Program-made: the position numbers and the translations under genes
Source of the DNA: Candidatus Latescibacterota bacterium
Lineage (GTDB): Bacteria > JAAXHH01
DNA: 64,000 nucleotides
Assembly (NCBI GenBank): GCA_022822725.1
Contig: JAJEAN010000007.1
Span: 562,382 to 626,381, forward strand
Direction of reading: 5' to 3'
Shown: one piece after another, positions 1 to 64,000 of the stretch
How the letters are laid out: every line of letters starts with the position of its first letter
Position numbering within the stretch: position 1 is the stretch's first letter
Notes under the pieces: generated by a model
Database searches by the model: none
The model's input: the letters and a program-made list of their open reading frames with translations, nothing else
What the model was told of the DNA's origin: nothing

Positions 1-1
1 A

Positions 2-802
2 CCGGCGGTCCTCATCGCCACGGACCGCGCGGACGCCGTGGAGATGCTGGTGCACAGTGAGTACAACCACCTGGAGTATTACCGGTACCTCAACTGTGGA
101 TATCGCCTGCCGCTGGCGGGCGGGACGGATAAGATGTCCAGCGACGTGCCCGTGGGGATCTACCGGACCTACGCCTACATCCCGCCGGACGAACCATTTA
201 CCTACGACAACTGGTGCAAGGCGCTGCGCGGCGGGAACACCTTCCTGAGCGCCGGGCCCATCATCCGGTTCAAGGTGAACGGCCAGGCCATCGGCGACAC
301 GGTGAATCTGCCCGGGAACGGCGGGACGGTCGAGATAGAGGCGTCGGCGGATTCGACCCTGCCCATTCATACGTTGGAGATCGTGCAGCAGGGCAGGGTG
401 GTCGCTTCCGCGGAAGAACGCAAAGGCACCCGACGGCTGTCGCTCAGGACCACGTTGAAAATTGAAGGCCACACCTGGCTGGCGGCGCGGTGCGCGGGAC
501 CGAACTACACCAGCATTCAGCACCACGACGGCTGGCGCCGGGGCATCATGGCCCATACGTCGCCGGTTTACGTGGCCTGCGGCGGTCCCTACTGGCTGTT
601 CGACCTTGAGAACGCCCAGTACATGCTAAGCCTGATCGAAGGGGGCCTGTCCTACATCAAGCGCCGAAGCTGGCAACACAAGCCGGGCACGACCACCCAC
701 CATCATGGCGGCGACGACCACGAGGCCTTCCTCGAAGCTCCCTATGTGCAGGCCCGGGAAGCCATCCACCGGCGCATGCACGAGCTGAATATACCGCACT
801 GA
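2..802 (+). CDS. hypothetical protein, C-terminal fragment (5' end off-window); possibly C-terminal region of a PHP/CehA-McbA-like metallohydrolase
   Basis: Reading frame of ORF 38..802 stays open to the window start (PAVLIATDRADAVEM...). His-rich C-terminus. No family recognised with confidence. Confidence 0.4.
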   Translation, partial: PAVLIATDRADAVEMLVHSEYNHLEYYRYLNCGYRLPLAGGTDKMSSDVPVGIYRTYAYIPPDEPFTYDNWCKALRGGNTFLSAGPIIRFKVNGQAIGDTVNLPGNGGTVEIEASADSTLPIHTLEIVQQGRVVASAEERKGTRRLSLRTTLKIEGHTWLAARCAGPNYTSIQHHDGWRRGIMAHTSPVYVACGGPYWLFDLENAQYMLSLIEGGLSYIKRRSWQHKPGTTTHHHGGDDHEAFLEAPYVQAREAIHRRMHELNIPH

Positions 803-834
803 GCAATCCGTTCGAAAGAACCGGAGCGCACCCC

Positions 835-2415
835 ATGCAAGGACCCCGCGTCGACCGCGTCATTTTCTGGGTCGCACTGCCGCTGATCGCAGGCGTCTCG
901 GTACCGCTGGTGCTGTTCCCCGTCGAAGGAGAAGCCCTGCTGAGCGCGGCCTTCGGCTGGCTGACCCGGATCCTGGGATGGGCCTACCTCTGGTTCACGA
1001 TCGCCGCCTTCGCGCTACTGGTCTACTACGCCCTCGGCAAATACGGCAACGTGCGTTTCGGCGGGCCCGAAGCCAAGCCCGAGTTCTCCCTGATCAGCTG
1101 GATCGCCATGATCTTCTGCGCCGGGATCGGCGCCAGCGTCCTCTACTGGGGCACCATCGAGTGGGCGTATTACTACATGAATCCGCCGTTCGGACTCGAA
1201 CCCCGGTCCGCCGAGGCCACCGAGTGGGCGGCGACCTACGGACTGTTCCACTGGGGATTCACCGCGTGGGCGATCTACTGCATTCCCACGCTGCCCCTCG
1301 CCTACCTCTTCTGGAACCGGCGGCGGCCGGTGCTGCGCATGTCGGCGGCCTGCGAAGGCGTGATCGGCGCGCAGGCGGTACGGAGGCTTCCGGGCAAGTT
1401 CATCGACATGCTGTTCATGTTCGGCCTGCTTGGCGGGGTCGGGACGTCCATCGGTCTCAGCACGCCCATGATCTCGGCGGGACTGTCGGAGATGCTTGGC
1501 GTCGCCAGGGGTTTCTGGCTGGACGCCTCGGTGGTGATAACGCTTGGGGTGATCTTCGGTGTGAGCGTCTACACCGGGTTGCAGCGCGGTATTCGCGTGC
1601 TGAGCAGGTTCAACCTCTGGCTCACCATCGCGCTGCTCGCATTCGTCTTCCTGATGGGACCGACGCTATTCATCATAGACACGATTACCAACAGTATCGG
1701 CCTGCTGATGCAGAACTTCATCAAGATGAGCCTGTACCTGGATCCGATCGCGAAGTGGGAATCGCTGATTTCGGCAACGGGGGAAGGGAGTCCGGTCCCA
1801 CAGGCTACATTCCCGGAGCAGTGGACCGTGTTCTACTGGGCGTGGTGGATCGCCTTCGCGCCGTTCATGGGGCTGTTCGTCGCCCGCATCTCCCGGGGCC
1901 GTACGATCCGCGAACTGATCGGCGCCGAGATCATCGGCGGCGCGATGGGTTGCTGGATGTTCTTCGCGGTACTCGGCAACACGAGCCTGTTCCTGCAGCT
2001 GGAGGGCTCGCAGGATCTCACCGGCCTGGTCGCGCGCAACATGACGCCGGAGGCGATCATTGCCACGGTGGTCGCCGTGGGAGACCGGGTGATCCCCTTC
2101 GCCATACCGCTTCTGCTGGTGTTCGTGACGCTGGCGATCATCTTCGCCGCCACCACGCTGGACTCCGCGTCCTACATCCTGGCGTCGGTGGCCACCCGGG
2201 AACAGGCCGAAGTGCGGGAGCCTGCGCGTTGGCACCGCTGCTTCTGGGCGGTCGTGCTCAGTTCCGTGGCGCTGTCGCTGATGTTCGTGGGGGGAACGGA
2301 AAGCCTGCGGGCGGTCCAGTCGGCTTCCCTGATCGTCGCGCTTCCGCTCATCGCCGTGCTGGTCCTGATGACCCTGTCCTTCATCCGGTGGCTGAGACAG
2401 GATCACGGCTCCTGA
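835..2415 (+). CDS. BCCT family (betaine/carnitine/choline) transporter
   Basis: 526 aa polytopic membrane protein with typical BCCT N-terminal region (WxLxxxxGxxYLW, GxVRFG, aromatic-rich TM segments). Stop lies inside a 20-bp tandem duplication. Confidence 0.9.
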   Translation: MQGPRVDRVIFWVALPLIAGVSVPLVLFPVEGEALLSAAFGWLTRILGWAYLWFTIAAFALLVYYALGKYGNVRFGGPEAKPEFSLISWIAMIFCAGIGASVLYWGTIEWAYYYMNPPFGLEPRSAEATEWAATYGLFHWGFTAWAIYCIPTLPLAYLFWNRRRPVLRMSAACEGVIGAQAVRRLPGKFIDMLFMFGLLGGVGTSIGLSTPMISAGLSEMLGVARGFWLDASVVITLGVIFGVSVYTGLQRGIRVLSRFNLWLTIALLAFVFLMGPTLFIIDTITNSIGLLMQNFIKMSLYLDPIAKWESLISATGEGSPVPQATFPEQWTVFYWAWWIAFAPFMGLFVARISRGRTIRELIGAEIIGGAMGCWMFFAVLGNTSLFLQLEGSQDLTGLVARNMTPEAIIATVVAVGDRVIPFAIPLLLVFVTLAIIFAATTLDSASYILASVATREQAEVREPARWHRCFWAVVLSSVALSLMFVGGTESLRAVQSASLIVALPLIAVLVLMTLSFIRWLRQDHGS

Positions 2416-2436
2416 GACAGGATCACGGCTCCTGAG
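2392..2436. repeat. 20-bp tandem duplication (ctgagacaggatcacggctc x2.25) spanning the BCCT stop codon
   Basis: Direct reading: identical units at 2392-2411 and 2412-2431 plus partial third. Both ORFs 835..2415 and 978..2435 end with the same peptide RQDHGS because of it. Confidence 0.85.
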
Positions 2437-2463
2437 GCGACCTCTTTCCTACCTGCTGCCCGG

Positions 2464-2562
2464 CTACCCGCCTGCCAAACTGCCTACTGCCCGATTGCTA
2501 AACTGCCTTACTACCCGACTGCTAAACTGCCTTACTACCCGCCTGCCAAACTGCCCGACTAC
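2464..2562. repeat. degenerate ~24-bp tandem repeat array (~4 units, gctaaactgccttactacccgact-like) between convergent BCCT and TonB-receptor genes
   Basis: Read directly: ccgattgctaaactgccttactac / ccgactgctaaactgccttactac / ccgcctgccaaactgcccgactac, etc. Confidence 0.8.
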
Positions 2563-5528
2563 CTGAAACTGTACGACACGCCCAGCTTGATCCGACGGCC
2601 CTTGGGATCATGGGTCAGCGCGTCGAAGGCCAGTTCCTGGTTCACATACGGCGGCGGCGCGTCGGCCAGGTTGAACAGCGACAGCGTTGCGACCACGCCG
2701 GTATCGGGAATCCGCCACTGGAAATTCATGTCGAAGGTCAGGAACGGGTCGATCTGTGTCCAGTCTTCTCCCGAAGGCCCCGTGGCGAACCAGTAGTCAC
2801 CGTTCTCGTACGACGAAATGTAGTGACCCCTGGCGATGGCGCTGTAGTCGCTCCAGTGGTATCCGACGGTCGCGTTCATGCGCAGCGGAGGTAGCGGCGG
2901 CGCCAGGGGGTTCGTCGCGTTGAGGAATCCCACGGCTTCGTTCTCGGCGACGAGTTCCACGCCGTTGTGCATGAGCGCTTCGATGGTATAGTCCAGCGTG
3001 TAGCTGCCGTCCAGGTGGGCGTCTATCGCGCCGTTGCCCCACAACTGCCGCGCTCCGATGTGCCAGTCGATCCCCGAGGTCTTGAGACCGGGCCAGTTGA
3101 TGTGGTTGATCCGGATACGTTCCATGTCGGCCGGGGCGCAGCTCCCATCGTTCCGGTTTCCGGGACAGTAGATGCGGTCCTGCACCGCTGCGCGGGTCGA
3201 CGGGTTCACGTAGGCGGCAGCCAGCGCCGCGTCGGGAAGGACGCCGATGGGATTGTTGAAATCGAAATTCCAGTAGTCGACCGTCATCTCGAAACCGGTG
3301 TCGTTCTCGATGATCACGCCCAGGTTATAGGTAAGCGCTTCCTCCGGCTCGAGATCTTCAACGCCCCTGTTCTCGATGGCCTTCCAGGCATCGGTCGGTC
3401 CCACGTAGGCCGTGTAGATGACGACGTCCGTGTTGAGATCGTCCACCGAAGGCGTCCGGAAGGTGGTCTGAACCGTGCCACGCAGGGCCAGGAAGTCGTT
3501 GACCTGCGCCCTCATCGAGATCTTCGGATCCAGGCTGTTCGCGAAACCGTAGTCCTCGAAATGCAACGCGGCCTGGCTGTCAAGCCAGGCCATGGGTTTG
3601 AGCGCCAGCTCGGCGAACACGGCGTGGGTCGTCTGATTGGCTTCGTAAGGATGGATCCCGGACGTGAAGGTAAAGGATCCGGTCTGGATCGCGCAGCTTT
3701 TGTCTCCCGGTATGCGGCAGGGATTGATGGAGAGGTCCCCGGGCGCGTTGGGCAGGGCGGAGACATCGACGCGGCGCAGTTGGTAACCCGTGGCGTAGCT
3801 GGCGACGCCTTCCCTGATCACGCCGTTCAGAATGGTTTCCATCGACAACAGGCTGGCCTCGCTGGTCGTGACGACCTTTTCGTTGATCCAGTCGATCAAA
3901 TCGGGGCTGTGGGCCAGTTCGGAGCGGTAGTTCGGGTTCGGACTGTCCGTCCAGGGGGCGTCCGGCTGCGCGGAATACTGGATGCCGTTGCTGAAGGGAT
4001 TGAAGTACGAGCAGTACCCCGTTCCCGGCACGACACCGCCAGGGATGGTCCCGAGGGCAAGACCCGAAGGCGCACTCGGGTCCGGTACGACCGGGACGCC
4101 GCAATTCGGACCGCCGTACCCGCGGAACGCCAGAAACTTACGGTAGGCATATTCCGCCGGTTGACGTACCGTGCCCTTCGTATCGGAATAAGAGATGCCC
4201 AGGTCATAACTCAGGCTGGACTCGCCGATCGGACCTGTGAGGGAGCCGGCCAGGCGGCGGGTGCGGGACTCCCTGCCCTGGATGCGCCCGGGACCGGCGT
4301 TGCCGACCAGGCGTCCGAAGAAGTACCAGGGCTCGTCGCCGGTAAGGTCCAGCGTTACGCCGTCTGCGTTCGTGTACGTCGGGTTCTGCTCGACGAAGGC
4401 GACCCGGCCAGGATGGTAGACGGGCACCTGCTGTACACCGTCATAGAAGGCGATCGGGGGAAAAGAAGGGGTGGTCTCCCAGTCAGGTACGCGGGCATCG
4501 TGGTAGAGCGCTTCCAGGTGGTAGTTCGCTTCGCCGAACGAGCCGTTCAACTCCGCGAAACCCCTGGTATGCTGGAGTTCCTCGATGATGCTGTCCCAGG
4601 GCTGGTAACGGAAGCGGCACGTGCTGGCGCCCACCTGGTATCCGCCCAGTCCCGAACACCCCGGATCGACGAATCTCGGCTCGCCCGCGAGGATGCTCTC
4701 ATCGGTCACCAGACTATTTCTCGGTATGATGAATGCGCCCGGATTCCCGTACCAGGACCAGCCCCATCCGTAGTTCGGAAAAGGGCGCAGCGCCCAGTCC
4801 CGCTCCTCGGCACGCAGATTCCGGCGGCGCTTGTGTTCCAGGGATATCACCAGGTTTGAATCGCCGACTTTGCCGCCCCAGATCCCACCCAACTGGGCGT
4901 CTCCGGCGGAGTCGAAATAGTCATAGGACACATCCAGCTCGAAACCTTCAAAATTGCTTCTTGTAATGAAGTTGGCGACGCCCGCGATCGCATCCGATCC
5001 ATACACGGCCCCCGCGCCTTCCTTGAGGATATCCATCCGTTCGATGGATATGGACGGAAAGGCGTTCACGTCGACGAACCGGCCCCCCACGAGCCTGCCG
5101 GGCACGTAGGTCTGCCGCCGGCCGTTGAGCAACACCAGGCTTCGCGAGGCGCCGAGGCCGCGGAGGTTGATGTTCGCCACGGTTTCCGGGATGTCTCCCG
5201 ACTGCGCGTTGTACCAGCTGTTGGCTTCGCCGATGACGCCGCTGCTCGCACTCAGGTTCTTGAACAGGTCGACCATGGACGGCGACCCCTGTTCGGCCAG
5301 CGTGGCACGGTCGATGCGTGCGACGGCATAGGGAAGTTCGATCGGGGATTCCCGGACCGCCGTTCCGGTAACGACAATCGCTTCGGCTTCCAGCACGGGC
5401 AGCAGGGAGAGGGAATCCACCGCCGCGTCTTCCTGTTGGTCGGCAAGCGCGGCGGAGCCTGGCATTCCGGCCATGCTGAGCCAGCCGATCACCATTAAGG
5501 CAAACGAACGCCTGTTCGATGTGTACAT
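2559..5528 (-). CDS. TonB-dependent outer-membrane receptor
   Basis: 989 aa. N-terminal signal peptide, plug-like region (TonB-box-like stretch, RIDRATLAEQGSPSMVDLFKNL), long Gly/Tyr/Asn-rich beta-barrel, C-terminal aromatic residue near the end (YSFR). Confidence 0.85.
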   Translation of the reverse strand: MYTSNRRSFALMVIGWLSMAGMPGSAALADQQEDAAVDSLSLLPVLEAEAIVVTGTAVRESPIELPYAVARIDRATLAEQGSPSMVDLFKNLSASSGVIGEANSWYNAQSGDIPETVANINLRGLGASRSLVLLNGRRQTYVPGRLVGGRFVDVNAFPSISIERMDILKEGAGAVYGSDAIAGVANFITRSNFEGFELDVSYDYFDSAGDAQLGGIWGGKVGDSNLVISLEHKRRRNLRAEERDWALRPFPNYGWGWSWYGNPGAFIIPRNSLVTDESILAGEPRFVDPGCSGLGGYQVGASTCRFRYQPWDSIIEELQHTRGFAELNGSFGEANYHLEALYHDARVPDWETTPSFPPIAFYDGVQQVPVYHPGRVAFVEQNPTYTNADGVTLDLTGDEPWYFFGRLVGNAGPGRIQGRESRTRRLAGSLTGPIGESSLSYDLGISYSDTKGTVRQPAEYAYRKFLAFRGYGGPNCGVPVVPDPSAPSGLALGTIPGGVVPGTGYCSYFNPFSNGIQYSAQPDAPWTDSPNPNYRSELAHSPDLIDWINEKVVTTSEASLLSMETILNGVIREGVASYATGYQLRRVDVSALPNAPGDLSINPCRIPGDKSCAIQTGSFTFTSGIHPYEANQTTHAVFAELALKPMAWLDSQAALHFEDYGFANSLDPKISMRAQVNDFLALRGTVQTTFRTPSVDDLNTDVVIYTAYVGPTDAWKAIENRGVEDLEPEEALTYNLGVIIENDTGFEMTVDYWNFDFNNPIGVLPDAALAAAYVNPSTRAAVQDRIYCPGNRNDGSCAPADMERIRINHINWPGLKTSGIDWHIGARQLWGNGAIDAHLDGSYTLDYTIEALMHNGVELVAENEAVGFLNATNPLAPPLPPLRMNATVGYHWSDYSAIARGHYISSYENGDYWFATGPSGEDWTQIDPFLTFDMNFQWRIPDTGVVATLSLFNLADAPPPYVNQELAFDALTHDPKGRRIKLGVSYSFR

Positions 5529-5596
5529 GAAGGCCGCCTTTGGCTATGAGTTTCTTATGATTTTATTGAATTGCGAAATAAAGGAGTTCGAACAGA

Positions 5597-5624
5597 AATA
5601 TACGTAAAAACCCCATTATGTCAA
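5597..5624 (-). promoter_or_regulatory. predicted sigma70-type promoter for the TonB-dependent receptor (TTGACA-N16-TATATT on minus strand)
   Basis: Minus-strand TTGACA at 5619-5624 and TATATT at 5597-5602 with 16-nt spacer, in a 170-bp AT-rich leader ~70 nt upstream of the ATG at 5528. AAAGG RBS 9 nt before start. Confidence 0.4.
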
Positions 5625-5701
5625 GGGAATTAAGGGTTTATGCTTGCGTAAAGAAATATCACATTACACGGAGTAATTGCGTTAACCGGTACGGGGTTCG
5701 G

Positions 5702-6598
5702 TCAACCTCGCCTTCTCAGATGCAGGCACCAGAACAGGGGCGGCAGGGCGTACACGTCGCCGCGTCCCGCCACGTACCGCTGCTGCTGGTCGGCCGGCGA
5801 ATCGTTGCGGACGACGTCCCATCGGCCAACGGTGTTGAAATCGGTTTCCACCGTGGCCGGGTCGAAAGAGGTGATCATGGGTTCCCCCAGCTTGCCTACA
5901 TAGTTTTTCATGCCCTGGGCCAGGGAACGTTCGTCCTCCGGAATGCTGTTCGTCTCGGCGAGATAGTCGAAGACGATCTCCGAACCGGGGCAGGTTATCC
6001 CGGCCACTTGATCCAGCGTGTCCTGAATCGCCTCCCGGGACAGGTAGTACGTCACGCCCAGCCAGTTGAAGAAGGACCTTTTTTCCGGGTCGAATCCATG
6101 GGCGGTCAGCCGGTCCGCGAGGTCGTCTTTTTCGAAGTCGATGGGAATCAGCCGCAGACTGTCCGGCAACGCCAACCCGGCGGCCCCGGCCCGTTCCCGT
6201 TTCAGGGCGATCGTGGATGCGAGATCGATTTCGAAGATGGTCACGTCGAGACCGGGATGACGCAGGGCGAACGTATCGTAGCCGGAACCGAGTATGACGT
6301 ACTGGCCCACCCCGTCTTCGATCGCCGCCAGCAGGCAGTCTTCGGTGAAGCGGGCGCGGGTCAGCGGCTGGGTGGTGATCGGCATGAGCCTTCGCAGCAC
6401 GATGCCGGAGACGAAGGCGTCGATCAACCTGTAACCGAGGATCCGTTGCCACCGTTTGCTCAGAAACTGGAATGCGTAGGGATCGTGGAAGATATAGGGC
6501 GGGTTGTGCCGGAGGAGGTGCCGGGCGCGACTTACCGCCACGAGTTCGGCGGTCCGGCTTCCGTGGGTCTGGACCTGGCCGGGGTGCTGATCAGCCAT
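5702..6598 (-). CDS. class I SAM-dependent methyltransferase (Ppm1/LCMT/TcmP-like O-methyltransferase family)
   Basis: 298 aa. N-terminal motif HHLLRHNPPYIFHDPYAFQFL, VILGSGYDT SAM-binding motif, similar to mycobacterial putative S-adenosyl-L-methionine-dependent methyltransferases. Confidence 0.75.
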   Translation of the reverse strand: MADQHPGQVQTHGSRTAELVAVSRARHLLRHNPPYIFHDPYAFQFLSKRWQRILGYRLIDAFVSGIVLRRLMPITTQPLTRARFTEDCLLAAIEDGVGQYVILGSGYDTFALRHPGLDVTIFEIDLASTIALKRERAGAAGLALPDSLRLIPIDFEKDDLADRLTAHGFDPEKRSFFNWLGVTYYLSREAIQDTLDQVAGITCPGSEIVFDYLAETNSIPEDERSLAQGMKNYVGKLGEPMITSFDPATVETDFNTVGRWDVVRNDSPADQQQRYVAGRGDVYALPPLFWCLHLRRRG

Positions 6599-6620
6599 GT
6601 TTGATATCAGTCCACCCGTT

Positions 6621-6962
6621 TCAGGTTCCGAAGGCCTCGATGGCGCCTTCCAGCGTATCGTGGACGGCGAAAACAGTCGTCAGCTTGGTCATCTGCAGGA
6701 GGCTGCTGACGCTGCGGGTCACGCGGGCGAGCTTCAGATCACCGCCGACCTTCTGCATGCGGGTATAGGCGCGAATGAGCAGCCCCAGCCCCGAACTGTC
6801 GATCCAGTATACTTTGCTCAGATCGAAGATGATCTTCCTTGAACCCTGGTCGGCCAGCCGGTTGATGCGTTCGCTAAGGGCGTCGGTGTCCCTTCCCTCG
6901 GCCATGCGGCCGCTCAGTTCCAGCACCGTGACGTCCCCGTGTTTGATTTCTCTGACTTTCAC
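6621..6962 (-). CDS. STAS-domain anti-sigma-factor antagonist (SpoIIAA-like)
   Basis: 113 aa. VTVLELSGRM...DLSKVYWIDSSGLGLL is the canonical STAS/anti-anti-sigma signature. Confidence 0.75.
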   Translation of the reverse strand: MKVREIKHGDVTVLELSGRMAEGRDTDALSERINRLADQGSRKIIFDLSKVYWIDSSGLGLLIRAYTRMQKVGGDLKLARVTRSVSSLLQMTKLTTVFAVHDTLEGAIEAFGT

Positions 6963-7171
6963 AAAATCCTGCCTCTCTCAAGCGGAACCATCTACACAAT
7001 GCGCTGGCGCTATCGCATGCGAAACAAACGGCTTCAGGAATGATATACCTGTGTATGGCGGGGTACTGACGCTGATAGGGCGATTCGCAGGCCAGGACCG
7101 GAAAGCCGACCGACCGCGGATGCGCTTCCTTCCGCCGGATGCCATCCCTGGGAATGAATCCGGACTTTGTC

Positions 7172-7200
7172 TTGCTGAAATTCGACTTGAAAAATATACT
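7172..7200 (+). promoter_or_regulatory. predicted sigma70-like promoter (TTGCTG-N17-TATACT) upstream of the RibD-C family gene
   Basis: Direct reading; ~110 bp upstream of ATG 7311, in a divergent intergenic region. Confidence 0.3.
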
Positions 7201-7310
7201 GAGATTGTTTAACTGTCAAGACGATTTTCCTGTTGCTTCCGATTAACCTTACGCCGGTCGGAACACCGATCGAAACACCGACCGAAACGTCGACCGAAGC
7301 GCCGAAAATA

Positions 7311-8003
7311 ATGTCAGTCAGACGACCTTACATCCTGCTGAATTACGCCTTGAGCCTGGATGGTAAGCTATCCACGGAGCAACGCGATCCGGTTCGATTC
7401 ACCAGCAGAATCGATCGCGGGTTGATGGACGAGATCAGGGCGGACGCCGATGCCGTGCTCATCGGCGCCGGTACGCTCCGCGCGGAGGACCCGCCGGTAA
7501 GGATCAAGGCGGTCCGGCGGCGGAATGAACGCATGCGCAAAGACAAATCGCCCCATCCCGTCTCGGTGATCCTGTCACGGTCCATGCGACTTCCGCGCAC
7601 AGGAAGGTTCTGGGAAGACGACCAGGTCGAACGGATCATTGCGACGACGCAGCAGGCGAAGGACGAACAGGTCCGGCCCTTTCGGGATCTGGCCGAAGTG
7701 GTCCGGGCGGGCCAGACCACCGTGGATCTCCACGAATTCTGCCGGATGCTGGCCGACCGCGGCATAGGCCGGTTACTCGTCGAAGGCGGTGGCGAAGTCA
7801 ACATGGCCTTCTGGGAGGCCGGCCTGGTGGACGAGGTGTACATGACGCTCTGTCCAGTCGTGATCGGCGGAAGGAACGCTCCGACGGCGGCGGACGGCAG
7901 GGGCTTCGCCATCGACAGATTCCGCACGCTCAGACTGATAGAGTCCAGGCGGGTCGGTCAGGAGTTGTTCCTGAGATACCGGGCAGTGCGGTCGAAACCT
8001 TAG
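7311..8003 (+). CDS. RibD C-terminal domain / dihydrofolate-reductase-like reductase family protein
   Basis: ORF-track start 7233 is extended through a tandem-repeat-encoded low-complexity stretch. Internal ATG at 7311 gives MSVRRPYILLNYALSLDGKL, the typical N-terminus of this family; also GAGTL and EGGGEV motifs. Confidence 0.7.
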   Translation: MSVRRPYILLNYALSLDGKLSTEQRDPVRFTSRIDRGLMDEIRADADAVLIGAGTLRAEDPPVRIKAVRRRNERMRKDKSPHPVSVILSRSMRLPRTGRFWEDDQVERIIATTQQAKDEQVRPFRDLAEVVRAGQTTVDLHEFCRMLADRGIGRLLVEGGGEVNMAFWEAGLVDEVYMTLCPVVIGGRNAPTAADGRGFAIDRFRTLRLIESRRVGQELFLRYRAVRSKP

Positions 8004-8029
8004 CCCCGCAAGATTTCCGGCCGGTAAAA

Positions 8030-8497
8030 TCACCTGAGGGCGTGGACCTTGATCCGGACGGACCCGTCCTGCACGGTCAAGGTGGACTCGGCCAGGTTCA
8101 GCGGGACGTTGACGGGACTGCCCTCGGCGCTTTCGGGTTCCAGCGTCACGTCCAGCCTCGAAGGTTTGAGTCCTTCCCAGGTCCCCCAGTAAATGTCGAC
8201 GAAGAGGCCGATGCCGAGGGTGAGCAGGATGTCCGCGATGATTACCGACGGCAGCTTGACCTTCTGCAGGACGATCCACTTCGTCTCGTAGCCGGGTTTG
8301 GAGATCTCCACCAGGTGGGATTCGTTCCGGGGAAGTTCGATGGTGAACGGATTCGAGTCCCGGTCGATGCGGTCCGGAATCTTGATCCGGGCGTCCGCGG
8401 GGGTCACGTTGATCTCCACTTTCTGGGTGTCGCCGAGAAACACCCGTCCACAGCCAGCGGTGGAAATGAGCAAAAAACACATCGTCAAGCGCCGCAT
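8030..8497 (-). CDS. lipoprotein, possible PEGA-domain protein
   Basis: Signal peptide with lipobox (LLISTAGC); PGYETKW motif resembles PEGA domain. Confidence 0.5.
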   Translation of the reverse strand: MRRLTMCFLLISTAGCGRVFLGDTQKVEINVTPADARIKIPDRIDRDSNPFTIELPRNESHLVEISKPGYETKWIVLQKVKLPSVIIADILLTLGIGLFVDIYWGTWEGLKPSRLDVTLEPESAEGSPVNVPLNLAESTLTVQDGSVRIKVHALR

Positions 8498-8602
8498 CGA
8501 TTCCTCCGGTTAATCCAGGTCTGTAATGCCTGCCAACGACTCGTGTTGATTTAACGTCCTCTCGGCAACTAAGTTTCAATATCGACTGATTGTCCTCGGC
8601 GA

Positions 8603-10942
8603 TCACCGCGGCGTCAGCGTGAGCCGATGCCCCGCGAGTGCTTCCACGGCCTCCCGGCTGAACGCCAGCGGAAGGTAATCGTCGTTCGCCCAGGTGTCCA
8701 GCAGGCTGCCGTAGTAGGGGCTTCCGGGCTGTCCCGACTGGCCCGGCGTGATGATGAAGACCGACCGGTCCCAGTCTTCCGTGTCCAGGATGTGCCGGAA
8801 GCTTACCGACGTGGCGGCGATGGTGCCGAAGCCGCCCGAACGCTCCACGGCCGGCAGGGAGAAGGCATCGGACAGGAGGTGGGTGAAGGGGCTCATCTGC
8901 AGCCGTCCGTACCGCCACTGCCCCCAGTCGTCGCCCAGTTCCGATTTGAGCCGGTCAACGGTCTTGCGGAGGCCGGCTTCCACGAGCGGCTGCCGTTCGT
9001 CTACCGGCGTCTCCGGGTCGTAGGCGGCGGCTTCGGCCTCGCCCCGCCACCGGTACCAGACCGCCGCCCCGGCGCTGTCCCGGTCCAGCACGCCGTTCCA
9101 GTCTGCTACCAGCGCACGGGCCCGTTCGACTTCCGCGTCCTCCGACGCCCAACCCTGAAATGCCGGGATGTCGGCCTCGGCCCGCAGCGAATAGGCGTCC
9201 AGTTGGATGCGCTGGTGGTCCTCGACGGAGTACTTGCGATTGGATTGCAGCAGTTGCTTCATGCGTTCGATCCGGGAGTATTCGACGCCTCGTGCGGAAT
9301 GGAACATGACCGGCCGGCCCGTATAGTCCGGCGGGTGGGAATCGTTATTGGCCGTCCCTACCCAGCCGCGCTGGGGATTGTACTCCCGGGGCAGGTCTTC
9401 CCGGAAGCCTTGCCACTCGAACCGCCCGTCGCCCGGGACCGGCAGCCGGCCGTTCCAGCCGTCGCGGTCCGGCGTGAGGGCCGAGACCTGGAAGGCGATG
9501 TTGCCCTCCACGTCGCCGAAGACCAGGTTGTGCGTGGGTACTTTCCAGAACATGGCCCGTTCGAAGAAGTCCTCCGCGCTCTCCGCCTGGGCCATGCGGA
9601 AGCATCCCAGGTACGGCGCGGTACCGGGTTCGTGGGTGATCGAACGTACGGCATAGACTACGCCGTTCTCAGGGTCTTCGTAAAACACCGGACCGTGCCG
9701 GCTGTACTTGAGCACGATCTCGCGGGGCTCCTCGCCTTTCACCGGGATCTCCTCCGTGATGACGCGCAGGGATTCCCAGCCGTCCCGCCACCGCACCATG
9801 TCGGGCTGGTCCGGGTGCAGTTCCTCCACGTACACGTCGTTCACGTCGACCCCGGCGAAGGTGAATCCCCAGGCGACGCGGTCGTTGTGTCCGGCGTTCA
9901 CGCCCACGAAGGGCGGCTCGCTGGCGCCGATCACGTTCCAGCCCGGGGCGTTCAGATGGGCGTAGTACCGCAGCGAGGGGTTCTCCAGGCGGCGGTGTGG
10001 GTCGTTGACGACCATGACCTGGCCCGTGATGGACAGGGCGCCGCTCACGGCCCAGTTGTTGCTGCCGATCTCGAGCAGTTGCTCTTCGGTGGGCGCCACG
10101 GCCTGGCGGTCCGCGGGTACCAGACCCGTGTAGGGTTCCACGAGTTCCAGCTGCGGCAACCGTCCGGGCACCAGGGGATCTCCCTCCCCTTTGCGCATGG
10201 CGGCTACAATGTCCTCGTGGACGATGTTCACGTCGAGGCCTTCCGGCACGACGAGGTCATCCCAGGGGAGCGGAGCGGCCCGGCGATTGGCCTCCTCGAC
10301 GCCGTGTTCCGCCACGGACCGGGCCAGCCGGATCTCGTCGCCCGCATCGTTCCCCGCGCTCGGGAAGAAGAGCCCGGTCCAGCGCCTCACTACTGTTTCC
10401 TTCGTCCACCGTCCGGGCTGGATGCCCGTGAGCTTGAATTCCACCGGAAGATTATCGGCGTGCGTGTCGATATAGGCGTTGACGCCGTTCGCGTAGGCCG
10501 TGAAGATGCGTTCGCCCTCGGCGTGGTAGCTGGTCCACTCCCGGTCGTCGAAGGGCCCGCGGTACATCATGAGCCGCGTGCGGGCGTCGTAGTCGAAGGC
10601 CTCGGGACCGAAAACCTCCGCGAGGCGGCCTTCCCGCCACCGGCGCCAAAGCTCCATCTGCCACAGGCGGTCCTGGGCCATCACGTAACCCTGGGCGAAA
10701 AAGAGATCGTCCGTGTTCTGCGCGTAGATATGCGGAATGCCGTGGCGGTCGCGGATCACCTCGACAGGCTCCTGCAGGCCGTCCAGCGTCAGCTCGCCCT
10801 CTATCGGTGAAAGGGATGCGCGGGCGAGGGACATGAGCTGTTCGTCGGGATCCACCGGTTCGATCTCCTCGCTGCAGCCCATGACCATCAAGGGAACAAC
10901 GAAAAGCACCGCGCACAGATAGATGAAGTGAGATACTGTCAT
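8603..10942 (-). CDS. penicillin acylase / acyl-homoserine-lactone acylase family Ntn-hydrolase
   Basis: Hallmark DRHGIPHIYA...DLFFAQGYVMAQDRLWQMEL motif; SNNWAVSG (putative beta-subunit N-terminal nucleophile Ser). Likely start at ATG 10942 (lipoprotein-type signal MTVSHFIYLCAVLFVVPLMVMGC, GAGGAG RBS upstream) rather than the ORF-track start 10978. Confidence 0.85.
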   Translation of the reverse strand: MTVSHFIYLCAVLFVVPLMVMGCSEEIEPVDPDEQLMSLARASLSPIEGELTLDGLQEPVEVIRDRHGIPHIYAQNTDDLFFAQGYVMAQDRLWQMELWRRWREGRLAEVFGPEAFDYDARTRLMMYRGPFDDREWTSYHAEGERIFTAYANGVNAYIDTHADNLPVEFKLTGIQPGRWTKETVVRRWTGLFFPSAGNDAGDEIRLARSVAEHGVEEANRRAAPLPWDDLVVPEGLDVNIVHEDIVAAMRKGEGDPLVPGRLPQLELVEPYTGLVPADRQAVAPTEEQLLEIGSNNWAVSGALSITGQVMVVNDPHRRLENPSLRYYAHLNAPGWNVIGASEPPFVGVNAGHNDRVAWGFTFAGVDVNDVYVEELHPDQPDMVRWRDGWESLRVITEEIPVKGEEPREIVLKYSRHGPVFYEDPENGVVYAVRSITHEPGTAPYLGCFRMAQAESAEDFFERAMFWKVPTHNLVFGDVEGNIAFQVSALTPDRDGWNGRLPVPGDGRFEWQGFREDLPREYNPQRGWVGTANNDSHPPDYTGRPVMFHSARGVEYSRIERMKQLLQSNRKYSVEDHQRIQLDAYSLRAEADIPAFQGWASEDAEVERARALVADWNGVLDRDSAGAAVWYRWRGEAEAAAYDPETPVDERQPLVEAGLRKTVDRLKSELGDDWGQWRYGRLQMSPFTHLLSDAFSLPAVERSGGFGTIAATSVSFRHILDTEDWDRSVFIITPGQSGQPGSPYYGSLLDTWANDDYLPLAFSREAVEALAGHRLTLTPR

Positions 10943-11102
10943 GAATGGCTCCTCTTGCTCTCCACTGCCGGATTGCACGATTAAATAGCACGCGCAGCGC
11001 AGCGTTTCGTCCGTTTTGTACTGTCGGAGAATCGTCCGTTATGGTCGAATATGGTCGAATATCATCCTACCATCCGGATGTGTGGTTGTCAAGCAACCCA
11101 GG

Positions 11103-11218
11103 GCCGGATCAGTCCCGCAACCGCGCAGGCGGCCTGGGGGGCCGGGCGACCTGGGCGGCCTGAACATCCCGATGGATGGCGCAGCGGTCGCAACCTGCCT
11201 GCCGGATCAGTCCCGCAA
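11103..11218. repeat. perfect 18-bp direct repeat pair (gccggatcagtcccgcaa at 11103-11120 and 11201-11218); second copy contains the stop codon of the downstream oxidoreductase gene
   Basis: Direct reading; a 10-bp tandem (atggtcgaat x2) lies at 11041-11060. Confidence 0.8.
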
Positions 11219-12163
11219 TTCCGCCCGGATGCGATCGGCCAGCTTCATCGTCTCGACGGCCTCGTCCAGTCCCGCCGCGGGCAGGTCCACGGGACGGTCT
11301 TCCTTGATGCAGTCGACCAGGAAGCGGGCCTGTTCGGCCGTGCCGGCGGACTCGACCGTGTCGAACGCCTCTTCTTTCCCGTCGCGCTGCACCACGGCGC
11401 TCTTCACGCCTTCGAGGTAGGCCGAACAGTCCCTGCCGTGGATCTCGTATCGTTCCAGGCGGGCGTCCGTCGTGAAATTGGCCGTGAGCTGGGCCACGCA
11501 CCCGTTCTCGAACCGGATGAGCGCCGCGTATACATCGACGAACCGGGAATTCGCCCGTCGCGCGACGGCGTGCAGTTCGGCGATGGGGGAACTGCCGGCC
11601 AGGGAACGGGTCAGGTCGATGGCGTGTATCGGCGTTTCGTAGATGAACCGGTCCAGCAGGTGATCGGGGTAGCCCCGTGCGGCCAGATTCGTCATGCTCT
11701 TGTGGAATTCCGCCACGATCTGTGTGATGGGTCCCCGCTCCTCGATCATGCGGCGCGCCTTGCAGATCAGCGAGTGGAAGCGCCGGTTCCATCCGACCAG
11801 CACCCTGGCGCCCGATGCGTTGGCCGCGTCGCGGAGTGCCTCGGCTTCGGCGCCCGAAAGTCCGGGCGGTTTTTCAATGAGCGTGTGGACACCGGCCTGT
11901 ATGACGGGGAGGGCGCACTTGCCGTTGAGGTGGGCCGGTGTCGCGACTACCGCCAGGTCCAGTTCCTCTTTAGACAGCATTTCATCGATGTCGCCATACT
12001 GGTGTGGGACGGCGTTTTCGGCGGCGACCCGGTCGCGCAATTCCTTCACCGGATCGCAAACGGCTACGAACTTGAGGTCGTCGAAGGTCGACATGGCCTC
12101 GATATGGCCACGACCCCGGCCGCCGCACCCGATCAGGGCGGCTTTCAGATCTGTGTCGGGCAT
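11207..12163 (-). CDS. Gfo/Idh/MocA family oxidoreductase
   Basis: N-terminal Rossmann motif ALIGCGGRGRGH; EKP motif (LIEKPPGLS); 318 aa. Confidence 0.85.
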   Translation of the reverse strand: MPDTDLKAALIGCGGRGRGHIEAMSTFDDLKFVAVCDPVKELRDRVAAENAVPHQYGDIDEMLSKEELDLAVVATPAHLNGKCALPVIQAGVHTLIEKPPGLSGAEAEALRDAANASGARVLVGWNRRFHSLICKARRMIEERGPITQIVAEFHKSMTNLAARGYPDHLLDRFIYETPIHAIDLTRSLAGSSPIAELHAVARRANSRFVDVYAALIRFENGCVAQLTANFTTDARLERYEIHGRDCSAYLEGVKSAVVQRDGKEEAFDTVESAGTAEQARFLVDCIKEDRPVDLPAAGLDEAVETMKLADRIRAELRD

Positions 12164-12262
12164 TTCTGTTGCTCCGGTTTTGGCGGTGATTTGCTTGACG
12201 CATGCAATGTATGGTCATTTCTTCTGCAAGTAAACATGCCATTATCGAACGGTGATTCCTGC

Positions 12263-12766
12263 ATGCTGGATCTCGGTTTTTTCAGGCAGAACGGTTACGT
12301 CAATCTCGGCCAGGTTTTTGATGGCGAGGAACTGAGTCGTTTCGTCGACCTGTACGACCAGGACCGGTCGAAAATGGGCTGTTTCTGGCATCCCATTTCC
12401 AATCACGGGCACCAGACCCTGAATTGTGAACCCCTGATCTCCTCGCCGGAGATCGACGGGCTGATCCGCCATCCCAGCCTGATCGAACCGATCGAGACCA
12501 TCTTCGAAGGCCCCAGTTGTCTCGGGGAAGTCTGCCTGCGCCACATGGCCCCGCGTGACGACAATCCGGAGGAGATCTGGCACCGGGACCGGCCTCATTC
12601 GACGGAACGGCCCTACCGGTGCGGCTACCTGCAGATGATGCTCTACCTGACCGACGTGCACGAAGGTACGCACTGTTTTTCTATTTCTCCCGAGCCCTGC
12701 GAAGGTCCGGTGCTCGATACAAAGGAAACCGGGATAACGTGGTTGACTAAAGCCTTTGTTAACTGA
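12263..12766 (+). CDS. phytanoyl-CoA dioxygenase (PhyH) family protein, short form
   Basis: Only the 3' third of the spurious 571-aa ORF 11051..12766 is convincing: ATG at 12263, WHRD...H iron-binding-like motifs (EIWHRDRPH, HEGTHCF). Translationally close to the downstream dehydrogenase. Confidence 0.5.
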   Translation: MLDLGFFRQNGYVNLGQVFDGEELSRFVDLYDQDRSKMGCFWHPISNHGHQTLNCEPLISSPEIDGLIRHPSLIEPIETIFEGPSCLGEVCLRHMAPRDDNPEEIWHRDRPHSTERPYRCGYLQMMLYLTDVHEGTHCFSISPEPCEGPVLDTKETGITWLTKAFVN

Positions 12767-12783
12767 CACAGATCGGAGAGCGA

Positions 12784-13839
12784 ATGTCGAACAACCGACC
12801 GCAAGTACTCATCGCCTGCAGTGAACGCGTCCGCAATGGCTATCTGCCGCCGAAGGAACTGACCCGCCTCGAGACGTTTGCCGACTGGACGTGGTTCCAC
12901 TCCGAGGGCGGCGGCATTTACGATACCAGCACGGATCCCGAGACCACGGTGCAACTGGCCGGCGAAATGGCCGGGGTGGATGCGCTGGTCGTCTGCCATG
13001 GTGCGCCGAGGATCGACGCCGAGATCCTGGATGCCGCGCCCCGCCTTAAATTTGTCGGCGAACTGGAAGGCGACCGTTTCGCCGCACGGCTGGATCTTGA
13101 AACGATGTGGGCCCGGGGTATCCGCACCGTAGATACGACGAATGGTTCCACTTATCCGGTAGCCGAATGGGCCCTGGCGCTTACGCTGATCTCCATGCGC
13201 AATGCCGGCGCGCTGTTTCGCCGCATCATCGAACGCAATACCCAGGACCGCAGTCTCATCCAGCCCATGGCGGGCATACTGACCGGCAAGCGGGTGGGCT
13301 TGATCGGCGGCGGCCACATGGGGCGGCGGCTGATGAAACTGTTGCGCCCCTTCGAGGTGGAACTATGGGTCCACGATCCTTACCTGCCGCAGGAGCTGCC
13401 CGAGGCGCTGGGCTTCATCCAGACGTCGCTGGAGAACGTGCTGTCGAAGTGCGACGCGATCATCTGCGTGGCGCCGCTCACGCCGAAGACCCGGGGCATG
13501 ATTGGAAAGCGCGAGCTGGATCTCATCCGGTCGGGGTCGGTATTCGTGAATGTGTCGCGTGGAGCCATCGTAGATTCCGCGGCCCTGATCGAACGGCTCA
13601 AGCGCAATGATATCGCCGCGGGGCTGGAAGTTTTCGACCCGGAGCCCATCCCCGAGGACAGCGAAATCATCGATCTGCCCAATGTTTTCCTGACGCCCCA
13701 CTTTTCCGGACGCACGGGCGAGGAGTATCCGCACTTCTTCCGCTTCATGGTCGATGAACTGGAACGGTTCTTCTCCGGCCACGAGACATGGTTCAACCTG
13801 ACGCCGCGATCGAAGGCCAACCGCGAGGGACAACCGTGA
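12784..13839 (+). CDS. D-isomer-specific 2-hydroxyacid dehydrogenase family (NAD-binding)
   Basis: GLIGGGHMGRRL Rossmann motif; catalytic-domain organisation typical of the family; 351 aa. Confidence 0.85.
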   Translation: MSNNRPQVLIACSERVRNGYLPPKELTRLETFADWTWFHSEGGGIYDTSTDPETTVQLAGEMAGVDALVVCHGAPRIDAEILDAAPRLKFVGELEGDRFAARLDLETMWARGIRTVDTTNGSTYPVAEWALALTLISMRNAGALFRRIIERNTQDRSLIQPMAGILTGKRVGLIGGGHMGRRLMKLLRPFEVELWVHDPYLPQELPEALGFIQTSLENVLSKCDAIICVAPLTPKTRGMIGKRELDLIRSGSVFVNVSRGAIVDSAALIERLKRNDIAAGLEVFDPEPIPEDSEIIDLPNVFLTPHFSGRTGEEYPHFFRFMVDELERFFSGHETWFNLTPRSKANREGQP

Positions 13840-15263
13840 CACGCCCCAACCTGCTTTACATTTTCACCGACCAGCAGCGCGCCGATACGCTGAGCTGCTA
13901 CGGCAATCACCAGATCGAGACGCCGGCGCTCAACGGACTCGCCGAGGACAGCTTCGTCTTCGAGAACGCCTACGTGAGCCAGCCCGTATGCAGTCCGGCG
14001 CGGGCCACCATGCTGACCGGTCTCTGGCCGCACACGGCGGGGGTGCCGTCCTGCAACGTACCCCTCGCCGCCGACAAGCCGACCATCGCCGAGATGCTTC
14101 CCAGGGAATACGATACGGCCTTCATGGGGAAATGGCACCTGGGAGACGAGATCTTTCCCCAGCACGGGTTCAAGACCTGGGTGGGCACGGAAGACCAGTA
14201 TCGACGGGGCTACTCGAAATCGGAGCGGCTGGCCGAAGTCAGCGACTATCATCACTTCCTGGTGGATAAGGGACACAACCCGGATACCGAACTGCTGGGT
14301 CAGAAGGTCTTCTCAAGGCACTATGCAGCATCCCTGCCCGAGGAATGCACCAAGGCGTGGTACCTGGGCGAGCGGGCGTCGGAGTATATTCGCGAGCAAG
14401 GCGACGAACCATTTGCCCTCTGCGTCAGCTACCTCGAGCCTCATCCCCCGCACACCGGTCCGTTAAACGACTACTTCGACCCGGACAGCCTGCCCACCGG
14501 ACCGGCTTTCATGCGGCAACCGCCCTTTGACGCACCGCTGCTCATCCGCCTGATGGCCGCATTTTACATGCAGTCGGAGAACTACGGGCTGGACCTGCGT
14601 ACCGAGACGGGCTGGCGGGCGCTGATGGCGCGGTACTGGGGCAACATCACCCTGGTGGATCGCTCGGTGGGGAGGATCCTGAAGGCCCTGGAGGAGAGCG
14701 GAAAGGCCGATGACACCATCGTCGTGTTCACCTCGGACCATGGAGAACTGATGGGCGATCACGGCATCCTGGGCAAGACGCTCATGTACGAGGAATCGAT
14801 AAAAGTGCCGATGTTGCTCCGCGCGCCTATGCTGGATCATCCGTCGCGGAGGATCAGCGGCCGGTTCAGCCACATCGACCTGGTACCGACGTTGATGGAC
14901 TTACTCGGTCTCGAACGGCCCGACCGGTTACAGGGCCGAAGCCGCGTACCTGTGCTGCAAGGGCACGATAACCTGGATAACGACGATGTGTTCGTAGAGT
15001 GGAGCGGAGAGGACGGCCACGCCCGGGCCGGTCTCGGTGAAGCCGAACCGAACCAGAGCATGGTCCATCAGTATCGGACGGTCGTTACGGCGGACGGTTG
15101 GAAACTCAACCTGTATGGGAAGGGGCAGGGAGAGCTATACGATTTGAATGATGATCCGTTTGAGTTGGAGAACCTGTATCATCATGATGGGCAACGGGCG
15201 CGTATCGGGGAGTTGAGGGAAAGAATTCGTGCTTGGCAGGAAGAGACGGGGGATCAGCCATGA
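13836..15263 (+). CDS. sulfatase (formylglycine-dependent arylsulfatase family)
   Basis: LLYIFTDQQRAD and CSPARATMLTG (C-x-P-x-R formylglycine motif) at N-terminus. GTG start overlapping upstream stop (GTGA); ATGA overlap with downstream gene, so the three genes are translationally coupled. Confidence 0.85.
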   Translation: MTRPNLLYIFTDQQRADTLSCYGNHQIETPALNGLAEDSFVFENAYVSQPVCSPARATMLTGLWPHTAGVPSCNVPLAADKPTIAEMLPREYDTAFMGKWHLGDEIFPQHGFKTWVGTEDQYRRGYSKSERLAEVSDYHHFLVDKGHNPDTELLGQKVFSRHYAASLPEECTKAWYLGERASEYIREQGDEPFALCVSYLEPHPPHTGPLNDYFDPDSLPTGPAFMRQPPFDAPLLIRLMAAFYMQSENYGLDLRTETGWRALMARYWGNITLVDRSVGRILKALEESGKADDTIVVFTSDHGELMGDHGILGKTLMYEESIKVPMLLRAPMLDHPSRRISGRFSHIDLVPTLMDLLGLERPDRLQGRSRVPVLQGHDNLDNDDVFVEWSGEDGHARAGLGEAEPNQSMVHQYRTVVTADGWKLNLYGKGQGELYDLNDDPFELENLYHHDGQRARIGELRERIRAWQEETGDQP

Positions 15264-16363
15264 AAACTGGAAAAGTCGCGGTCTTCACTCAGGCGCAATC
15301 CCCGATGGAGATGCGTGAGTATCCCGTACCATCGGTTACGGCGGACGACATGCTCGTCCGGATCCGAATGGCGAACATCTGCGGCTCCGATCTGCACTTC
15401 TGGCGCGGGCACGGCCCCAAGATCACGAGCGGCATCCCCCAGGTGCTTGGACATGAAATGATCGGAACGATTGAAGCCATGGGGCGCAATGTGACGACGG
15501 ACAGTACGGGACAGCCGCTGTCCGAAGGGGATCGCATCGTCTATTCCTACTACAAACCGTGTCAACAATGCTGGATGTGCCTCAACGGCATGCCGGGATG
15601 CCCCGACCGTTATCGAGACTGGCTGGGCGTCTCAAGCGATCAGCCGCCCCACTTTCACGGCGCGTACGGTGAATACTACTACATGAAACGCGGCCACTGG
15701 GTCTTCAAGGTCCCCAATGACCTTTCGGACGCGCTCGTGTCTCCGATCAACTGCGCTTTGTCTGAAGTGATATACGGTCTCAATCAGATCGGCATCACCC
15801 TGGGCGACACGGTGGTCATTCAGGGGGCAGGCGGCCTTGGACTCTATGCGACCGCAGTAGCAAGGGAGATGGGGGCTGGAAGGATCATCGTGCTCGACCG
15901 GCTGCCGGCGCGCCTCGCACTCGCCCGGGAATTCGGCGCCGACGAGACGCTAAACGTCGATGAAATTGACATGAAAGCACGCATTGAGTTCGTACTCGAC
16001 CACACGGGCGGGGTCGGCGCCGACCTGGTCGCCGAATTCGTAGGATCGCCGCGCGTACTCGCCGAAGGCATCGATATGCTCAGGTGGGGCGGCCGTTATC
16101 TCTGGATCGGTAACATCAACCTGGGATTTCCCACCGAGATCGATCCGGGCAACATCGTCCGGTGCAGCAAGGCGATCCGCGGCGTAATCGTCTACGAACC
16201 CTGGGTCATCCCGCGCGCCCTCGAATTCCTGAGTCGTACGCGGGACAGGTATCCGTTCCACAAGATCATCTCCGATACCTTCTCATTCAGTGAAATCAAC
16301 GAGGCATTCGTATACGCGGACAAAGGTTCTGCTATCCGGGTTGGACTGGAATTCGACACTTAG
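15260..16363 (+). CDS. zinc-binding alcohol dehydrogenase (MDR) family oxidoreductase
   Basis: GHEMIGTIEAMG zinc-ligand region, structural-Zn Cys cluster (CQQCWMCLNGMPGC), GAGGLG NAD motif. Confidence 0.85.
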   Translation: MKTGKVAVFTQAQSPMEMREYPVPSVTADDMLVRIRMANICGSDLHFWRGHGPKITSGIPQVLGHEMIGTIEAMGRNVTTDSTGQPLSEGDRIVYSYYKPCQQCWMCLNGMPGCPDRYRDWLGVSSDQPPHFHGAYGEYYYMKRGHWVFKVPNDLSDALVSPINCALSEVIYGLNQIGITLGDTVVIQGAGGLGLYATAVAREMGAGRIIVLDRLPARLALAREFGADETLNVDEIDMKARIEFVLDHTGGVGADLVAEFVGSPRVLAEGIDMLRWGGRYLWIGNINLGFPTEIDPGNIVRCSKAIRGVIVYEPWVIPRALEFLSRTRDRYPFHKIISDTFSFSEINEAFVYADKGSAIRVGLEFDT

Positions 16364-16679
16364 ACTCAGTAGACTTAGCTCTTAACGAGAATCCGCGCAA
16401 GGAATCTCCTTTTTGACGACGAAGGTAACCGGGTATTCCAAGATCACGGTGTTCTTGTTGCGATTTTTGACTCGCACGCAATCTAGTGTAAGAATGATAA
16501 ACTTGTCTGACTTCATATTACCTTTGGCAGGCGGATGCGGTAGACGTGAAAGTTTTGCATGAGCAACAAGAGATTTGTGTTTATAAGGATTGGTCGATTG
16601 AGTACATATATGGCGATTAAATCGTAGCAAATCATGCCGACACAAATGTTGAACATTCATAGCAGAAGGCGTTGAATCG

Positions 16680-16886
16680 ATGCGACAAGTTGTTCTTTAT
16701 CCTGGAGAGGACGGCTTTTGGATTGCAGAATGTCCAAGTCTGGCAGGTTGCATAAGTCAGGGCGAATCTCGGCAAGCGGCGATTGAAAGAATCAAGGAGG
16801 CTATCGAAGCATACGTCGAGGCTTTGGAAGACGATGACCTTCCAGTTCCTGAGGACAAATTCGAGGCCTTGGTCGTAGCCGTATGA
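16680..16886 (+). CDS. hicB: type II toxin-antitoxin system HicB family antitoxin (UPF0150)
   Basis: 68 aa. MRQVVLYPGEDGFWIAECPSLAGCISQGESRQAAIERIKEAIEAYVEAL matches the HicB consensus closely. Confidence 0.85.
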   Translation: MRQVVLYPGEDGFWIAECPSLAGCISQGESRQAAIERIKEAIEAYVEALEDDDLPVPEDKFEALVVAV

Positions 16887-16945
16887 ATGTTCTGCCCGCA
16901 ATTTCAGGGCGCGAATGTGTCAAAGCACTTGCCAAAGTAAAGTAA
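16883..16945 (+). pseudogene. truncated HicA-family toxin remnant (20 codons: MNVLPAISGRECVKALAKVK then stop)
   Basis: ATGA-overlapping ORF after hicB whose N-terminus matches the HicA N-terminal consensus (LP-x-SGRE-VK-L) but terminates after 20 aa. No continuation recognisable in other frames; the PhyH gene begins 34 bp later. Confidence 0.5.
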
Positions 16946-16978
16946 CGGGAATCAGTCACTGTAAAGGACCCACCCCCC

Positions 16979-17785
16979 ATGGCCATGACCGAAGAAGAAC
17001 GCTTCCGATTCGACCTTTCCGGTTTTCTCGTCCGTCCAGCGATACTCACCGCGGAAGAAGTCAAAGAAATCCGCGAGCAGATATACCTGATCAAGCACGA
17101 TCCTGAATCGCTCCCACCGGAACACCGGGACGTGCCCGGGGGACCGTCGAGCGTCCTGATCGATCATCCGGCCGTCGTGGACGTCATCGAGGAGATCATA
17201 AGCCCGGATTTCCGGCTGGAGAACTGTTCCTGCGTGTGGCGCAAGAAGGGGGAAGAGCACGGGGAACTGCACGGCGGCGGTCCCAGGCAGATCGATCCGA
17301 TCTTCGGGTACCGGGTACAGCGCGAACAGATCTACGCCGGCATGGTGCGGGTGATCTTCGAGTTTACGGATATCAGGATGGAAGACCAGAGCACGCACTT
17401 CGTGGTGGGGAGCCACAAGGCAAATTTCCCTATGCATCCCGACCACATGTCCCTGGAGGAGGGCAAGCGTAGCGAATTCCTCGTGACCTACGCCTGTCCT
17501 GCGGGCAGCGCAGTCTTCTTCACCGAGAACACATGCCACGCGGGTCCCAAGTGGAACCGGGACGAGCCTCGCGTGACCGTGCTCAACGCCTATTCACACC
17601 TGGCCACCCACTGGCACCGATTGAAAACGCCCCCCGCAGTCATAGCCGGCCTTCCCCGCGAGAAGCAGGTTTACTTCCGCGAACCTTGGATCGCCGATTT
17701 CCGAACGAGTCCGGCTACCAGGAACACGGCGGAGCGGTTCATGGGCAATGACGAACCGCCGGTCAATGCCGACACGAAGCCCTGA
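16979..17785 (+). CDS. phytanoyl-CoA dioxygenase (PhyH) family Fe(II)/2-oxoglutarate-dependent oxygenase
   Basis: 268 aa; PhyH-like length and His/Asp-containing core (HFVVGSH...H). Confidence 0.75.
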   Translation: MAMTEEERFRFDLSGFLVRPAILTAEEVKEIREQIYLIKHDPESLPPEHRDVPGGPSSVLIDHPAVVDVIEEIISPDFRLENCSCVWRKKGEEHGELHGGGPRQIDPIFGYRVQREQIYAGMVRVIFEFTDIRMEDQSTHFVVGSHKANFPMHPDHMSLEEGKRSEFLVTYACPAGSAVFFTENTCHAGPKWNRDEPRVTVLNAYSHLATHWHRLKTPPAVIAGLPREKQVYFREPWIADFRTSPATRNTAERFMGNDEPPVNADTKP

Positions 17786-17885
17786 TTACATTTCGTGCGA
17801 TCAGGTAAGGATCCGGCCTGGTAGGGGAAAGGTTGGGTTGGGTGCCGAGGCCGAACACGGCCAACTGAAGTCAAGGTCCCACAGG

Positions 17886-17929
17886 CGCGGTCGCACGGTC
17901 ACGGCCGCACGGTCACGGCCGCACGATGG
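17886..17929. repeat. 14-bp tandem repeat (cgcacggtcacggc x2.7) spanning the stop codon of the enolase-superfamily gene
   Basis: Direct reading. Confidence 0.8.
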
Positions 17930-19130
17930 AGCCATCCGCCCTGCGATCTTCAGCGGCGTACAATGGCCTGGCTGCTGCGTCAGCGTCGATGAGTTTTGCG
18001 GCCGCATCTTCGTCGATATCCAGCCCTAATCCAGGATTGTCGTTGGCGTAGAGGTGCCCGTCCTGCAGCACGCAGGCGCCGGGGAACGCCGCGTATTCCG
18101 CCTCGCTGAAGGTATTCTCCTCCTGGATCCCGAAACTCCAGCTCGACATATCCAGATGGACCGCTGCGGCCTGGTTGACCGGGTCGTTGTCGCCCCCTTC
18201 CTGCCAGGCGGTGTTGATGCCGAAGGACTCGCACAGGTTCGCGATCTTCCGGCACGGCGTGATGCCGCCCGCCTTGGATACGCGCACGCGGACGTAGTCG
18301 ATGAGCCGCTCGGTGATGAGAGGCGTCCATTCGTGGGGATTGACGAAGAGTTCGCCCATGGCCTGGGGCGTCGTGCACTGTTCCCTGATCAGGCGGTACC
18401 ACTGCACCTGCTCTGGGGGCAGTACGTCCTCCAGGAAGAAAAGCCGGTAGGGTTCGAGGCGCTTGGACAGGGTCACGGCGGACTGGGGCCGCAGGTGTTC
18501 GTGGACGTCGTGGGTCAGCTTGGGGCCGAATCCGAGTTTCGAACGCAGATACTCGAACATGTTTGGGATGGCCTCGATGTAGGCCTCGTCGTCGAAGACC
18601 TGGTCGGCGGGCCATGCGTTAGCCGGTCGGGGCGCATCCTCCGAAGGAATGAATCCCCCGCCGCCGTAACCGCCCAGCTGGCAGCGCACCACGGGGAAAC
18701 CTTCCTCAAGGTAGGCCTGTACCGCTTCCAGCAGGGCCTCCGGCGTGCTGCCGCCCGCGTGGGCGTAGCAAGGGACGGCGCTTCGGCATGCACCGCCCAG
18801 GAGCTGGTAGACGGGCATCCCGGCTTCCTTGCCCTTAATGTCCCACAGGGCCATGTCGATCCCGGAAAGGGCCGTGTTGGTGATGGCGCCGTTGCGCCAG
18901 TATCCGCTCGTGTAGAAGGTCTGCCAGATGTCCTCAATACGGCTGACGTCCCGCCCGATCAGCCTGGGGGCCAGCAAAGACTCGACGGCTTCGATGACGG
19001 CGCGCTGGTGGTAGTGGTCGCTCGCCGAACCGATGCCGTACAGCCCGGGTTGATTCGTTTCGATCTTGACGATGCCCCAGGTGCCGTTCGATCGCGTCCG
19101 GATGCACTTCACGCCGGTGATGGTCGTCAC
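17913..19130 (-). CDS. enolase-superfamily dehydratase, mandelate racemase/muconate lactonizing enzyme family (D-mannonate dehydratase ManD / RspA-like)
   Basis: 405 aa. N-terminal VKIETNQPGLYGIGSAS... and DMALWDIKGK motif typical of ManD/RspA subgroup. Confidence 0.85.
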   Translation of the reverse strand: MTTITGVKCIRTRSNGTWGIVKIETNQPGLYGIGSASDHYHQRAVIEAVESLLAPRLIGRDVSRIEDIWQTFYTSGYWRNGAITNTALSGIDMALWDIKGKEAGMPVYQLLGGACRSAVPCYAHAGGSTPEALLEAVQAYLEEGFPVVRCQLGGYGGGGFIPSEDAPRPANAWPADQVFDDEAYIEAIPNMFEYLRSKLGFGPKLTHDVHEHLRPQSAVTLSKRLEPYRLFFLEDVLPPEQVQWYRLIREQCTTPQAMGELFVNPHEWTPLITERLIDYVRVRVSKAGGITPCRKIANLCESFGINTAWQEGGDNDPVNQAAAVHLDMSSWSFGIQEENTFSEAEYAAFPGACVLQDGHLYANDNPGLGLDIDEDAAAKLIDADAAARPLYAAEDRRADGSIVRP

Positions 19131-19141
19131 GGTCCGCTCCT

Positions 19142-19936
19142 TTATTCGGTCGTAATTCGCTCACCGTCTTCGATAAAAGGTTCGGCGTTGCTCCAGATCC
19201 GCGAACCGTCCTCGGTGTAGATCGGTTCGGCGGAGTACTGGGTCAGGTAGACGCGGCGCCAGCCGTCGGAGGTGTTCGGGCTGCTGCGGTGGAAGGACAC
19301 GCTGGAGAATACGGCGATGCTCCCGGCCGGCGCGACCACGGGCACGCCGGGATCGTCCCCGAAGTATCCGATCTTGTCGTTCGAACCTGCTTCGACGGTG
19401 TGTTCCAACCGGTGCCGGGTCCCCGCCCGTGAAAAGGGCAGGATATAGACCGTGCCGTTCTCATCGGAGACGTCGTCGAGGGCGGCCCAGCAACTCAGGT
19501 AGGGCCGGTGGTCGAAGCCCACGTAGCCGGAGTCCTGGTGCCAGCCGAACTTCATGCCGACTTCGGGGCCCTTGACCACGAACTGCTCGTGGAAGAGAAA
19601 GGCCGTGTCGCCGAGGGTCGCGCGGCAGATTTCGGCCATGAGCTCGCTGAATATGAATGGACGCAGGCCTGGATTGTCCCGGTGGCGGTTCGAAATAAAC
19701 AACCGCCGGCCCTTGTGGGTTATGCCCTTGGCCGCGACCTCGGCCTGATCCATCTTCGCTTCTTCCTCGGCCGTCAACCGGTCGCACTCGCCGCGTATGT
19801 GCGCCAGCTGCGCGTCATCCAGGGCGGCCTCGAGGATGAAGTATCCCTCTTCCCGGTACTGCTCCTTTTGCGCGTCGCTGATCTTTAATGGGCTCTCGCC
19901 GGTTTCCTGTCCACTGCTGTTTGCTGTAAAGCTCAT
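19142..19936 (-). CDS. phytanoyl-CoA dioxygenase (PhyH) family Fe(II)/2-oxoglutarate-dependent oxygenase
   Basis: 264 aa. WHQDSGY iron-binding motif plus distal His (SFHRSSPN) characteristic of PhyH family. Confidence 0.8.
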   Translation of the reverse strand: MSFTANSSGQETGESPLKISDAQKEQYREEGYFILEAALDDAQLAHIRGECDRLTAEEEAKMDQAEVAAKGITHKGRRLFISNRHRDNPGLRPFIFSELMAEICRATLGDTAFLFHEQFVVKGPEVGMKFGWHQDSGYVGFDHRPYLSCWAALDDVSDENGTVYILPFSRAGTRHRLEHTVEAGSNDKIGYFGDDPGVPVVAPAGSIAVFSSVSFHRSSPNTSDGWRRVYLTQYSAEPIYTEDGSRIWSNAEPFIEDGERITTE

Positions 19937-19938
19937 TG

Positions 19939-20697
19939 TTATCCTCGTCCTATGTAGGGCATGGTGGTCGCCATGACCGTGATGAACTGTACGTTTGCGT
20001 CAAGGGGCAGTCCCGCCATGAAGACGACGGCGTCGGCCACGTTCTTCACGTGCATCCTCGCCTCGGCCAACAGGTCGCCCGTGGGCTGCAGGACGCCCTC
20101 CTGCATCCGCTCCGTCATCTCCGTGGCCGCATTGCCGATGTCGATCTGGCCGCAGGCGATGTTATACTTCCGGCCATCCAGGGAAGTCGAACGCGTCAAA
20201 CCGGTTACGGCATGTTTCGTAGCCGTGTACGGCGCCGAGTTCGGCCGGGGCACATGGGCGGAGACCGAACCGTTGTTGATGATCCGGCCGCCCTGCGGAT
20301 CCTGGTCCTTCATGATCCCGAAGGCCTCCTTCGTGCAGAGGAAGGAACCCGTCAGGTTGACGTCCACCACGGTCTGCCACTGTTCGGCCGTCAGCTCCTC
20401 GAGAAGCACCGCGGGGGCGCCGGTTCCGGCGTTGTTGAAGAGCAGGTCCAGCCGTCCGTGAACCGCCTTTGTTTCGGCGAAGAGGTGCTCGACCTGTGAT
20501 GCGACCCCCACGTCCGTGGGGACGATAAGCAGTCGGTCCGCGGCGTCGCCGGCCTCGGCCACGGTCGACTCCAGGGCTTCTTTCCGTCGGCCGGCCAGGA
20601 CCACGCGGTAGCCGTCTTCCAGCAACGCCAGGGAACAGGCCTTGCCGATGCCCGAACCCGCTCCGGTAACGACGGCGACCTTGGTGGAGTCACTCAT
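19939..20697 (-). CDS. SDR family oxidoreductase (short-chain dehydrogenase/reductase)
   Basis: [14 protein letters not shown] cofactor motif, NNAG, YxxxK (YTATKHAV). Confidence 0.9.
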
Positions 20698-20973
20698 TTT
20701 ACGCTCCTTAATCCTGATTCAGTTGTAGATACATTGTATACACGCAAGCCGCTGGTCAGGACCATCACGGGGCTGTCTACCGATCTGACCGAAACGCCGA
20801 TTGCCGATCCCGTTTACTGATCCCGTTTACAGATCCCGGTATCCATACGCCCTGCAACTAACAAATCCATTCAGCTCTCTGCAATCCTTTTTCGCGAGTA
20901 CAGCGTCGCGGCGCCATGAGGGGCGTCGTCCATCCCAAATTCAGATCCGCAGCGCCATGCGGGGCACCATTCA

Positions 20974-22047
20974 TCACGAATACGGGTCTGCGGCGTCGCG
21001 CAACGCGTCTCCGAGGAAGTTGAAGGCGATGACGACGACCAGCACCGGCGCGGCGGGGAATAGAAGCCAGGGATGGTTGAGCAGCACCGTGACGCGCTGC
21101 GCTTCCTCGAGCAGCACGCCCCAGCTGGTCATGGGGGGCCGGATGCCCAGTCCCAGGAAGCTCAGGGCCGTTTCTCCCAGGATCATGCCCGGGATGGCCA
21201 GCGTGGCCACGACGATGATGTGGCTGTAGCAGCCGGGCAGCAGGTGGCGCGAGATGATGTACCAGTGCCCCGCGCCGGCGGAACGTGCCGCCGTCGTGTA
21301 GTCCTGCTCGCGGAAGACGAGGACCTTGCCCCGGACTTCGCGGGCCAGGCCGCCCCAGCTGATGATGGACAGGATGATCGTGATGCCCAGGTAGGTCTCG
21401 ATACTTGTCCATGCGGCGGGCAGCGCCGCCCCGAGCGCCATCCACAGCGGTATCGGCGGAAAGGAGGCCAGGATCTCGACGACACGCTGAAGGGCGTGGT
21501 CGATCCAGCCGCCGAAGTAGCCGGAGAGCGTGCCGAGGACGGATCCGAGGATCAGGCTGAGGAAGACGCCGATGATCCCCACGGTAAGCGAAACGCGGGC
21601 GCCGTGGAAGATGCGCGAGAGCAGGTCGCGGCCCATGCGGTCCGTCCCGAGCAGGTACATGGGACCTTCCGAATGGACCAGCCGGAAGTCGCCGCTTGCG
21701 TCCCTCGACAGGAACCGGACCGGGTAACGCCGGCTCTGGTCCGTCTCGTACGCCAGTTCGAGGGTGACCGGGTTCTGCGTGGAGGTAAGGCCGTAGACGT
21801 AGAACCCCTCTGACCAGTCGAAATGCAGGTCCTGGGGCGGAAGGTACCGGACCTGGATCCGGATTTCGTTATGGTCGTAGGGGGAGAAATACCCGGCGAA
21901 GATCGCCACGAGGTAAAACAGTCCCAGGACGACTCCCGCCGCGATGCCCATCCGGTTCTTCCGGAACCGCCGCCAGATCAGCGCACGGTAGCTGAGATAG
22001 CCCGCATCCTGGACCGTTTCCATCGGGTCGACCGTGGTCGTGGTCAT
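20974..22047 (-). CDS. peptide/nickel ABC transporter permease (DppC/OppC-like)
   Basis: 6-TM permease with EAA-loop region; last gene of minus-strand operon ATPase-ATPase-SBP-permease-permease. Confidence 0.85.
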   Translation of the reverse strand: MTTTTVDPMETVQDAGYLSYRALIWRRFRKNRMGIAAGVVLGLFYLVAIFAGYFSPYDHNEIRIQVRYLPPQDLHFDWSEGFYVYGLTSTQNPVTLELAYETDQSRRYPVRFLSRDASGDFRLVHSEGPMYLLGTDRMGRDLLSRIFHGARVSLTVGIIGVFLSLILGSVLGTLSGYFGGWIDHALQRVVEILASFPPIPLWMALGAALPAAWTSIETYLGITIILSIISWGGLAREVRGKVLVFREQDYTTAARSAGAGHWYIISRHLLPGCYSHIIVVATLAIPGMILGETALSFLGLGIRPPMTSWGVLLEEAQRVTVLLNHPWLLFPAAPVLVVVIAFNFLGDALRDAADPYS

Positions 22048-22101
22048 GGGTTTGCTCCGCGTTCTACTCGAACGCCTCCATCTGCTTTCGAGGCCGCAAG
22101 G

Positions 22102-23088
22102 CTACTCATACCGTATCCTCGGGTCCGCCCAGGCCAGCGCGATGTCGGCCAGGATGTTGCCGATGATCAGGAGCAGGCTGAACATCATCAGCAGGGTACC
22201 GGCCAGGTAGATGTCCTCTGCGACCAGGGCCCGCAGCAGCAACGGCCCCACGGTGGGCAGGCCCAGGACGATCGCCACGATCGTGGCCCCGGAGAGGATG
22301 TTCGGCAGGCTCATGCCCAGGATCGTGATCAGCGGGTTGATGGCGATACGCGCCGCGTGCTTGATGACGACGACGGACTCCTTGAGGCCCTTGGCCCGGG
22401 CCGTCTGTACGAAGGGCTGGCCGAGAACGTCCAGGAGATTGCCGCGCATGATGCGCATCAGGCCGGCCGTCCCGTTGATGCCCACCACGATGACCGGTAT
22501 CCAGAGGTGCTTCAGGAAGTCGACGAGCTTGTCCCACGTCCAGGGCGCGCCTTCGTACTCGCTTGAGAAGAGGCCGAACAGGGGAATCCTGTAGATCTCG
22601 AACACGAAGACCAGGAGGGCCAGGGCCAGGAGGAATCCCGGCATGGACATGCCGATGAAGCTGATGAAAGACAGCACGTTGTCGGACAGGCGGTACTGGT
22701 GGGTAGCCGAATAGATGCCGATGGGGATCGCCACGGCGTAGGTGAAAAGCAGGGCGCCCAGGGCGATGAGCACGGTGAAAGCGAGCCGGTCCCAGATCAG
22801 CGAGTTGACTTCCTGCTCGTATTCGAAGGATTCGCCGAAATCACCCACGACGAACCCCGAGATCCAGTTCACGTACTGCCTCCACATGGGCTGGTCCAGG
22901 CCGTATCGTTCCCGCAGCTCGTCGATGCGGGCGATGGAGCTGCTGTCGCCGTACATCTCCTCCAGTTCCTGGATCTTGCGGTCCAGGAAGTCGCCCTCGG
23001 GCAACTGGATGATGACGAAGCCGATCATGGAAATGGCAAGGAGGGTCGGGATGGCGAGAAGGCAGCGCTGTATGACGTAGGTGATCAT
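22102..23088 (-). CDS. peptide/nickel ABC transporter permease (DppB/OppB-like)
   Basis: MITYVIQRCLLAIPTLLAISMIGFVIIQLPEGDF N-terminus typical of DppB/OppB. Confidence 0.85.
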   Translation of the reverse strand: MITYVIQRCLLAIPTLLAISMIGFVIIQLPEGDFLDRKIQELEEMYGDSSSIARIDELRERYGLDQPMWRQYVNWISGFVVGDFGESFEYEQEVNSLIWDRLAFTVLIALGALLFTYAVAIPIGIYSATHQYRLSDNVLSFISFIGMSMPGFLLALALLVFVFEIYRIPLFGLFSSEYEGAPWTWDKLVDFLKHLWIPVIVVGINGTAGLMRIMRGNLLDVLGQPFVQTARAKGLKESVVVIKHAARIAINPLITILGMSLPNILSGATIVAIVLGLPTVGPLLLRALVAEDIYLAGTLLMMFSLLLIIGNILADIALAWADPRIRYE

Positions 23089-23153
23089 GGTTTAGACAAA
23101 GGCTACACCGCGGTCCGTGAACTGCCCGGTATGCGGTTTAAGTGATCATCCCT

Positions 23154-25232
23154 TCAGTCGATGTAGAACTGCTCGGGGAAACTCGTCGCCGGGCCGGCGA
23201 TGGCCCAGGGGCCGAGAATGCCCGAGTCGGGTACGTTATGGAAGTTGTTCTTCACTATGACGGGCCTGGGCGTGCGGGCCGCGGTGCCCAGGTGGAAGGG
23301 CCCGTGCTCGATATGGATCCGCACGGCGTCCTGTACCAGGCGGTGCCGGGCTTCCAGGTCCTGCTCGTGTTTGATCCGGTCGTAGATGTCGAGCAGCTCG
23401 ATCATGACGCCCGTAGGCGCTTCGCCCCTTTCGCCGCCTGATTCGTACCATTTGCCCACCTGGGGGTGCCAGTACTTTCCGGAAGTCGGAAACACCCAGT
23501 CCGGATAGGTGAACAGGTCCATTTCCGCCTCGCCGTGGAGATGGGCGGTGAACTCGCCGAGGTCGCGGCGCAGCTTGAGTTCGGCTCCGGGCGGCGTGTA
23601 TACGATGACCTCCATCCCCAGTACCCGCCAACCCTCGGCCACGATCAGGGCGACGTCGTTTTCATGGGCGATGTGCGCCGCCGCCGGCGCGTCCAGCACG
23701 AGGGTAAGCCGCTGGCCGTCGGGACGAAGCCGGTATCCCTCGTCGTCGCGGCGGGTGAGCCCCATCTCGTCCAGCAACCGGTTCGCCTGCCGCAGGTCGA
23801 AGTCCGCGTCGGTGGCTTTCCACAGGTCGAATAGTCGTGCACCTTCCGGATCCAGGAAATGCCAGCCCTCCTCGCTCACGGTGGCGGCCTGGGGTTTCGC
23901 AAGGCCCTTGAAGGCGACGGCGTTGCACTTCTCGCGGTCGATGGCCGCGGCGAGCGCCTTGCGGAACCGCTGGTCGCGGATCAGGCCGCGGAGGACCGGG
24001 TCGTTGTCCGACCAGTTCAGGTTGATCGCCGGATCCGATCCGGAAGCGCTCTCCCATAACTTGACGCGGTAATCTCCCTTTTCCCGGCTTTCCATGAACA
24101 GGGAAAAGTCCCGGAGTTCAAGATCGCGGAACTGGCAGTCCACCTCGCCGGCCAGCACCCTGAGGACCCGGATCTGGGCTTCGGGAACCAGCGTGGTGAC
24201 CACCTGGTCGATGTAGGGCAGCTGCCGGCCGTGGTCGTCCACGACGTAGTAATAGGGGTTCCGCTCCAGGATCACCCGGAAGCCGCCCTTTTCGATGCGG
24301 GTGATCGTCCACGGCCACAGGGAGGGCTGTTCGGGATTGCGCTGGGGCAGCCTGTGCTTCTCGTACAGGACGAAATCGTCCACGTCGTCGTTGTGGTCCG
24401 GGTGGAACTGCTTCATATAGTGCTCCGGCACGTTGTACTCTTCGCTCCACCAGAACCCGGTCGCCAGCCACAAGGGCACCAGCCAGTTGGGTCCGGCGAA
24501 CTTCATGACGATGGTGTAGTCGTCCGGGGTCTCGACCTCCATGGGCTTGCCGTCCACGAGGCACCACACGGGCGGCGGGTACCGGTGGCGGTCGTCGAGG
24601 CACAGGTCGTACCAGGCGCGGAAGGATGCCGAGGTATAGGGATGGCCGTCGGACCACCGTACGCCCTCGCGCAGCTTGAGCGTCAGTTCCGTTCCGTCCT
24701 CGTTGAACGTCCACGATTCCGCCAGGCCCGGTTCGAGCCCCGTGGTCCTCCGGTTCCATCGGATCAGCGGGGCGTAGCCGGCGATCATCTTCCAGGTGCC
24801 GAGATCGGTGTTGTTGTGAAACTGGCGCCAGGTCCCGCCGTAGATCCCGGGCCCATCGTATCCCTCGTAGTCGTGTCTGGCCACAAGCGGGTTGGCCGGG
24901 ATCCGCTCCTGCAGGGGCGGCAGGGCGCCCGCCGCCACCCGGGCGGCCAGTTGGGGCGCCTCCTTGCGGGAAAGATCCAGCGAACGGATCGCCGGAGATT
25001 CCGTTGCGGATTCGCCGCCGGCGCAGGCCAGCACACCGACGCAGGCCAGCATACCGACGCAGGCCAGCATACCGCTGCGAGCCAGCATCCCGAAGCGAGC
25101 CAACATCCCGGCGCAGGCCAGCATACCGCCGCGAGCCAGCATATCGCCGCTAGCCAGCATACCGCTGCGAGTCGTGCCGAAGCAAGCCGCAAGGGATACG
25201 CGTGCCGGGGTTTTGGGAAGGTGTCTGTTCAT
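23154..25232 (-). CDS. ABC transporter substrate-binding protein, family 5 (peptide/nickel)
   Basis: The 995-aa ORF 23154..26141 runs into the upstream ATPase in another frame. Plausible start is ATG 25232 (MNRHLPKTPARVSLAA...). Family-5 SBP core follows. N-terminal region contains an 18-bp tandem repeat. Confidence 0.8.
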   Translation of the reverse strand: MNRHLPKTPARVSLAACFGTTRSGMLASGDMLARGGMLACAGMLARFGMLARSGMLACVGMLACVGVLACAGGESATESPAIRSLDLSRKEAPQLAARVAAGALPPLQERIPANPLVARHDYEGYDGPGIYGGTWRQFHNNTDLGTWKMIAGYAPLIRWNRRTTGLEPGLAESWTFNEDGTELTLKLREGVRWSDGHPYTSASFRAWYDLCLDDRHRYPPPVWCLVDGKPMEVETPDDYTIVMKFAGPNWLVPLWLATGFWWSEEYNVPEHYMKQFHPDHNDDVDDFVLYEKHRLPQRNPEQPSLWPWTITRIEKGGFRVILERNPYYYVVDDHGRQLPYIDQVVTTLVPEAQIRVLRVLAGEVDCQFRDLELRDFSLFMESREKGDYRVKLWESASGSDPAINLNWSDNDPVLRGLIRDQRFRKALAAAIDREKCNAVAFKGLAKPQAATVSEEGWHFLDPEGARLFDLWKATDADFDLRQANRLLDEMGLTRRDDEGYRLRPDGQRLTLVLDAPAAAHIAHENDVALIVAEGWRVLGMEVIVYTPPGAELKLRRDLGEFTAHLHGEAEMDLFTYPDWVFPTSGKYWHPQVGKWYESGGERGEAPTGVMIELLDIYDRIKHEQDLEARHRLVQDAVRIHIEHGPFHLGTAARTPRPVIVKNNFHNVPDSGILGPWAIAGPATSFPEQFYID
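25027..25170. repeat. 18-bp tandem repeat, 8 copies (gccagcataccgacgcag-like), in frame inside the signal-peptide region of the SBP gene
   Basis: Direct reading; encodes (G-M-L-A-C/R-A/S)n on the minus strand. Confidence 0.9.
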
Positions 25233-25252
25233 CAGTGCTGTGTCATTCTGGC

Positions 25253-26260
25253 TCAAATGCCCTGGAGAGACAGCGTGTCGCCGTAATGGCACGCCGCCTT
25301 GACGCCTCCGGGATAGGTCTTTAGTTCCGGTTCGGATTCCCGGCACAGGTCCGTGGCGTGCCGGCACCTCGGATGAAAGTGACATCCTTTCGGCGGCGAC
25401 GCGGGATCGGGAACGTCGCCGGTCAGGGCGACGCGCGCCCGTTTCTTCTGTACCGCGGGATCGGCCACCGGGACGGCGGAGATCAAGGCCTCCGTGTAAG
25501 GGTGCAGCGGATGGTGGTAGACCTGTTCGGCAGGACCCGTTTCCACGATCCGGCCGAGGTACATGATCGCTACCCGGTCGCTGATGTGCTGCAGCACGCT
25601 CAGGTCGTGGGTGATGAAGATGTAGGAAAGGCCCATGCGGTCCTTGAGCGAGGCCAGGAGGTTCAGTATCTGGGACTGCACGGATACGTCCAGGGCCGAT
25701 ACGGGCTCGTCCGCGATGATCAATTCGGGCTGGAGGGACAGGGCCCGGGCGATGCCGATGCGCTGGCGCTGGCCTCCGCTGAAGGCGTGGGGATAGCGGC
25801 GCATGTCCCCGGCGTTCAGCCCCACATCGGCCAGTAGGCCGGCCACGCGGTCCTCCAGTTCGGACCCACGGGCCAGTCCGTTCACACGGAGCGGTTCCCC
25901 CACGATGTCGCTCACCGTCATACGGGGGTTGAGGGACGAGTTCGGGTCCTGGAACACCATTTGCATCCGGTGCCGGTAGGGACGCATTTCGCGTCGGTCC
26001 AGGGGACTGAGATTCACTCGCTCCGCGCCGAAGTAGATATCGCCGTCCGTCGGCGGGATCGTCTTCAGCACACACCGTCCCAGCGTCGTCTTGCCGCACC
26101 CGCTTTCGCCCGCCAGGCCGAGGGTCTCCCCGGTGCCGCACTGAAAATCAACGCCGTCCACCGCCCGGACGTCGCCCCGCTTGCGCCGCCAGAGTCCTTT
26201 TCGAATCGGAAAGTACTTCTTCAGATTCCGGACGTCGAGGATGGTTTCCATATCAGGCAT
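25253..26260 (-). CDS. peptide ABC transporter ATP-binding protein (DppF/OppF-like)
   Basis: Walker [10 protein letters not shown], signature LSGGQRQR, Walker B ADEP, C-terminal oligopeptide-ATPase extension. Confidence 0.9.
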
Positions 26261-27257
26261 CCTGCGCGACCTTGTCCGCGTGCCAGCAGCGAACCCGGTG
26301 TCCCGGTTCGGTTTCCTCCACGGGGGGCATCGAGGCGCACTGCTCCGTGGCGTAACGGCATCGAGGCGCGAAAGCGCAGCCTTCCGGCAGGTTGAGCGGA
26401 GACGGTACCGTGCCCGGGATCGTGGACAGCTGCGATGGTTTCTCCCTGCCGATCCGAGGCGCCGATTCGAGCAGTCCCCGGGTATACGGATGGGCCGGCT
26501 GGTAGAAAATCCGTTCAGGCGATCCGGTTTCGACGATCTGCCCCGCGTACATGATCATGATTTCGTCGGCCATGTCGGCGATGACGCCCAGGTCGTGGGT
26601 TATCATCACTATGGCCATGTTCAGGTCTTCTTTCAGCTCCTTGAGCAGATCGAGGATCTGCGCCTGGATGGTCACGTCCAGCGCCGTGGTGGGCTCGTCG
26701 GCGATCAGGAGTTCGGGACCGCAAGACAGGGCCATGGCGATCATGGCGCGTTGCCGCATGCCGCCGGAAAGCTCGTGGGGATACTCGTCCACCCTCTGCA
26801 ACGGGCCGGGGATGCCGACTTCGGACAAGGCCTCCACCGCCCGGTTGCGTGCGGACTTCCGGTCCATGCCATGGTGAAGGCGCAGCGCCTCGCCGATCTG
26901 ACTGCCCACGGTGTATACGGGGTTGAGGGCGGTCATGGGCTCCTGGAAGATCATGGAGATCCTTCGGCCCCGGATTCGGCGCATGGCGTCGCCCCCCGGC
27001 TCGAGGTCGTGTATGTCGACGGTTGCTCCGTCTTCCCTTTCATGGTAGGTGATCTTTCCTTCGATGTACCCCGGTTTCGGGACCAGCCGCATGAGGGAGA
27101 GCCCCATCATGCTCTTGCCGCACCCGCTTTCACCCACCACGCCAAGGGTTCTGCCCCGCCTGATCCGGAAGGAGACGTCCCGCACGGCCCGGACGGGACC
27201 GTCGTCTGTGGGGATCACGGCTGAGAGGTGTGAGACATCAAGGAGAAGGTCTTGCAT
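26253..27257 (-). CDS. peptide ABC transporter ATP-binding protein (DppD/OppD-like)
   Basis: Walker A GESGCGKS, signature LSGGMRQR, Walker B ADEP; 8-bp overlap with downstream ATPase. Confidence 0.9.
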
Positions 27258-27388
27258 ACAGGGTCATTTTAACGCTCCTTTCGAAGGTCTGTCAAGGTGA
27301 TACCGCCTCCTGCCGCAACGGGAATATTGAAGAAACGTGACCGGAAGTTTGTAGGAAGTAGGACTATAAACACTCACCACGTAATCGT

Positions 27389-27418
27389 ATCTACAGTGCT
27401 GAGGATCTACAGTGCTGA
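27389..27418. promoter_or_regulatory. direct repeat atctacagtgctga x2 (period 16) ~30 bp upstream of the aminotransferase start; candidate regulator-binding site in a divergent promoter region
   Basis: Direct reading; GAAGGAG RBS at 27436-27442 precedes ATG 27449. Confidence 0.3.
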
Positions 27419-27448
27419 ATTTACCCAGGTTACCTGAAGGAGTCGAAT

Positions 27449-28699
27449 ATGCATGTGTCAGAGACGGCCTTGAAAGCATGGTCTCGCCGGGGTTTCATGA
27501 AAGGCGCCCTGGCGGCCGGTACAGCCGGCATCGCCCTGTCCATGTCGGACCGAATGGCCATGGCCACGCAGTTGATCACGGGCGGGAAGCCCACCATCGA
27601 AGCTATCAGAGGCGTAGGCGTGCAGCCGGGTCTCGTACGCATGAGCCTGAATGAGAACCCGTTGGGACCGTCGCCCCGGGCCATCGAGGCCATGGCGAAT
27701 CGGATGTTCGGCGTAAACCGCTATGGCACGGACCTGAACGATCTGATGCAGGCCCTGTCGACCTTCGACGGGGTGGAACTGCCCGAGCCGGACGATTCCA
27801 TGCGGCGCTCGTTTTTCAGGCCGCCTCCCAGTCCCTTCATGTTGACTCCGGGATCCAGTCTCATCCTGGACCTGCTCTGCCTGGCCTATCTGAGCCGCAA
27901 CGGTGGCGAAGTCATCGAAGCGGAGTTTGGCTACGGGTCCGTTTCCCGTTCCGCCAGCGACTACAACGACCTTTTCGGCGTCGACGTCAACGTCGTCCGG
28001 GCGCCGATGACGCCCGAATACAAGCACGATCTCGACGGGATGGCCGCCCTGGCGTCCGACAGGACGTCGCTGGTCGTCATCACCAATCCGAACAACCCCA
28101 CGGGAACGCTGTTGCAGCCCGAGGAGATCGAAGCGTTCATCAACAAGCTTCCGGCTACCGCCATCGTGGTCATCGACGAGGCCTACCTGCACTTCGTGGA
28201 GCAGGATCCGATACCCTCGGCGGTCCCGCTGGCGGTCAAGTACGACAACGTGGCCGTGGTAAGGACCTTCTCGAAAGCCTATGCGCTGGCTGCCGTGAGA
28301 CTGGGATACTGCGTCTCCTCGCAGAAAATCCAGGATGAATTGCGGAAATACTACCAGGAATCGCCGAACGCCCTGGCTACCGTGGCCGGCGCCGCCGCGG
28401 TCCGCGACCTGGAGCACCTGCAGAAGTCCCGCGAGGCGGTCTGGGATTTCAAGAAGCGGTGTTACGCCACTTTCGACGAGATGGGGATCGAATACCTGCC
28501 GTCCCAGGGCACCTTCGTAATGGCCGATCTGAAGCGCCCGGCCATGCAGGTGGTCCGGGAAATGCGCGCGAGAAACGTCTGGATCAGTTCCCGGCGGCAG
28601 CGGGAGTTTCAGAACTGGATCAGGGTGTCCGCCGGTACGGAGGCGGAAACCGAAGTCTTTCTCCAGACCCTCAAAGACGTGCTGGCCAGGTCCAGCTGA
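27449..28699 (+). CDS. PLP-dependent aminotransferase, class I/II (histidinol-phosphate aminotransferase-like) with predicted twin-arginine (Tat) signal peptide
   Basis: SRRGFMKGALAAGTAGIALS Tat-type N-terminus; aminotransferase fold motifs (SLNENPLGPSP, NPNNPTG, TFSKAY with Lys). Confidence 0.75.
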   Translation: MHVSETALKAWSRRGFMKGALAAGTAGIALSMSDRMAMATQLITGGKPTIEAIRGVGVQPGLVRMSLNENPLGPSPRAIEAMANRMFGVNRYGTDLNDLMQALSTFDGVELPEPDDSMRRSFFRPPPSPFMLTPGSSLILDLLCLAYLSRNGGEVIEAEFGYGSVSRSASDYNDLFGVDVNVVRAPMTPEYKHDLDGMAALASDRTSLVVITNPNNPTGTLLQPEEIEAFINKLPATAIVVIDEAYLHFVEQDPIPSAVPLAVKYDNVAVVRTFSKAYALAAVRLGYCVSSQKIQDELRKYYQESPNALATVAGAAAVRDLEHLQKSREAVWDFKKRCYATFDEMGIEYLPSQGTFVMADLKRPAMQVVREMRARNVWISSRRQREFQNWIRVSAGTEAETEVFLQTLKDVLARSS

Positions 28700-28725
28700 G
28701 TCCTGAGTGATAGCGACGTAACATA

Positions 28726-28761
28726 AAAAGTCCAGCGGTGCGTTTTCGCCGCTGGACTTTT
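28726..28761. terminator. bidirectional rho-independent terminator (13-bp perfect stem aaaagtccagcgg / ccgctggactttt, 10-nt loop, U-runs on both strands) between convergent genes
   Basis: Direct reading of the inverted repeat. Confidence 0.6.
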
Positions 28762-28791
28762 GTGTTAATGGGTTTCAGGCTTGTTGGGCTT

Positions 28792-29556
28792 TCAAATCAG
28801 GTTTCTGTACATTTCTTTCAACCAATCCCTCTCTCGTTTTATGACTTCCAGGTCTCCTCTTCTGTAGAACACACTCCAGGGTTCGACGCCGTTACTCCCC
28901 CAATTTGATATTCTTGCAATCTCCGATTCCTGAAGGTCGACGAGGGCATCCATCACGTTTTTGGGGCTATAATCACCGTAAGCCTCGCATAATACAAAAA
29001 GCCGGTCCCGCAATTCGGGAGGTTCTTCGAACCCACAGTCCCGCCAGAAATCACTTCCACGCAGCGGTACGTGATACCAGGCGATCTGCGCAACATCCAT
29101 GATGGTTTCGCCTGGTTCGGCGAAATCCCAGTCTATGACGCCCGCCAGCATACCATTATGCCAGATGGTGTTCCAGGGACCAAGGTCACCGTGGCGTACT
29201 ATCCATCCGGATCGCCATTTCGAATCCGGGACACACCATACCGTATTCTCGGGAGGCATGTAGCTTTTAACTGCGAGATGGTAGGATTTCAGAAATCCAG
29301 CCAATTGTTCCAGGCCACTGTCGGTCCTGAGTACTACAGGCCATGGTCTCAAGCCCGCTGTGCCTTCGATGTAAGTCAGAATTTCGTGCCCGGCTTCAAC
29401 CCCATGTACCCTTGGGACGCCCTGGAAACCGGTATTTTCAAGAAACCTGAGCAGGTCGTGTACAGCGTGTGTCCACCGATTGACGGGACGGTGGACGACA
29501 TCCCCGATGCGTTTAACGGTGTGCAAAGCACCGCACTGGCGGTCCTTATTTGCCAT
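28792..29556 (-). CDS. aminoglycoside phosphotransferase (APH)/phosphotransferase-enzyme family kinase
   Basis: HGDLGPWN (Brenner HGDxxxxN) and IDWDF (DFG-equivalent) motifs. Confidence 0.8.
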   Translation of the reverse strand: MANKDRQCGALHTVKRIGDVVHRPVNRWTHAVHDLLRFLENTGFQGVPRVHGVEAGHEILTYIEGTAGLRPWPVVLRTDSGLEQLAGFLKSYHLAVKSYMPPENTVWCVPDSKWRSGWIVRHGDLGPWNTIWHNGMLAGVIDWDFAEPGETIMDVAQIAWYHVPLRGSDFWRDCGFEEPPELRDRLFVLCEAYGDYSPKNVMDALVDLQESEIARISNWGSNGVEPWSVFYRRGDLEVIKRERDWLKEMYRNLI

Positions 29557-29663
29557 TATGAGATCCCCAATACAAAAACGGGAGCGTGTGATCCCTCACG
29601 CGCCCCCGTTCAGCCGTCTTCCGCCAGCCATGTAACGCCCGTCTCAACGCCCTTTCGGCATTC

Positions 29664-32003
29664 CTAGGATTTTGTCGACCGCACCGGAGCGGCGGGCTCC
29701 GTTTCCGGTTCCGGTGTTTCCACCTTGTCCTGCGCATGGTCGTCCGCCGTCGCCTGGTCCCTACCGTCCACGGTTTCCTGCGCCTGTTCGTTTGGAGTTA
29801 CCGCCCCGTTTCCGTCCACGGGCTTCGTTTCCGATACGGCCGTTTCAGCGGCCGCTTCTCCGGCCGCTTCCTTCGCTCCGGTTTCGCCATCCTCGGCCGT
29901 TTCCTGTGACTCGGCGGTCTCATGTGGCTCGGTGGTCTCCTGCGACCCGGCCGCTTCCTGCGACCCGGTGGTCTCCTGCGACTCGGTGGTCTCCTGCGCC
30001 CCGGCCGCTTCCTGCGACTCGGAGGACACCGTCGACTCAGCGGTCTTCTTCGACCCGCCGGTATCACGCGCTTCGGGAGGTAGCGGGGGCAGGGTCTTGC
30101 CTTCGATGAGCATGGCCACCTCGTCCCGCGAGAGCGAATCCCGTTCCAGGAGGGCCTTGGCCACGACGTGAAGCTGGGGTTCGTAATCCTTGAGCAGTTT
30201 CTCCACGCGTTCTCCTGCCTCGGTCACGAAACGCTGGATCTCCTGGTCGATGCGATGGGCGGTGGTCTCGCTGTAGTTTGGTTGGTGGGCAATGTCACGG
30301 CCGAGGAAGACCTCGTGCTCCTTCTCGCCTAGCGCCGTGGCCCCGAGCTCCTCGCTCATCCCCCAGTCGCATACCATGTGGCGGCTGATGCGGGTGACCT
30401 GTTCGATGTCGCTTTGCGCGCCGGAGGTCACTTCGCCGAAGACGATCTGCTCGGCCGCACGGCCGCCCAGGGCCGCGGCCATCGTACCCAGACAGTACGA
30501 GCGGGACTGGAGGTAGCGTTCCTCCGGCAGGGGTATGGTCACGCCAAGGCCCCTGCCCTGGGGCAGGATCGTCACCTTGTGCAGGGGGTCGATTTCGGGG
30601 ATGAGTTCGAAGGCGAGGGCGTGACCGGCCTCGTGATAGGCCACGATCTCCCGCTCCTTGTCGCTGATCACGAGCTGGCGCTTCGATCCCATCATGATCT
30701 TTTCTTTTGCTTCCTCGAAGTCATCGTTGGTTACGGAAGCGCGATCGTAACGCGCCGCGATGAGCGCCGCCTCGTTCACCATGTTGGCCAGGTCCGCGCC
30801 TACCATGCCGGGCACGCCCTTGGCGAGCACATCCAGCTTGACCGAGTCGTCGAGGGGGATTTTGCGACTCTTTACGTGGATCTCCAGGATCTTCTCCCGT
30901 CCCACCACGTCCGGACGGTCGACGACGATGTGCCGGTCGAAGCGGCCGGGTCGGAGCAGTGCGGGATCGAGCACGTCCGGACGGTTCGTCGCGCCGATCA
31001 CGATGATAGAGTCCGTTTTCTCGAAACCGTCCAGCCCCACAAGCAACTGGTTCAGGGTCTGTTCCCGCTCGTCGTGCCCGCCACCGAGTCCGGCGCCCCG
31101 GTGTCGTCCGATGGCGTCGATCTCATCGATGAAGATGATACACGGTGCGTTCTGGCGGGCCTGGTCGAAGAGGTCCCGCACGCGGGAAGCGCCCACGCCG
31201 ACGAACATCTCCACGAAGTCCGATCCGCTCATGCTGAAGAAGGGCACGCCCGCCTCGCCGGCCACGGCCTTGGCGAGCAGCGTCTTGCCCGTGCCCGGCG
31301 GGCCCAGCAGCAGGGCGCCTTTCGGTATCCGGCCACCCAGGGCGTGGAACTTGTCCGGGTTCTTCAGGAACTCCACGATCTCCTGCAGGTCGCGCTTGGC
31401 CTCGAGCACCCCAGCCACGTCGGCGAAGGTGATGGAAGGCCGGTCTTCCACGATCATCTTGGCACGGCTCTTGCCGAAGGAGAACATGCCGCGCTGGCCC
31501 GACTGCATCTGGCGCAGGATGAAGATCCAGAACCCGATCAACAGCAGCCAGGGCAGGGCGGCGATGAGGTAGCCTACCCAGTTGGTGGCCTCCGGTTCGG
31601 CCGTAACCATGACGTTTTTCGCCATGAGATCGGCCACCAGCTCCGGGTCGTCGAAGGGGATGTATACCTTGAATTCGCGCAGGCTCTGGTTCGCGCCTTC
31701 GACCACGGTCGACGAGTCCTGGCGCAGTGTGCCCGTGATCAGCTTCTCGGTGATGGTGACCTGCTCGATGTTGTCGGCTTCGAGAAACTGCTGGAACTGC
31801 GTATACGACACGGTTACCGCGTTATCGCCCCGCCTGGGCAGGAACTGCGCGGCCATCAGGAAGAACAGGAAGAGTACGAGCCAGATCAGGATCGAGCGGT
31901 TCTTCCTCGACTTGTCGGGCGGTGGCTGCCGGTCGTTCCTGGGATGGGGCTGTCGCTGGTCTGGGGGCGGCTGCGGATTCCGGTCCTGCGGTGGTTGGGA
32001 CAT
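29664..32003 (-). CDS. ftsH: ATP-dependent zinc metalloprotease FtsH with Pro/Gln-rich N-terminal extension and ~150-aa acidic low-complexity C-terminal tail
   Basis: AAA Walker [12 protein letters not shown] region, HEAGHAL zinc site. ORF-track start 32063 overlaps the sigma gene; internal ATG 32003 (MSQPPQD) avoids overlap. C-terminal tail rich in SQETT/ESQE repeats. Confidence 0.9.
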
Positions 32004-32047
32004 GTCTTGTTGAAGACCTCGGTTCGTTCGGGGGTGGGTCGGCGTCT

Positions 32048-32671
32048 TTAGAAACCGGTGCAAATCGGCGCGGCGACGATCAGGTGGCGGAGATCAAGGC
32101 CGCCTTCGGTCCGGTACGGCGACCAGTCCCTGAACATGCTCCGCAACTTGCTTCGCGCTTCCGAAAGCCTGCGTTTCACGGTACCCACGGGAACGTTCAT
32201 CCTCGTGCTGACCTCATCACAGGAGTAACCGGAGAAATAGTACATGGCGACGGTCCGGCCGAGTGCGTGCGACAGCGTCGCTACGGCATTCCGCACGCTG
32301 CGGCGCTTTGCCCGGTCCAGGTGCACATCGCCCGGCCAGGCGCTTCCGTCGTCTTCCTCCTGCCGGACCTCCGACCAGGCCGTCTCCCGGTGTCTGCGGT
32401 CACCCACGTGGGCGAGGCACCGGTTACGCGCGATGGCGCGCAGCCACTGCGGAAACCTTTCCAGGTCGCGCAGGGACGACAGCCGCTGGTACACGGAAAG
32501 CCAGATATCCTGTACGATATCCTGCTTGTCCTGGCGGTTCCTGACCATGGATCCGACGATACGCCTGATCTCGCGGTCATGCCGCTGCACCAGCTTTTCG
32601 AAATCGTCCGGACAGCCGTTCAACACGCTTTCGATGATGAGTCCGTCCGCCGTGTGCGCCATTTCGTACAT
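32048..32671 (-). CDS. RNA polymerase sigma-70 factor, ECF subfamily
   Basis: Region 2 (DIVQDIWLSVYQRL) and region 4 HTH (YSCDEVSTRMNVPVGTVKRRL). Confidence 0.85.
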   Translation of the reverse strand: MYEMAHTADGLIIESVLNGCPDDFEKLVQRHDREIRRIVGSMVRNRQDKQDIVQDIWLSVYQRLSSLRDLERFPQWLRAIARNRCLAHVGDRRHRETAWSEVRQEEDDGSAWPGDVHLDRAKRRSVRNAVATLSHALGRTVAMYYFSGYSCDEVSTRMNVPVGTVKRRLSEARSKLRSMFRDWSPYRTEGGLDLRHLIVAAPICTGF

Positions 32672-32831
32672 CCTGCGTCAGGGGTGTTCGGCTACGCGTG
32701 AAGTGCGGAAGGCACCGTCTACTGCGGGAGGCACCGTCTACATATACTAAGAGGCCCGAAAACGAAAATCGGTTCGTTTTTTTTCGTATCGTTCCGACCC
32801 ACCGTTAATATACCGGATCAACGCGTCCTCG

Positions 32832-34175
32832 TCAAGCGGCCCCGGCGGCCTGTTCGCTGCCGGACACCACGCGGATTTCGCGGGTCAGACCGATCAATCC
32901 GACGAGGTTGGGAAACATCATGCAGGCGACCATGATATCTCCGAGATCCCAGATCATCCGGGCTTCGTATACGGCCCCGAAGAAGGCGGCCGCGCACCAG
33001 GTGATCCGGATACCGAGCACCACGCCCCGGGAGTCCGTCACGAACCGCAGGCCCTGCTCGGCATAGTAGGACCAGGTGACCATGGTCGTGAACCCGAACA
33101 TCAGGGAGCAGAGCGCGACGATGGCTCCGCCGAAAGGGATGGTGGTATTGAGCGCGGAAGCCACGAGGGCGGTGCTGATCTCGCCGTTGTGCCAGACGCC
33201 GGCGATGACCACGGTTACCGCGGTCATGGAACAGACGACGATCGTGTCGATGAAGACACCGATCATGGAGATATACCCCTGCCGCACCGGGTTGTTCGTC
33301 TGCGCCGCGCTGTGGGCGATCCCCGCGCTTCCGAGGCCGGCCTCGCTGGAGATGACGCCGCGCCGGATACCGTACTGGATCGTCCGGGCTACCGTGACGC
33401 CGGCGAAACCGCCGATGGCCGCGACCGGCGTGAAGGCGCTTTCCACGATGATCCAGAGCGTTGCCGGCAGCGCGCTGAAGTGGGTGAATACGACGTAGAC
33501 CACGCTGGCGGCGTAGACGAGCACCATCGTGGGCACGAGCCTTTCCGCGACCAGGCCGATGCGCTTGATCCCGCCGATGATGACGACGGCCAGGATGCCG
33601 GTCAGCAGGGCGCCGGTAATCCACTTGGCCACGTGAAACTGGGAGTCCATGACCAGGGCGATGGAGTTCGCCTGGCTGATGTTCCCGCCGCCGAGGCCGC
33701 CCAGCGTGGCACAGAGGGCGAAGATCGCGCCGATGGTGGGCAGGTTCAGCCCGTCCTTCAGATAGGACATGGGGCCGCCGAGCATGAGGCCGTCCCGCGT
33801 CTTTCCGCGGTACCGCAGGGCCAGCACGGTTTCCGCGTACTTCGTCGCCATGCCCAGGGGCGCCATGGCCGCCATCCAGAAGGCCGCGCCCGGACCGCCC
33901 ACCGCGATGGCCGTCGCCACGCCCGCTATGTTGCCGTTGCCGATGGTGGCCGCCATGGCCGTGGTCAGCGCCTGGAAGGGCGAGATGTCGCCCGATTCCC
34001 GATCGCCCTTGTCCCTGCGCAGGGCGCCCCGCATGACCAGGCCGACGGCCGTACCGAACTTCCGGAACTGTACCCCCCTGCTGGCCACGGTGAGCATGAA
34101 ACCCAGGACGGCGAGCACGCCGATCGTCCAGGGTCCCCACATGAAATCGGATATCGCGCGCAGGACGGCATCCAT
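32832..34175 (-). CDS. alanine/glycine:cation symporter (AGCS) family sodium:alanine symporter
   Basis: 447 aa polytopic protein with AGCS-typical N-terminal region (GPWTIGVLAVLGFMLT...FQALTTAMAATIGNGNIAGVATAI). Confidence 0.9.
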   Translation of the reverse strand: MDAVLRAISDFMWGPWTIGVLAVLGFMLTVASRGVQFRKFGTAVGLVMRGALRRDKGDRESGDISPFQALTTAMAATIGNGNIAGVATAIAVGGPGAAFWMAAMAPLGMATKYAETVLALRYRGKTRDGLMLGGPMSYLKDGLNLPTIGAIFALCATLGGLGGGNISQANSIALVMDSQFHVAKWITGALLTGILAVVIIGGIKRIGLVAERLVPTMVLVYAASVVYVVFTHFSALPATLWIIVESAFTPVAAIGGFAGVTVARTIQYGIRRGVISSEAGLGSAGIAHSAAQTNNPVRQGYISMIGVFIDTIVVCSMTAVTVVIAGVWHNGEISTALVASALNTTIPFGGAIVALCSLMFGFTTMVTWSYYAEQGLRFVTDSRGVVLGIRITWCAAAFFGAVYEARMIWDLGDIMVACMMFPNLVGLIGLTREIRVVSGSEQAAGAA

Positions 34176-34272
34176 GGCGTACCTCTTTCGCTGATGTCGG
34201 GATGTGAATGTGATGTTAAAGGCACTGAAATGAGATATGATTAATCTACTGCGCTTCGTGCGTTAAACAAGA

Positions 34273-34385
34273 CCAAAGGCCACCCGGAGACCACCCAAAG
34301 GCCACCCGGTGACCACCCCAAGACCACCGGCCGCGATGTTCGAATCCGGCCGCGATGTTCGAATCCGGCCCGGCTGTTCGAAACC
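34273..34385. repeat. two adjacent tandem repeats in the intergenic region (22-bp ccaaaggccacccggagaccac x2.5; 19-bp ggccgcgatgttcgaatcc x3)
   Basis: Direct reading. Confidence 0.8.
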
Positions 34386-34460
34386 CAGTTTTGGTTGTCA
34401 CTCGCGATGGCCCGGTTTATCTTGGATGCTCGCATTCACCAGGGTTGAAATGGAGTTCTC

Positions 34461-35603
34461 ATGACCGACCGCGTCTACGGCGTGCTGCTGGTCAGTTTCA
34501 GCAGGCACAGCCACCAGCGCAGTTTCGTCCCCGCTTTCGTGGACCATCCCCGGATCCGCATCGTGGGCGTGGCGGACGACGCGGACATCGACCCCTATCT
34601 CGAGCCGTTGAACCGGACCTGGGCCGATCGTCTGGGCGTTCCGTATCTGGAAGGGATCGAGGCCGCCGTGCAGCAGGATGACGTGGATGTCGTAAGCATC
34701 GGCCACGAGATCGAGCGGAGGGCGGATATCGCCAGACTGGCGGCGCGCGCGGGCAAGCACCTGTGGATCGACAAGTACATCGGCGCCAACATGCGGGAAT
34801 GCCGCGACGTGGTCGACACCGTCGAAGGATCAGGCGTCACATCTATCCTTCCCAGTTACGTTTACAACGATTTCGTCAATCAGAGCAAAAGGATGATCGA
34901 CACGGGATTGCTGGGCGAATTGACGGCGATGCACGTCGACATCCTCTTCGGCAAGGGGATCCCCCGGCCCATTTCGAATGCACAGCGAAAACCCGGTTTC
35001 CTGCCGGCGGGCAGGTGGAAGTTCCCGGACATCAAACGCGAGTTGCTGACGGTGGGCGCCTATGGCGTTGCACTGGTTCAGCAGTGTTTCGATCCTGTCG
35101 TCGAGGTATACGGCCAGGCCGGCGCCTACTTCTTCCCGGAACATGCCGCCCATGGCGCGGACGACTTCGGGACGCTGACCCTCGTGGACCGGTCCGGACG
35201 GGTGGCCACCCTGTCCGCCGGGCGCAACGGCATCGCCTCCCATGGCGCCGGAGGACCGAACCTGGCCTACCTGTTCGGCACGAAGGGCACGGGACGGATC
35301 GACGGAAAACGCCCCGGGTTCGATACCCACCTGAGAAACCGTATCGTGGACGGTGACTACAGCGTCGACGATGACGATCCCATGCAGTGGCACAGCGGCC
35401 CGCCCACCTTGCTGACCTCCACGGGAACCGAGTTCACCCGTGCCGCACTGGATGACCTCGTTCACGCGCTGGACTCCGGCGCGCAACCGCGCTTCACCGT
35501 GCGGGACGCCCGGGACCACATGGAAGTGATGCTCGCGGGCTATGAATCCGTCGTGCGGAACCGGCCGGTGCGTCTTCCCTTGAGCAGCGGGGAGGCGGCG
35601 TGA
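34461..35603 (+). CDS. Gfo/Idh/MocA-like oxidoreductase (atypical, lacks canonical GxGxxG)
   Basis: Overall Gfo/Idh/MocA-like N-terminal organisation (IRIVGVADD..., EKY-like region) but N-terminal motif degenerate. Confidence 0.5.
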   Translation: MTDRVYGVLLVSFSRHSHQRSFVPAFVDHPRIRIVGVADDADIDPYLEPLNRTWADRLGVPYLEGIEAAVQQDDVDVVSIGHEIERRADIARLAARAGKHLWIDKYIGANMRECRDVVDTVEGSGVTSILPSYVYNDFVNQSKRMIDTGLLGELTAMHVDILFGKGIPRPISNAQRKPGFLPAGRWKFPDIKRELLTVGAYGVALVQQCFDPVVEVYGQAGAYFFPEHAAHGADDFGTLTLVDRSGRVATLSAGRNGIASHGAGGPNLAYLFGTKGTGRIDGKRPGFDTHLRNRIVDGDYSVDDDDPMQWHSGPPTLLTSTGTEFTRAALDDLVHALDSGAQPRFTVRDARDHMEVMLAGYESVVRNRPVRLPLSSGEAA

Positions 35604-36493
35604 AAGGTATAGACGGACTGGTCATTGGTAGTCCGCGGGATTTTGAATTCTTCCGGGAGGACCTGGAGGCGCGGGACGGCGTGGTGTTCGCCCGGTCGAC
35701 CGGCGGTTCCAGCGACGCCGCACAAGACGGACAAAAGGGCACGGATCAAGGCTTCGTGACGCTGCGAAACGCCCTCGACGCGTACCTGCCCCGGCGGGCC
35801 CTGTTTCTTTCACCCTACCGGGGCATGGCCGCGGACGCGGCACACCTGGTTGAAAATGGTGCCGACGTGCGCACGGCCGGTCCCATGCCCGTCCGGACCC
35901 GCAATCTGCGTATACCCATAGCGGATTTGCACCGGTCCGATTCCGGATTCCGGGCGATGCTTGAAGCGAGCCGCCATGCCGATTTCGGGGACCCGGTGTA
36001 CCTTCGGCTGATCTCATCGCCGCATGGCGGGAAGTGGCAGAAGCGGTGGTGCGTCTTCCAGTCGTGCCGCAAGGCCGCGGCGCTGCTGGATTCTCCCCTG
36101 CGCCGAGTGTACGTAGCCGCGACGAGGGCCGCACGTAGTCTGCACGTGAGCATTACGTTGAAGACGCAACGCAATGCCACCGGTCATTTGCTGGTGGCGC
36201 CGAGGGGGTCCCGGCTGCAGGACGACCTGTTCCTGGTGGGAACGGGCGGTACGCTGGCGGACGATCCCCTGCTGAATCAACCGGGTGTGTATGGGAAGTC
36301 GGATAATAGCATGTTGACGCGTTACAGCATGTTGACGCGGCCTGCCGGGCGGAGACTGGCCTGCCTGTGGGGGAATGAGGCCCGGGTCACCCTGTCCGCC
36401 GCCGAACGGCGTTTCTACGATGACCTGTTCCAGGCGATCGACGACTCGTCGCGGTCGCGGAGCGGTATCTGCCTGGATTTCCCCACGGCCTGA
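35600..36493 (+). CDS. hypothetical protein, translationally coupled (GTGA overlap) to the upstream oxidoreductase-like gene
   Basis: 297-aa ORF, GTG start, no recognisable family; contains an internal 16-bp direct repeat (gcatgttgacgcg x2). Confidence 0.35.
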   Translation: MKGIDGLVIGSPRDFEFFREDLEARDGVVFARSTGGSSDAAQDGQKGTDQGFVTLRNALDAYLPRRALFLSPYRGMAADAAHLVENGADVRTAGPMPVRTRNLRIPIADLHRSDSGFRAMLEASRHADFGDPVYLRLISSPHGGKWQKRWCVFQSCRKAAALLDSPLRRVYVAATRAARSLHVSITLKTQRNATGHLLVAPRGSRLQDDLFLVGTGGTLADDPLLNQPGVYGKSDNSMLTRYSMLTRPAGRRLACLWGNEARVTLSAAERRFYDDLFQAIDDSSRSRSGICLDFPTA

Positions 36494-36505
36494 CTCGTGC
36501 GGACC

Positions 36506-36592
36506 AGTAATGAACCGGGCCTGAAGTGAACCGGCCCGTAATGTACCGGCCCGTAATGAACCGGCCCAGAAACGAACCGGGCCTGCAGTTGA
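36506..36592. repeat. degenerate ~15-bp tandem repeat array (gaaccggccc-core, ~5 units) in intergenic region
   Basis: Direct reading. Confidence 0.75.
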
Positions 36593-36626
36593 GCGGACAG
36601 GCGCGTTTCAAGGATCAAATGCCACC

Positions 36627-37610
36627 ATGACCGTCATCTCCCCATCGGCCGCCGTCGTGGCGCCGGAAGAAGCCGGCCCGGTTTCTCTGCCCTTCCTGCG
36701 GCGCATGCTGAAGCACCGCATGGTCTGCGCCGGCGGCGGCCTGGTCCTGTTCCTGGCGTCCCTGGCCCTGGCCGCCCCGGTCCTGACCGGCCTGGGTTAT
36801 CTGCAGGACCCCATGCTGCAGCTGGCCGACGGCCTGGACGCCGACGGTCTGCCTATCCCGCCCGGCGAACGGTTTCTCCTCGGCACGGACCATCTCGGAC
36901 GGGATATGCTGGCCCGTCTGGTGCACGGCACCCGCATCTCCCTGCTCGTTGGCGTCGTGGCCATGCTCATCGCTGTTTGCGTCGGGGTGACCGTGGGCAT
37001 GCTCGCGGGATACCACGGCGGATGGGTGAACGCCCTCCTCATGCGCGGAACCGACGTCATGCTGGCCATACCCGGGCTGTTGCTGGCCATCGCCTTTGCC
37101 GGACTGATGGACGGACGCGTGATCCAGATCCGCTTCGAGCCCCTGGACTGGCACGTACTGAACATCACGCTGAAACGCGGACTGGTCAGCGTGTTCCTCG
37201 TCATCGGGCTCGTAAGCTGGACCTGGATCGCACGGACCATTCGAAGCCAGGTACTGATCCTGAAGACCCGGGAGTTCGTCACGTCATCCCGGGCCATCGG
37301 CTGTTCGGATTTCCGCATCATGGTCCGGCATCTGCTACCCAACGTCCTGCCCCTGATCATCGTGCTCGGGTCCCTCGCCACGGCGAACACGGTGCTGCTC
37401 GACGCCGGCCTGAGTTACCTCGGGGTCGGCGTACCGCCCCCTGCGCCGTCGTGGGGTACCATGATCGCCGAGGGACAGCCGTACTTCATCGTCGCTCCGC
37501 ACCTCACCGTGGCTCCGGGCCTGTTCATTACCGCGGCCGTCGTGGGATTCAACCTGCTCGGCCAGGGTCTCCAGGAGGTACTGGATCCCTACGTGAAGGA
37601 GGGGAAGTGA
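36627..37610 (+). CDS. peptide/nickel ABC transporter permease (DppC/OppC-like)
   Basis: Typical DppC N-terminal and EAA-loop regions. Confidence 0.85.
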   Translation: MTVISPSAAVVAPEEAGPVSLPFLRRMLKHRMVCAGGGLVLFLASLALAAPVLTGLGYLQDPMLQLADGLDADGLPIPPGERFLLGTDHLGRDMLARLVHGTRISLLVGVVAMLIAVCVGVTVGMLAGYHGGWVNALLMRGTDVMLAIPGLLLAIAFAGLMDGRVIQIRFEPLDWHVLNITLKRGLVSVFLVIGLVSWTWIARTIRSQVLILKTREFVTSSRAIGCSDFRIMVRHLLPNVLPLIIVLGSLATANTVLLDAGLSYLGVGVPPPAPSWGTMIAEGQPYFIVAPHLTVAPGLFITAAVVGFNLLGQGLQEVLDPYVKEGK

Positions 37611-37612
37611 CG

Positions 37613-39265
37613 ATGAACGGCACACCCGCGCGGAAATCTGTGGTTGAGGCCGCCCCTGCGCTGCTGTCGCTGGCAGCGGGGTGCCTTACGGTGCTGATCT
37701 TCGCGGTTTCCTGTTCCGGCGACGCCCTTCCCGGGCGGCTGCACCCCGAGGAGAACGTCCTGCGTATCGCCGTGCCTTCGGACCCGCGATCCCTCGATCC
37801 GGCCATCGCCTACGACGTGGTGACCTGGCCGCTGGTGCGCGCCCTGTTCCACGGCCTGATCGATTATGACGACGACCTGAACCTGGTCCCCTGGCACGCG
37901 CGCTCGTGGACCGTCTCCGGAGATGGCCGGACCATTACCTTCAAGTTGCGACGGGACATCCGGTTCTCGAACGGGCGGCCGATCACATCGGAAGATTTCG
38001 CCTGGTCCCTCGAACGGATACTGGATCCGGCCACCAGGTCCCCGGGGCAGGGATTCTATCGGAACATCGCCGGTGCCCGTGCGTTCCAGGACGGTTCGGC
38101 GGACCGGGTCGCGGGCCTGCGCACACCCGACCCCGAGACCCTGGTGATCGAGCTGGCCCATCCCGATCTGCCCTTCCTGTACTGCATGGCCATGCCCTTC
38201 GCGTACGCCGTTCCACGGGAGGAGGTCGAGCGGCGCGGGGAGACCTTCGGGCGGCATCCCGTCGGCGCGGGGCCCTTTGTGCTGGCGGACTGGCAGCGCG
38301 GAACGCGCATGCGGCTCGCGAAGAATCCGTCCTACTACCGGGCGGACGAGATCCGGCTGGAAGCCATCGAACTGATGGTCGGCGGGGACGAGACCCTGCA
38401 CATGATGATGTTCGAACGGGGCGAGCTGGACATTGCGAGCGTCACTTCGACGGGGATTCCGGACGCGGACTTCATCAGGGTAATGAAAGACCCCGTCCTC
38501 CGCGCTCGCGTCGCCCATCAACCGCTGAACGCCATTCAGTACCTTTCCATGAACACCGAGATGCCGCCTTTCGACCATGTGGACGTGCGCAGGGCGGTCA
38601 ACCACGCCATCGACCGGAAGCGGATCGTGAGCCTGATCAGCGACCGGGGCATCCTGGCCCGGGGCGTGCTGCCGCCCGGCATGCCGGGATTCAACGAGGA
38701 TCTCGAAGGGTACGACCACGACCCGGAAAAGGCCCGCCGGCTGCTTGCGGAGGCCGGGTACCCCGAGGGGTTCACCACCGAACTCATGATCACGGCCCAG
38801 AGCGGAATCGATACCAAGATCGGGCAGGCGGTGCAGCAGGACCTCGCGGCGGTCGGCATCACCGTGGAAATCAGGCCGGTCACCGGTTCGACGCGGATCG
38901 AAGCGACGGGCCGGCGCGGCGCGGTACCCTTCTCCACCTTCGGGTGGTACCAGGACTATCCGGATCCGAGCAATTTCCTCGACGTACTGTTGAACGGCAA
39001 CCGGATTACCGAGGTGAACAGCACCAACGTGGCCTTCTATGACAATGAATCGGTGAACGCGCTGCTGAACGAAGCGTCCACCAGCACGGACCAGGCCCAC
39101 CGCCTGGCCCTGTACCAGGAAGCGGAGCGGTTGATCGTGGAGGACGCGCCCTGGGTGTTCCTGTACTATCCGCAAATGTACCTGCTCCGGCAACCGTGGC
39201 TCAAGGGGCTCAGGCTCAATCCGGTCTGGCCCATTCGCTACGAGTTGATGTGGATCGAACCATGA
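37613..39265 (+). CDS. ABC transporter substrate-binding lipoprotein, family 5
   Basis: ATG at 37613 right after the permease stop; lipobox LSLAAGC; family-5 SBP core. The 762-aa ORF 36977..39265 is an artefactual frame merge. Confidence 0.85.
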   Translation: MNGTPARKSVVEAAPALLSLAAGCLTVLIFAVSCSGDALPGRLHPEENVLRIAVPSDPRSLDPAIAYDVVTWPLVRALFHGLIDYDDDLNLVPWHARSWTVSGDGRTITFKLRRDIRFSNGRPITSEDFAWSLERILDPATRSPGQGFYRNIAGARAFQDGSADRVAGLRTPDPETLVIELAHPDLPFLYCMAMPFAYAVPREEVERRGETFGRHPVGAGPFVLADWQRGTRMRLAKNPSYYRADEIRLEAIELMVGGDETLHMMMFERGELDIASVTSTGIPDADFIRVMKDPVLRARVAHQPLNAIQYLSMNTEMPPFDHVDVRRAVNHAIDRKRIVSLISDRGILARGVLPPGMPGFNEDLEGYDHDPEKARRLLAEAGYPEGFTTELMITAQSGIDTKIGQAVQQDLAAVGITVEIRPVTGSTRIEATGRRGAVPFSTFGWYQDYPDPSNFLDVLLNGNRITEVNSTNVAFYDNESVNALLNEASTSTDQAHRLALYQEAERLIVEDAPWVFLYYPQMYLLRQPWLKGLRLNPVWPIRYELMWIEP

Positions 39266-39296
39266 ATCGCGACCGAGACCATAAAAGGACCTCGCC

Positions 39297-40217
39297 ATGT
39301 TGAGCAGGATCCTGCGCCGCCTGGGATGGGCGGCCGTGATACTGTGGGGGACCACGGTAATCACGTTTCTCATCGTGCACGCGGTTCCGGCCGATCCGGT
39401 CCGGGTATACGCGGGGGCGAACGCGGATGCGGAGACGATCGAGCGGATCCGCGCGGAAATGGGCTTCGATGATCCACTCATCGTGCAGTACGGCCGCTAC
39501 ATCGGCAACCTGCTGCGCGGCGACCTCGGCACGTCCCTTGTGACGGGAGAACGGGTGCTCGACGCCCTCCTGGCGCGGTTCCCGGTAACTCTCTCCCTGG
39601 CACTGACGGCCGTATGCCTGTGGATGCTGATGAGCGTGCCGCTGGGTGTCCTCACGGCGAAGTACCGCGGCCGGGCCATCGACCGGGCGGTGCTCATCGT
39701 ATCCCTGGTCGCCATTTCCCTTCCGGTCTTCTGGCTGGCCCGCATGCTGCAGTACTACCTGGCCTACCGGACCGGCCTGTTTCCGGTGGCCGGATGGACG
39801 GGCTGGACCCACATCATCCTGCCGGCGGCGACGCTGGCCCTGGTGATTACGGGGTACTACGCCCGGCTCGTCCACACGAACATGGTGGAGGTGCTGAACG
39901 CCGATTACGTGCGCGTGGCCCGCGCCAAGGGGATCCCCGAATACGTCGTCCTGTTCAAGCACGGGCTGCGGAACGCCGTCATTCCCGTCATTACCGTCCT
40001 CGGCCTCGACATGGCCGCGCTCATGGGCGGCGTGGTGTTTACCGAGAACGTCTTCGCCCTGCCCGGCCTGGGCGTCCTGGCCCTGCAGTCGGTCTTCAAC
40101 CTTGACGTGCCCATGATCATGGGTGTCGTGCTCTTCTCGGCCGCGATGGTGGTCTGTGCCAACATCGTGGTGGATTTCGTGTATATGTGGATCGATCCCA
40201 GGGTCGAGGGGATGTAG
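39297..40217 (+). CDS. peptide/nickel ABC transporter permease (DppB/OppB-like)
   Basis: MLSRILRRLGWAAVILWGTTVITFLIVHAVPADP N-terminus typical. Confidence 0.85.
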   Translation: MLSRILRRLGWAAVILWGTTVITFLIVHAVPADPVRVYAGANADAETIERIRAEMGFDDPLIVQYGRYIGNLLRGDLGTSLVTGERVLDALLARFPVTLSLALTAVCLWMLMSVPLGVLTAKYRGRAIDRAVLIVSLVAISLPVFWLARMLQYYLAYRTGLFPVAGWTGWTHIILPAATLALVITGYYARLVHTNMVEVLNADYVRVARAKGIPEYVVLFKHGLRNAVIPVITVLGLDMAALMGGVVFTENVFALPGLGVLALQSVFNLDVPMIMGVVLFSAAMVVCANIVVDFVYMWIDPRVEGM

Positions 40218-40238
40218 CGATCGCCGCCCGGAGCGCAT

Positions 40239-40850
40239 TCAGGAAAGCAGGGCCGAAGTCAGCAGGTCCACCACCATTTCTTCTTCTTCGTACCCGTATG
40301 CCAGCCACAACTGGTTGTCGTCGTGTTCCAGGATCAGGGTGGGGAACTTGTCGGCATGGAAGGACCGCCGAAGCGCGAAGTCCTCGTGGAGCAACTCGTC
40401 GGCATGGGCCGAAACGAGGTCATCGGAAAAACGCCGGGTATCCAGGTTCAACTCCCCGGCGAGCTGCACGAGGGTTTCCGCGTCCGACGGGTTCCGTGCT
40501 TCGAGGTAGTAGGCCCGCTGGATGGCGTGAAACATCGCCTCGGTCCCGTCCGGCCGCTGCATGCCGGCGGCGATGACCGCACGGCAGGCCGGATAGGTCG
40601 ATCTCCTGGGCTCGCAGTCCTTCCAGAAATCCCAGTTGAATTCAGCGCCCGTCCGTTCGGCGACCAGCCGCCACTGGGACTGCACGTAGGATCGGGTTTC
40701 CTCCGGCATGGGATCCGCTGAATCGCGCGCAAGGCCCCCCATGACGTAACGGATGGGGATTTCTTCCGGGAGCACGCTGGAAACCCCCTCCAGCACGGGA
40801 CTGAATCCCCAGCACCAGGAACACATGGGATCGGCGATGTAGTAGAGCAC
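40239..40850 (-). CDS. DsbA-like thioredoxin-fold protein (FrnE/2-hydroxychromene-2-carboxylate-isomerase-like)
   Basis: N-terminal CSWC (CxxC) in MLYYIADPMCSWCWGF. Confidence 0.75.
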   Translation of the reverse strand: MLYYIADPMCSWCWGFSPVLEGVSSVLPEEIPIRYVMGGLARDSADPMPEETRSYVQSQWRLVAERTGAEFNWDFWKDCEPRRSTYPACRAVIAAGMQRPDGTEAMFHAIQRAYYLEARNPSDAETLVQLAGELNLDTRRFSDDLVSAHADELLHEDFALRRSFHADKFPTLILEHDDNQLWLAYGYEEEEMVVDLLTSALLS

Positions 40851-40987
40851 GTCGCGTTGCAGATTACACCGTCGCTTTCGTCGTTTGCGGACCCCCTAAA
40901 AAGACCTGTGCGAGCGCTATGACGGAACGTATTATAGTGAAGCCGAGACCCATTTAACAAGAGTATATATCGGGAGGAGATGCGCAT

Positions 40988-42076
40988 ATGTTCAACGGAC
41001 TGGGTATGGACATGGGTAACCTGTCTCGCCTGTCGCGCGCCAAAACGCGGTCGATCTCGCCGGAAAACACGGACGGCGGCAAGGGCCGGGGCGGCATGGC
41101 CACGGAGGGCACCGGCGCCCACAACGCGCGGCACCTGGGGCAAGGTTGGAAGATCTCCCCTTCCTTCGACATCGAAGCGGGGGAAACGCTCACCATGGCC
41201 GATATCGTAGGGTCCGGGGCCATACAGCATATCTGGCTGACGCCCACCGGCCACTGGCGCTTCGCCATCCTGCGTATTTACTGGGATGACGAGGAGTATC
41301 CCTCGGTGGAGTGTCCCATGGGCGATTTCTTCGCCTGCGGGTGGAGTGAATACGCCCACGTCTCCTCGCTGGCCGTGTGCGTGAATCCGGCCAGCGCGTT
41401 CAACTGCTACTGGGAGATGCCCTTTCGCAAGCGTTGCCGCATCACGCTGGAGAACATCGCCGACGAGAAGATGCGCGTATACTACCAGATCGACTACACG
41501 CTGACCGAGGTTCCCGACGACATCGGTTATTTCCATGCGAGTTTCCGGCGCACAAACCCCGTTCCGTACAAAGAGGTGTTCACCATCCTGGACGGCGTTC
41601 AGGGGCACGGCCATTACGTCGGCACCTACATGGCGTGGGGATCCAACAGCAACGGATGGTGGGGTGAGGGAGAGATCAAGTTCTACATCGACGGAGACGA
41701 CGAGTTCCCGACGATCTGCGGGACGGGCGTCGAGGACTACTTCTGCGGTTCGTACAACTTCGATATCGATGGCCGGTACGTGGAATATACCACCCCGTAC
41801 GCGGGCATGCCCCAGGTCATCCGTCCCGATGGCATGTACAAGTCCCAGCAGCGGTTCGGCTTGTACCGGTGGCACGTGACCGATCCGGTGCGGTTCGAGG
41901 AGGACCTCAGGGTAACGATCCAGGCGCTGGGGTGGCGGCAGTTGCTCGGGTTCGCGGAAGGCGGACCGTACCAGGCGCTCCAGGACGATGTCGCGTCGGT
42001 GGCCTTCTGGTACCAGACCCTGCCGAGCGCACCCTTTCCCGCGCTGCCGGATCGGGATCAACTGGAAGTCATCTGA
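40988..42076 (+). CDS. DUF2961 domain protein (glycoside hydrolase family 172-like)
   Basis: GEGEIKFYIDGD...CGTGVEDYF motif characteristic of DUF2961. Confidence 0.6.
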   Translation: MFNGLGMDMGNLSRLSRAKTRSISPENTDGGKGRGGMATEGTGAHNARHLGQGWKISPSFDIEAGETLTMADIVGSGAIQHIWLTPTGHWRFAILRIYWDDEEYPSVECPMGDFFACGWSEYAHVSSLAVCVNPASAFNCYWEMPFRKRCRITLENIADEKMRVYYQIDYTLTEVPDDIGYFHASFRRTNPVPYKEVFTILDGVQGHGHYVGTYMAWGSNSNGWWGEGEIKFYIDGDDEFPTICGTGVEDYFCGSYNFDIDGRYVEYTTPYAGMPQVIRPDGMYKSQQRFGLYRWHVTDPVRFEEDLRVTIQALGWRQLLGFAEGGPYQALQDDVASVAFWYQTLPSAPFPALPDRDQLEVI

Positions 42077-42169
42077 AAAATCCTGCGCGGCCGGTCGTAG
42101 CGAATACGGGGCCGCGGCGGGAGTGTGACACGCGGCTGAACGGCTTGCGTACCGGGCCGCGGGAGCATA

Positions 42170-43423
42170 ATGGAACCGGAACAGCTTCAGTCGGTCCGTA
42201 GTCGGATCACCCACACCCTCTTCGTCACCCAGGCCCTCTTCGGCGCCACCCAGGTCGCGGCCTTCACGGTGGTGCCCATCCTGGCGGCGCAGTTGTCCGA
42301 CAGCGAGCGCATGACGGGCGTGCCCATGACCATCGCCTTTCTCGCGCGCTCGATCAGCGCCTTCCCCTTCGGCTGGATCATGGACCGCCTGGGTCGCCGC
42401 GCCGGGCTTACGGCCGGATACCTGTCGTCCCTGATCGCCGCCGCGGCCAGTTTCCTCAGCGTGGCCGTCCACTCCTTCGCGGGATTCTGCGTCGCGTCCT
42501 TTTTCGCCGGTATGGCGCGCAGCTCCAGCGAGCAGGCGCGGTTCATCGGCGCTGAAATCTATCCCGAGTCGGAACGGGCGCGCATCATCGGACGCATCGT
42601 GTCCGCCGGCACCATAAGCGCTATCGGCGGCGCCATGATGGTGGCGCCCGCCGGGATCTGGATCGCGCAGTACGGGTATCCGCCCATGTCGGGACCCTTC
42701 TTCGTCGGCGTGGGCCTGAGCCTGGCGGCCGTCCTGCTTACCCTCTTCCTGGTCCGCCCCGACCCGCTCGACCTCGCCCGGCGCATCAAACCTTCCAACG
42801 AATCGGAAATCGACGCGTCGACCATGCGCCCCGTGCGGGAGATCCTCCGCAACGTGCACGTCCGGTACGGGATTGCGGCCATGGTGATCGGCCAGTTCGT
42901 CATGACGCTGCTCATGGTGATTACGCCCCTGCACATGAGCCATCACGACCATGGCACGTGGCTGATCTCGTGGGTCATCATGGCGCACGCCATCGGCATG
43001 TTCGGCGTTTCCGGCATCACCGGGCGGCTGATCATACGGTGGGGGCAGCACGCTATCGTGAAGTGGGGGGTGCTCATCCTGGTCGTGTCCTGCGTGATTA
43101 CCCCGGTTTCGCCCCGGTTCATCCCCCTGACGATCGCCCTCTTCCTCCTCGGCCTGGGGTGGAACTTCTGTTTCATCGCCGGCTCTTCCCTGCTTTCCAA
43201 CGCGCTCGCGCCCCTGGAACGCGGCCGCGTGCAGGGCGTCAACGAGATGTTCATCGCGCTGTCGGCGAGTTCGGCCAGCCTGGTGACGGGGTTTCTCTTC
43301 GAATCGGGCGGCATGCTGCTGTTGGCGGTGATCGGAGCGGTATGCTCCGTCTGCCTGGGGTTCTGCAGCCTGGTTTATGCAAGGAGAACCGGGCAGCGGA
43401 CGCTGGCGGAGGCGGCCGGTTGA
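42170..43423 (+). CDS. MFS transporter
   Basis: 12-TM organisation, MFS loop motif (GWIMDRLGRRAGL). Confidence 0.8.
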   Translation: MEPEQLQSVRSRITHTLFVTQALFGATQVAAFTVVPILAAQLSDSERMTGVPMTIAFLARSISAFPFGWIMDRLGRRAGLTAGYLSSLIAAAASFLSVAVHSFAGFCVASFFAGMARSSSEQARFIGAEIYPESERARIIGRIVSAGTISAIGGAMMVAPAGIWIAQYGYPPMSGPFFVGVGLSLAAVLLTLFLVRPDPLDLARRIKPSNESEIDASTMRPVREILRNVHVRYGIAAMVIGQFVMTLLMVITPLHMSHHDHGTWLISWVIMAHAIGMFGVSGITGRLIIRWGQHAIVKWGVLILVVSCVITPVSPRFIPLTIALFLLGLGWNFCFIAGSSLLSNALAPLERGRVQGVNEMFIALSASSASLVTGFLFESGGMLLLAVIGAVCSVCLGFCSLVYARRTGQRTLAEAAG

Positions 43424-43455
43424 CTGGGGTTAGTTGAGCGGAGGCGGCCGGCCTG

Positions 43456-44622
43456 CTATGTGGACTCCGGGCGGACCGGAGCGGGGATCTCGTCTACCGA
43501 GGCGCATCCCAGGTTGGTCATGTTCACTTCGAGGTCGGCCTTCAGGATCTCGTAGGCATGATCGCCGCCCGCCTTGCCGAAGGCGCCTACGCCGTACATG
43601 AAAGCCCTTCCCAGCATCACGAAATCAGCGCCCAGCGCGAGCGCCCGGATGATGTCCAGCCCGGTGCGCACCCCGCTGTCGAAGAGGATGCGGGCCCGTC
43701 CGTTGACCTGACGGACGATGGGCGGCAGCGCGTCGATGGCGGCAAGCGTGCCGTCAAACTGCCGTGCGCCGTGGTTCGAGACCTGGATGCCGTCCACGCC
43801 CGCCTCTATCGCCCGCTCTGCGTCGTCGGGGTGAAGGATGCCCTTGACGATCACCGGTCCGTCCCACAGATCACGGACTTCACGGACATAGTCCCAGTCG
43901 AGGGTGCCGCCCAGTTCCTGGCCGACGTAACTCGCCACCTCGCCCATCTGCTTCGAATCGGCGTACTTCTCGATGGCCCTGAGCCGGGGAAGACCGGCGA
44001 GCAGGGTCTGGATCGTCCACGTGGGATGAGTCAGCGCTTCGTACACGAATCCGGCGGTGATCCGCGGCGGTGTCTCCAGGCCCGCGCGGCTGGTCCGTTC
44101 CCTGCGGCTGCCCATGGGCACGTCGGCCGTCACCACGAGCGTATGGAATCCGGCCCCCATCGCGCGCTTCAGCAAATCGTCGCGTATTTCCCGGCGCCGG
44201 GGCGGATAGAGCTGGAACCAGCCCATGTCGCCCGCGATGGGACCGACCGTTTCGGGCGCCTGCGTGGCCACCGTACTCAGGCAGTAGGGCAAGCGGTACT
44301 TCGCGGCCGAGGCCGCCAGGATGAACTCCGCCCGGGGCCACATGAGCCCGGTGAGTCCCACCGGCGCCATGCCGAAGGGCACGCTGTAGGTCCTGCCGAA
44401 CAGGGTCGTGGTCAGATCGGGTTTCAGGTCGCCCTTCATGAAAACCGGTGCGAGCGTGACCTCCGCCATGCGTTCCAGGTTCCTCGCCACGGCTCTTTCG
44501 TCGCCCGTGCCGCAGTCGAGATACTCCCAGGCAATGTGTGGCAACCGCTTGTGCGTCAGCCTGCGCAGGTCGCTCACAGCAGGGTAACGTTGCAACCGCC
44601 GTTTGAATCGCTTTTCAGTCAT
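43456..44622 (-). CDS. FMN-dependent alpha-hydroxy-acid dehydrogenase/oxidase (L-lactate dehydrogenase LldD / glycolate oxidase family)
   Basis: Family motifs SNHGARQ and GADFVMLGR. Confidence 0.85.
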   Translation of the reverse strand: MTEKRFKRRLQRYPAVSDLRRLTHKRLPHIAWEYLDCGTGDERAVARNLERMAEVTLAPVFMKGDLKPDLTTTLFGRTYSVPFGMAPVGLTGLMWPRAEFILAASAAKYRLPYCLSTVATQAPETVGPIAGDMGWFQLYPPRRREIRDDLLKRAMGAGFHTLVVTADVPMGSRRERTSRAGLETPPRITAGFVYEALTHPTWTIQTLLAGLPRLRAIEKYADSKQMGEVASYVGQELGGTLDWDYVREVRDLWDGPVIVKGILHPDDAERAIEAGVDGIQVSNHGARQFDGTLAAIDALPPIVRQVNGRARILFDSGVRTGLDIIRALALGADFVMLGRAFMYGVGAFGKAGGDHAYEILKADLEVNMTNLGCASVDEIPAPVRPEST

Positions 44623-44765
44623 GCGTTTCGTACCGATTCGACTGGAAATGATCGGTTGATTTCGACCGTGGTACTTCGTAATTTGCTACGGTTCCCGCGC
44701 CTCAGGTTCAGGCGTGGATCGTACCCCAAGATAAACGTACGCATCAAAAAGGCAAGGCGATCAGA

Positions 44766-46940
<2,175 letters not shown>

Positions 46941-46965
46941 TGATCCCAACCGTCGGATATGCGCC

Positions 46966-48051
46966 ATGAAGGAAACTGTTCGCATCGGCATGATCGGCGC
47001 AGGGCACATCGCCCATTCGCATGCGGAGGCGTGGCAGAAAGAAGCTTCGCTGACCGCGGTGGCCAGCCGCCGTGTCGAAAGCGCCAGGTCCCTGGCGGAA
47101 CGGCACGGCATACCCCACGTGTGCCGGGACGCGAGTGAGCTGTTGCACCGCAACGACATCGACGCCGTCGGCATCGCCACGCCCCATCACCTGCACCATC
47201 CCATCGCCCTCGCAGCCCTGGCGGCCGGCAAATCCGTGTTTTGCGAGAAGCCCCTTGCACTCGATGGTTCGCAGGCCCGGGAAATGTGGTCCGAAGCCCG
47301 CCGCCGGGCGGCAAAAACAGGCGTGCAATCGGGCATCCGCCTTTTTCCGGCGCTCCGTCTCCTTTCCCGCCTGTTGCGGGAGGGTCGGGCCGGCAATATC
47401 CATACTTTCGACGCCCACTGGTCCTTCGACTGGGCCAGGGATCCCGGCTTTCCGCTGACCTGGCGGTTCAGGCGGGCCGAGGCCGGAACCGGGGCCCTGG
47501 GCGACCTCGGCGTATACATGATCGATGCGGTCCGCTGGCTGGTCGGCGAGATCGCGCAGGTCAACGCGGAACTGGCAGTATACATTCCGCGGCGTCCTGT
47601 ACTGACTTCGCCCGGACACTTCGGCGAACTGCGCCGGCTGCATCGAGCGGAGCAACTGGAGGTATCACGGGAGACCGGACCGGTGGAAAACGATGACGTC
47701 TGCCAGGTGCTGCTGCGGTTTGAAAACGGCGCCCGTGGGTCGATCCGGGCCAGCCGGCTTCACCAGGAACATTCCATCCGGATAGATTGCGAGCGGACAT
47801 CCTACCGCTGGCAGATGACGGGAGACCGGCGCCTCATGGAGCGGTCCAAGGGAGCGGAATACACGCCCGTCGAAATGCCGGAACCACCAGGTGGCGGCAC
47901 CATCGTGACGACGTTTCTCCAGAACATCCGGAGAGATGAGGACAAGGCGCCCACGTTCCGTGACGGCCTGGCGGCCCAGCTCGTCATAGACGCGGCGGTC
48001 AGGTCCCACGAAACGGGCGGGTGGGTAGATGTGCCGAACGCCGAAGGGTAG
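46966..48051 (+). CDS. Gfo/Idh/MocA family oxidoreductase
   Basis: RIGMIGAGHIAHSH Rossmann motif, EKP motif (FCEKPLA). Confidence 0.85.
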   Translation: MKETVRIGMIGAGHIAHSHAEAWQKEASLTAVASRRVESARSLAERHGIPHVCRDASELLHRNDIDAVGIATPHHLHHPIALAALAAGKSVFCEKPLALDGSQAREMWSEARRRAAKTGVQSGIRLFPALRLLSRLLREGRAGNIHTFDAHWSFDWARDPGFPLTWRFRRAEAGTGALGDLGVYMIDAVRWLVGEIAQVNAELAVYIPRRPVLTSPGHFGELRRLHRAEQLEVSRETGPVENDDVCQVLLRFENGARGSIRASRLHQEHSIRIDCERTSYRWQMTGDRRLMERSKGAEYTPVEMPEPPGGGTIVTTFLQNIRRDEDKAPTFRDGLAAQLVIDAAVRSHETGGWVDVPNAEG

Positions 48052-48095
48052 CGCGAGCAAATAGGTAATGCGAACTGATGGGAAGAGCGTAAGTT

Positions 48096-48890
48096 ATGAA
48101 TCTCACGTGGGAAAGAGCGCATATGCCCTCCGGGACGGAAGAAATCCTGAACAAGCGTACGCTTTCTTCCTCGCACCGAAGGCTTAACGAACTGCTCCAA
48201 CCCGGGATGCGCGTATTGGATATTGGCTGCGGAACCGGGGCGATCACGAAAGGAATATTTGAAGCAACCCATCCCGGTATTGCCGTAGGTCTCGACATCG
48301 ACGTCGGTCTGATCCGTCAGGCACATGATTCGTACGCGCACGGCCCATGTTATGTCGTGGCCGACCTTTATCGTGTCCCATTTACAAGGAAGTTTGACCT
48401 GACAAGTGCGGCCAGGGTGTTACAGTGGCTTTCCGATCCCGGCAGGGCGATCGAATGCTGCATAAGCGCAACTAAGCCGGGCGGCCGGTTTCTGGCACTG
48501 GACTACAATCATGAGAAGATCGCATGGGAACCCTGTCCACCCTCGAGTATGATGTTATTTTACAAAGCGTTTCTGGCCTGGCGGTCCGATGCCGGCATGG
48601 ACAACGCGATTGCCGACCGTCTCGCTTCTGAATTCGGACGGCTGGGCCTTATTGATATACGTGTTACCGAACAACACGAACGTTCCGACAGTTTGCACGC
48701 CAATGACAAGTCCCGTCTCGCTATCTGGTCGTCAGTCGCCGCCACCCGGGGACATCAAATGGTGAAAGATGGGTACCTTACCGAGTTGCAGCGGATAACC
48801 GCGGAGCAGGACTTTCGTGATTGGACAGATTCCACGGCCGTTACCCAGACCATATACCTGTTGGCCGTTGAGGGACGGGTACCGGGGTAA
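48096..48890 (+). CDS. class I SAM-dependent methyltransferase
   Basis: VLDIGCGTG motif I, DLYRVPF motif, typical spacing. Confidence 0.8.
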   Translation: MNLTWERAHMPSGTEEILNKRTLSSSHRRLNELLQPGMRVLDIGCGTGAITKGIFEATHPGIAVGLDIDVGLIRQAHDSYAHGPCYVVADLYRVPFTRKFDLTSAARVLQWLSDPGRAIECCISATKPGGRFLALDYNHEKIAWEPCPPSSMMLFYKAFLAWRSDAGMDNAIADRLASEFGRLGLIDIRVTEQHERSDSLHANDKSRLAIWSSVAATRGHQMVKDGYLTELQRITAEQDFRDWTDSTAVTQTIYLLAVEGRVPG

Positions 48891-48893
48891 ACT

Positions 48894-49787
48894 ATGAAAC
48901 TGGACTATCTGCTCATATCCGCGACGGAACTGGAACAGGAACCGGTCCGGGCGCGGATGGAAATCTCCGGGACGGACCATCCCCTTGCCCGGCCCTGGCA
49001 CCTGGGTGCATTGTGCGGGAAGCCGGTACTCCTGATCGAGGGCGGCGTGGGACTGGTCAACACGGCCGCGGCCCTGACCCTTGCGCTGACTCGCCATGAT
49101 CCCGACATGATCCTGCAATTCGGGGTAGGCGGCGCATACGTGCGGCCCGGTCTCAATGTGGGTGACCTTGCCATTGCTACGGAGGAATGCTATGGCGACA
49201 CGGGGGTTCTGGCACCGGAAGGCTGGATCGACCTGGAAGGGATGGGTTTTCCCACGGTTCCCACCCGGACCGACGCCTATGGGCTAACCGACGCCTATGG
49301 ACAAACCGACCCCCACGGGCAAATCGAGCATTCCGGGCAGACCGGGCATTCCGGGCAGACCGGGCACTCTGGGCAGACCGGGCATTCCGGGCAGACCGGA
49401 CCGGCAGGACGGCCGCCCAGGGAACCGCTGTACAACCGGATACCGCTCGATGACGCGCGCGCGGAGCACATCCGGCAATGCCTGGAATCCGGACTGGAGG
49501 GAACCGCGGCGCACAAAATCATGGCTGGTCCCTTTGTCACCGTGCAGCAATGCAGCGGCGTACAGTCGGTCGGAGATACCATGGCTGCCCGCTACGATGG
49601 GATATGCGAGAACATGGAAGGCGCGGCGGCGGCCCACGTTGCCGTCGCCAACGGGGTCCCCTTCGTGGAGATACGCGGCATCAGCAACCGGGTGGTCGAC
49701 CGGGACCTGTCCGGGTGGAACCTGCCCCTGGCGATCAGGCGCTGTCATCAAGCGATCGAACTGATCGTAAAACAAGGGACCCGCTGA
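48894..49787 (+). CDS. mqnB: futalosine hydrolase (MqnB; PNP/UDP phosphorylase family) with in-frame repeat insertion
   Basis: PNP_UDP_1-type N-terminus, adjacent mqnD. The 297-aa length is inflated by a tandem-repeat-encoded insert (TDAYG x2, HSGQTG x4). Confidence 0.65.
   Translation: MKLDYLLISATELEQEPVRARMEISGTDHPLARPWHLGALCGKPVLLIEGGVGLVNTAAALTLALTRHDPDMILQFGVGGAYVRPGLNVGDLAIATEECYGDTGVLAPEGWIDLEGMGFPTVPTRTDAYGLTDAYGQTDPHGQIEHSGQTGHSGQTGHSGQTGHSGQTGPAGRPPREPLYNRIPLDDARAEHIRQCLESGLEGTAAHKIMAGPFVTVQQCSGVQSVGDTMAARYDGICENMEGAAAAHVAVANGVPFVEIRGISNRVVDRDLSGWNLPLAIRRCHQAIELIVKQGTR
49329..49400. repeat. 18-bp tandem repeat x4 (cattccgggcagaccggg) in frame inside mqnB, preceded by a 15-bp tandem (accgacgcctatggg x2) at 49269-49300
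   Basis: Direct reading. Confidence 0.9.
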
Positions 49788-49878
49788 TGAACCATATGGT
49801 CCTGGTGCATCCTTTTCCAGGTAGTGCAAGCAATGCTGGTCCTGTGCGCGGACGGACGTAACGCAGACGGATGGTACC

Positions 49879-50706
49879 ATGACTGCCCTTTCTCTGGGCT
49901 ACTCGCCCTGTCCCAACGACACCTTCATCTTCTGCGCCATGACCCAGGGGCTGATTCCCGATGCGCCGACGTGCCGTGAGGTGTTGGAGGATATCGAGAC
50001 CCTGAATTCCCTGGCCCTGGAGCGCAGGCTGGACCTGACGAAGATCTCCTTTCACGCCCTGGGCCACCTCAGGGACCACTACGTCCTGCTCCGGTCTGGC
50101 GGGGCCCTGGGCAGGGGATGCGGTCCCCTGGTGGTTTCGAGGGAACCGTGTTCGCCGGATCGGTTGAAGGGCAGGAAAATCGCCCTGCCCGGTCAGCTGA
50201 CCACCGCGGCGCTGCTGCTTCGACTCTTCGATCCCTGCCTGGATCAACTGGTCTACCTGCCTTTCGACGAGATCATGCCGGCCTGCGGACGCGGCGACGT
50301 AGACGCCGGCGTGATCATCCACGAAAGCCGGTTTACATTCGCCGGATACGGCCTGTCCCAGGTGATCGATCTCGGCGCCTGGTGGGAGGCAGAAACGGGT
50401 CACCCGATTCCCCTGGGCGGGATCCTCGCGCGAAGGGACCTCGGCGGCGCGATGCACGAACGGCTTGACCGGTCGATACGGTTGAGTATCGAATACGCCT
50501 ACGCCCATCCTGATGAAGTGATGCCCTATATCCGGCGTCATGCCCAGGAGATGGACGAAAAGGTCATGCAGCAGCATATCGACCTCTACGTGAACCCGTT
50601 TTCACTGCAATACGGAGACGACGGGGAAGCGGCAATTCACGACCTGTTCGAACGGGCTGAGCAGGCAGGGATCGTCCCGTCGTCGGAGCAATCCCTGTTC
50701 GCGTAA
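49879..50706 (+). CDS. mqnD: 1,4-dihydroxy-6-naphthoate synthase (MqnD), futalosine menaquinone pathway
   Basis: LSLGYSPCPNDTFIF N-terminus is the MqnD hallmark; 275 aa. Confidence 0.75.
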   Translation: MTALSLGYSPCPNDTFIFCAMTQGLIPDAPTCREVLEDIETLNSLALERRLDLTKISFHALGHLRDHYVLLRSGGALGRGCGPLVVSREPCSPDRLKGRKIALPGQLTTAALLLRLFDPCLDQLVYLPFDEIMPACGRGDVDAGVIIHESRFTFAGYGLSQVIDLGAWWEAETGHPIPLGGILARRDLGGAMHERLDRSIRLSIEYAYAHPDEVMPYIRRHAQEMDEKVMQQHIDLYVNPFSLQYGDDGEAAIHDLFERAEQAGIVPSSEQSLFA

Positions 50707-50824
50707 TGCAGATTGCCGAATGACGGCCCGGTCGAAACACGGCCCGGTCGAGAAGCGGCCATCTCCGAACCACATCCCGGAAGGACCGGAAAGCCGATAA
50801 CCCCTAGCACGGAGAGGAAACACC

Positions 50825-51637
50825 ATGCGCATATTGATCATGACGGACATGGAAGGCGTCAGCGGCATCGTGGCCTGGGACCAGGTCACGGGCGGCAAGC
50901 CCATGTACGAGGAAGGCCGCCGGCTGTATACCGAGGAGATCAACGCCGCCGTCCGGGGCGCCCGGGCCGCGGGCGCGGAGGAAATCGTGGTGGTGGACTG
51001 CCACGGTGCGGGCGGAGACTGGACCTTCAACTCGCTGGTGCCCGAGCTGCTCGATACCGGATGTGAATGGGTGGCCAAGCATCCCTGGTCGCGTTATACG
51101 GAAATGTTCGAAACGGGATGCGACGCCGCGTTATTCGTCGGCATGCACGCCCGGGCGAACACGCCGGACGGCGTGATGTGCCATACGATCTCGACGACGG
51201 GCTGGCGCAGCCTGCGGTTCAACGACGACGAGGTGGGCGAAGTCGGCATCAATGCCGCCCTCTGCGGGCATTACGGCTGTCCCGTGCTGCTGGTCACCGG
51301 CGACGAGGCCGTGTGCCGCGAGTCCCGGGAATTGCTGGGAGTGAACCTGCCGGTCGTGGCCGTGAAACGGGGCCTGTCGAGATACTCGGCCCGGCAGATT
51401 CCCCCGGTCCGTGCGCGGCAGATGATCGAGGACGGTACGCGAGAGGCGCTGCAGGATATGCCGGAAATCAGACCCTACGTACCGGCGGCCCCCACGCGGA
51501 TCACCATCGAACTGGACACCGTGGACAACGCGGCCCATTACAAGGGCAGGCCGGGGGTATCGTTCCCCGACGACCTGACCGTCTGCAGTGACGGCCGGGA
51601 CTGGATGGAGGCCTGGAACCAGATCTGGCACTGGTAG
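50825..51637 (+). CDS. M55 family metallopeptidase (D-aminopeptidase DppA-like)
   Basis: MRILIMTDMEGVSGI N-terminus and overall length typical of peptidase M55; GGAGG RBS-like GGAGAGG upstream. Confidence 0.8.
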   Translation: MRILIMTDMEGVSGIVAWDQVTGGKPMYEEGRRLYTEEINAAVRGARAAGAEEIVVVDCHGAGGDWTFNSLVPELLDTGCEWVAKHPWSRYTEMFETGCDAALFVGMHARANTPDGVMCHTISTTGWRSLRFNDDEVGEVGINAALCGHYGCPVLLVTGDEAVCRESRELLGVNLPVVAVKRGLSRYSARQIPPVRARQMIEDGTREALQDMPEIRPYVPAAPTRITIELDTVDNAAHYKGRPGVSFPDDLTVCSDGRDWMEAWNQIWHW

Positions 51638-51655
51638 TCTTTACCGGCGGCATGC

Positions 51656-52474
51656 CTATAGCTCTTCCATCAGGTCCCGGATGAAGCGTAAGTCCGACCG
51701 GGCGAGATCACAGACCGTGTCCACGGGAACGCCGCCGTATTCGCTGTGCATGGTGACCGGCCCGTCGAACCCCTGGGACTTCAGCGTGGAAAGCGCCGTG
51801 TTCCAGTCCCCGAAGCCCGTGCCCAGCCGCACCACGTCGACTTCCCACCGCCTTTGTCCATCCCGTACGTGCAGCACTCGCGTCAGGTCCTTGAAGGAAA
51901 TGACGGACAGGTACGCCCTGACGATGTTGAGGGCCATGTCGATCGGTTCCCCGCAGATGGACAGGTGTCCCACGTCCGAGAACACCCCGACGTGTTCGGG
52001 ATCGAATCCCTGGACGACCTGCATGACGGCGGACGAATTCAGGCCCATGGAGTGGCCCGAGTGGTTGTGGACGACCGTTTTCACGCCCGTTTTCTCGGAC
52101 AGGCGCTGAAACCCATCCAGTTCCTTCCGCGCACGGTCCAGTTCCGCCCAGTAATCCGACACCGGAGACCAGTGCCAGTACCCCAGCTTGATGTGCTTTA
52201 CCCCGTTGTCACCGCAGGCCTGGTAGTATCTCTCCGCGTAGTCGAGCGTGGCCGAAGTGAAATCCCCCGGTGCCGTAACGAGCGGGATGGAAAGTCCCTC
52301 GTCCGCCAGTATGCGCGCGGCTTCCGGCAGGGCCCGGTCGATGTTACCGGGGTTCACGGGATATCCTTCGCGCACGCACAGATCGGCGCCTGTTACCCCC
52401 ACGCTCTTCAGTTTTTCCGCGACTTCCGGTATGGACAGTCCCTCGAGGTGCTTGGTGAACATGATGAACTGCAT
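51656..52474 (-). CDS. sugar phosphate isomerase/epimerase (xylose isomerase-like TIM barrel)
   Basis: The 726-aa ORF 51656..53836 is a frame merge; the convincing protein starts at ATG 52474 (MQFIMFTKHLEGL, 272 aa) with TIM-barrel metal-ligand pattern. Confidence 0.8.
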   Translation of the reverse strand: MQFIMFTKHLEGLSIPEVAEKLKSVGVTGADLCVREGYPVNPGNIDRALPEAARILADEGLSIPLVTAPGDFTSATLDYAERYYQACGDNGVKHIKLGYWHWSPVSDYWAELDRARKELDGFQRLSEKTGVKTVVHNHSGHSMGLNSSAVMQVVQGFDPEHVGVFSDVGHLSICGEPIDMALNIVRAYLSVISFKDLTRVLHVRDGQRRWEVDVVRLGTGFGDWNTALSTLKSQGFDGPVTMHSEYGGVPVDTVCDLARSDLRFIRDLMEEL

Positions 52475-52491
52475 GCGTCGATACCCCTTTC

Positions 52492-54630
52492 TCAATAAGA
52501 CTCCCAGCGATGCGGCCGGTCCGGGAACCAGGCCAGGTCTACTCCCATGGCGGCCAGCTGCCAGAAGAGATAGGCGAGCAATATGCCAATAAACATCCTT
52601 CGGACCAGATGGTAAAGCGTCGGACCGCCGATGCGGAACACGATGGCCTGAACCAGCCAGGCCAGGAAGATCGTCAGGAAGGCGTTCCGAACCGGGGCGG
52701 ACATGACTACCACCATGCCGATGGGGTGGAGCGGCCACCAGGGAAGGAGAAACCGCCCGGCCAGGAGCACGATCATCATGACGACGCCGCTCCCGAAAAA
52801 CAGGATTTCGAGGTCGCTGATCCGCGTCGCGTTGTTGACCCAGGTCACGATCAGATCGTAGAACCGGATACCCCGGTCCGTGCCCAGGTCGGTCCGCAGG
52901 TTCTGCGCGCCAGAGGTGTTTCCGGCGTAAATCACGTAGCCGATGGAGGCCGCGGCACTCAGGCAGAAGGCGGCGGCCACTCCGGCGAAGAGGTGCCTGG
53001 AAGAGATCCCGCTCCCGGGACCCCGCAAATCCGGTAACCTGCCGGTCCGGGCTTGCCGGTGCTGGCGCCAGCGGGATTTCAGCCAGGCCACGTGGGACGT
53101 GCCGATCATGGTAAAGGTGCGCCAGTTGCGCGCGAACCCGTTGGCCATGCCCAGGGCCGTGAGGTCGCCGTGCCCGATCCGGGCGGACCCCACGATGGCG
53201 ATGGAGAACTGGTGGCTGTTGATGGGCAGGTCGAGTGTCACCACGCCCGTTTCCGCGACGACGCGGGCCAGGGCGATGTAGAAGATAAAGAGCAAGGCGA
53301 TGAACAGCGCCATGATCGGCAGAGACATCCCGGCGGCGTACAGCCAGCAAATGATGAAGAGTAGACCGAGCAGGAAGCCGAAGACGGCCGTTCGGTAAGA
53401 GAACAGCTCTTCCGCATCGTCCAGTTCGTCTTGCCGGCCCAGGGCATGTCGCCATACGGCCACGAGGTGCCGACGGGCCATCCACAGGCCGAAAAGGACG
53501 AAGGTAACCAGGCCGGCTATGGATTGAATGCCGGCAAGACCGCCATGGATAATGGTGCCGGAGGTGGATCCTACACCGAGCAGGTTGAGCGATCCCTCCT
53601 GAAGCACGTAGAAGACGAGAAACAGCCACATGCTGAGCAGCACGTCCCGGTTGACGTAGATCAGCAGGCAAAAGACGAACACGTTCATGCGGAAGATTAG
53701 CCCGGGAAAGGCGGGATCGAGGGTAAGCACCCGGGAGTGTTCGGCCATGATCGGGACCGGAGGCCAAACGCCCCAGAAAGATATGATGTTCCAGATCATG
53801 ACCAGGGACATGGCCGCCGCGCCGGTCAGGATCCATCGATTGCCGTTTTTCCCATTTCCGCCTTTCCCATTGTCGCCACCCACCCCAGCGCTGCCACCCT
53901 CCCCGACGCCGCCTTCCTTTCTGCCGTCTTCCCCAGTGCCGCCTTCCTTTCCGCCGCCGCCCAGCGAAATCAGGTGCAGGCCCACTTCACCCAGCGGGAA
54001 CTGAAGCCGCTCGTGTTCGACCCACTGTTTCCGGAGCATGACGACGATGCACGCGCCGACGAAGAGCAGGACCAGGATGAAGGCACCCCACCAGAACAGG
54101 GGGGACAGCCATGCACCCCAGGGAATCGACTGGCCGGACTGGAGTCCCTCGTAGAATACCCGCGCCGCCGCCCGGTCGCTCAGGACCAGCCATTCGGGCA
54201 GATAGGGAAAGAAGATGGTTTCCCAGCTGTTCTCCGGCGAAGAGAAGTAGAACGGCGCGGTGATCACAACGAGCAGGTATTTGGTCATGGCCTGGTCGGG
54301 CACCGTGGAAGCGATCCACCCCATGGCGAAAACCATGATCAGTTCATAGAACGTGAGCGCCGACGCGGGACGAATCCGCGCGACCAGGACATTGGGCAGC
54401 AGCACGCAAAAGAGAAAGGGAACGAGGAACACCGGGGGAAGGTGGGTCGCCGCCGGTTCGTAGCCGATATGATTGGCGCTGTATTCCCCTGTGAAACCGA
54501 TGAAAACCGAAAGCGCGGCCCCGATGAGGAAGGCCCGGAAGGTCCGGAAGGCCCGAAAGGTCCGGAAGCGCTGGAGGAAGGCCGGTGCGATCAATGTCAT
54601 CTCACGGTAGGAGGGGCGTGACCGGTCCAC
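52492..54630 (-). CDS. large polytopic membrane protein of unknown function with Gly/Lys-rich extramembrane loop
   Basis: ~14 predicted TM segments; N-terminal RFRTFRAF repeat from 9/18-bp tandem duplication; loop GGGGKEGGTGEDGRKEGGVGEGGSAGVGGDNGKGGNGKNGN; no family recognised. Alternative start at 54600 (MTLIAPAF). Confidence 0.6.
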   Translation of the reverse strand: MDRSRPSYREMTLIAPAFLQRFRTFRAFRTFRAFLIGAALSVFIGFTGEYSANHIGYEPAATHLPPVFLVPFLFCVLLPNVLVARIRPASALTFYELIMVFAMGWIASTVPDQAMTKYLLVVITAPFYFSSPENSWETIFFPYLPEWLVLSDRAAARVFYEGLQSGQSIPWGAWLSPLFWWGAFILVLLFVGACIVVMLRKQWVEHERLQFPLGEVGLHLISLGGGGKEGGTGEDGRKEGGVGEGGSAGVGGDNGKGGNGKNGNRWILTGAAAMSLVMIWNIISFWGVWPPVPIMAEHSRVLTLDPAFPGLIFRMNVFVFCLLIYVNRDVLLSMWLFLVFYVLQEGSLNLLGVGSTSGTIIHGGLAGIQSIAGLVTFVLFGLWMARRHLVAVWRHALGRQDELDDAEELFSYRTAVFGFLLGLLFIICWLYAAGMSLPIMALFIALLFIFYIALARVVAETGVVTLDLPINSHQFSIAIVGSARIGHGDLTALGMANGFARNWRTFTMIGTSHVAWLKSRWRQHRQARTGRLPDLRGPGSGISSRHLFAGVAAAFCLSAAASIGYVIYAGNTSGAQNLRTDLGTDRGIRFYDLIVTWVNNATRISDLEILFFGSGVVMMIVLLAGRFLLPWWPLHPIGMVVVMSAPVRNAFLTIFLAWLVQAIVFRIGGPTLYHLVRRMFIGILLAYLFWQLAAMGVDLAWFPDRPHRWESY

Positions 54631-54652
54631 AAAGCCAAACGCGACCGGTCAG

Positions 54653-54745
54653 GTGCCGGCCACCACGTGCCGGCCACCAAGTGCCGGCCACCACGTGCCC
54701 ACCACGTGCCGGCCGGTACGTGCCGGCCACCAAGTGCCCACCGTC
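54653..54745. repeat. 14-bp tandem repeat array (gtgccggccaccac-like, ~6-7 units) in the region upstream of the membrane-protein gene
   Basis: Direct reading. Confidence 0.85.
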
Positions 54746-54771
54746 CGGCACGGGCCGTCAGGTACCGGCCG

Positions 54772-56178
54772 TCAGGACCACACGGTCAGTCCCATGACGA
54801 GATATACGACTCCGGTCAGCACGGCGGCAACCATCGCATAGGGGATCTGGGTCCTGACGTGATCGATGTGATCCGATGCCGCGCCGGTCGAAGCGAGAAT
54901 CGAGGTATCGGAAAGTGGAGAGCAGTGGTCGCCGAAGACCCCGCCGCCGGCTACGGCCGCAATAGTCGCGTATACGATGTCGGTCAACGCGTCCCCTGAA
55001 TAAACCAGGGCCACGGGTACCGCGATGGGCAGCATGATGGCGAAAGTGCCCCAGGACGTGCCGGTGGAAAAGGCCATCACGGCCGCCAGCAGGTAGGTAG
55101 CCAGGGGGAGCATGGACGGCGTGAGGAAATCCCTTGAAACCGATACCATGTAGTCGGCCGTGCCCATGTCTCTGCTCAACTGGTTGATCGTGTAGGCGAA
55201 AACCAGGATCATGATGGCCGGCATGATCCCTTTGATGCCCGTCATCGCCGTGTCCATGATGTCGTTCAGCCGGATGCCCTGGATGCGGATCGATATGCCG
55301 AGGAATATGACGACGGCGAGATAGGCTTCCAGCGTCTTCGCGGACCCCGTGAGCACAAAGGAACCCAGGACGATGACGATGATCAGGATCACGGGCAGGA
55401 TGAAGTTCAGGAACAGGCGGGGTTTGATATCCGGGAACATGGGGGTCTCGGTCAGCTCCCGTCCGATGAGCGGGACCGCGCCGTCTCTCAGCACCTTGCC
55501 TTCGTCCATGGCCCGGCGTTCCGCTTTCTTCATGGGGCCGAACTCCGGGACCAGTCCGGCGGCGATAAGTCCGACCAGGATGACCGCCGTTATGGCGTAG
55601 ATATTGTAGGGAATGGAGTGAATGAACGCGTTCAGCGCATCGCCGGCATCGGCTATGGGTCCCATGCCGATGGTGAGTCCGGAGATATAGATCGCCCAGC
55701 CCGTGAAGGGCAGGAGGACGATGACCGGGGCGGAGGTGGAGTCGGCGATATAGGCCAGTTTCTCCCTGGATATCCGCGCCTTGTCGGCCAGGCTCCGCAT
55801 CGTGGTCCCGACGAAGAGCGGGCTGAAATAGTCGCTGAAGAATACGAACATGCCCAGCATCCACGTCCAGAGCTGTACTCCCCTGCGCGACAACTTCCGG
55901 TAGGCCACGAACCGGGTGAAAGCCTCAATGGCGCCGGTACGCATGAAGAAGGCGATCATGATCCCGATGCAGATCTCGAGCAGGAACACCCAGGAGAAAC
56001 TGGTATTCCCGATCGCGTCGATCATCAACTGCGAAAACCCCAGTGGCCCCTGTCCCGCGATCAGGACGCCCACCAGGCAGGCCACAGCAAGGGAATACAC
56101 GGCGTTCCTGGTCAGGAAGGCCAGTACGATGGCAAGGGCCGGCGGCACGATGGAGAGGATGCCGAGGTCGGTTTCCAT
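54772..56178 (-). CDS. Na+/H+ antiporter NhaC family protein
   Basis: 468 aa, NhaC-typical N-terminal helices and overall topology. Confidence 0.8.
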   Translation of the reverse strand: METDLGILSIVPPALAIVLAFLTRNAVYSLAVACLVGVLIAGQGPLGFSQLMIDAIGNTSFSWVFLLEICIGIMIAFFMRTGAIEAFTRFVAYRKLSRRGVQLWTWMLGMFVFFSDYFSPLFVGTTMRSLADKARISREKLAYIADSTSAPVIVLLPFTGWAIYISGLTIGMGPIADAGDALNAFIHSIPYNIYAITAVILVGLIAAGLVPEFGPMKKAERRAMDEGKVLRDGAVPLIGRELTETPMFPDIKPRLFLNFILPVILIIVIVLGSFVLTGSAKTLEAYLAVVIFLGISIRIQGIRLNDIMDTAMTGIKGIMPAIMILVFAYTINQLSRDMGTADYMVSVSRDFLTPSMLPLATYLLAAVMAFSTGTSWGTFAIMLPIAVPVALVYSGDALTDIVYATIAAVAGGGVFGDHCSPLSDTSILASTGAASDHIDHVRTQIPYAMVAAVLTGVVYLVMGLTVWS

Positions 56179-56264
56179 AAGGGATCCCCGGATTTGAAAT
56201 GGGTTTGGATCTCAAACAAGAAACATCTATCGGGCGCTTCAGGCAACCACCTATATTGTGATGC

Positions 56265-57092
56265 ATGAATCATCTCGGTTTCATGCTGATCGATCCGCCG
56301 TCCCGATGGGGCGGGAGTATCGACGACACCTTCCGTTTCATTCGGTCCATCGGATATGACGGCGTGGAATTGAACCTCACCACGGAACTGGCGGGCCGTC
56401 TAAACCTTGTGGAGGACGCCGTCCAGGCAAATGATCTGCCGGTCGTTTCGCTGCTCACCGGCGCGGCGTACCAGGAGGGGCTTTGTCTCAGCGCGCCGGA
56501 CGCGTCCATCCGCGATCGAACGGTCGAGCGCCTGGTGGAGAACATGGGAACCGCGAAACGGTTCGGGGCCATCCTGGTGGTCGGCCTGTTGCAGGGGCTG
56601 CGCTCCGACGAACCGGACCCTGAAACCGCCAATGCGCGGATCGTTTCCTGTCTGCAACGGGTGGGGCGGGAAGCCGAGGCCAGGGGCGTCGACATCGTGA
56701 TCGAACCGGTAAACCACCTCCAGGTGGGATTCAACAACAGCGTCGGGGAAGTCCTGCGTCTGATCCGCGACATCGGATCCAGCGCCTTCCATCCCATGGT
56801 CGACACCATCCACATGAATATCGAGGAAACCTCCCTCGTACAGCCCATCCAGGACTGCGGCGCCCGTCTCAGGCACGTTCATCTCTGCGAAAGCCACGGG
56901 GGATTGCCGGGTTCCGGACGCATCGACTTTTCGGCCGTCCTCGATGCCCTGGAAAGCGTGGGGTATTCCCATTTCGCTTCCGTGAAGGTCTACAGGAAGG
57001 CTGGGTTGCGCGAAGCGGCGGAGCAGAGCATGGCCTTCTTCAAGGAACTGAAACCGGGCCGGGTGCGCCGCGTCGGCCGGCCGGACAGGTGA
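56265..57092 (+). CDS. sugar phosphate isomerase/epimerase (xylose isomerase-like TIM barrel)
   Basis: IRSIGYDGVELN..., EPVNH..., HVHLCES metal-ligand pattern. Confidence 0.8.
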   Translation: MNHLGFMLIDPPSRWGGSIDDTFRFIRSIGYDGVELNLTTELAGRLNLVEDAVQANDLPVVSLLTGAAYQEGLCLSAPDASIRDRTVERLVENMGTAKRFGAILVVGLLQGLRSDEPDPETANARIVSCLQRVGREAEARGVDIVIEPVNHLQVGFNNSVGEVLRLIRDIGSSAFHPMVDTIHMNIEETSLVQPIQDCGARLRHVHLCESHGGLPGSGRIDFSAVLDALESVGYSHFASVKVYRKAGLREAAEQSMAFFKELKPGRVRRVGRPDR

Positions 57093-57143
57093 TTCAGGGG
57101 ATCGGCACGCTTGAAGTACCGGAAAGCCAGGCCGTAGCAGCGA

Positions 57144-58160
57144 TTACGGCCATGCCGGCTTCTGCGGCAAACCGGTGCGGACGGACTCCAATCCCGCCTC
57201 GCAAACGGCTACGACACGGGCGCCCATGCGGGCGGGAATCGGGTTTTCGATGCGGCCGTCGAGCGTGTCCAGGAAATCGATGACGGAACGGCCCCAGCCG
57301 TGTCCGCCCACGGCGGCCTCGTCGGAGACGTTGGGCAGCGTCACGGGTTCCTCCCCCCTGCGATACAACTTTCCGTTCCAGAGGGTCCCTTCGGTGCCGT
57401 ACACGGCCAGCATGCCGCCTCCCATGCCGTGTCCGGAGCAGCCGCTCGAGACGAAGACCTTGCCAAGCACCCCGTTCTCGAACTTCAGCATGACGATATA
57501 GCAGTCGTCCGCGGGAAACTCGGGCACGCTCATCTTGCTGCTGTAGGCAAAAACCTCCACGACGGGAGCGTCTACCGTGGAAAGGATGCTGTCGATGGGG
57601 TGGCAGCCGCCGCCAAAGAGTATGTTCTGCGGATGCTGCCGGTCGATCCGCCACGGCGTGTGCCTGTGTTCGCCGGGCTGGTAGATGGACCACATGTCGT
57701 GGATGTAGTCGCCCTGCACGAAGAAGATGTCGCCGATTTCTCCCGAACGGGCGGCACGGGACATTTCCCGCCAGGGATACATGTACCGGACGGTGTGATC
57801 CGTCATCACGGTCAATCCAGCCCGGTCGGCGGCATCGATGATGCGCTGCGCGTCGGCCATGGTCGTGGCCAGCGGCTTCTCCACCAGGGCATGAGCGCCG
57901 TATTCCAGGGCCAGGACGGTCTGGTCGGCGTGCAGATGGTCCGGGCCGGCCACCGCGACGACGTCCGGACTGGTTTCGACCATCAGTGATACGAGGTCGT
58001 GGCCGGTAACCGCACCGGGGTAGATCGACCTGGCCGCCGCGAGCTTCTCACCGTCCGGGTCGAACAGGGCGGTCACCCGGGCGCGGCCGCTTTTTTCCGC
58101 CACCTGGGCCACGTACTTTCCCGCGCTGCCACAACCGCTCAGGAGTATGGAATAGGGCAT
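57144..58160 (-). CDS. Gfo/Idh/MocA family oxidoreductase
   Basis: ILLSGCGSAGKYVAQ Rossmann motif, EKP motif (LVEKPLA). Confidence 0.85.
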   Translation of the reverse strand: MPYSILLSGCGSAGKYVAQVAEKSGRARVTALFDPDGEKLAAARSIYPGAVTGHDLVSLMVETSPDVVAVAGPDHLHADQTVLALEYGAHALVEKPLATTMADAQRIIDAADRAGLTVMTDHTVRYMYPWREMSRAARSGEIGDIFFVQGDYIHDMWSIYQPGEHRHTPWRIDRQHPQNILFGGGCHPIDSILSTVDAPVVEVFAYSSKMSVPEFPADDCYIVMLKFENGVLGKVFVSSGCSGHGMGGGMLAVYGTEGTLWNGKLYRRGEEPVTLPNVSDEAAVGGHGWGRSVIDFLDTLDGRIENPIPARMGARVVAVCEAGLESVRTGLPQKPAWP

Positions 58161-58187
58161 GTAGAATGGTCTGATTCAGCCCGGATC

Positions 58188-59591
58188 TCACTTCACCTGA
58201 TCCAGCCGGGTCCGGTACTTGTCATACAGGTCAGTGTGCTTGCTGCTGATATCGACCGGCCGGCCCTGGATGAAGGCCCGTTCCACCTGCGTCATGATCT
58301 CGAGCGGGTCTCCATTAGTCACGATCAGCGTGGCGTCCTTGCCCGTCTCCAGGGAACCGAGCCTGTCCTCCACTCCGAGAATACGGGCGGGGTATAGCGT
58401 TACGGACTTGAGCGCCTCATCCTTCGGCAGGCCGTAGGCCGCCGCGGTGGCCGCGTGGTACGGGAGGTTCCGCACGTTTGAGGCGCCTCCGCCCTCGCCG
58501 ATACAGAAGGCCAGGCCGGCCTCATGCAGTTTCAGGGCATTGGTGTAAGGCGCGTCGTAGGCCTCCCAACGACGGACGGGCAGGTAATGCACGGCGCCGA
58601 TGATCACGGGGATATCGTTCTCCTTCAAACGGTCCGCCACACGCCAGACGTCGGCACCGCCGACCAGGACGATCCTGAGATCCTCGGCAAGCGCCCAGTC
58701 GAGGGCGGCGTGGATCTGCTTCTCTTCAGACGCGTGAATGAAGACGGGCAGCTCTTTTTTGAGGACCGGGATCATGGACTCCCAGCCGAGGTCGGAGGGA
58801 TGAAAAGGCCCGCCGTCGCGTTCCGCCTCTTTTGCGATCATGTACGCCCTGGCTTCCCGGAAGGCGTCGCGAAACCTGGCAAGGGAAGCTCTGCGTGCCT
58901 TGATCTGCTCCTCCGGACCGCCCAGGCCGGGAATGTCGCGAACACGGTAGGATGGCCATCGTACGTGAAGCCCCACTGTCGCGACAAGGGTCATTTCCTC
59001 GGTGGTCCATCCATCCATCGCGATCAGCCCGGATAGACCGGAGATCAGTCCCCCGCCCGGCATGGTCAGGGCGGTCAGGATCCCGTTGGCCCGGGCGACC
59101 GGGAAGTACTCACTGTCGGGATTCACGGCGGTCACCGCGCGGACGCTGGGGGTCACGTTCCCGGTTTCGATATTGTCATGGGTCGCCCAAACCGAGCCGA
59201 TCTCGGTGAGGCCGAGGGTCGTCGGCGCGGCGATCAAGCCGGGATACACATGTTTTCCCGTAATGTCGATCACCCGGGTGTTTTGGGGCAGGGCCAGGTC
59301 GATCCCGATACCGGTAATCACACCTGCTTCAAAGAGCACTGTGGCGCCCTCGATGACGCCGCCGCTTACCGTATGGACCGTTCCGCCGGCCAACGCGATG
59401 GGCTGTACCTGCGGGCCGGAGGGCTTCTGCTTGGAAGCCGTCGCTTCGTGGACCAGGGGACCGAAGACGACCCCCGATATCAGCAAGAGAAACATCAACG
59501 GAACCGCAGACCGCCTTTGCCACGTGCCTGCAGCGGTTTTCGCCGACGGGTTCGTCCCCGGTAATGTGCGGGGTAATAACGCCATTTCCAA
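58188..59591 (-). CDS. amidohydrolase family protein, secreted
   Basis: Signal peptide likely starts at internal ATG 59495 (MFLLLISGVVFG); amidohydrolase metal-binding pattern (HxH-like N-terminus, C-terminal Asp region). Confidence 0.75.
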   Translation of the reverse strand: MEMALLPRTLPGTNPSAKTAAGTWQRRSAVPLMFLLLISGVVFGPLVHEATASKQKPSGPQVQPIALAGGTVHTVSGGVIEGATVLFEAGVITGIGIDLALPQNTRVIDITGKHVYPGLIAAPTTLGLTEIGSVWATHDNIETGNVTPSVRAVTAVNPDSEYFPVARANGILTALTMPGGGLISGLSGLIAMDGWTTEEMTLVATVGLHVRWPSYRVRDIPGLGGPEEQIKARRASLARFRDAFREARAYMIAKEAERDGGPFHPSDLGWESMIPVLKKELPVFIHASEEKQIHAALDWALAEDLRIVLVGGADVWRVADRLKENDIPVIIGAVHYLPVRRWEAYDAPYTNALKLHEAGLAFCIGEGGGASNVRNLPYHAATAAAYGLPKDEALKSVTLYPARILGVEDRLGSLETGKDATLIVTNGDPLEIMTQVERAFIQGRPVDISSKHTDLYDKYRTRLDQVK

Positions 59592-59624
59592 CCTCCATTC
59601 GCCGGGATCCCGGCTAGTACGGGC

Positions 59625-62615
59625 CTACACCTCCGGCGCATGTTCTTCGGTCTCGGACGATTCTTCGTCTGCTTCTGGTGATCTGAGCAGTTTCTGAATC
59701 AGCCGGGTCCGTTCTTTCTCGACTTCGGTCCGCATCTGCCGGTCCTCGTCGATATCGAAGTACTTCCTTCCGTCGATCCACGTCTGTTCGCACTTCGTGT
59801 AGGTGGACAGGGGATGGCCGTTCCAGATCACGAAATCGGCGTCCTTGCCCGCCTCGAGCGATCCAACCCAGGGATCGACGGCCAGTTGTATCGCCGCGTT
59901 CAATGTGACGAACTTCAGGGCTTCCACCTCGTCCACCCCGCCGTACTTCACCGCCTTGGCGGCTTCCGTGTTCAAACGCCGGGCGAGTTCGTCACTGTCG
60001 GAGTTGAAGGTGACCAGTACGTCTGCGTCGTGCATCAACGCTCCGTTATAGGGAATGGCGTCGTAGGCTTCTACCTTGAAGGCCCACCAGTCGCTGAAAG
60101 CGGATGCGCCCGCGCCGTGGGCGGCCAGCTCCGGCGCGACCTTGTAGCCCTCCAGGACGTGCTGAAAGGTTCCGATCGTGAACCCGAAGTCTTCGGCCAC
60201 CCGGAGGAGCATCAGGATCTCGTCCTGGCGATAGGAGTGGCAGTGGACAAGGCGTTCACCGGTGAGGACTTCCTGCAGCGTTTCCAGTTCGAGGTCCCGG
60301 CGGGGCGGCACGACGTCGGACTTGTCCTCCAGCGCCTCGTATCTGTCCCACGCCTGCTGGTATTCCCGGGCCGCCTGGAACCGGTCTCGGATGATCTGCT
60401 CAATCCCCATGCGGCTCTGCGGATAGCGAGTGCTGAGAATGCGCCAGTTGCTGCGCTTGACGTTCTCGCCCAGGGCGAACTTGATCCCCGCCTTTGCCTC
60501 GGAGAATTTGAGTTCCTCGGGGCCGGCGCCCCACCTCAGCTTGATGATCTGGTTCTTCCCTCCGATGGGGTTGGCCGAACCGTGCAGCACGTTGGCCACC
60601 GTGAGTCCTCCGGCCAGTTCCCGGTACATGGCGATATCGTAGCTGTCGATGACGTCGCCGATACCCACCTCCGCGGTCACAGCCTGCGTACCTTCGTTAA
60701 TGCCCTCCAGGATAGCCGTGTGCGAATGGGCGTCGATGATGCCGGGGGTGATGTGCTTGCCGGTACCGTCGATCTCCACGGCGTTTTCCGGCGCCGTGAT
60801 GCCCGTGCCGACTACCGCGATCTGTCCTTTGCGGATCAAAATATCCGCGTGCTCCAGCTTGCCCCGCCCGTCCAGCGTCCACACCGTGGCGTTCCTGACG
60901 ACGAGATGTTCCGGTTGTGCCGGTGCGCTCGCCCTGCCGAAGGCGCCCGGAGGGTACAGCGCTGAAGGTTCAGGCACATCGGCCGGCGCGGGTATGTCCT
61001 TCGTTTCCGCTTCACGCGGTGCGGTGCGTTCGGCCGACCAGGCCACGCTTTCGCCGCCGGGCCGGATCCCCCGGCCGGTGATCCGGTCTCCCTGGATCGA
61101 ACCCGAGAAACGCCATACGCCGGCTTCTCCCAGCGCCTCATCCTCCACGCTGAACGCGATGCGCGCGTCTTCCAACATCATGCGGACGGCCTTCATGGCG
61201 TTCCCGTCCTTGTCGAGGGTAGCTTTCGGCGCTCCAGGTGCGCCTTCAATGGACAGCGACAGGCTGTCGCCCTGCAGGACGGCCATCCATGCGCCCCTTG
61301 GATCGGTGACGGGCCGGGGGGTGACCACGTGGCGGTTACCCGCGACCCAGACGTCCTGAACCTCCACGTTTTCTGCGAAAAGAGGGCCGTCGGTGATGGT
61401 CAGGTTGGCCAGCTTGCCGGGATCCAGGGTACCGAGCCGGCTGCTCAGTCCGAGCATGGACGCCGGGGTCGTGGTCAACGCGGCAAGCGCCGCTTCATAG
61501 GCCAGCCCGTGCTCAATCGCCTCACGCACCCTTTCGTGAAAACCGGCGCCATTGTCCAGTCTCGTACTGCTCAGTGCGATGGGGATTCCGGCACGATGCA
61601 GTCTCCCGGGATTCCCAGGCGCCAGTTCCCAGTGACGCAGCGTTGCCAGGGTGACGTCCAGGGCGTCTTCCGGCGTGGAAACGGAAAAATCGTTCGACCG
61701 GGGAAAATCGAGGGGCAGGATGACAGGCGCACCCACTTCGCGGACCGCCTCCAGCATGCGGTACTCATGGCCGCTGCCCCGCAGGAGGATTCGCAATCCG
61801 AATTCTTCGGCCAAACGGGCGGCGCGCAGAAAGGCATGGTCGTCGTCGACACTCATGAGCACGGCCTGGCTGCCGGCAGCCACCCTGTCCAGCGCCGCCA
61901 GTGCGTCATTGTCCTCCGGTCGGTCCTGTCGGGGATTCGCGGCGTAGGCCGTGTGGGCGTTCCGGTACCACTGCGCGTCGAGGATCGTCTGACGCATGAG
62001 GGCCACGACACCCATCATGGAGGCCGGATAGGTGCGGCTCCGGTTTCGTTTCATGCGCAGGTGCTGGAAGACGTCGCGCTTAAGAATGTTCTGGTTGGGG
62101 GATCCGGAACCCAGGTTGACTACCGCGCTGCTGCCCGCGAATATACCTCGATCGGCCACGACCATGGCCGCCGCGAATCCCGTCTTCCGCAATCGTTCGA
62201 TCTCGGTCTCCGTGACGCGATACGCTTCGGCGGCGGAACGCTCCGGGCGGACGGCGGGGTTCCAGTAGGTGGACCCCGAGGTTTGGCGCCCTTCCTCTTC
62301 CGGCAGTCCGGCCTGCGTGAACATCTCGATCAACCCGGGGTAAATCGTCCGGCCGGAGTAGTCCCACCGCTGGGCATCCGGCGGGATGTCGACCGAAGCC
62401 CCCGCCCCGACGATCAGCCCGTCCCGGATGACCACGATCCCTTTCTCGATCACGAGATCGGGACGGACGTATATCCGGGCGTTTTCCAGGGCGTGTACCC
62501 GCGAAGGGTTTTCCCGCAAACCCGCCTGCGGTACCGTCTGCTGGGCCTCCGCGGCGAGGTTGACGGCCCCGGCCAGCAGCGCGGCAGGGACCAGACTCCA
62601 ACAGTTCTTCAACAT
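59625..62615 (-). CDS. large amidohydrolase family protein (996 aa, probably two amidohydrolase-like modules), secreted
   Basis: Signal peptide MLKNCWSLVPAALLAGAVNLAA; GIIDAHSH metal site in second half; paired with the 467-aa amidohydrolase downstream. Confidence 0.75.
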   Translation of the reverse strand: MLKNCWSLVPAALLAGAVNLAAEAQQTVPQAGLRENPSRVHALENARIYVRPDLVIEKGIVVIRDGLIVGAGASVDIPPDAQRWDYSGRTIYPGLIEMFTQAGLPEEEGRQTSGSTYWNPAVRPERSAAEAYRVTETEIERLRKTGFAAAMVVADRGIFAGSSAVVNLGSGSPNQNILKRDVFQHLRMKRNRSRTYPASMMGVVALMRQTILDAQWYRNAHTAYAANPRQDRPEDNDALAALDRVAAGSQAVLMSVDDDHAFLRAARLAEEFGLRILLRGSGHEYRMLEAVREVGAPVILPLDFPRSNDFSVSTPEDALDVTLATLRHWELAPGNPGRLHRAGIPIALSSTRLDNGAGFHERVREAIEHGLAYEAALAALTTTPASMLGLSSRLGTLDPGKLANLTITDGPLFAENVEVQDVWVAGNRHVVTPRPVTDPRGAWMAVLQGDSLSLSIEGAPGAPKATLDKDGNAMKAVRMMLEDARIAFSVEDEALGEAGVWRFSGSIQGDRITGRGIRPGGESVAWSAERTAPREAETKDIPAPADVPEPSALYPPGAFGRASAPAQPEHLVVRNATVWTLDGRGKLEHADILIRKGQIAVVGTGITAPENAVEIDGTGKHITPGIIDAHSHTAILEGINEGTQAVTAEVGIGDVIDSYDIAMYRELAGGLTVANVLHGSANPIGGKNQIIKLRWGAGPEELKFSEAKAGIKFALGENVKRSNWRILSTRYPQSRMGIEQIIRDRFQAAREYQQAWDRYEALEDKSDVVPPRRDLELETLQEVLTGERLVHCHSYRQDEILMLLRVAEDFGFTIGTFQHVLEGYKVAPELAAHGAGASAFSDWWAFKVEAYDAIPYNGALMHDADVLVTFNSDSDELARRLNTEAAKAVKYGGVDEVEALKFVTLNAAIQLAVDPWVGSLEAGKDADFVIWNGHPLSTYTKCEQTWIDGRKYFDIDEDRQMRTEVEKERTRLIQKLLRSPEADEESSETEEHAPEV

Positions 62616-62687
62616 GGTCCACCTCCTGAACCCACGAAACGTATCATACTCGAAACCTGCTGTTACACTGGCACTTACATATTTCTT

Positions 62688-63212
62688 CTACATCAACAGT
62701 TCAACGACTTTGTCCACGGCCTGCCCGATCCGTCCGGAGAGTCCGCCATCGTCGAGCCGGCCGATGGGATGATCGACTTCGATGATCGGAAAGTCACCGC
62801 GGCCGAGTTGCTCCGCCATCACCCGCGCGGTGTGCGTGAAGCTGGTCGTGCACAACAGCACGGACGGTAGTTCCAGGTGCTCGAGGATGAGGGCATCGTG
62901 CATGCTGCACGCGCTGCAGGAGCCTCAGTCGCCGACGCCCACGAGCGCGAAATTGCAGCGCCGCACAATGAGATCGGTCATCTCGCCGGACAGCACGCGG
63001 CTGGCGCTTTCCTTGGTGAATTCGTGCGACTGCACGGGATGGTCCAGTCGTTTGCGCAACTGCTCGAAGACACCACGCAGTATGACATCGGCATTGGGCT
63101 TTCCGTTGCCCACCAGCGCGGCTACGGAGTGCCCGGGACCGAGCGGTCGGGGGGCCGGCCGAAGATCCGCGGCGGAGGCGGTGGCGGTGGGGTCGACGAG
63201 GGTGATGGGCAT
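62688..63212 (-). CDS. UGSC-family selenoprotein, single gene containing in-frame UGA (selenocysteine) at 62925-62927
   Basis: ORFs 62925..63386 and 62688..62903 are in the same frame separated only by TGA, reading VGVGD-U-GSCSACSMHDALI (U-G-S-C redox motif). Hairpin CUGCA-GCGCG-UGCAG begins 5 nt after the UGA (SECIS position). Start assigned to ATG 63212 (GGAG..AAGGA RBS) downstream of the neighbouring gene's stop. Confidence 0.55.
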
Positions 63213-63268
63213 ATTCCTTGCTCCGGTAGCCGTGGGGTGCCGTCGGAACGGCAGTGCATTCAGGGTCG

Positions 63269-64000
63269 CTATTTTCGGGAGACCAGGCGCGTCACAGGTC
63301 GAGACCCGACCCCTCTGCCCGCACCCAGCCAGGACGGGATGATGGCGGAGTGTCCGCCCGCGGAACCTCCCGCGAAGATGATCCACAGGCCTTCCCGGTC
63401 CGGCGTCAGGGTGATGCGTTCATCGGGTTCCAGATCGTCGTGCCGGCCTGTGTCGTGGATTTCGCGTCCGGCCGCCGCCGTACGTTCGAACAGCGCACCC
63501 CGGATCGTATCGCGCGTCCACACGGCCCTGCCGAAGACCGATCGGTGTTCCGGGCAGATGACGAAAACGATGGCGGCGCCGGCGTAGTTGGTCGTGCGGG
63601 CAACGCGCGCGAACGAATCGATCAGGCCTTCGGGCTCGTCGTTCACGTGGTCGGCCACGGAATGGGGGGCTTCCGCGGCGAATACCGTTACGGCACTCTG
63701 GTCCGGGGGAACACCCAGCTCTTCTCCCTGGGTCGGCCAGCCGGCGCAATGCGCCTCCGGCAGGCAGTACGCGATACGCCCGGCATGGGCTACCGTCGCC
63801 CGGTCCAGGTCGCCGGGCACGCTGCCGATACCGTTTCGGATCACCAGGTTCAGGGCCCTGCCCAGTGTCAGATTGGAACGGTTGCCCGCGCCGAGTACCG
63901 CTGTTTCCGCATTGAAACCCAGCGCTGCGACGACGGGTCCGTGCACGATGACCAGCGGCGCCGCGCCTCCGGTGCTGGCCGACGGTCCGACGATGTTGAA
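63269..64000 (-). CDS. hypothetical protein, C-terminal part (5' end beyond window)
   Basis: Frame open to the window end; no stop between 63946 and 64000. No family confidently recognised. Confidence 0.5.
   Translation of the reverse strand, partial: FNIVGPSASTGGAAPLVIVHGPVVAALGFNAETAVLGAGNRSNLTLGRALNLVIRNGIGSVPGDLDRATVAHAGRIAYCLPEAHCAGWPTQGEELGVPPDQSAVTVFAAEAPHSVADHVNDEPEGLIDSFARVARTTNYAGAAIVFVICPEHRSVFGRAVWTRDTIRGALFERTAAAGREIHDTGRHDDLEPDERITLTPDREGLWIIFAGGSAGGHSAIIPSWLGAGRGVGSRPVTRLVSRK

Follow-up and report, generated by a model that had tools for sequence, protein, structure and literature searches.

A putative autoregulated sigma-ftsH operon without a local anti-sigma gene in a lineage of uncultured Gemmatimonadota

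Much of the classification and interpretation of ECF sigma factors rests on their conserved neighbours, and in canonical ECF operons the conserved gene at +1 encodes a negative regulator. In RpoE-RseA, AlgU-MucA and SigW-RsiW the product of this gene is an anti-sigma factor and a membrane protein. Some ECF sigma factors are described without one. SigmaAntA (ECF282) has no anti-sigma factor and is controlled by ClpXP proteolysis through a C-terminal signal, and proteolytic control has been proposed for ECF54 and ECF115, whose genes have a peptidase or Clp gene as a neighbour (PMC8999054; PMC7142297). ECF238 (CorE2/SigZ) and ECF29 have no anti-sigma gene and carry short C-terminal extensions, and these tails of ~20-30 aa are proposed to control their own sigma factor (PMC7826278). 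A text search of two ECF surveys found no mention of FtsH. This membrane-bound protease is known for acting on another kind of sigma factor, as E. coli FtsH degrades sigma32 (RpoH) and thereby provides negative feedback (PMC3866087; PMC6629908).

Here we describe a locus where the gene for an ECF sigma factor is directly followed by ftsH. It lies in a 64-kb stretch of DNA that we call the window, and all coordinates are positions in that stretch. Like the sigma32-FtsH loop, the locus would have an alternative sigma factor with ftsH in its output, which in our case we infer from the operon structure. However, sigma32 is a group-3 sigma factor that is unlinked to ftsH, whereas the window sigma factor belongs to group 4 (ECF) and its gene appears to share an operon with ftsH. 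Degradation of sigma32 also requires chaperones and SRP-mediated membrane targeting; for the window sigma factor, degradation is hypothetical. With the canonical ECF operons the locus shares a sigmaE/AlgU-like sigma core (by profile), an apparently autoregulatory promoter with an AAC-containing -35, a TCT-type -10 and an A-tract, and a membrane protein as the +1 gene product. The difference is that this product is FtsH, with no detectable anti-sigma domain, where the canonical operons have an anti-sigma factor. We believe, with a probability of roughly 60%, that the two genes form a lineage-specific, autoregulated two-gene operon.

Identity and layout of the two genes

The pair is on the minus strand, with the ECF sigma gene (32048..32662) first and ftsH (29664..32003) next. 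The 64-kb window contains no further gene for a sigma factor or for FtsH, and no Rfam families or tRNAs were found in it. The sigma factor matches the Pfam families Sigma70_r2 (E = 3e-12) and r4_2 (E = 9e-9) with no match to r3, and scores 80 bits against TIGR02937 (cutoff 42.9). ECF (group 4) sigma-70 factors are ~170-220 aa in length; this one has 204 aa, with sigma2 (residues 1-90) and sigma4 (112-178) present, a linker between them (91-111), and both sigma3 and sigma1 absent. The AlphaFold model (mean pLDDT 72.5) shows sigma2 and sigma4 as confident helical domains with a disordered linker between. Profile comparison with solved structures places it closest to AlgU/sigmaE-type ECFs. All NCBIfam sigma subfamily models score the window sigma factor below their cutoffs, the SigZ models at 55-61 bits against cutoffs of 169-212, which does not place it in ECF238. 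An exact look-up of the sequence returned no identical record. For the start, we consider ATG 32662 more likely than the alternative ATG 32671, as it gives MAHTAD as in relatives of 201-204 aa and has AGGA 8 nt upstream.

FtsH proteins have a periplasmic domain between two TM helices, an AAA module and an M41 HEXXH zinc site. All of these are present in the 779-aa window protein, where the Walker A/B motifs, SRH, pore loop and zinc site are intact and the last reads HEAGH in the translation. It scores 797 bits against TIGR01241 (cutoff 600), has the Pfam domains FtsH_ext, AAA, AAA_lid_3 and Peptidase_M41, and aligns with residues 3-610 of E. coli FtsH (E = 4e-189). Identity among the FtsH orthologues of the family is 69-78%, and their scores exceed the equivalog cutoff, which is what one would expect of a working protease.

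The original prediction, made from the sequence alone, had an ECF sigma gene directly before ftsH with no anti-sigma gene. The domain matches bear this out, and so do the flanks, with a Na:Ala symporter gene upstream, an APH-family kinase gene downstream and no adjacent anti-sigma gene. It had also suggested a 16-bp overlap of the two genes if ftsH used a long start. We rejected that start (TTG 32063) because related FtsH proteins use the ATG equivalent to 32003, and the genes are therefore 44 nt apart and do not overlap. From ATG 32003 the window protein begins MSQPP. Among 12 related FtsH N-termini that we read, 10 have MSQPP at this conserved ATG and the other two have the homologous MNRAP or MKQAP. 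The spacer (32004..32047) carries an SD-like GAGG and has neither an ORF nor a terminator. A small anti-sigma ORF, which had been suggested as something to look for at 32003-32063, does not fit in these 44 nt, and there is none in the spacers of relatives (14-78 nt). No minus-strand terminator is predicted between sigma and ftsH. Downstream of ftsH there is a terminator-like hairpin with a T-run after it (29584..29601, minus strand).

We also looked at RNA structure. Shuffled sequences fold better than the spacer does (z = +1.9) and the structure of the sigma 5' leader is not unusual (z = +1.0), so no thermometer-like RNA element was detected in either. The leader contains a 19-nt tandem duplication in two copies (32704..32741, minus strand; Tandem Repeats Finder, 94% matches), which is absent from the relatives and found in the window only.

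Conservation of the pairing

In all 17 recovered family loci (among them L001-L006, L088-L089, L091-L092, L173-L177 and the window) ftsH lies directly downstream of the sigma gene, with spacers of 14-78 nt. We compared this with two controls. A metagenome contig search with the sigma alignment gave 80 generic ECF loci (matches of 22-33% identity), none of which has an FtsH gene within 5 kb. A genome contig search with FtsH gave 80 diverse ftsH loci from many phyla (matches listed at 48-60% identity), and among these matches none has a sigma gene immediately upstream; the window's own clade is absent among the matches listed from this search. An anti-sigma gene at +1 is typical of ECF loci, though not obligatory, and here the +1 position is taken by FtsH in 17/17. 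Comparing the neighbourhood in relatives had been proposed with the original prediction, and the result, 17/17 family loci against 0/80 and 0/80, upholds it. The sigma-ftsH pairing is no accident of one genome.

The adjacency is also independent of the flanks. It persists in members with 41-48% sigma identity and different flanking genes. In L173-L177 the symporter gene upstream is replaced by GT2, epimerase and DegT genes and the aminotransferase gene downstream by a methyltransferase or ABC-F gene, and despite these changes sigma and ftsH are still 18-78 nt apart. As the pairing is kept through sigma divergence and flank change, with a spacer that holds no anti-sigma ORF, a functional link between the sigma factor and FtsH is likely from the sequence comparison.

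It could be argued that the two genes are mere neighbours. In that case ftsH would be transcribed mainly from a housekeeping promoter or by read-through, and the sigma factor would be kept in check by an anti-sigma factor encoded elsewhere or by the short extension at its own C-terminus. The family is confined to a single clade, which makes shared ancestry part of the reason for the conservation, and the entire 16-kb block is syntenic in L089 (55% sigma identity). However, the pair survives the replacement of both flanks with its short spacers, and we think that mere adjacency is unlikely; the promoters, discussed below, bear on it as well. On present sequences, the predicted sigma-ftsH operon is restricted to one lineage of uncultured Gemmatimonadota.

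Promoters and proposed working of the operon

We predict an ECF (sigmaE-like) promoter before the sigma gene at 32740..32786 on the minus strand, a bipartite motif with an A-tract (A-tract at 32777-32784, -35 CGAAC at 32772-32776, a 19-nt gap, and -10 TCTTA at 32748-32752). The motif, consisting of the A-tract, CCGAAC, 19 nt and TCT(T/A)(A/T), is present in all 11 non-redundant family loci with upstream sequence. Its 19-nt spacing is invariant, while the sequence and GC content of that spacer vary among the 11 loci. The exact motif has a single match in each of 10 family loci and none in 162 other loci. Within the 64-kb window it has a single match, with a position-weight-matrix score of 51 where nothing else exceeds 14. 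Since only the sigma factor's own promoter matches in these 64 kb, the predicted regulon is not extended past ftsH there.

An AAC-containing -35 at a fixed distance from the -10 is what an autoregulatory ECF promoter looks like, and computationally this one has both. With its A-tract it resembles the sigmaE promoters of E. coli, whose -35 element is GGAACTT and whose UP elements are A-tracts (PMC3326320). A sigmaE-like promoter of invariant spacing before the family sigma genes would imply autoregulation and co-transcription of ftsH.

A second predicted promoter, of the sigma70 type (TTGACG-17 nt-TATATT, 32807..32835, minus strand), overlaps the stop codon of the upstream symporter gene. It has 10/12 consensus positions and is the only such promoter-like site in 29300-33000. 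The window's subclade (L001, L004, L088, L089) keeps both hexamers, but conservation of the site does not extend to the more distant family loci. A strong housekeeping-type promoter before the operon in this subclade is a point in favour of mere adjacency. Against this, transcripts from the conserved ECF-type promoter must enter ftsH, with no terminator predicted on the way.

If the operon is autoregulated, we expect it to work as follows. The active sigma factor would transcribe its own operon (positive autoregulation), and sigma and ftsH would be co-transcribed, as suggested by the lack of a terminator or ORF between them and the terminator-like hairpin after ftsH. This transcription would raise the level of FtsH, which would then be the built-in output of an envelope or proteostasis stress response, and the housekeeping promoter would give basal FtsH. 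The sigma factor very likely drives ftsH, an arrow that points opposite to proteolytic control. Co-transcription, recognition of the motif by the window sigma factor and an inducing signal are inferred here from the layout and the motif. A family with FtsH as its only conserved neighbour, an apparently autoregulatory promoter and no anti-sigma gene adds a non-canonical architecture to the ECF sigma factors. The pair is also a compact and testable circuit that might let non-Proteobacteria adjust their FtsH capacity to the damage done to membrane proteins.

Candidates for restraint of the sigma factor

The explanation of an autoregulated operon is incomplete. Positive autoregulation would run away if nothing inhibited it, and some negative regulator must therefore be present. 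FtsH itself is one candidate; the others are an anti-sigma factor encoded elsewhere and the tail of the sigma factor.

The sigma tail (residues 178-204, 32051..32131, minus strand, ending ..FRDWSPYRTEGGLDLRHLIVAAPICTGF) is specific to the family, where it is kept; generic ECFs have no such tail. In the AlphaFold model residues 181-204 have pLDDT < 50 and are predicted to be disordered. There are three subtypes of tail in the family, with the endings TGF, TTL, KIS or LDH, and only two of the subtypes have a hydrophobic end. Subtype C ends in ..W.LDH and is only ~15 aa long. The tails have at most one Cys (one in subtype A, zero in subtype C). The family thus resembles ECF238 and ECF29 in having a conserved extension after sigma4 (~15-37 aa) and no anti-sigma gene. 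However, the window tail has no Cys-rich motif and no RCE/D motif, and having no more than one Cys, unlike the Cys-rich ECF238 extension, also counts against a sigma factor that is held by its own tail beside an unrelated ftsH.

One possibility is that FtsH is the dedicated negative regulator of the sigma factor, in place of an anti-sigma factor, and degrades it, perhaps with the conserved disordered tail as a handle. By analogy with sigma32 and FtsH, damaged membrane proteins would titrate FtsH, the sigma factor would be stabilised and more FtsH would be made. This is compatible with the autoregulated operon and would extend that explanation. The conserved +1 gene of canonical operons encodes the negative regulator, and here it is ftsH with no anti-sigma gene around; an autoregulated sigma factor requires a brake; and the tail is family-specific and predicted to be disordered, with a hydrophobic end in 2/3 subtypes. 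The degrons that FtsH is known to recognise may be C-terminal, N-terminal or internal, as in ssrA-tagged proteins, LpxC and lambda CII (PMC9601784). There is precedent in sigma32, whose degradation by FtsH at the membrane is part of a negative feedback loop that sigma32 regulon members operate (PMC3866087), and for direct proteolysis of an orphan ECF in sigmaAntA and ClpXP (PMC7142297; PMC8999054).

Other observations weigh against it. The tail is not uniform, and as subtype C ends in ..W.LDH after ~15 aa, the family as a whole does not share a non-polar C-terminal degron. The tail may instead be the remnant of a lost C-terminal extension. In a literature search we found no report of an ECF as an FtsH substrate. 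The parallel to sigmaAntA is also partial. Both have no anti-sigma factor, a C-terminal element on the sigma factor and a protease implicated (a candidate in our case). However, sigmaAntA has an Ala-Ala end and is degraded by ClpXP, while the window family has TGF, TTL, KIS or LDH ends, FtsH as the neighbouring protease and apparent autoregulation. To our knowledge sigmaAntA is not autoregulated. The window sigma factor does not fall in ECF282, as it has no Ala-Ala end, has an autoregulatory-type promoter, and comes from Gemmatimonadota and not from an actinobacterial biosynthetic cluster. We therefore regard FtsH feedback on the sigma factor as plausible by analogy and as a tentative proposal, with the odds against it. 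If it is true, it would extend the logic of sigma32 and FtsH to group-4 sigma factors, and this would be the first ECF directly controlled by FtsH, a hard-wired FtsH homeostat, and would offer synthetic biology an orthogonal ECF switch gated by a protease. If FtsH spares the sigma factor, the locus is a modest, lineage-restricted operon variant, and the FtsH tails seem to be low-complexity decoration.

A different role for FtsH had been suggested with the original prediction, in which an N-terminal extension of ~60 aa could substitute for an anti-sigma domain, that is, act as a membrane-tethered domain that sequesters the sigma factor. From ATG 32003 the extension is shorter, with 37 aa before TM1 (31893..32003, minus strand), and E. 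coli FtsH residue 3 aligns to window FtsH residue 36. It is rich in Pro, Gln, Asn, Arg and Lys (11 Pro, 9 Gln/Asn, 8 Lys/Arg) and has no Cys. A class I anti-sigma domain (ASD/ZAS) is a helical cytoplasmic domain of ~80-90 aa, N-terminal to a TM helix and often with HxxxCxxC, which this extension does not resemble in length, proline content or cysteines. It is cytoplasmic and membrane-adjacent, is present in 12/12 family FtsH N-termini read, and within our data its MSQPP-type form is found only together with the sigma factor. However, this co-occurrence is confounded by phylogeny. In 11 family orthologues the extensions are 26-37 aa with 4-11 prolines (MSQPP start in 9/11), and their length and sequence vary except for MSQPP and a basic juxtamembrane patch. 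Such sequences cannot fold into the helical bundle that known anti-sigma domains have. There is no Pfam anti-sigma match and no conserved Cys/His motif in the extension.

A homologue search with the N-terminal 198 aa of FtsH returned mostly fragments, and we used 80 other ftsH loci, among the matches listed, as background for both extensions. Relatives with a similar extension and no adjacent sigma factor had been named as evidence against the idea, and comparable ones turned up in several phyla. Basic Pro-rich extensions of 17-58 aa without a sigma neighbour occur in other Gemmatimonadota (six), Latescibacterota, Ignavibacteria and Krumholzibacteriia. We conclude that an anti-sigma role for the N-terminal extension is very improbable. 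Among FtsH proteins of Desulfovibrio, Latescibacterota and Ignavibacteria there are, as in the window FtsH, basic Pro-rich N-terminal extensions (27-58 aa) and long tails (up to 119-125 aa), but no sigma gene upstream. The window FtsH combines both kinds of extension.

The C-terminal tail of ~150 aa with repeats, also part of the original prediction, is present as described. It has 146 aa after the conserved core (29667..30104, minus strand) and is acidic and Ser/Thr-rich (34 D/E, 33 S/T). Tails are 94-146 aa in the window's subclade against 40-51 aa in the distant sigma-bearing members, and among the matches listed the background tails have a median of 36 aa and reach at least 100 aa in 2/79 loci. 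As the long acidic tail is limited to the window's subclade, it is no part of the sigma coupling. Both extensions of FtsH are low-complexity, probably disordered appendages, and the coupling can be explained without them. In the window the tail is expanded by an 18-nt (hexapeptide) tandem repeat of 9.5 copies (29892-30062, minus strand).

The sigma factor gene and its ftsH partner

The sigma factor gene lies at 32048-32671 on the minus strand and encodes 207 amino acids when counted from the first ATG. Its product has Pfam Sigma70_r2 and Sigma70_r4_2 domains with region 3 absent, and at 80 bits it clears the 42.9-bit cutoff of the NCBIfam ECF superfamily model. By profile comparison, the nearest solved relatives of its family are sigmaE/AlgU-type ECFs. 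The gene probably starts at 32662, because its relatives are 201-204 amino acids long with the N-terminus MAHTAD, and an AGGA sits 8 nt upstream of the window ATG that matches this start. Judged by its sequence, the co-directional second gene encodes a complete FtsH. The protein reaches 797 bits against TIGR01241 (cutoff 600), has FtsH_ext, AAA, AAA_lid_3 and Peptidase_M41 Pfam domains, aligns with residues 3-610 of E. coli FtsH (E = 4e-189), and keeps the Walker A/B, pore-loop, SRH and HEAGH motifs intact in translation. Pfam and NCBIfam models thus uphold both identities given in the original prediction.

The same prediction allowed for a long ftsH start (TTG, 32063), which would overlap the sigma gene by 16 bp. 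This start is contradicted by 12 orthologous N-termini, ten of which read MSQPP from a conserved ATG and two the homologous MNRAP or MKQAP, and we place the start at the ATG at 32003 on the minus strand, which leaves a gap of 44 nt between the genes. The spacer has an SD-like GAGG, and its RNA folds more poorly than shuffled controls. We checked it for an ORF and a terminator and found neither. With no ORF in the spacer and FtsH as the next gene, the claim that there is no local anti-sigma gene held up.

Gene callers start FtsH too late in two relatives (L088 840-929, MIWLV..; L089 8656-8802, MAAQL..), so that the N-terminal extension is lost; using the conserved upstream ATG recovers it. Automated annotations can be expected to under-report such extensions.

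Conservation of the pair

When 1.84 billion cluster representatives were searched exhaustively with a profile, the sigma family came out as only three 50%-identity clusters (236-344 bits), with a best score of 172 bits outside it. By this measure the family is small and lineage-restricted. The NCBI source of one homologue, MCY4546145.1, is a Gemmatimonadota MAG, and several others are on 3.7-3.9 Mb contigs that are closed or nearly so.

In every family locus retrieved, ftsH is directly 3' of the sigma gene. This covers close relatives (L001-L006, sigma identity 71-90%), intermediate ones (L088, L089, L091 and L092, 47-56%) and distant members from the profile search (L173-L177, 41-48%). The entire 16-kb block of L089 is syntenic with the window, and taken alone its synteny would be weak evidence for coupling. 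In the window the pair is flanked upstream by a Na:alanine symporter gene and downstream by APH-family phosphotransferase and aminotransferase genes. The distant loci have DegT, epimerase and GT2 genes in place of the symporter, and where the aminotransferase would be they carry a gene for either a methyltransferase or an ABC-F ATPase. Despite these changed flanks the pair is still intact, with spacers of 18-78 nt. Among 80 generic ECF loci from metagenomes, none had an FtsH-like gene within 5 kb. Conversely, among the matches listed for ftsH, 80 loci spread over many phyla and counting six other Gemmatimonadota were compared: none had a sigma gene directly upstream, and three had an ECF gene somewhere within 6 kb. 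The 64-kb window was also searched for further sigma and FtsH genes, for tRNAs and for Rfam elements, and has none.

The pair is directly 3' of the DegT aminotransferase, NAD-dependent epimerase and GT2 glycosyltransferase genes at L173 4279-7906, L175 2913-6481, L176 3-2906 and L177 1-3339. These are envelope sugar-modification genes, which hint at an envelope-related role.

The promoter and the proposed circuit

Upstream of the sigma gene is an ECF-type promoter motif (32748-32784) made of a run of eight A, CGAAC, exactly 19 nt, and TCTTA. All 11 non-redundant family loci carry the bipartite motif with the identical 19-nt gap, 60-100 nt before the sigma start, although the bases between its halves and the overall GC content vary widely across these loci. 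Ten family loci contain the exact pattern, each of them once, and 162 unrelated loci lack it; the window has one exact match and likewise one position-weight-matrix match. The architecture is similar in E. coli sigmaE promoters, which combine A-tract UP elements with a -35 element of the sequence GGAACTT (PMC3326320). Because of this likeness and the sigmaE/AlgU-type nearest solved relatives, we read the motif as the predicted autoregulatory promoter of the sigma factor. The window's subclade has an additional near-consensus sigma70-type promoter (32807-32835, TTGACG-17-TATATT), which overlaps the symporter stop codon. A terminator-like hairpin lies 3' of ftsH (29584-29601) and none is predicted between the two genes; most simply, the two genes would form an operon through which the sigma factor would induce itself and FtsH.

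The sigma 5' leader has no significant RNA structure. It carries a perfect-frame tandem duplication of 19 nt x 2 (32704-32741, TAGACGGTGCCTCCCGCAG / TAGACGGTGCCTTCCGCAC), which is present in the window only and absent in relatives.

What we have is a conserved sigma-ftsH unit with a conserved ECF-type promoter and no local anti-sigma gene. The sigma factor would recognise this promoter, autoregulate and drive ftsH, and for this reason we favour FtsH as a hard-wired output of the sigma response (probability roughly 0.6). A positively autoregulated sigma factor would need a brake. That FtsH itself is the brake is a tentative idea drawn from analogy: sigma32 is degraded by FtsH within a feedback loop operated by members of the sigma32 regulon (PMC3866087), and the orphan ECF sigmaAntA is degraded by ClpXP through a C-terminal signal (PMC7142297; PMC8999054).

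Groups without anti-sigma factors are on record in the ECF reclassification (PMC7826278) and a non-canonical ECF review (PMC8999054), among them ECF54 and ECF115, with peptidase or Clp genes nearby. FtsH is absent from the main texts of both, and their supplementary neighbour lists could still include the pair. Phrase searches of the literature for an ECF degraded by FtsH, or a sigma gene upstream of ftsH, returned nothing relevant. The sigma-ftsH pair is a non-canonical ECF system whose conserved partner is a protease. Support for the pairing and the promoter is good, and together they make a clean circuit that can be tested. FtsH as a regulator of the sigma factor is a candidate role, unproven, and would be the more exciting half if true.

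Protein extensions and the wider neighbourhood

The original prediction gave FtsH an N-terminal extension of about 60 amino acids that could substitute for an anti-sigma domain. We measured 37 before TM1 (11 Pro, 9 Gln/Asn, 8 Lys/Arg). Family extensions are 26-37 amino acids, usually with MSQPP at the start, a basic patch at the end and a variable, Pro-rich remainder. Among the matches listed, basic or Pro-rich extensions of at least 17 amino acids are common in the 80 unrelated FtsH loci, including all six other Gemmatimonadota (17-21), and extensions of 27-58 or more occur in Latescibacterota, Ignavibacteria, Kapaibacteria, Calditrichota, Krumholzibacteriia and Bacteroidota; none of these extension-bearing genes has a sigma neighbour. 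Similar extensions without an adjacent sigma gene argue strongly against the anti-sigma proposal, and we consider it very improbable that the extension is the brake. We also rejected a helical anti-sigma domain here, as the composition is incompatible and there is no Pfam anti-sigma match.

The predicted acidic Glu/Thr/Ser-rich C-terminal tail of about 150 amino acids is real: 146 residues follow the conserved core, 34 of them Asp/Glu and 33 Ser/Thr. It contains 9.5 copies of an 18-nt tandem repeat (29892-30062). Background tails have a median of 36 amino acids, and at least 100 in 2 of 79 loci among the matches listed; within the family, tails of 94-146 occur only in the window's subclade, with 40-51 in distant sigma-bearing members. 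The long tail appears to be a repeat-driven low-complexity expansion unrelated to sigma coupling, and both features from which the prediction started turn out to be incidental.

Family sigma factors have a conserved extension past region 4.2, which generic ECFs do not. AlphaFold models sigma2 and sigma4 confidently, and because residues 181-204 have pLDDT below 50, the tail looks like a disordered linear motif, not a docked domain. There are three subtypes: A, the window type (..LDLRHLIVAAPICTGF); B, a longer hydrophobic form; and C, short, with ..GS.W.LDH. A non-polar C-terminus is therefore not family-wide. Short tails are proposed to act in cis in ECF238 and ECF29 (PMC7826278); such a tail, or an unlinked anti-sigma factor, is a less likely brake than FtsH itself.

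The nearest ECFs outside the family (proteins P0103-P0113, at most 172 bits, 357-1416 aa) join an ECF core to C-terminal bifunctional-nuclease domains (PF02577), some with Big_2 or TPR domains and others not. The window tail LDLRHLIVAAP (32051-32131) aligns positionally with their post-sigma4 linker LPxxF[RQ]K[VI]V[VI], which weakly suggests that the tail may be the stub of a lost extension. The lone Cys of subtype A usually opens the last four residues of the protein, a CaaX-like arrangement (CTGF, CSGF, CTTL; in the window the last four codons, 32051-32062). One member, P0026, is an exception, subtypes B and C have no such arrangement, and the placement is probably coincidence.

The APH-family gene (28792-29556, minus strand) sits at the ftsH/aminotransferase junction in the window and L004-L006. 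Since it is missing from L001-L003 and L089, we read it as an insertion that varies between relatives, whereas the rest of the block is syntenic. The sigma-ftsH region lies between two separate clusters of Opp/Dpp-type peptide ABC-transporter genes (20974-27257 and 36627-40217; SBP_bac_5, BPD_transp_1, oligo_HPY ATPases), with the Na:Ala symporter and aminotransferase alongside, and the gene content points to a neighbourhood geared towards peptide and amino-acid uptake. A DUF2961 gene lies at 40988-42076. A 297-aa ORF without a Pfam match (35600-36493, plus strand) adjoins a GFO/IDH/MocA oxidoreductase gene, and homologues of 291-293 aa sit beside this oxidoreductase in all syntenic relatives.

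What the first reader, a model, noticed from the sequence alone, without database searches (positions are those of the whole stretch)
62688..63212. Split ORF pair is one UGSC-type selenoprotein gene with in-frame UGA and a SECIS-positioned hairpin
The two minus-strand ORFs 62925..63386 and 62688..62903 share a frame and are separated only by TGA at 62925-62927. Reading through gives ...IVRRCNFALVGVGD-U-GSCSACSMHDALILEHL..., i.e. a U-x-x-C (UGSC) thioredoxin-like redox motif. UGSC-containing proteins were reported as a selenoprotein family in marine metagenome surveys, so the family is probably not new. Immediately 3' of the UGA (plus coords 62905-62919) is a perfect 5-bp stem CUGCA/UGCAG with a GCGCG loop, where bacterial SECIS elements sit. 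A standard gene caller would emit two truncated hypothetical proteins here. The gene lies directly downstream of two secreted amidohydrolases and upstream of an unidentified gene running off the window; the family's biochemical role is unknown.
Basis: partly seen in the sequence, partly recalled or inferred. Interest (0 to 1): 0.85.

Follow-up and report, generated by a model that had tools for sequence, protein, structure and literature searches.

The report
UGSC selenoprotein gene with obligate partner
The two short ORFs are one gene for a selenocysteine protein of the known but uncharacterised UGSC family, and it appears to be the redox half of a two-part enzyme whose other half is the unnamed gene next door.

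Summary
Minus-strand 63212..62688 is one 174-codon gene with an in-frame UGA (62927..62925). Read through, it matches Pfam UGSC over its full length (E 3e-40). Cys homologues carry CGSC at the aligned position. Sixty-nine of 71 related genome loci have a stop codon there, with the downstream frame conserved, and pN/pS is the same before and after the UGA (0.30 and 0.31). Geodermatophilaceae have TAG there, matching their published CUA-anticodon tRNA-Sec.

That one pairs at shuffle level across homologues. The conserved element is an overlapping 6-bp stem with a G-first triloop at 62911..62897. It is paired in all 60 distinct sequences, three pairs show compensatory changes, and its 3' arm lies at the same positions as in E. 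coli fdhF.

The family is already known, so the gene is a new member. Three points appear to be undescribed:
- The gene running off the window belongs to a very large family with no Pfam model and no PDB fold match. It is adjacent to UGSC in nearly every locus and fused to UGSC or to other thiol-redox modules in many proteins.
- The predicted UGSC fold is flavodoxin-like, not thioredoxin-like.
- UGSC weakly resembles the Sec region of GrdB/PrdB.

The substrate remains unknown, and sel genes could not be checked.

The parts
62688..63212 (-). Complete coding sequence of the UGSC-family selenoprotein: 174 residues, Sec at 96, own stop TAG at 62690..62688.
   Evidence: Translation. Pfam PF24696 full length, E 3.4e-40. 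NCBIfam NF041046 at 112 bits. pN/pS is 0.30 for codons 1-95 and 0.31 for codons 97-174 in 24 close homologues.
62925..62927 (-). In-frame UGA read as selenocysteine (residue 96).
   Evidence: Aligns with Cys in full-length homologues. Of 71 genome loci, 69 have a stop codon here (63 TGA, 6 TAG in Geodermatophilaceae) and 2 have Cys. The TAG-for-Sec usage in that family is published (PMC5330540).
62907..62927 (-). Redox motif U96-G-S-C99-S-A-C102 (UxxCxxC). In the model it lies between strand 88-94 and helix 98-112.
   Evidence: U/C96 and C99 are invariant in 25 diverse family members; C102 is not, being Ala in actinobacteria.
62894..62913 (-). SECIS hairpin. Core stem C17-A22 / U26-G31 (62911..62897) with triloop G23-C24-A25 (62905..62903). 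Two lower pairs are C15-G34 and G16-U33, with A32 bulged. Numbering starts at the U of UGA.
   Evidence: All 6 core pairs are formed in 60 of 60 distinct sequences. Three pairs show changes on both sides (UA/GC, CG/GC/GU, CG/UA/GC). No shuffle in 500 reaches the covariation score, and slid controls are 15-50% paired. RNAalifold finds the same helix independently. The hairpin alone folds at -10.8 kcal/mol, z = -2.0. Cys-form homologues keep only 3-5 of the 6 pairs.
63269..64000 (-). 3' two-thirds (243 codons plus stop) of the conserved partner gene. The full protein is about 335 aa; the 5' end lies beyond the window.
   Evidence: 90% identical to L001:8935-9942. Adjacent on the same strand in 70 of 71 UGSC-seeded loci and in 3 of 3 partner-seeded loci. 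Fused to UGSC in 35 of the 150 best family representatives. No Pfam or NCBIfam match.
63210..63219 (-). Start codon ATG (63212..63210) with an AAGGA Shine-Dalgarno-like sequence (63219..63215).
   Evidence: Sequence. The N-terminus MPITLVDPT is conserved in homologues.

Best explanation
Shown. Minus-strand 63212..62688 is a single gene for a 174-residue UGSC-family selenoprotein. The UGA at 62927..62925 is positioned to be decoded as selenocysteine. Nineteen nucleotides after it begins the apical loop of a 6-bp hairpin (62911..62897) that has the geometry of the E. coli fdhF SECIS and is kept by compensatory changes across at least six phyla.

Shown by comparative data. The protein does not occur alone. 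It is almost always encoded next to a roughly 335-aa protein of an unnamed family, and it is frequently fused to that protein. In this window that gene is 63269..64000+.

Inferred. The two form one cytoplasmic enzyme.
- The partner, with a high-confidence predicted fold that has no PDB counterpart, is the substrate-handling subunit. It has a single near-invariant Cys in the motif NAVMAGC and a set of invariant Asp, Asn, Arg, His and Glu residues.
- UGSC is a flavodoxin-like (beta-alpha)5 domain. Sec96 sits at the N-terminus of a helix and Cys99 is the likely resolving residue. It is the redox subunit.
- Sec attacks an oxidised or substrate-bound intermediate at the partner's active site. A Sec96-Cys99 selenenylsulfide forms and is then re-reduced by a thioredoxin-type donor.

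The closest working analogy is selenoprotein B (GrdB/PrdB) acting on a substrate held by a separate subunit in the Stickland reductases. The substrate is unknown. The neighbourhoods are transport and catabolic islands that differ between lineages.
For: Gene and Sec:
- Family match.
- All 38 close homologues are truncated at the UGA.
- The Cys homologues align at the Sec position.
- A stop codon at this site with the downstream frame conserved in 69 of 71 loci from Gemmatimonadota, Acidobacteriota, Chloroflexota, Actinomycetota and others.
- Equal purifying selection on both sides of the UGA.
- TAG instead of TGA exactly in Geodermatophilaceae, whose tRNA-Sec has a CUA anticodon.

SECIS:
-.
- The fdhF SECIS sequence was confirmed in 5,413 E. 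coli records. Its 3' arm U26-G27-C28-A29-C30 and its loop G23 occupy the same positions as in the window.

Partner:
- Adjacency.
- A natural fusion in L073.
- Of the 150 best partner representatives, 35 carry a UGSC domain in the same ORF. Nine have a full-length N-terminal UGSC. Twenty-one start just after the Sec codon. Five end at the Sec codon.
- Other partners are fused to Trx-like CPTC domains, to an AhpC/TSA-Redoxin domain, or to a ferredoxin:thioredoxin-reductase catalytic domain, or have CxxC tails.
- Cys73 is present in 117 of 118 sequences and is the only conserved Cys.

Folds:
- UGSC model: pLDDT 84; best matches are flavodoxin-like domains.

GrdB/PrdB link:
- Fifteen of 25 UGSC members give weak hits to TIGR01917, and others to TIGR01918, GrdF or PrdB. 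The register is consistent: UGSC residues 75-160 against GrdB profile positions 329-413.
- The window has UxxCxxC, the GrdB motif.
Against: - There is no biochemical evidence for the complex, the electron path or the reaction. Everything beyond 'Sec gene plus obligate partner' is inference from fusion and adjacency.
- selA, selB, selD and tRNA-Sec were not found in the window or in any flank, and the rest of the genome is not available.
- The GrdB/PrdB similarity is far below the model cut-offs (13-18 bits).
- The partner shows no similarity to the pyruvoyl subunits GrdE or PrdA.
- The window scores 112 bits against the NCBIfam equivalog cut-off of 125.
- The window's loop has C24 where fdhF has the functionally important U24.
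- One locus, L044, lacks a detectable partner.
Confidence: 0.75

Rival explanations
1. UGSC is a free-standing thioredoxin-like thiol:disulfide oxidoreductase for general redox homeostasis, which is the default reading in the selenoproteome literature. On this view the neighbouring gene is incidental.
For: It has a UxxC motif. [quoted passage not shown] The neighbourhoods beyond the partner are variable.
Against: The predicted fold is (beta-alpha)5 flavodoxin-like, not thioredoxin-like. The partner is adjacent in 70 of 71 loci and in 3 of 3 partner-seeded loci, and 23% of the top partner representatives are fused to UGSC.
Confidence: 0.08
2. UGSC and its partner form a true Stickland-type reductase. 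The partner would carry an electrophilic cofactor, for example a pyruvoyl group made by cleavage at the invariant Gly72-Cys73. That cofactor binds an amine substrate, and Sec96 cleaves a C-N (or C-X) bond reductively, as PrdB does with PrdA.
For: Weak, same-register similarity to GrdB, GrdF and PrdB around the Sec. The UxxCxxC motif. An invariant G-C dipeptide; reductase-class pyruvoyl enzymes use Cys (PMC11229817). Some loci sit beside a dimethylglycine/sarcosine-dehydrogenase-like gene or CaiB-type genes.
Against: The partner has no detectable similarity to GrdE or PrdA. No grdA, grdC, prdC or prdH-like neighbours were found. The model places Cys73 in a turn between two helices, and self-cleavage is entirely untested. 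Fusion to Trx, Prx and FTR-type modules fits a simple Cys-based redox cycle equally well.
Confidence: 0.2
3. The pair is a sulfur or selenium trafficking, or cofactor-maturation, module rather than a metabolic reductase. UGSC would act as a persulfide or perselenide carrier.
For: Some UGSC proteins carry a C-terminal NifU-like domain. The genomic contexts are variable.
Against: No cysteine desulfurase, SelD or scaffold genes lie nearby. The fusions are to disulfide-reductase-type modules.
Confidence: 0.07
4. The UGA is a genuine stop (two ORFs, or a pseudogene), or it is read as a standard amino acid through a reassigned code or leaky termination.
For: Gene callers emit two ORFs. The sel machinery was not seen.
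Against: The site and the downstream frame are conserved across phyla. pN/pS is equal on both sides. The hairpin covaries. Cys occupies the position in homologues. TGA ends 30 of 46 ORFs in the window. The codon switches to TAG where tRNA-Sec has a CUA anticodon.
Confidence: 0.02

Closest known systems
UGSC-containing selenoprotein family (Pfam PF24696; NCBIfam NF041046; Zhang & Gladyshev, PMC1976440 and PMC2398784)
   Same: Full-length HMM match, the U-G-S-C motif, Cys homologues, and a SECIS after the UGA. It is one of the most abundant selenoprotein families in aquatic metagenomes. Its function is stated as unknown up to the 2026 review.
   Different: Nothing essential differs; this is a Gemmatimonadota member. 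It scores 112 bits against the 125-bit NCBIfam equivalog cut-off. The literature calls the fold 'likely Trx-like', but the model here is flavodoxin-like.
Selenoprotein B of glycine, sarcosine, betaine and D-proline reductases (GrdB, GrdF, GrdH, PrdB; TIGR01917, TIGR01918, TIGR04483)
   Same: The UxxC(xxC) motif with Sec first. A small Sec-bearing subunit works with a separately encoded substrate-binding subunit. There is weak sequence similarity in a consistent register around the Sec.
   Different: Scores are far below the cut-offs. UGSC is 174 aa, against about 240 for PrdB and about 430 for GrdB. The partner is unrelated to GrdE or PrdA. No grdA, grdC or prdC genes are nearby. The hosts are mostly aerobic heterotrophs rather than Stickland fermenters.
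E. coli fdhF SECIS
   Same: A hairpin directly after the UGA. The 3' arm U26-G27-C28-A29-C30 has the same sequence and sits at the same distance from the UGA. G23 is in the apical loop.
   Different: The loop is a triloop (G-N-N) rather than the GGUC tetraloop. The bulge is A32 on the 3' side rather than U17 on the 5' side. The window has C24 rather than U24. No Rfam model matched.
Thioredoxin-dependent reductases that occur fused to their redox partner (for example methionine sulfoxide reductase-thioredoxin fusions). This analogy is from general knowledge and was not tested here.
   Same: A catalytic domain with one key Cys is found fused to, or next to, interchangeable thiol-redox modules: UGSC, Trx-like, Prx-like or FTR-like.
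   Different: The catalytic domain has no sequence or fold relative among characterised enzymes.

Membership tests
UGSC family (Pfam PF24696) | Full-length match above the gathering threshold | tested here: met
   138.4 bits against a cut-off of 25; residues 5-173 align to profile positions 2-170 of 172.
UGSC family (NCBIfam NF041046, equivalog) | Score above the curated equivalog cut-off | tested here: not met
   112.2 bits against a cut-off of 125, E 2.1e-32, profile positions 6-146 of 147. Other lineages score 116-173 bits. The window protein is a divergent member by this stricter model.
UGSC family | U/C-G-S-C motif at the conserved position, with Cys-containing homologues | tested here: met
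   U96 and C99 are invariant. Cys forms read CGSCSA.
Bacterial selenoprotein gene | In-frame UGA with a conserved coding frame downstream | tested here: met
   69 of 71 loci. pN/pS is 0.30 before and 0.31 after the UGA.
Bacterial selenoprotein gene | SECIS stem-loop directly 3' of the UGA, apical loop 16-37 nt away with G in the loop, and conserved structure | tested here: met
   The loop starts 19 nt after the UGA and G23 is invariant. The stem is 100% paired with three covarying pairs.
Bacterial selenoprotein gene | selA, selB, selD and tRNA-Sec present in the same genome | not testable with these tools
   None were found in the 64-kb window or in the flanks of related loci.
Bacterial selenoprotein gene | Selenium actually incorporated into the protein; SelB binds the hairpin | not testable with these tools
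   This needs an experiment.
Selenoprotein B (GrdB, GrdF, GrdH, PrdB) | Match to the family models above their cut-offs | tested here: not met
   13-18 bits against cut-offs of 65-800. Fifteen of 25 members hit TIGR01917 weakly. Pfam GRDB was not hit.
Selenoprotein B (GrdB, GrdF, GrdH, PrdB) | UxxCxxC or UxxC Sec motif | tested here: met
   U96-G-S-C99-S-A-C102. The motif is described for GrdB in PMC13188914.
Selenoprotein B (GrdB, GrdF, GrdH, PrdB) | Encoded with a pyruvoyl proprotein (GrdE or PrdA) and with grdA/grdC or prdC | tested here: not met
   The partner has no hit to any NCBIfam or Pfam model. No such neighbours were found.
Thioredoxin-fold oxidoreductases | Thioredoxin fold with the redox motif at the N-terminus of helix 1 | tested here: not met

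The most novel reading that the evidence does not exclude
UGSC and the unnamed roughly 335-aa partner are the two halves of a previously unrecognised, very widespread selenium (or sulfur)-dependent reductase. The partner family has about 7,800 clusters at 50% identity. On this reading the enzyme is an analogue, in aerobic heterotrophs, of the Stickland selenoprotein-B reductases. Its catalytic subunit has a new fold and possibly a Cys73-derived cofactor, and it acts on an as-yet unidentified small molecule.
Probability: 0.3. Interest if true: 0.8.

Novelty: new member of a known kind. Interest (0 to 1): 0.5.

Why it matters
UGSC is one of the most abundant selenoprotein families in aquatic metagenomes, and its function has been unknown since 2007. 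The gene in this window adds only another member and another example of gene callers splitting selenoprotein genes.

The comparative work makes the open question testable in three ways.
- It identifies an obligate partner: a large unnamed family whose confident predicted fold has no PDB match.
- It shows that this partner is repeatedly fused to interchangeable thiol-redox modules.
- It points to GrdB/PrdB as the nearest mechanistic analogue.

Together these give concrete experiments: co-expression, complex structure, cofactor probing and substrate screens. Suitable cultured hosts exist, including Pseudonocardia, Plantactinospora and Geodermatophilus.

Tried and rejected
- Single-sequence folding of 62870..62930 was not distinguishable from shuffles, so it was dropped in favour of comparative analysis.
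It is 73% paired, 241 of 500 shuffles do as well, and pairs 12-26, 15-23 and 16-22 are broken in actinobacteria.
- Rfam and ARAGORN on the window found nothing.
It was repeated with the N-terminal alignment A4.
- The amidohydrolases were rejected as functional partners. In L002 a TerB/BrxC/helicase island replaces them, and they are absent from the actinobacterial, Rokubacteria and Dehalococcoidales loci.
- The 130-aa gene upstream of the partner in Gemmatimonadota is a membrane-anchored CAQCH cytochrome c. It occurs only in that lineage and probably serves the neighbouring PQQ dehydrogenase.
- PDB sequence searches for both proteins found nothing meaningful.
- The AFDB library was unavailable.
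- Looking for sel genes and tRNA-Sec in all fetched loci found nothing except one generic GTPase hit.
- Figure S1 of PMC2398784 is an image. I therefore could not confirm that its 'Unknown_1' domain is the partner, although the fusions found here make that likely.
- The partner gave no consistent hit to NCBIfam, even at E 0.5.

Full report
**Observation.** On the minus strand, ATG 63212 opens a frame that runs to TAG 62690..62688 and is interrupted only by TGA at 62927..62925. The read-through product is 174 residues with ...VGVGD-U-GSCSACSMHD... around the UGA. The ORF finder's longer upstream ORF (to 63386) is an artefact of its start rule; homologues all begin MP(I/V)TLVDPT. TGA is the usual terminator in this window, ending 30 of 46 long ORFs. 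A six-frame scan for TGA codons with coding-like GC3 on both sides returns only this site plus one antisense artefact.

**Is it a selenoprotein gene?** With Cys in place of U, the protein matches Pfam PF24696 (UGSC) end to end at 138 bits, E 3.4e-40. It matches NCBIfam NF041046 at 112 bits, below the 125-bit equivalog cut-off.

In the 5.8-billion-protein collection, all 38 close relatives (71-95% identity) are 95-residue fragments that stop exactly at the UGA. The more distant full-length relatives carry CGSCSA at the aligned position.

A scan of one genome per species returned 71 loci. They come from Gemmatimonadota (some MAGs are labelled Latescibacterota), Acidobacteriota, a gammaproteobacterial MAG, Ktedonobacteraceae and other Chloroflexota, a Thermodesulfobacteriota MAG, and many Actinomycetota, including cultured Pseudonocardia, Plantactinospora, Geodermatophilus and Blastococcus. 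Sixty-nine have an in-frame stop at the U position followed by conserved GSCS(A/S)...D...E...P...T...HP. Two have Cys. Among 24 close homologues, pN/pS is 0.30 for codons 1-95 and 0.31 for codons 97-174, so the part after the UGA is translated.

The six Geodermatophilaceae loci have TAG rather than TGA at this codon. That family's tRNA-Sec has a CUA anticodon, and TAG-encoded UGSC-motif selenoproteins have been reported there (PMC5330540). The codon therefore follows the lineage's Sec codon.

**The SECIS.** Folding the window sequence alone is uninformative (z = 0.25). That is the shuffle level, and three of its five pairs are broken in actinobacteria.

An overlapping hairpin behaves differently. 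Counting from the U of UGA, its stem is nt 17-22 / 26-31 and its loop is nt 23-25. This stem is paired in 100% of cells in 60 distinct sequences. Three of its six pairs show changes on both sides (U-A to G-C; C-G to G-C or G-U; C-G to U-A or G-C). No shuffle in 500 reaches its covariation score, and slid controls are 15-50% paired. RNAalifold finds the same helix plus two lower pairs around a bulged A.

In the window this is CGUGCA-GCA-UGCACG at 62911..62897, or 62913..62894 with the lower pairs. It folds at -10.8 kcal/mol with z = -2.0. Cys-form homologues keep only 3-5 of the 6 pairs.

The E. coli fdhF SECIS sequence was verified against 5,413 E. coli records. It has the same 3' arm, U26-G27-C28-A29-C30, at the same distance from the UGA, and G23 in its loop. 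The window differs in having a 3-nt loop with C24.

The sel genes and tRNA-Sec are not in the window or in any fetched flank. The rest of the genome could not be examined.

**The neighbour is the real partner.** Transcription runs partner (63269..64000+), then UGSC, then two signal-peptide amidohydrolases. No promoter-like or terminator-like site lies between them. The amidohydrolases are not conserved; in L002 a TerB/BrxC/helicase island takes their place.

The upstream gene is conserved. It is 90% identical to a 335-aa protein in L001 and 33-35% identical (E about 1e-50) to the gene that directly follows Cys-type UGSC in actinobacteria. A relative lies on the same strand directly beside UGSC in 70 of 71 genome loci, either 21-131 nt upstream or immediately downstream. 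Three partner homologues chosen without regard to UGSC (Rokubacteria, Dehalococcoidales, and a Trx-fused form) each have a split UGSC gene right after them.

The family has no Pfam or NCBIfam model and no PDB sequence relative. An exhaustive profile search finds 7,817 representatives at 50% identity with E <= 1e-3, and 2,294 with E <= 1e-30.

Of the 150 best representatives, 35 contain a UGSC domain in the same ORF. Nine have a full-length N-terminal UGSC. Twenty-one begin just after the Sec codon. Five end at the Sec codon. L073 is a UGSC(Sec)-partner fusion at the DNA level. Other partners carry one of the following:
- an N-terminal thioredoxin-like CPTC or CPTS domain;
- an AhpC/TSA-Redoxin domain;
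- a C-terminal ferredoxin:thioredoxin-reductase catalytic domain;
- a CxxC tail;
- a tandem duplication of the partner domain.

PMC2398784 mentions a UGSC fusion to an uncharacterised 'Unknown_1' domain. This is probably the same domain, but the figure is held only as an image.

**Relation to known systems.** Individual UGSC proteins give weak hits to the selenoprotein B models. Fifteen of 25 hit TIGR01917 (GrdB), with best E 5.6e-4. Others hit TIGR01918, GrdF and PrdB (best 2.8e-4). The register is the same each time: UGSC residues 75-160 against GrdB profile positions 329-413, or UGSC 74-123 against PrdB profile positions 125-174. These spans cover the strand-Sec-helix-strand region. The window motif U-G-S-C-S-A-C is the UxxCxxC described for GrdB. 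All these scores are far below the cut-offs, and the partner is unrelated to GrdE or PrdA. This is therefore a lead about mechanism, not family membership.

**Mechanism proposed.**
- Shown: this is a Sec-encoding gene with a conserved fdhF-type SECIS, and it is obligatorily linked, and often fused, to the partner family.
- Inferred: the two proteins form one cytoplasmic enzyme, since neither has a signal peptide. The partner binds substrate and uses Cys73. Sec96 of UGSC attacks the oxidised or substrate-bound intermediate. Cys99 resolves it to a selenenylsulfide, and a thioredoxin-type donor re-reduces that. In other lineages this donor is built in as a Trx, Prx or FTR-like domain.
- Not established: the substrate. 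The neighbourhoods differ between lineages. They include TonB receptor and PQQ dehydrogenase genes; Opp-type ABC transporters with IclR regulators; CoA-transferase, MaoC and acyl-CoA dehydrogenase genes; and a dimethylglycine/sarcosine-dehydrogenase-like gene.
- A more specific variant, a Stickland-like reductive cleavage with a Cys73-derived pyruvoyl group, is possible but unsupported beyond the GrdB/PrdB hint.

**Verdict.** By itself the gene is another mis-split selenoprotein gene, so it is a new member of a known kind. The interest lies in what the comparison exposed:
- the true SECIS;
- a non-thioredoxin fold;
- an obligate, frequently fused partner from a very large uncharacterised family with a fold not seen in the PDB.

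Together these turn 'UGSC, function unknown' into a testable two-component selenoenzyme hypothesis.

Noticed in passing
L063:10277-10279, L069, L070, L071, L074, L075 (Geodermatophilus and Blastococcus genomes): The Sec position of the UGSC gene is TAG rather than TGA in all six Geodermatophilaceae loci, with the same SECIS hairpin downstream. This agrees with the published CUA-anticodon tRNA-Sec of this family (PMC5330540).
   Followed up: yes
L073:10001-11632 (Thermodesulfobacteriota MAG CAZTAS010000058.1): After the Sec codon, the UGSC reading frame continues without a stop into the partner domain (GWTDGLPIMPPT...NTVMAGC). This is a natural UGSC(Sec)-partner fusion.
   Followed up: yes
P0272 (549 aa), P0211 (549 aa), P0135, P0157, P0160, P0195, P0223: Partner-family proteins are fused to other thiol-redox modules. 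P0272 has the UGSC C-terminal half, the partner domain and a ferredoxin:thioredoxin-reductase catalytic domain. P0211 has an AhpC/TSA-Redoxin domain plus the partner. Several others have an N-terminal Trx-like CPTC or CPTS domain. The Trx-fused P0157 still has a split UGSC gene after it (L082).
   Followed up: partly
P0174, P0176, P0179, P0180, P0183, P0187 (about 710-740 aa): Six of the 150 best partner-family representatives are tandem duplications of the partner domain in one polypeptide. Their contexts were not examined.
   Followed up: no
P0046, P0050 (about 270 aa): Cys-type UGSC proteins with a C-terminal NifU-like domain that carries a CAEC motif.
   Followed up: partly
L002:10900-16590, compared with window 58188-62615: In a related Gemmatimonadota contig, a TerB_N/TerB_C, BrxC-like AAA and DEAD-helicase island replaces the two amidohydrolase genes that follow UGSC in the window. 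It looks like a defence-type island inserted at the same spot. L001 has an IS110 transposase a few genes further on.
   Followed up: no
L001:8534-8926 (just beyond the window's right end by synteny): A 130-aa protein with an N-terminal transmembrane helix and a CAQCH haem-c motif lies 8 nt upstream of the partner gene in Gemmatimonadota loci only. It follows PQQ-dehydrogenase, 3-keto-disaccharide-hydrolase-like and TonB-receptor genes.
   Followed up: partly
L075:10001-10900 (Blastococcus brunescens chromosome NZ_CP141261.1): The UGSC frame breaks after about residue 135 and runs on out of frame. This is a frameshift, so either a pseudogene or a sequencing error.
   Followed up: no
L044 (Ktedonobacteraceae MAG contig, 5.2 kb): This is the only UGSC locus with no detectable partner gene on either side, even at tblastn E = 10. 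The cause (rearrangement, misassembly or genuine loss) was not determined.
   Followed up: partly
window 1-52000: The rest of the window is a heterotroph's uptake and catabolism region. It includes a BCCT transporter, TonB receptors, a penicillin amidase, a sulfatase, Opp-type ABC transporters with an unusually long (997-codon ORF) family-5 solute-binding protein at 23154-26147, FtsH, an M3 peptidase and a DUF2961 protein. No tRNA or Rfam hits were found in 64 kb.
   Followed up: partly
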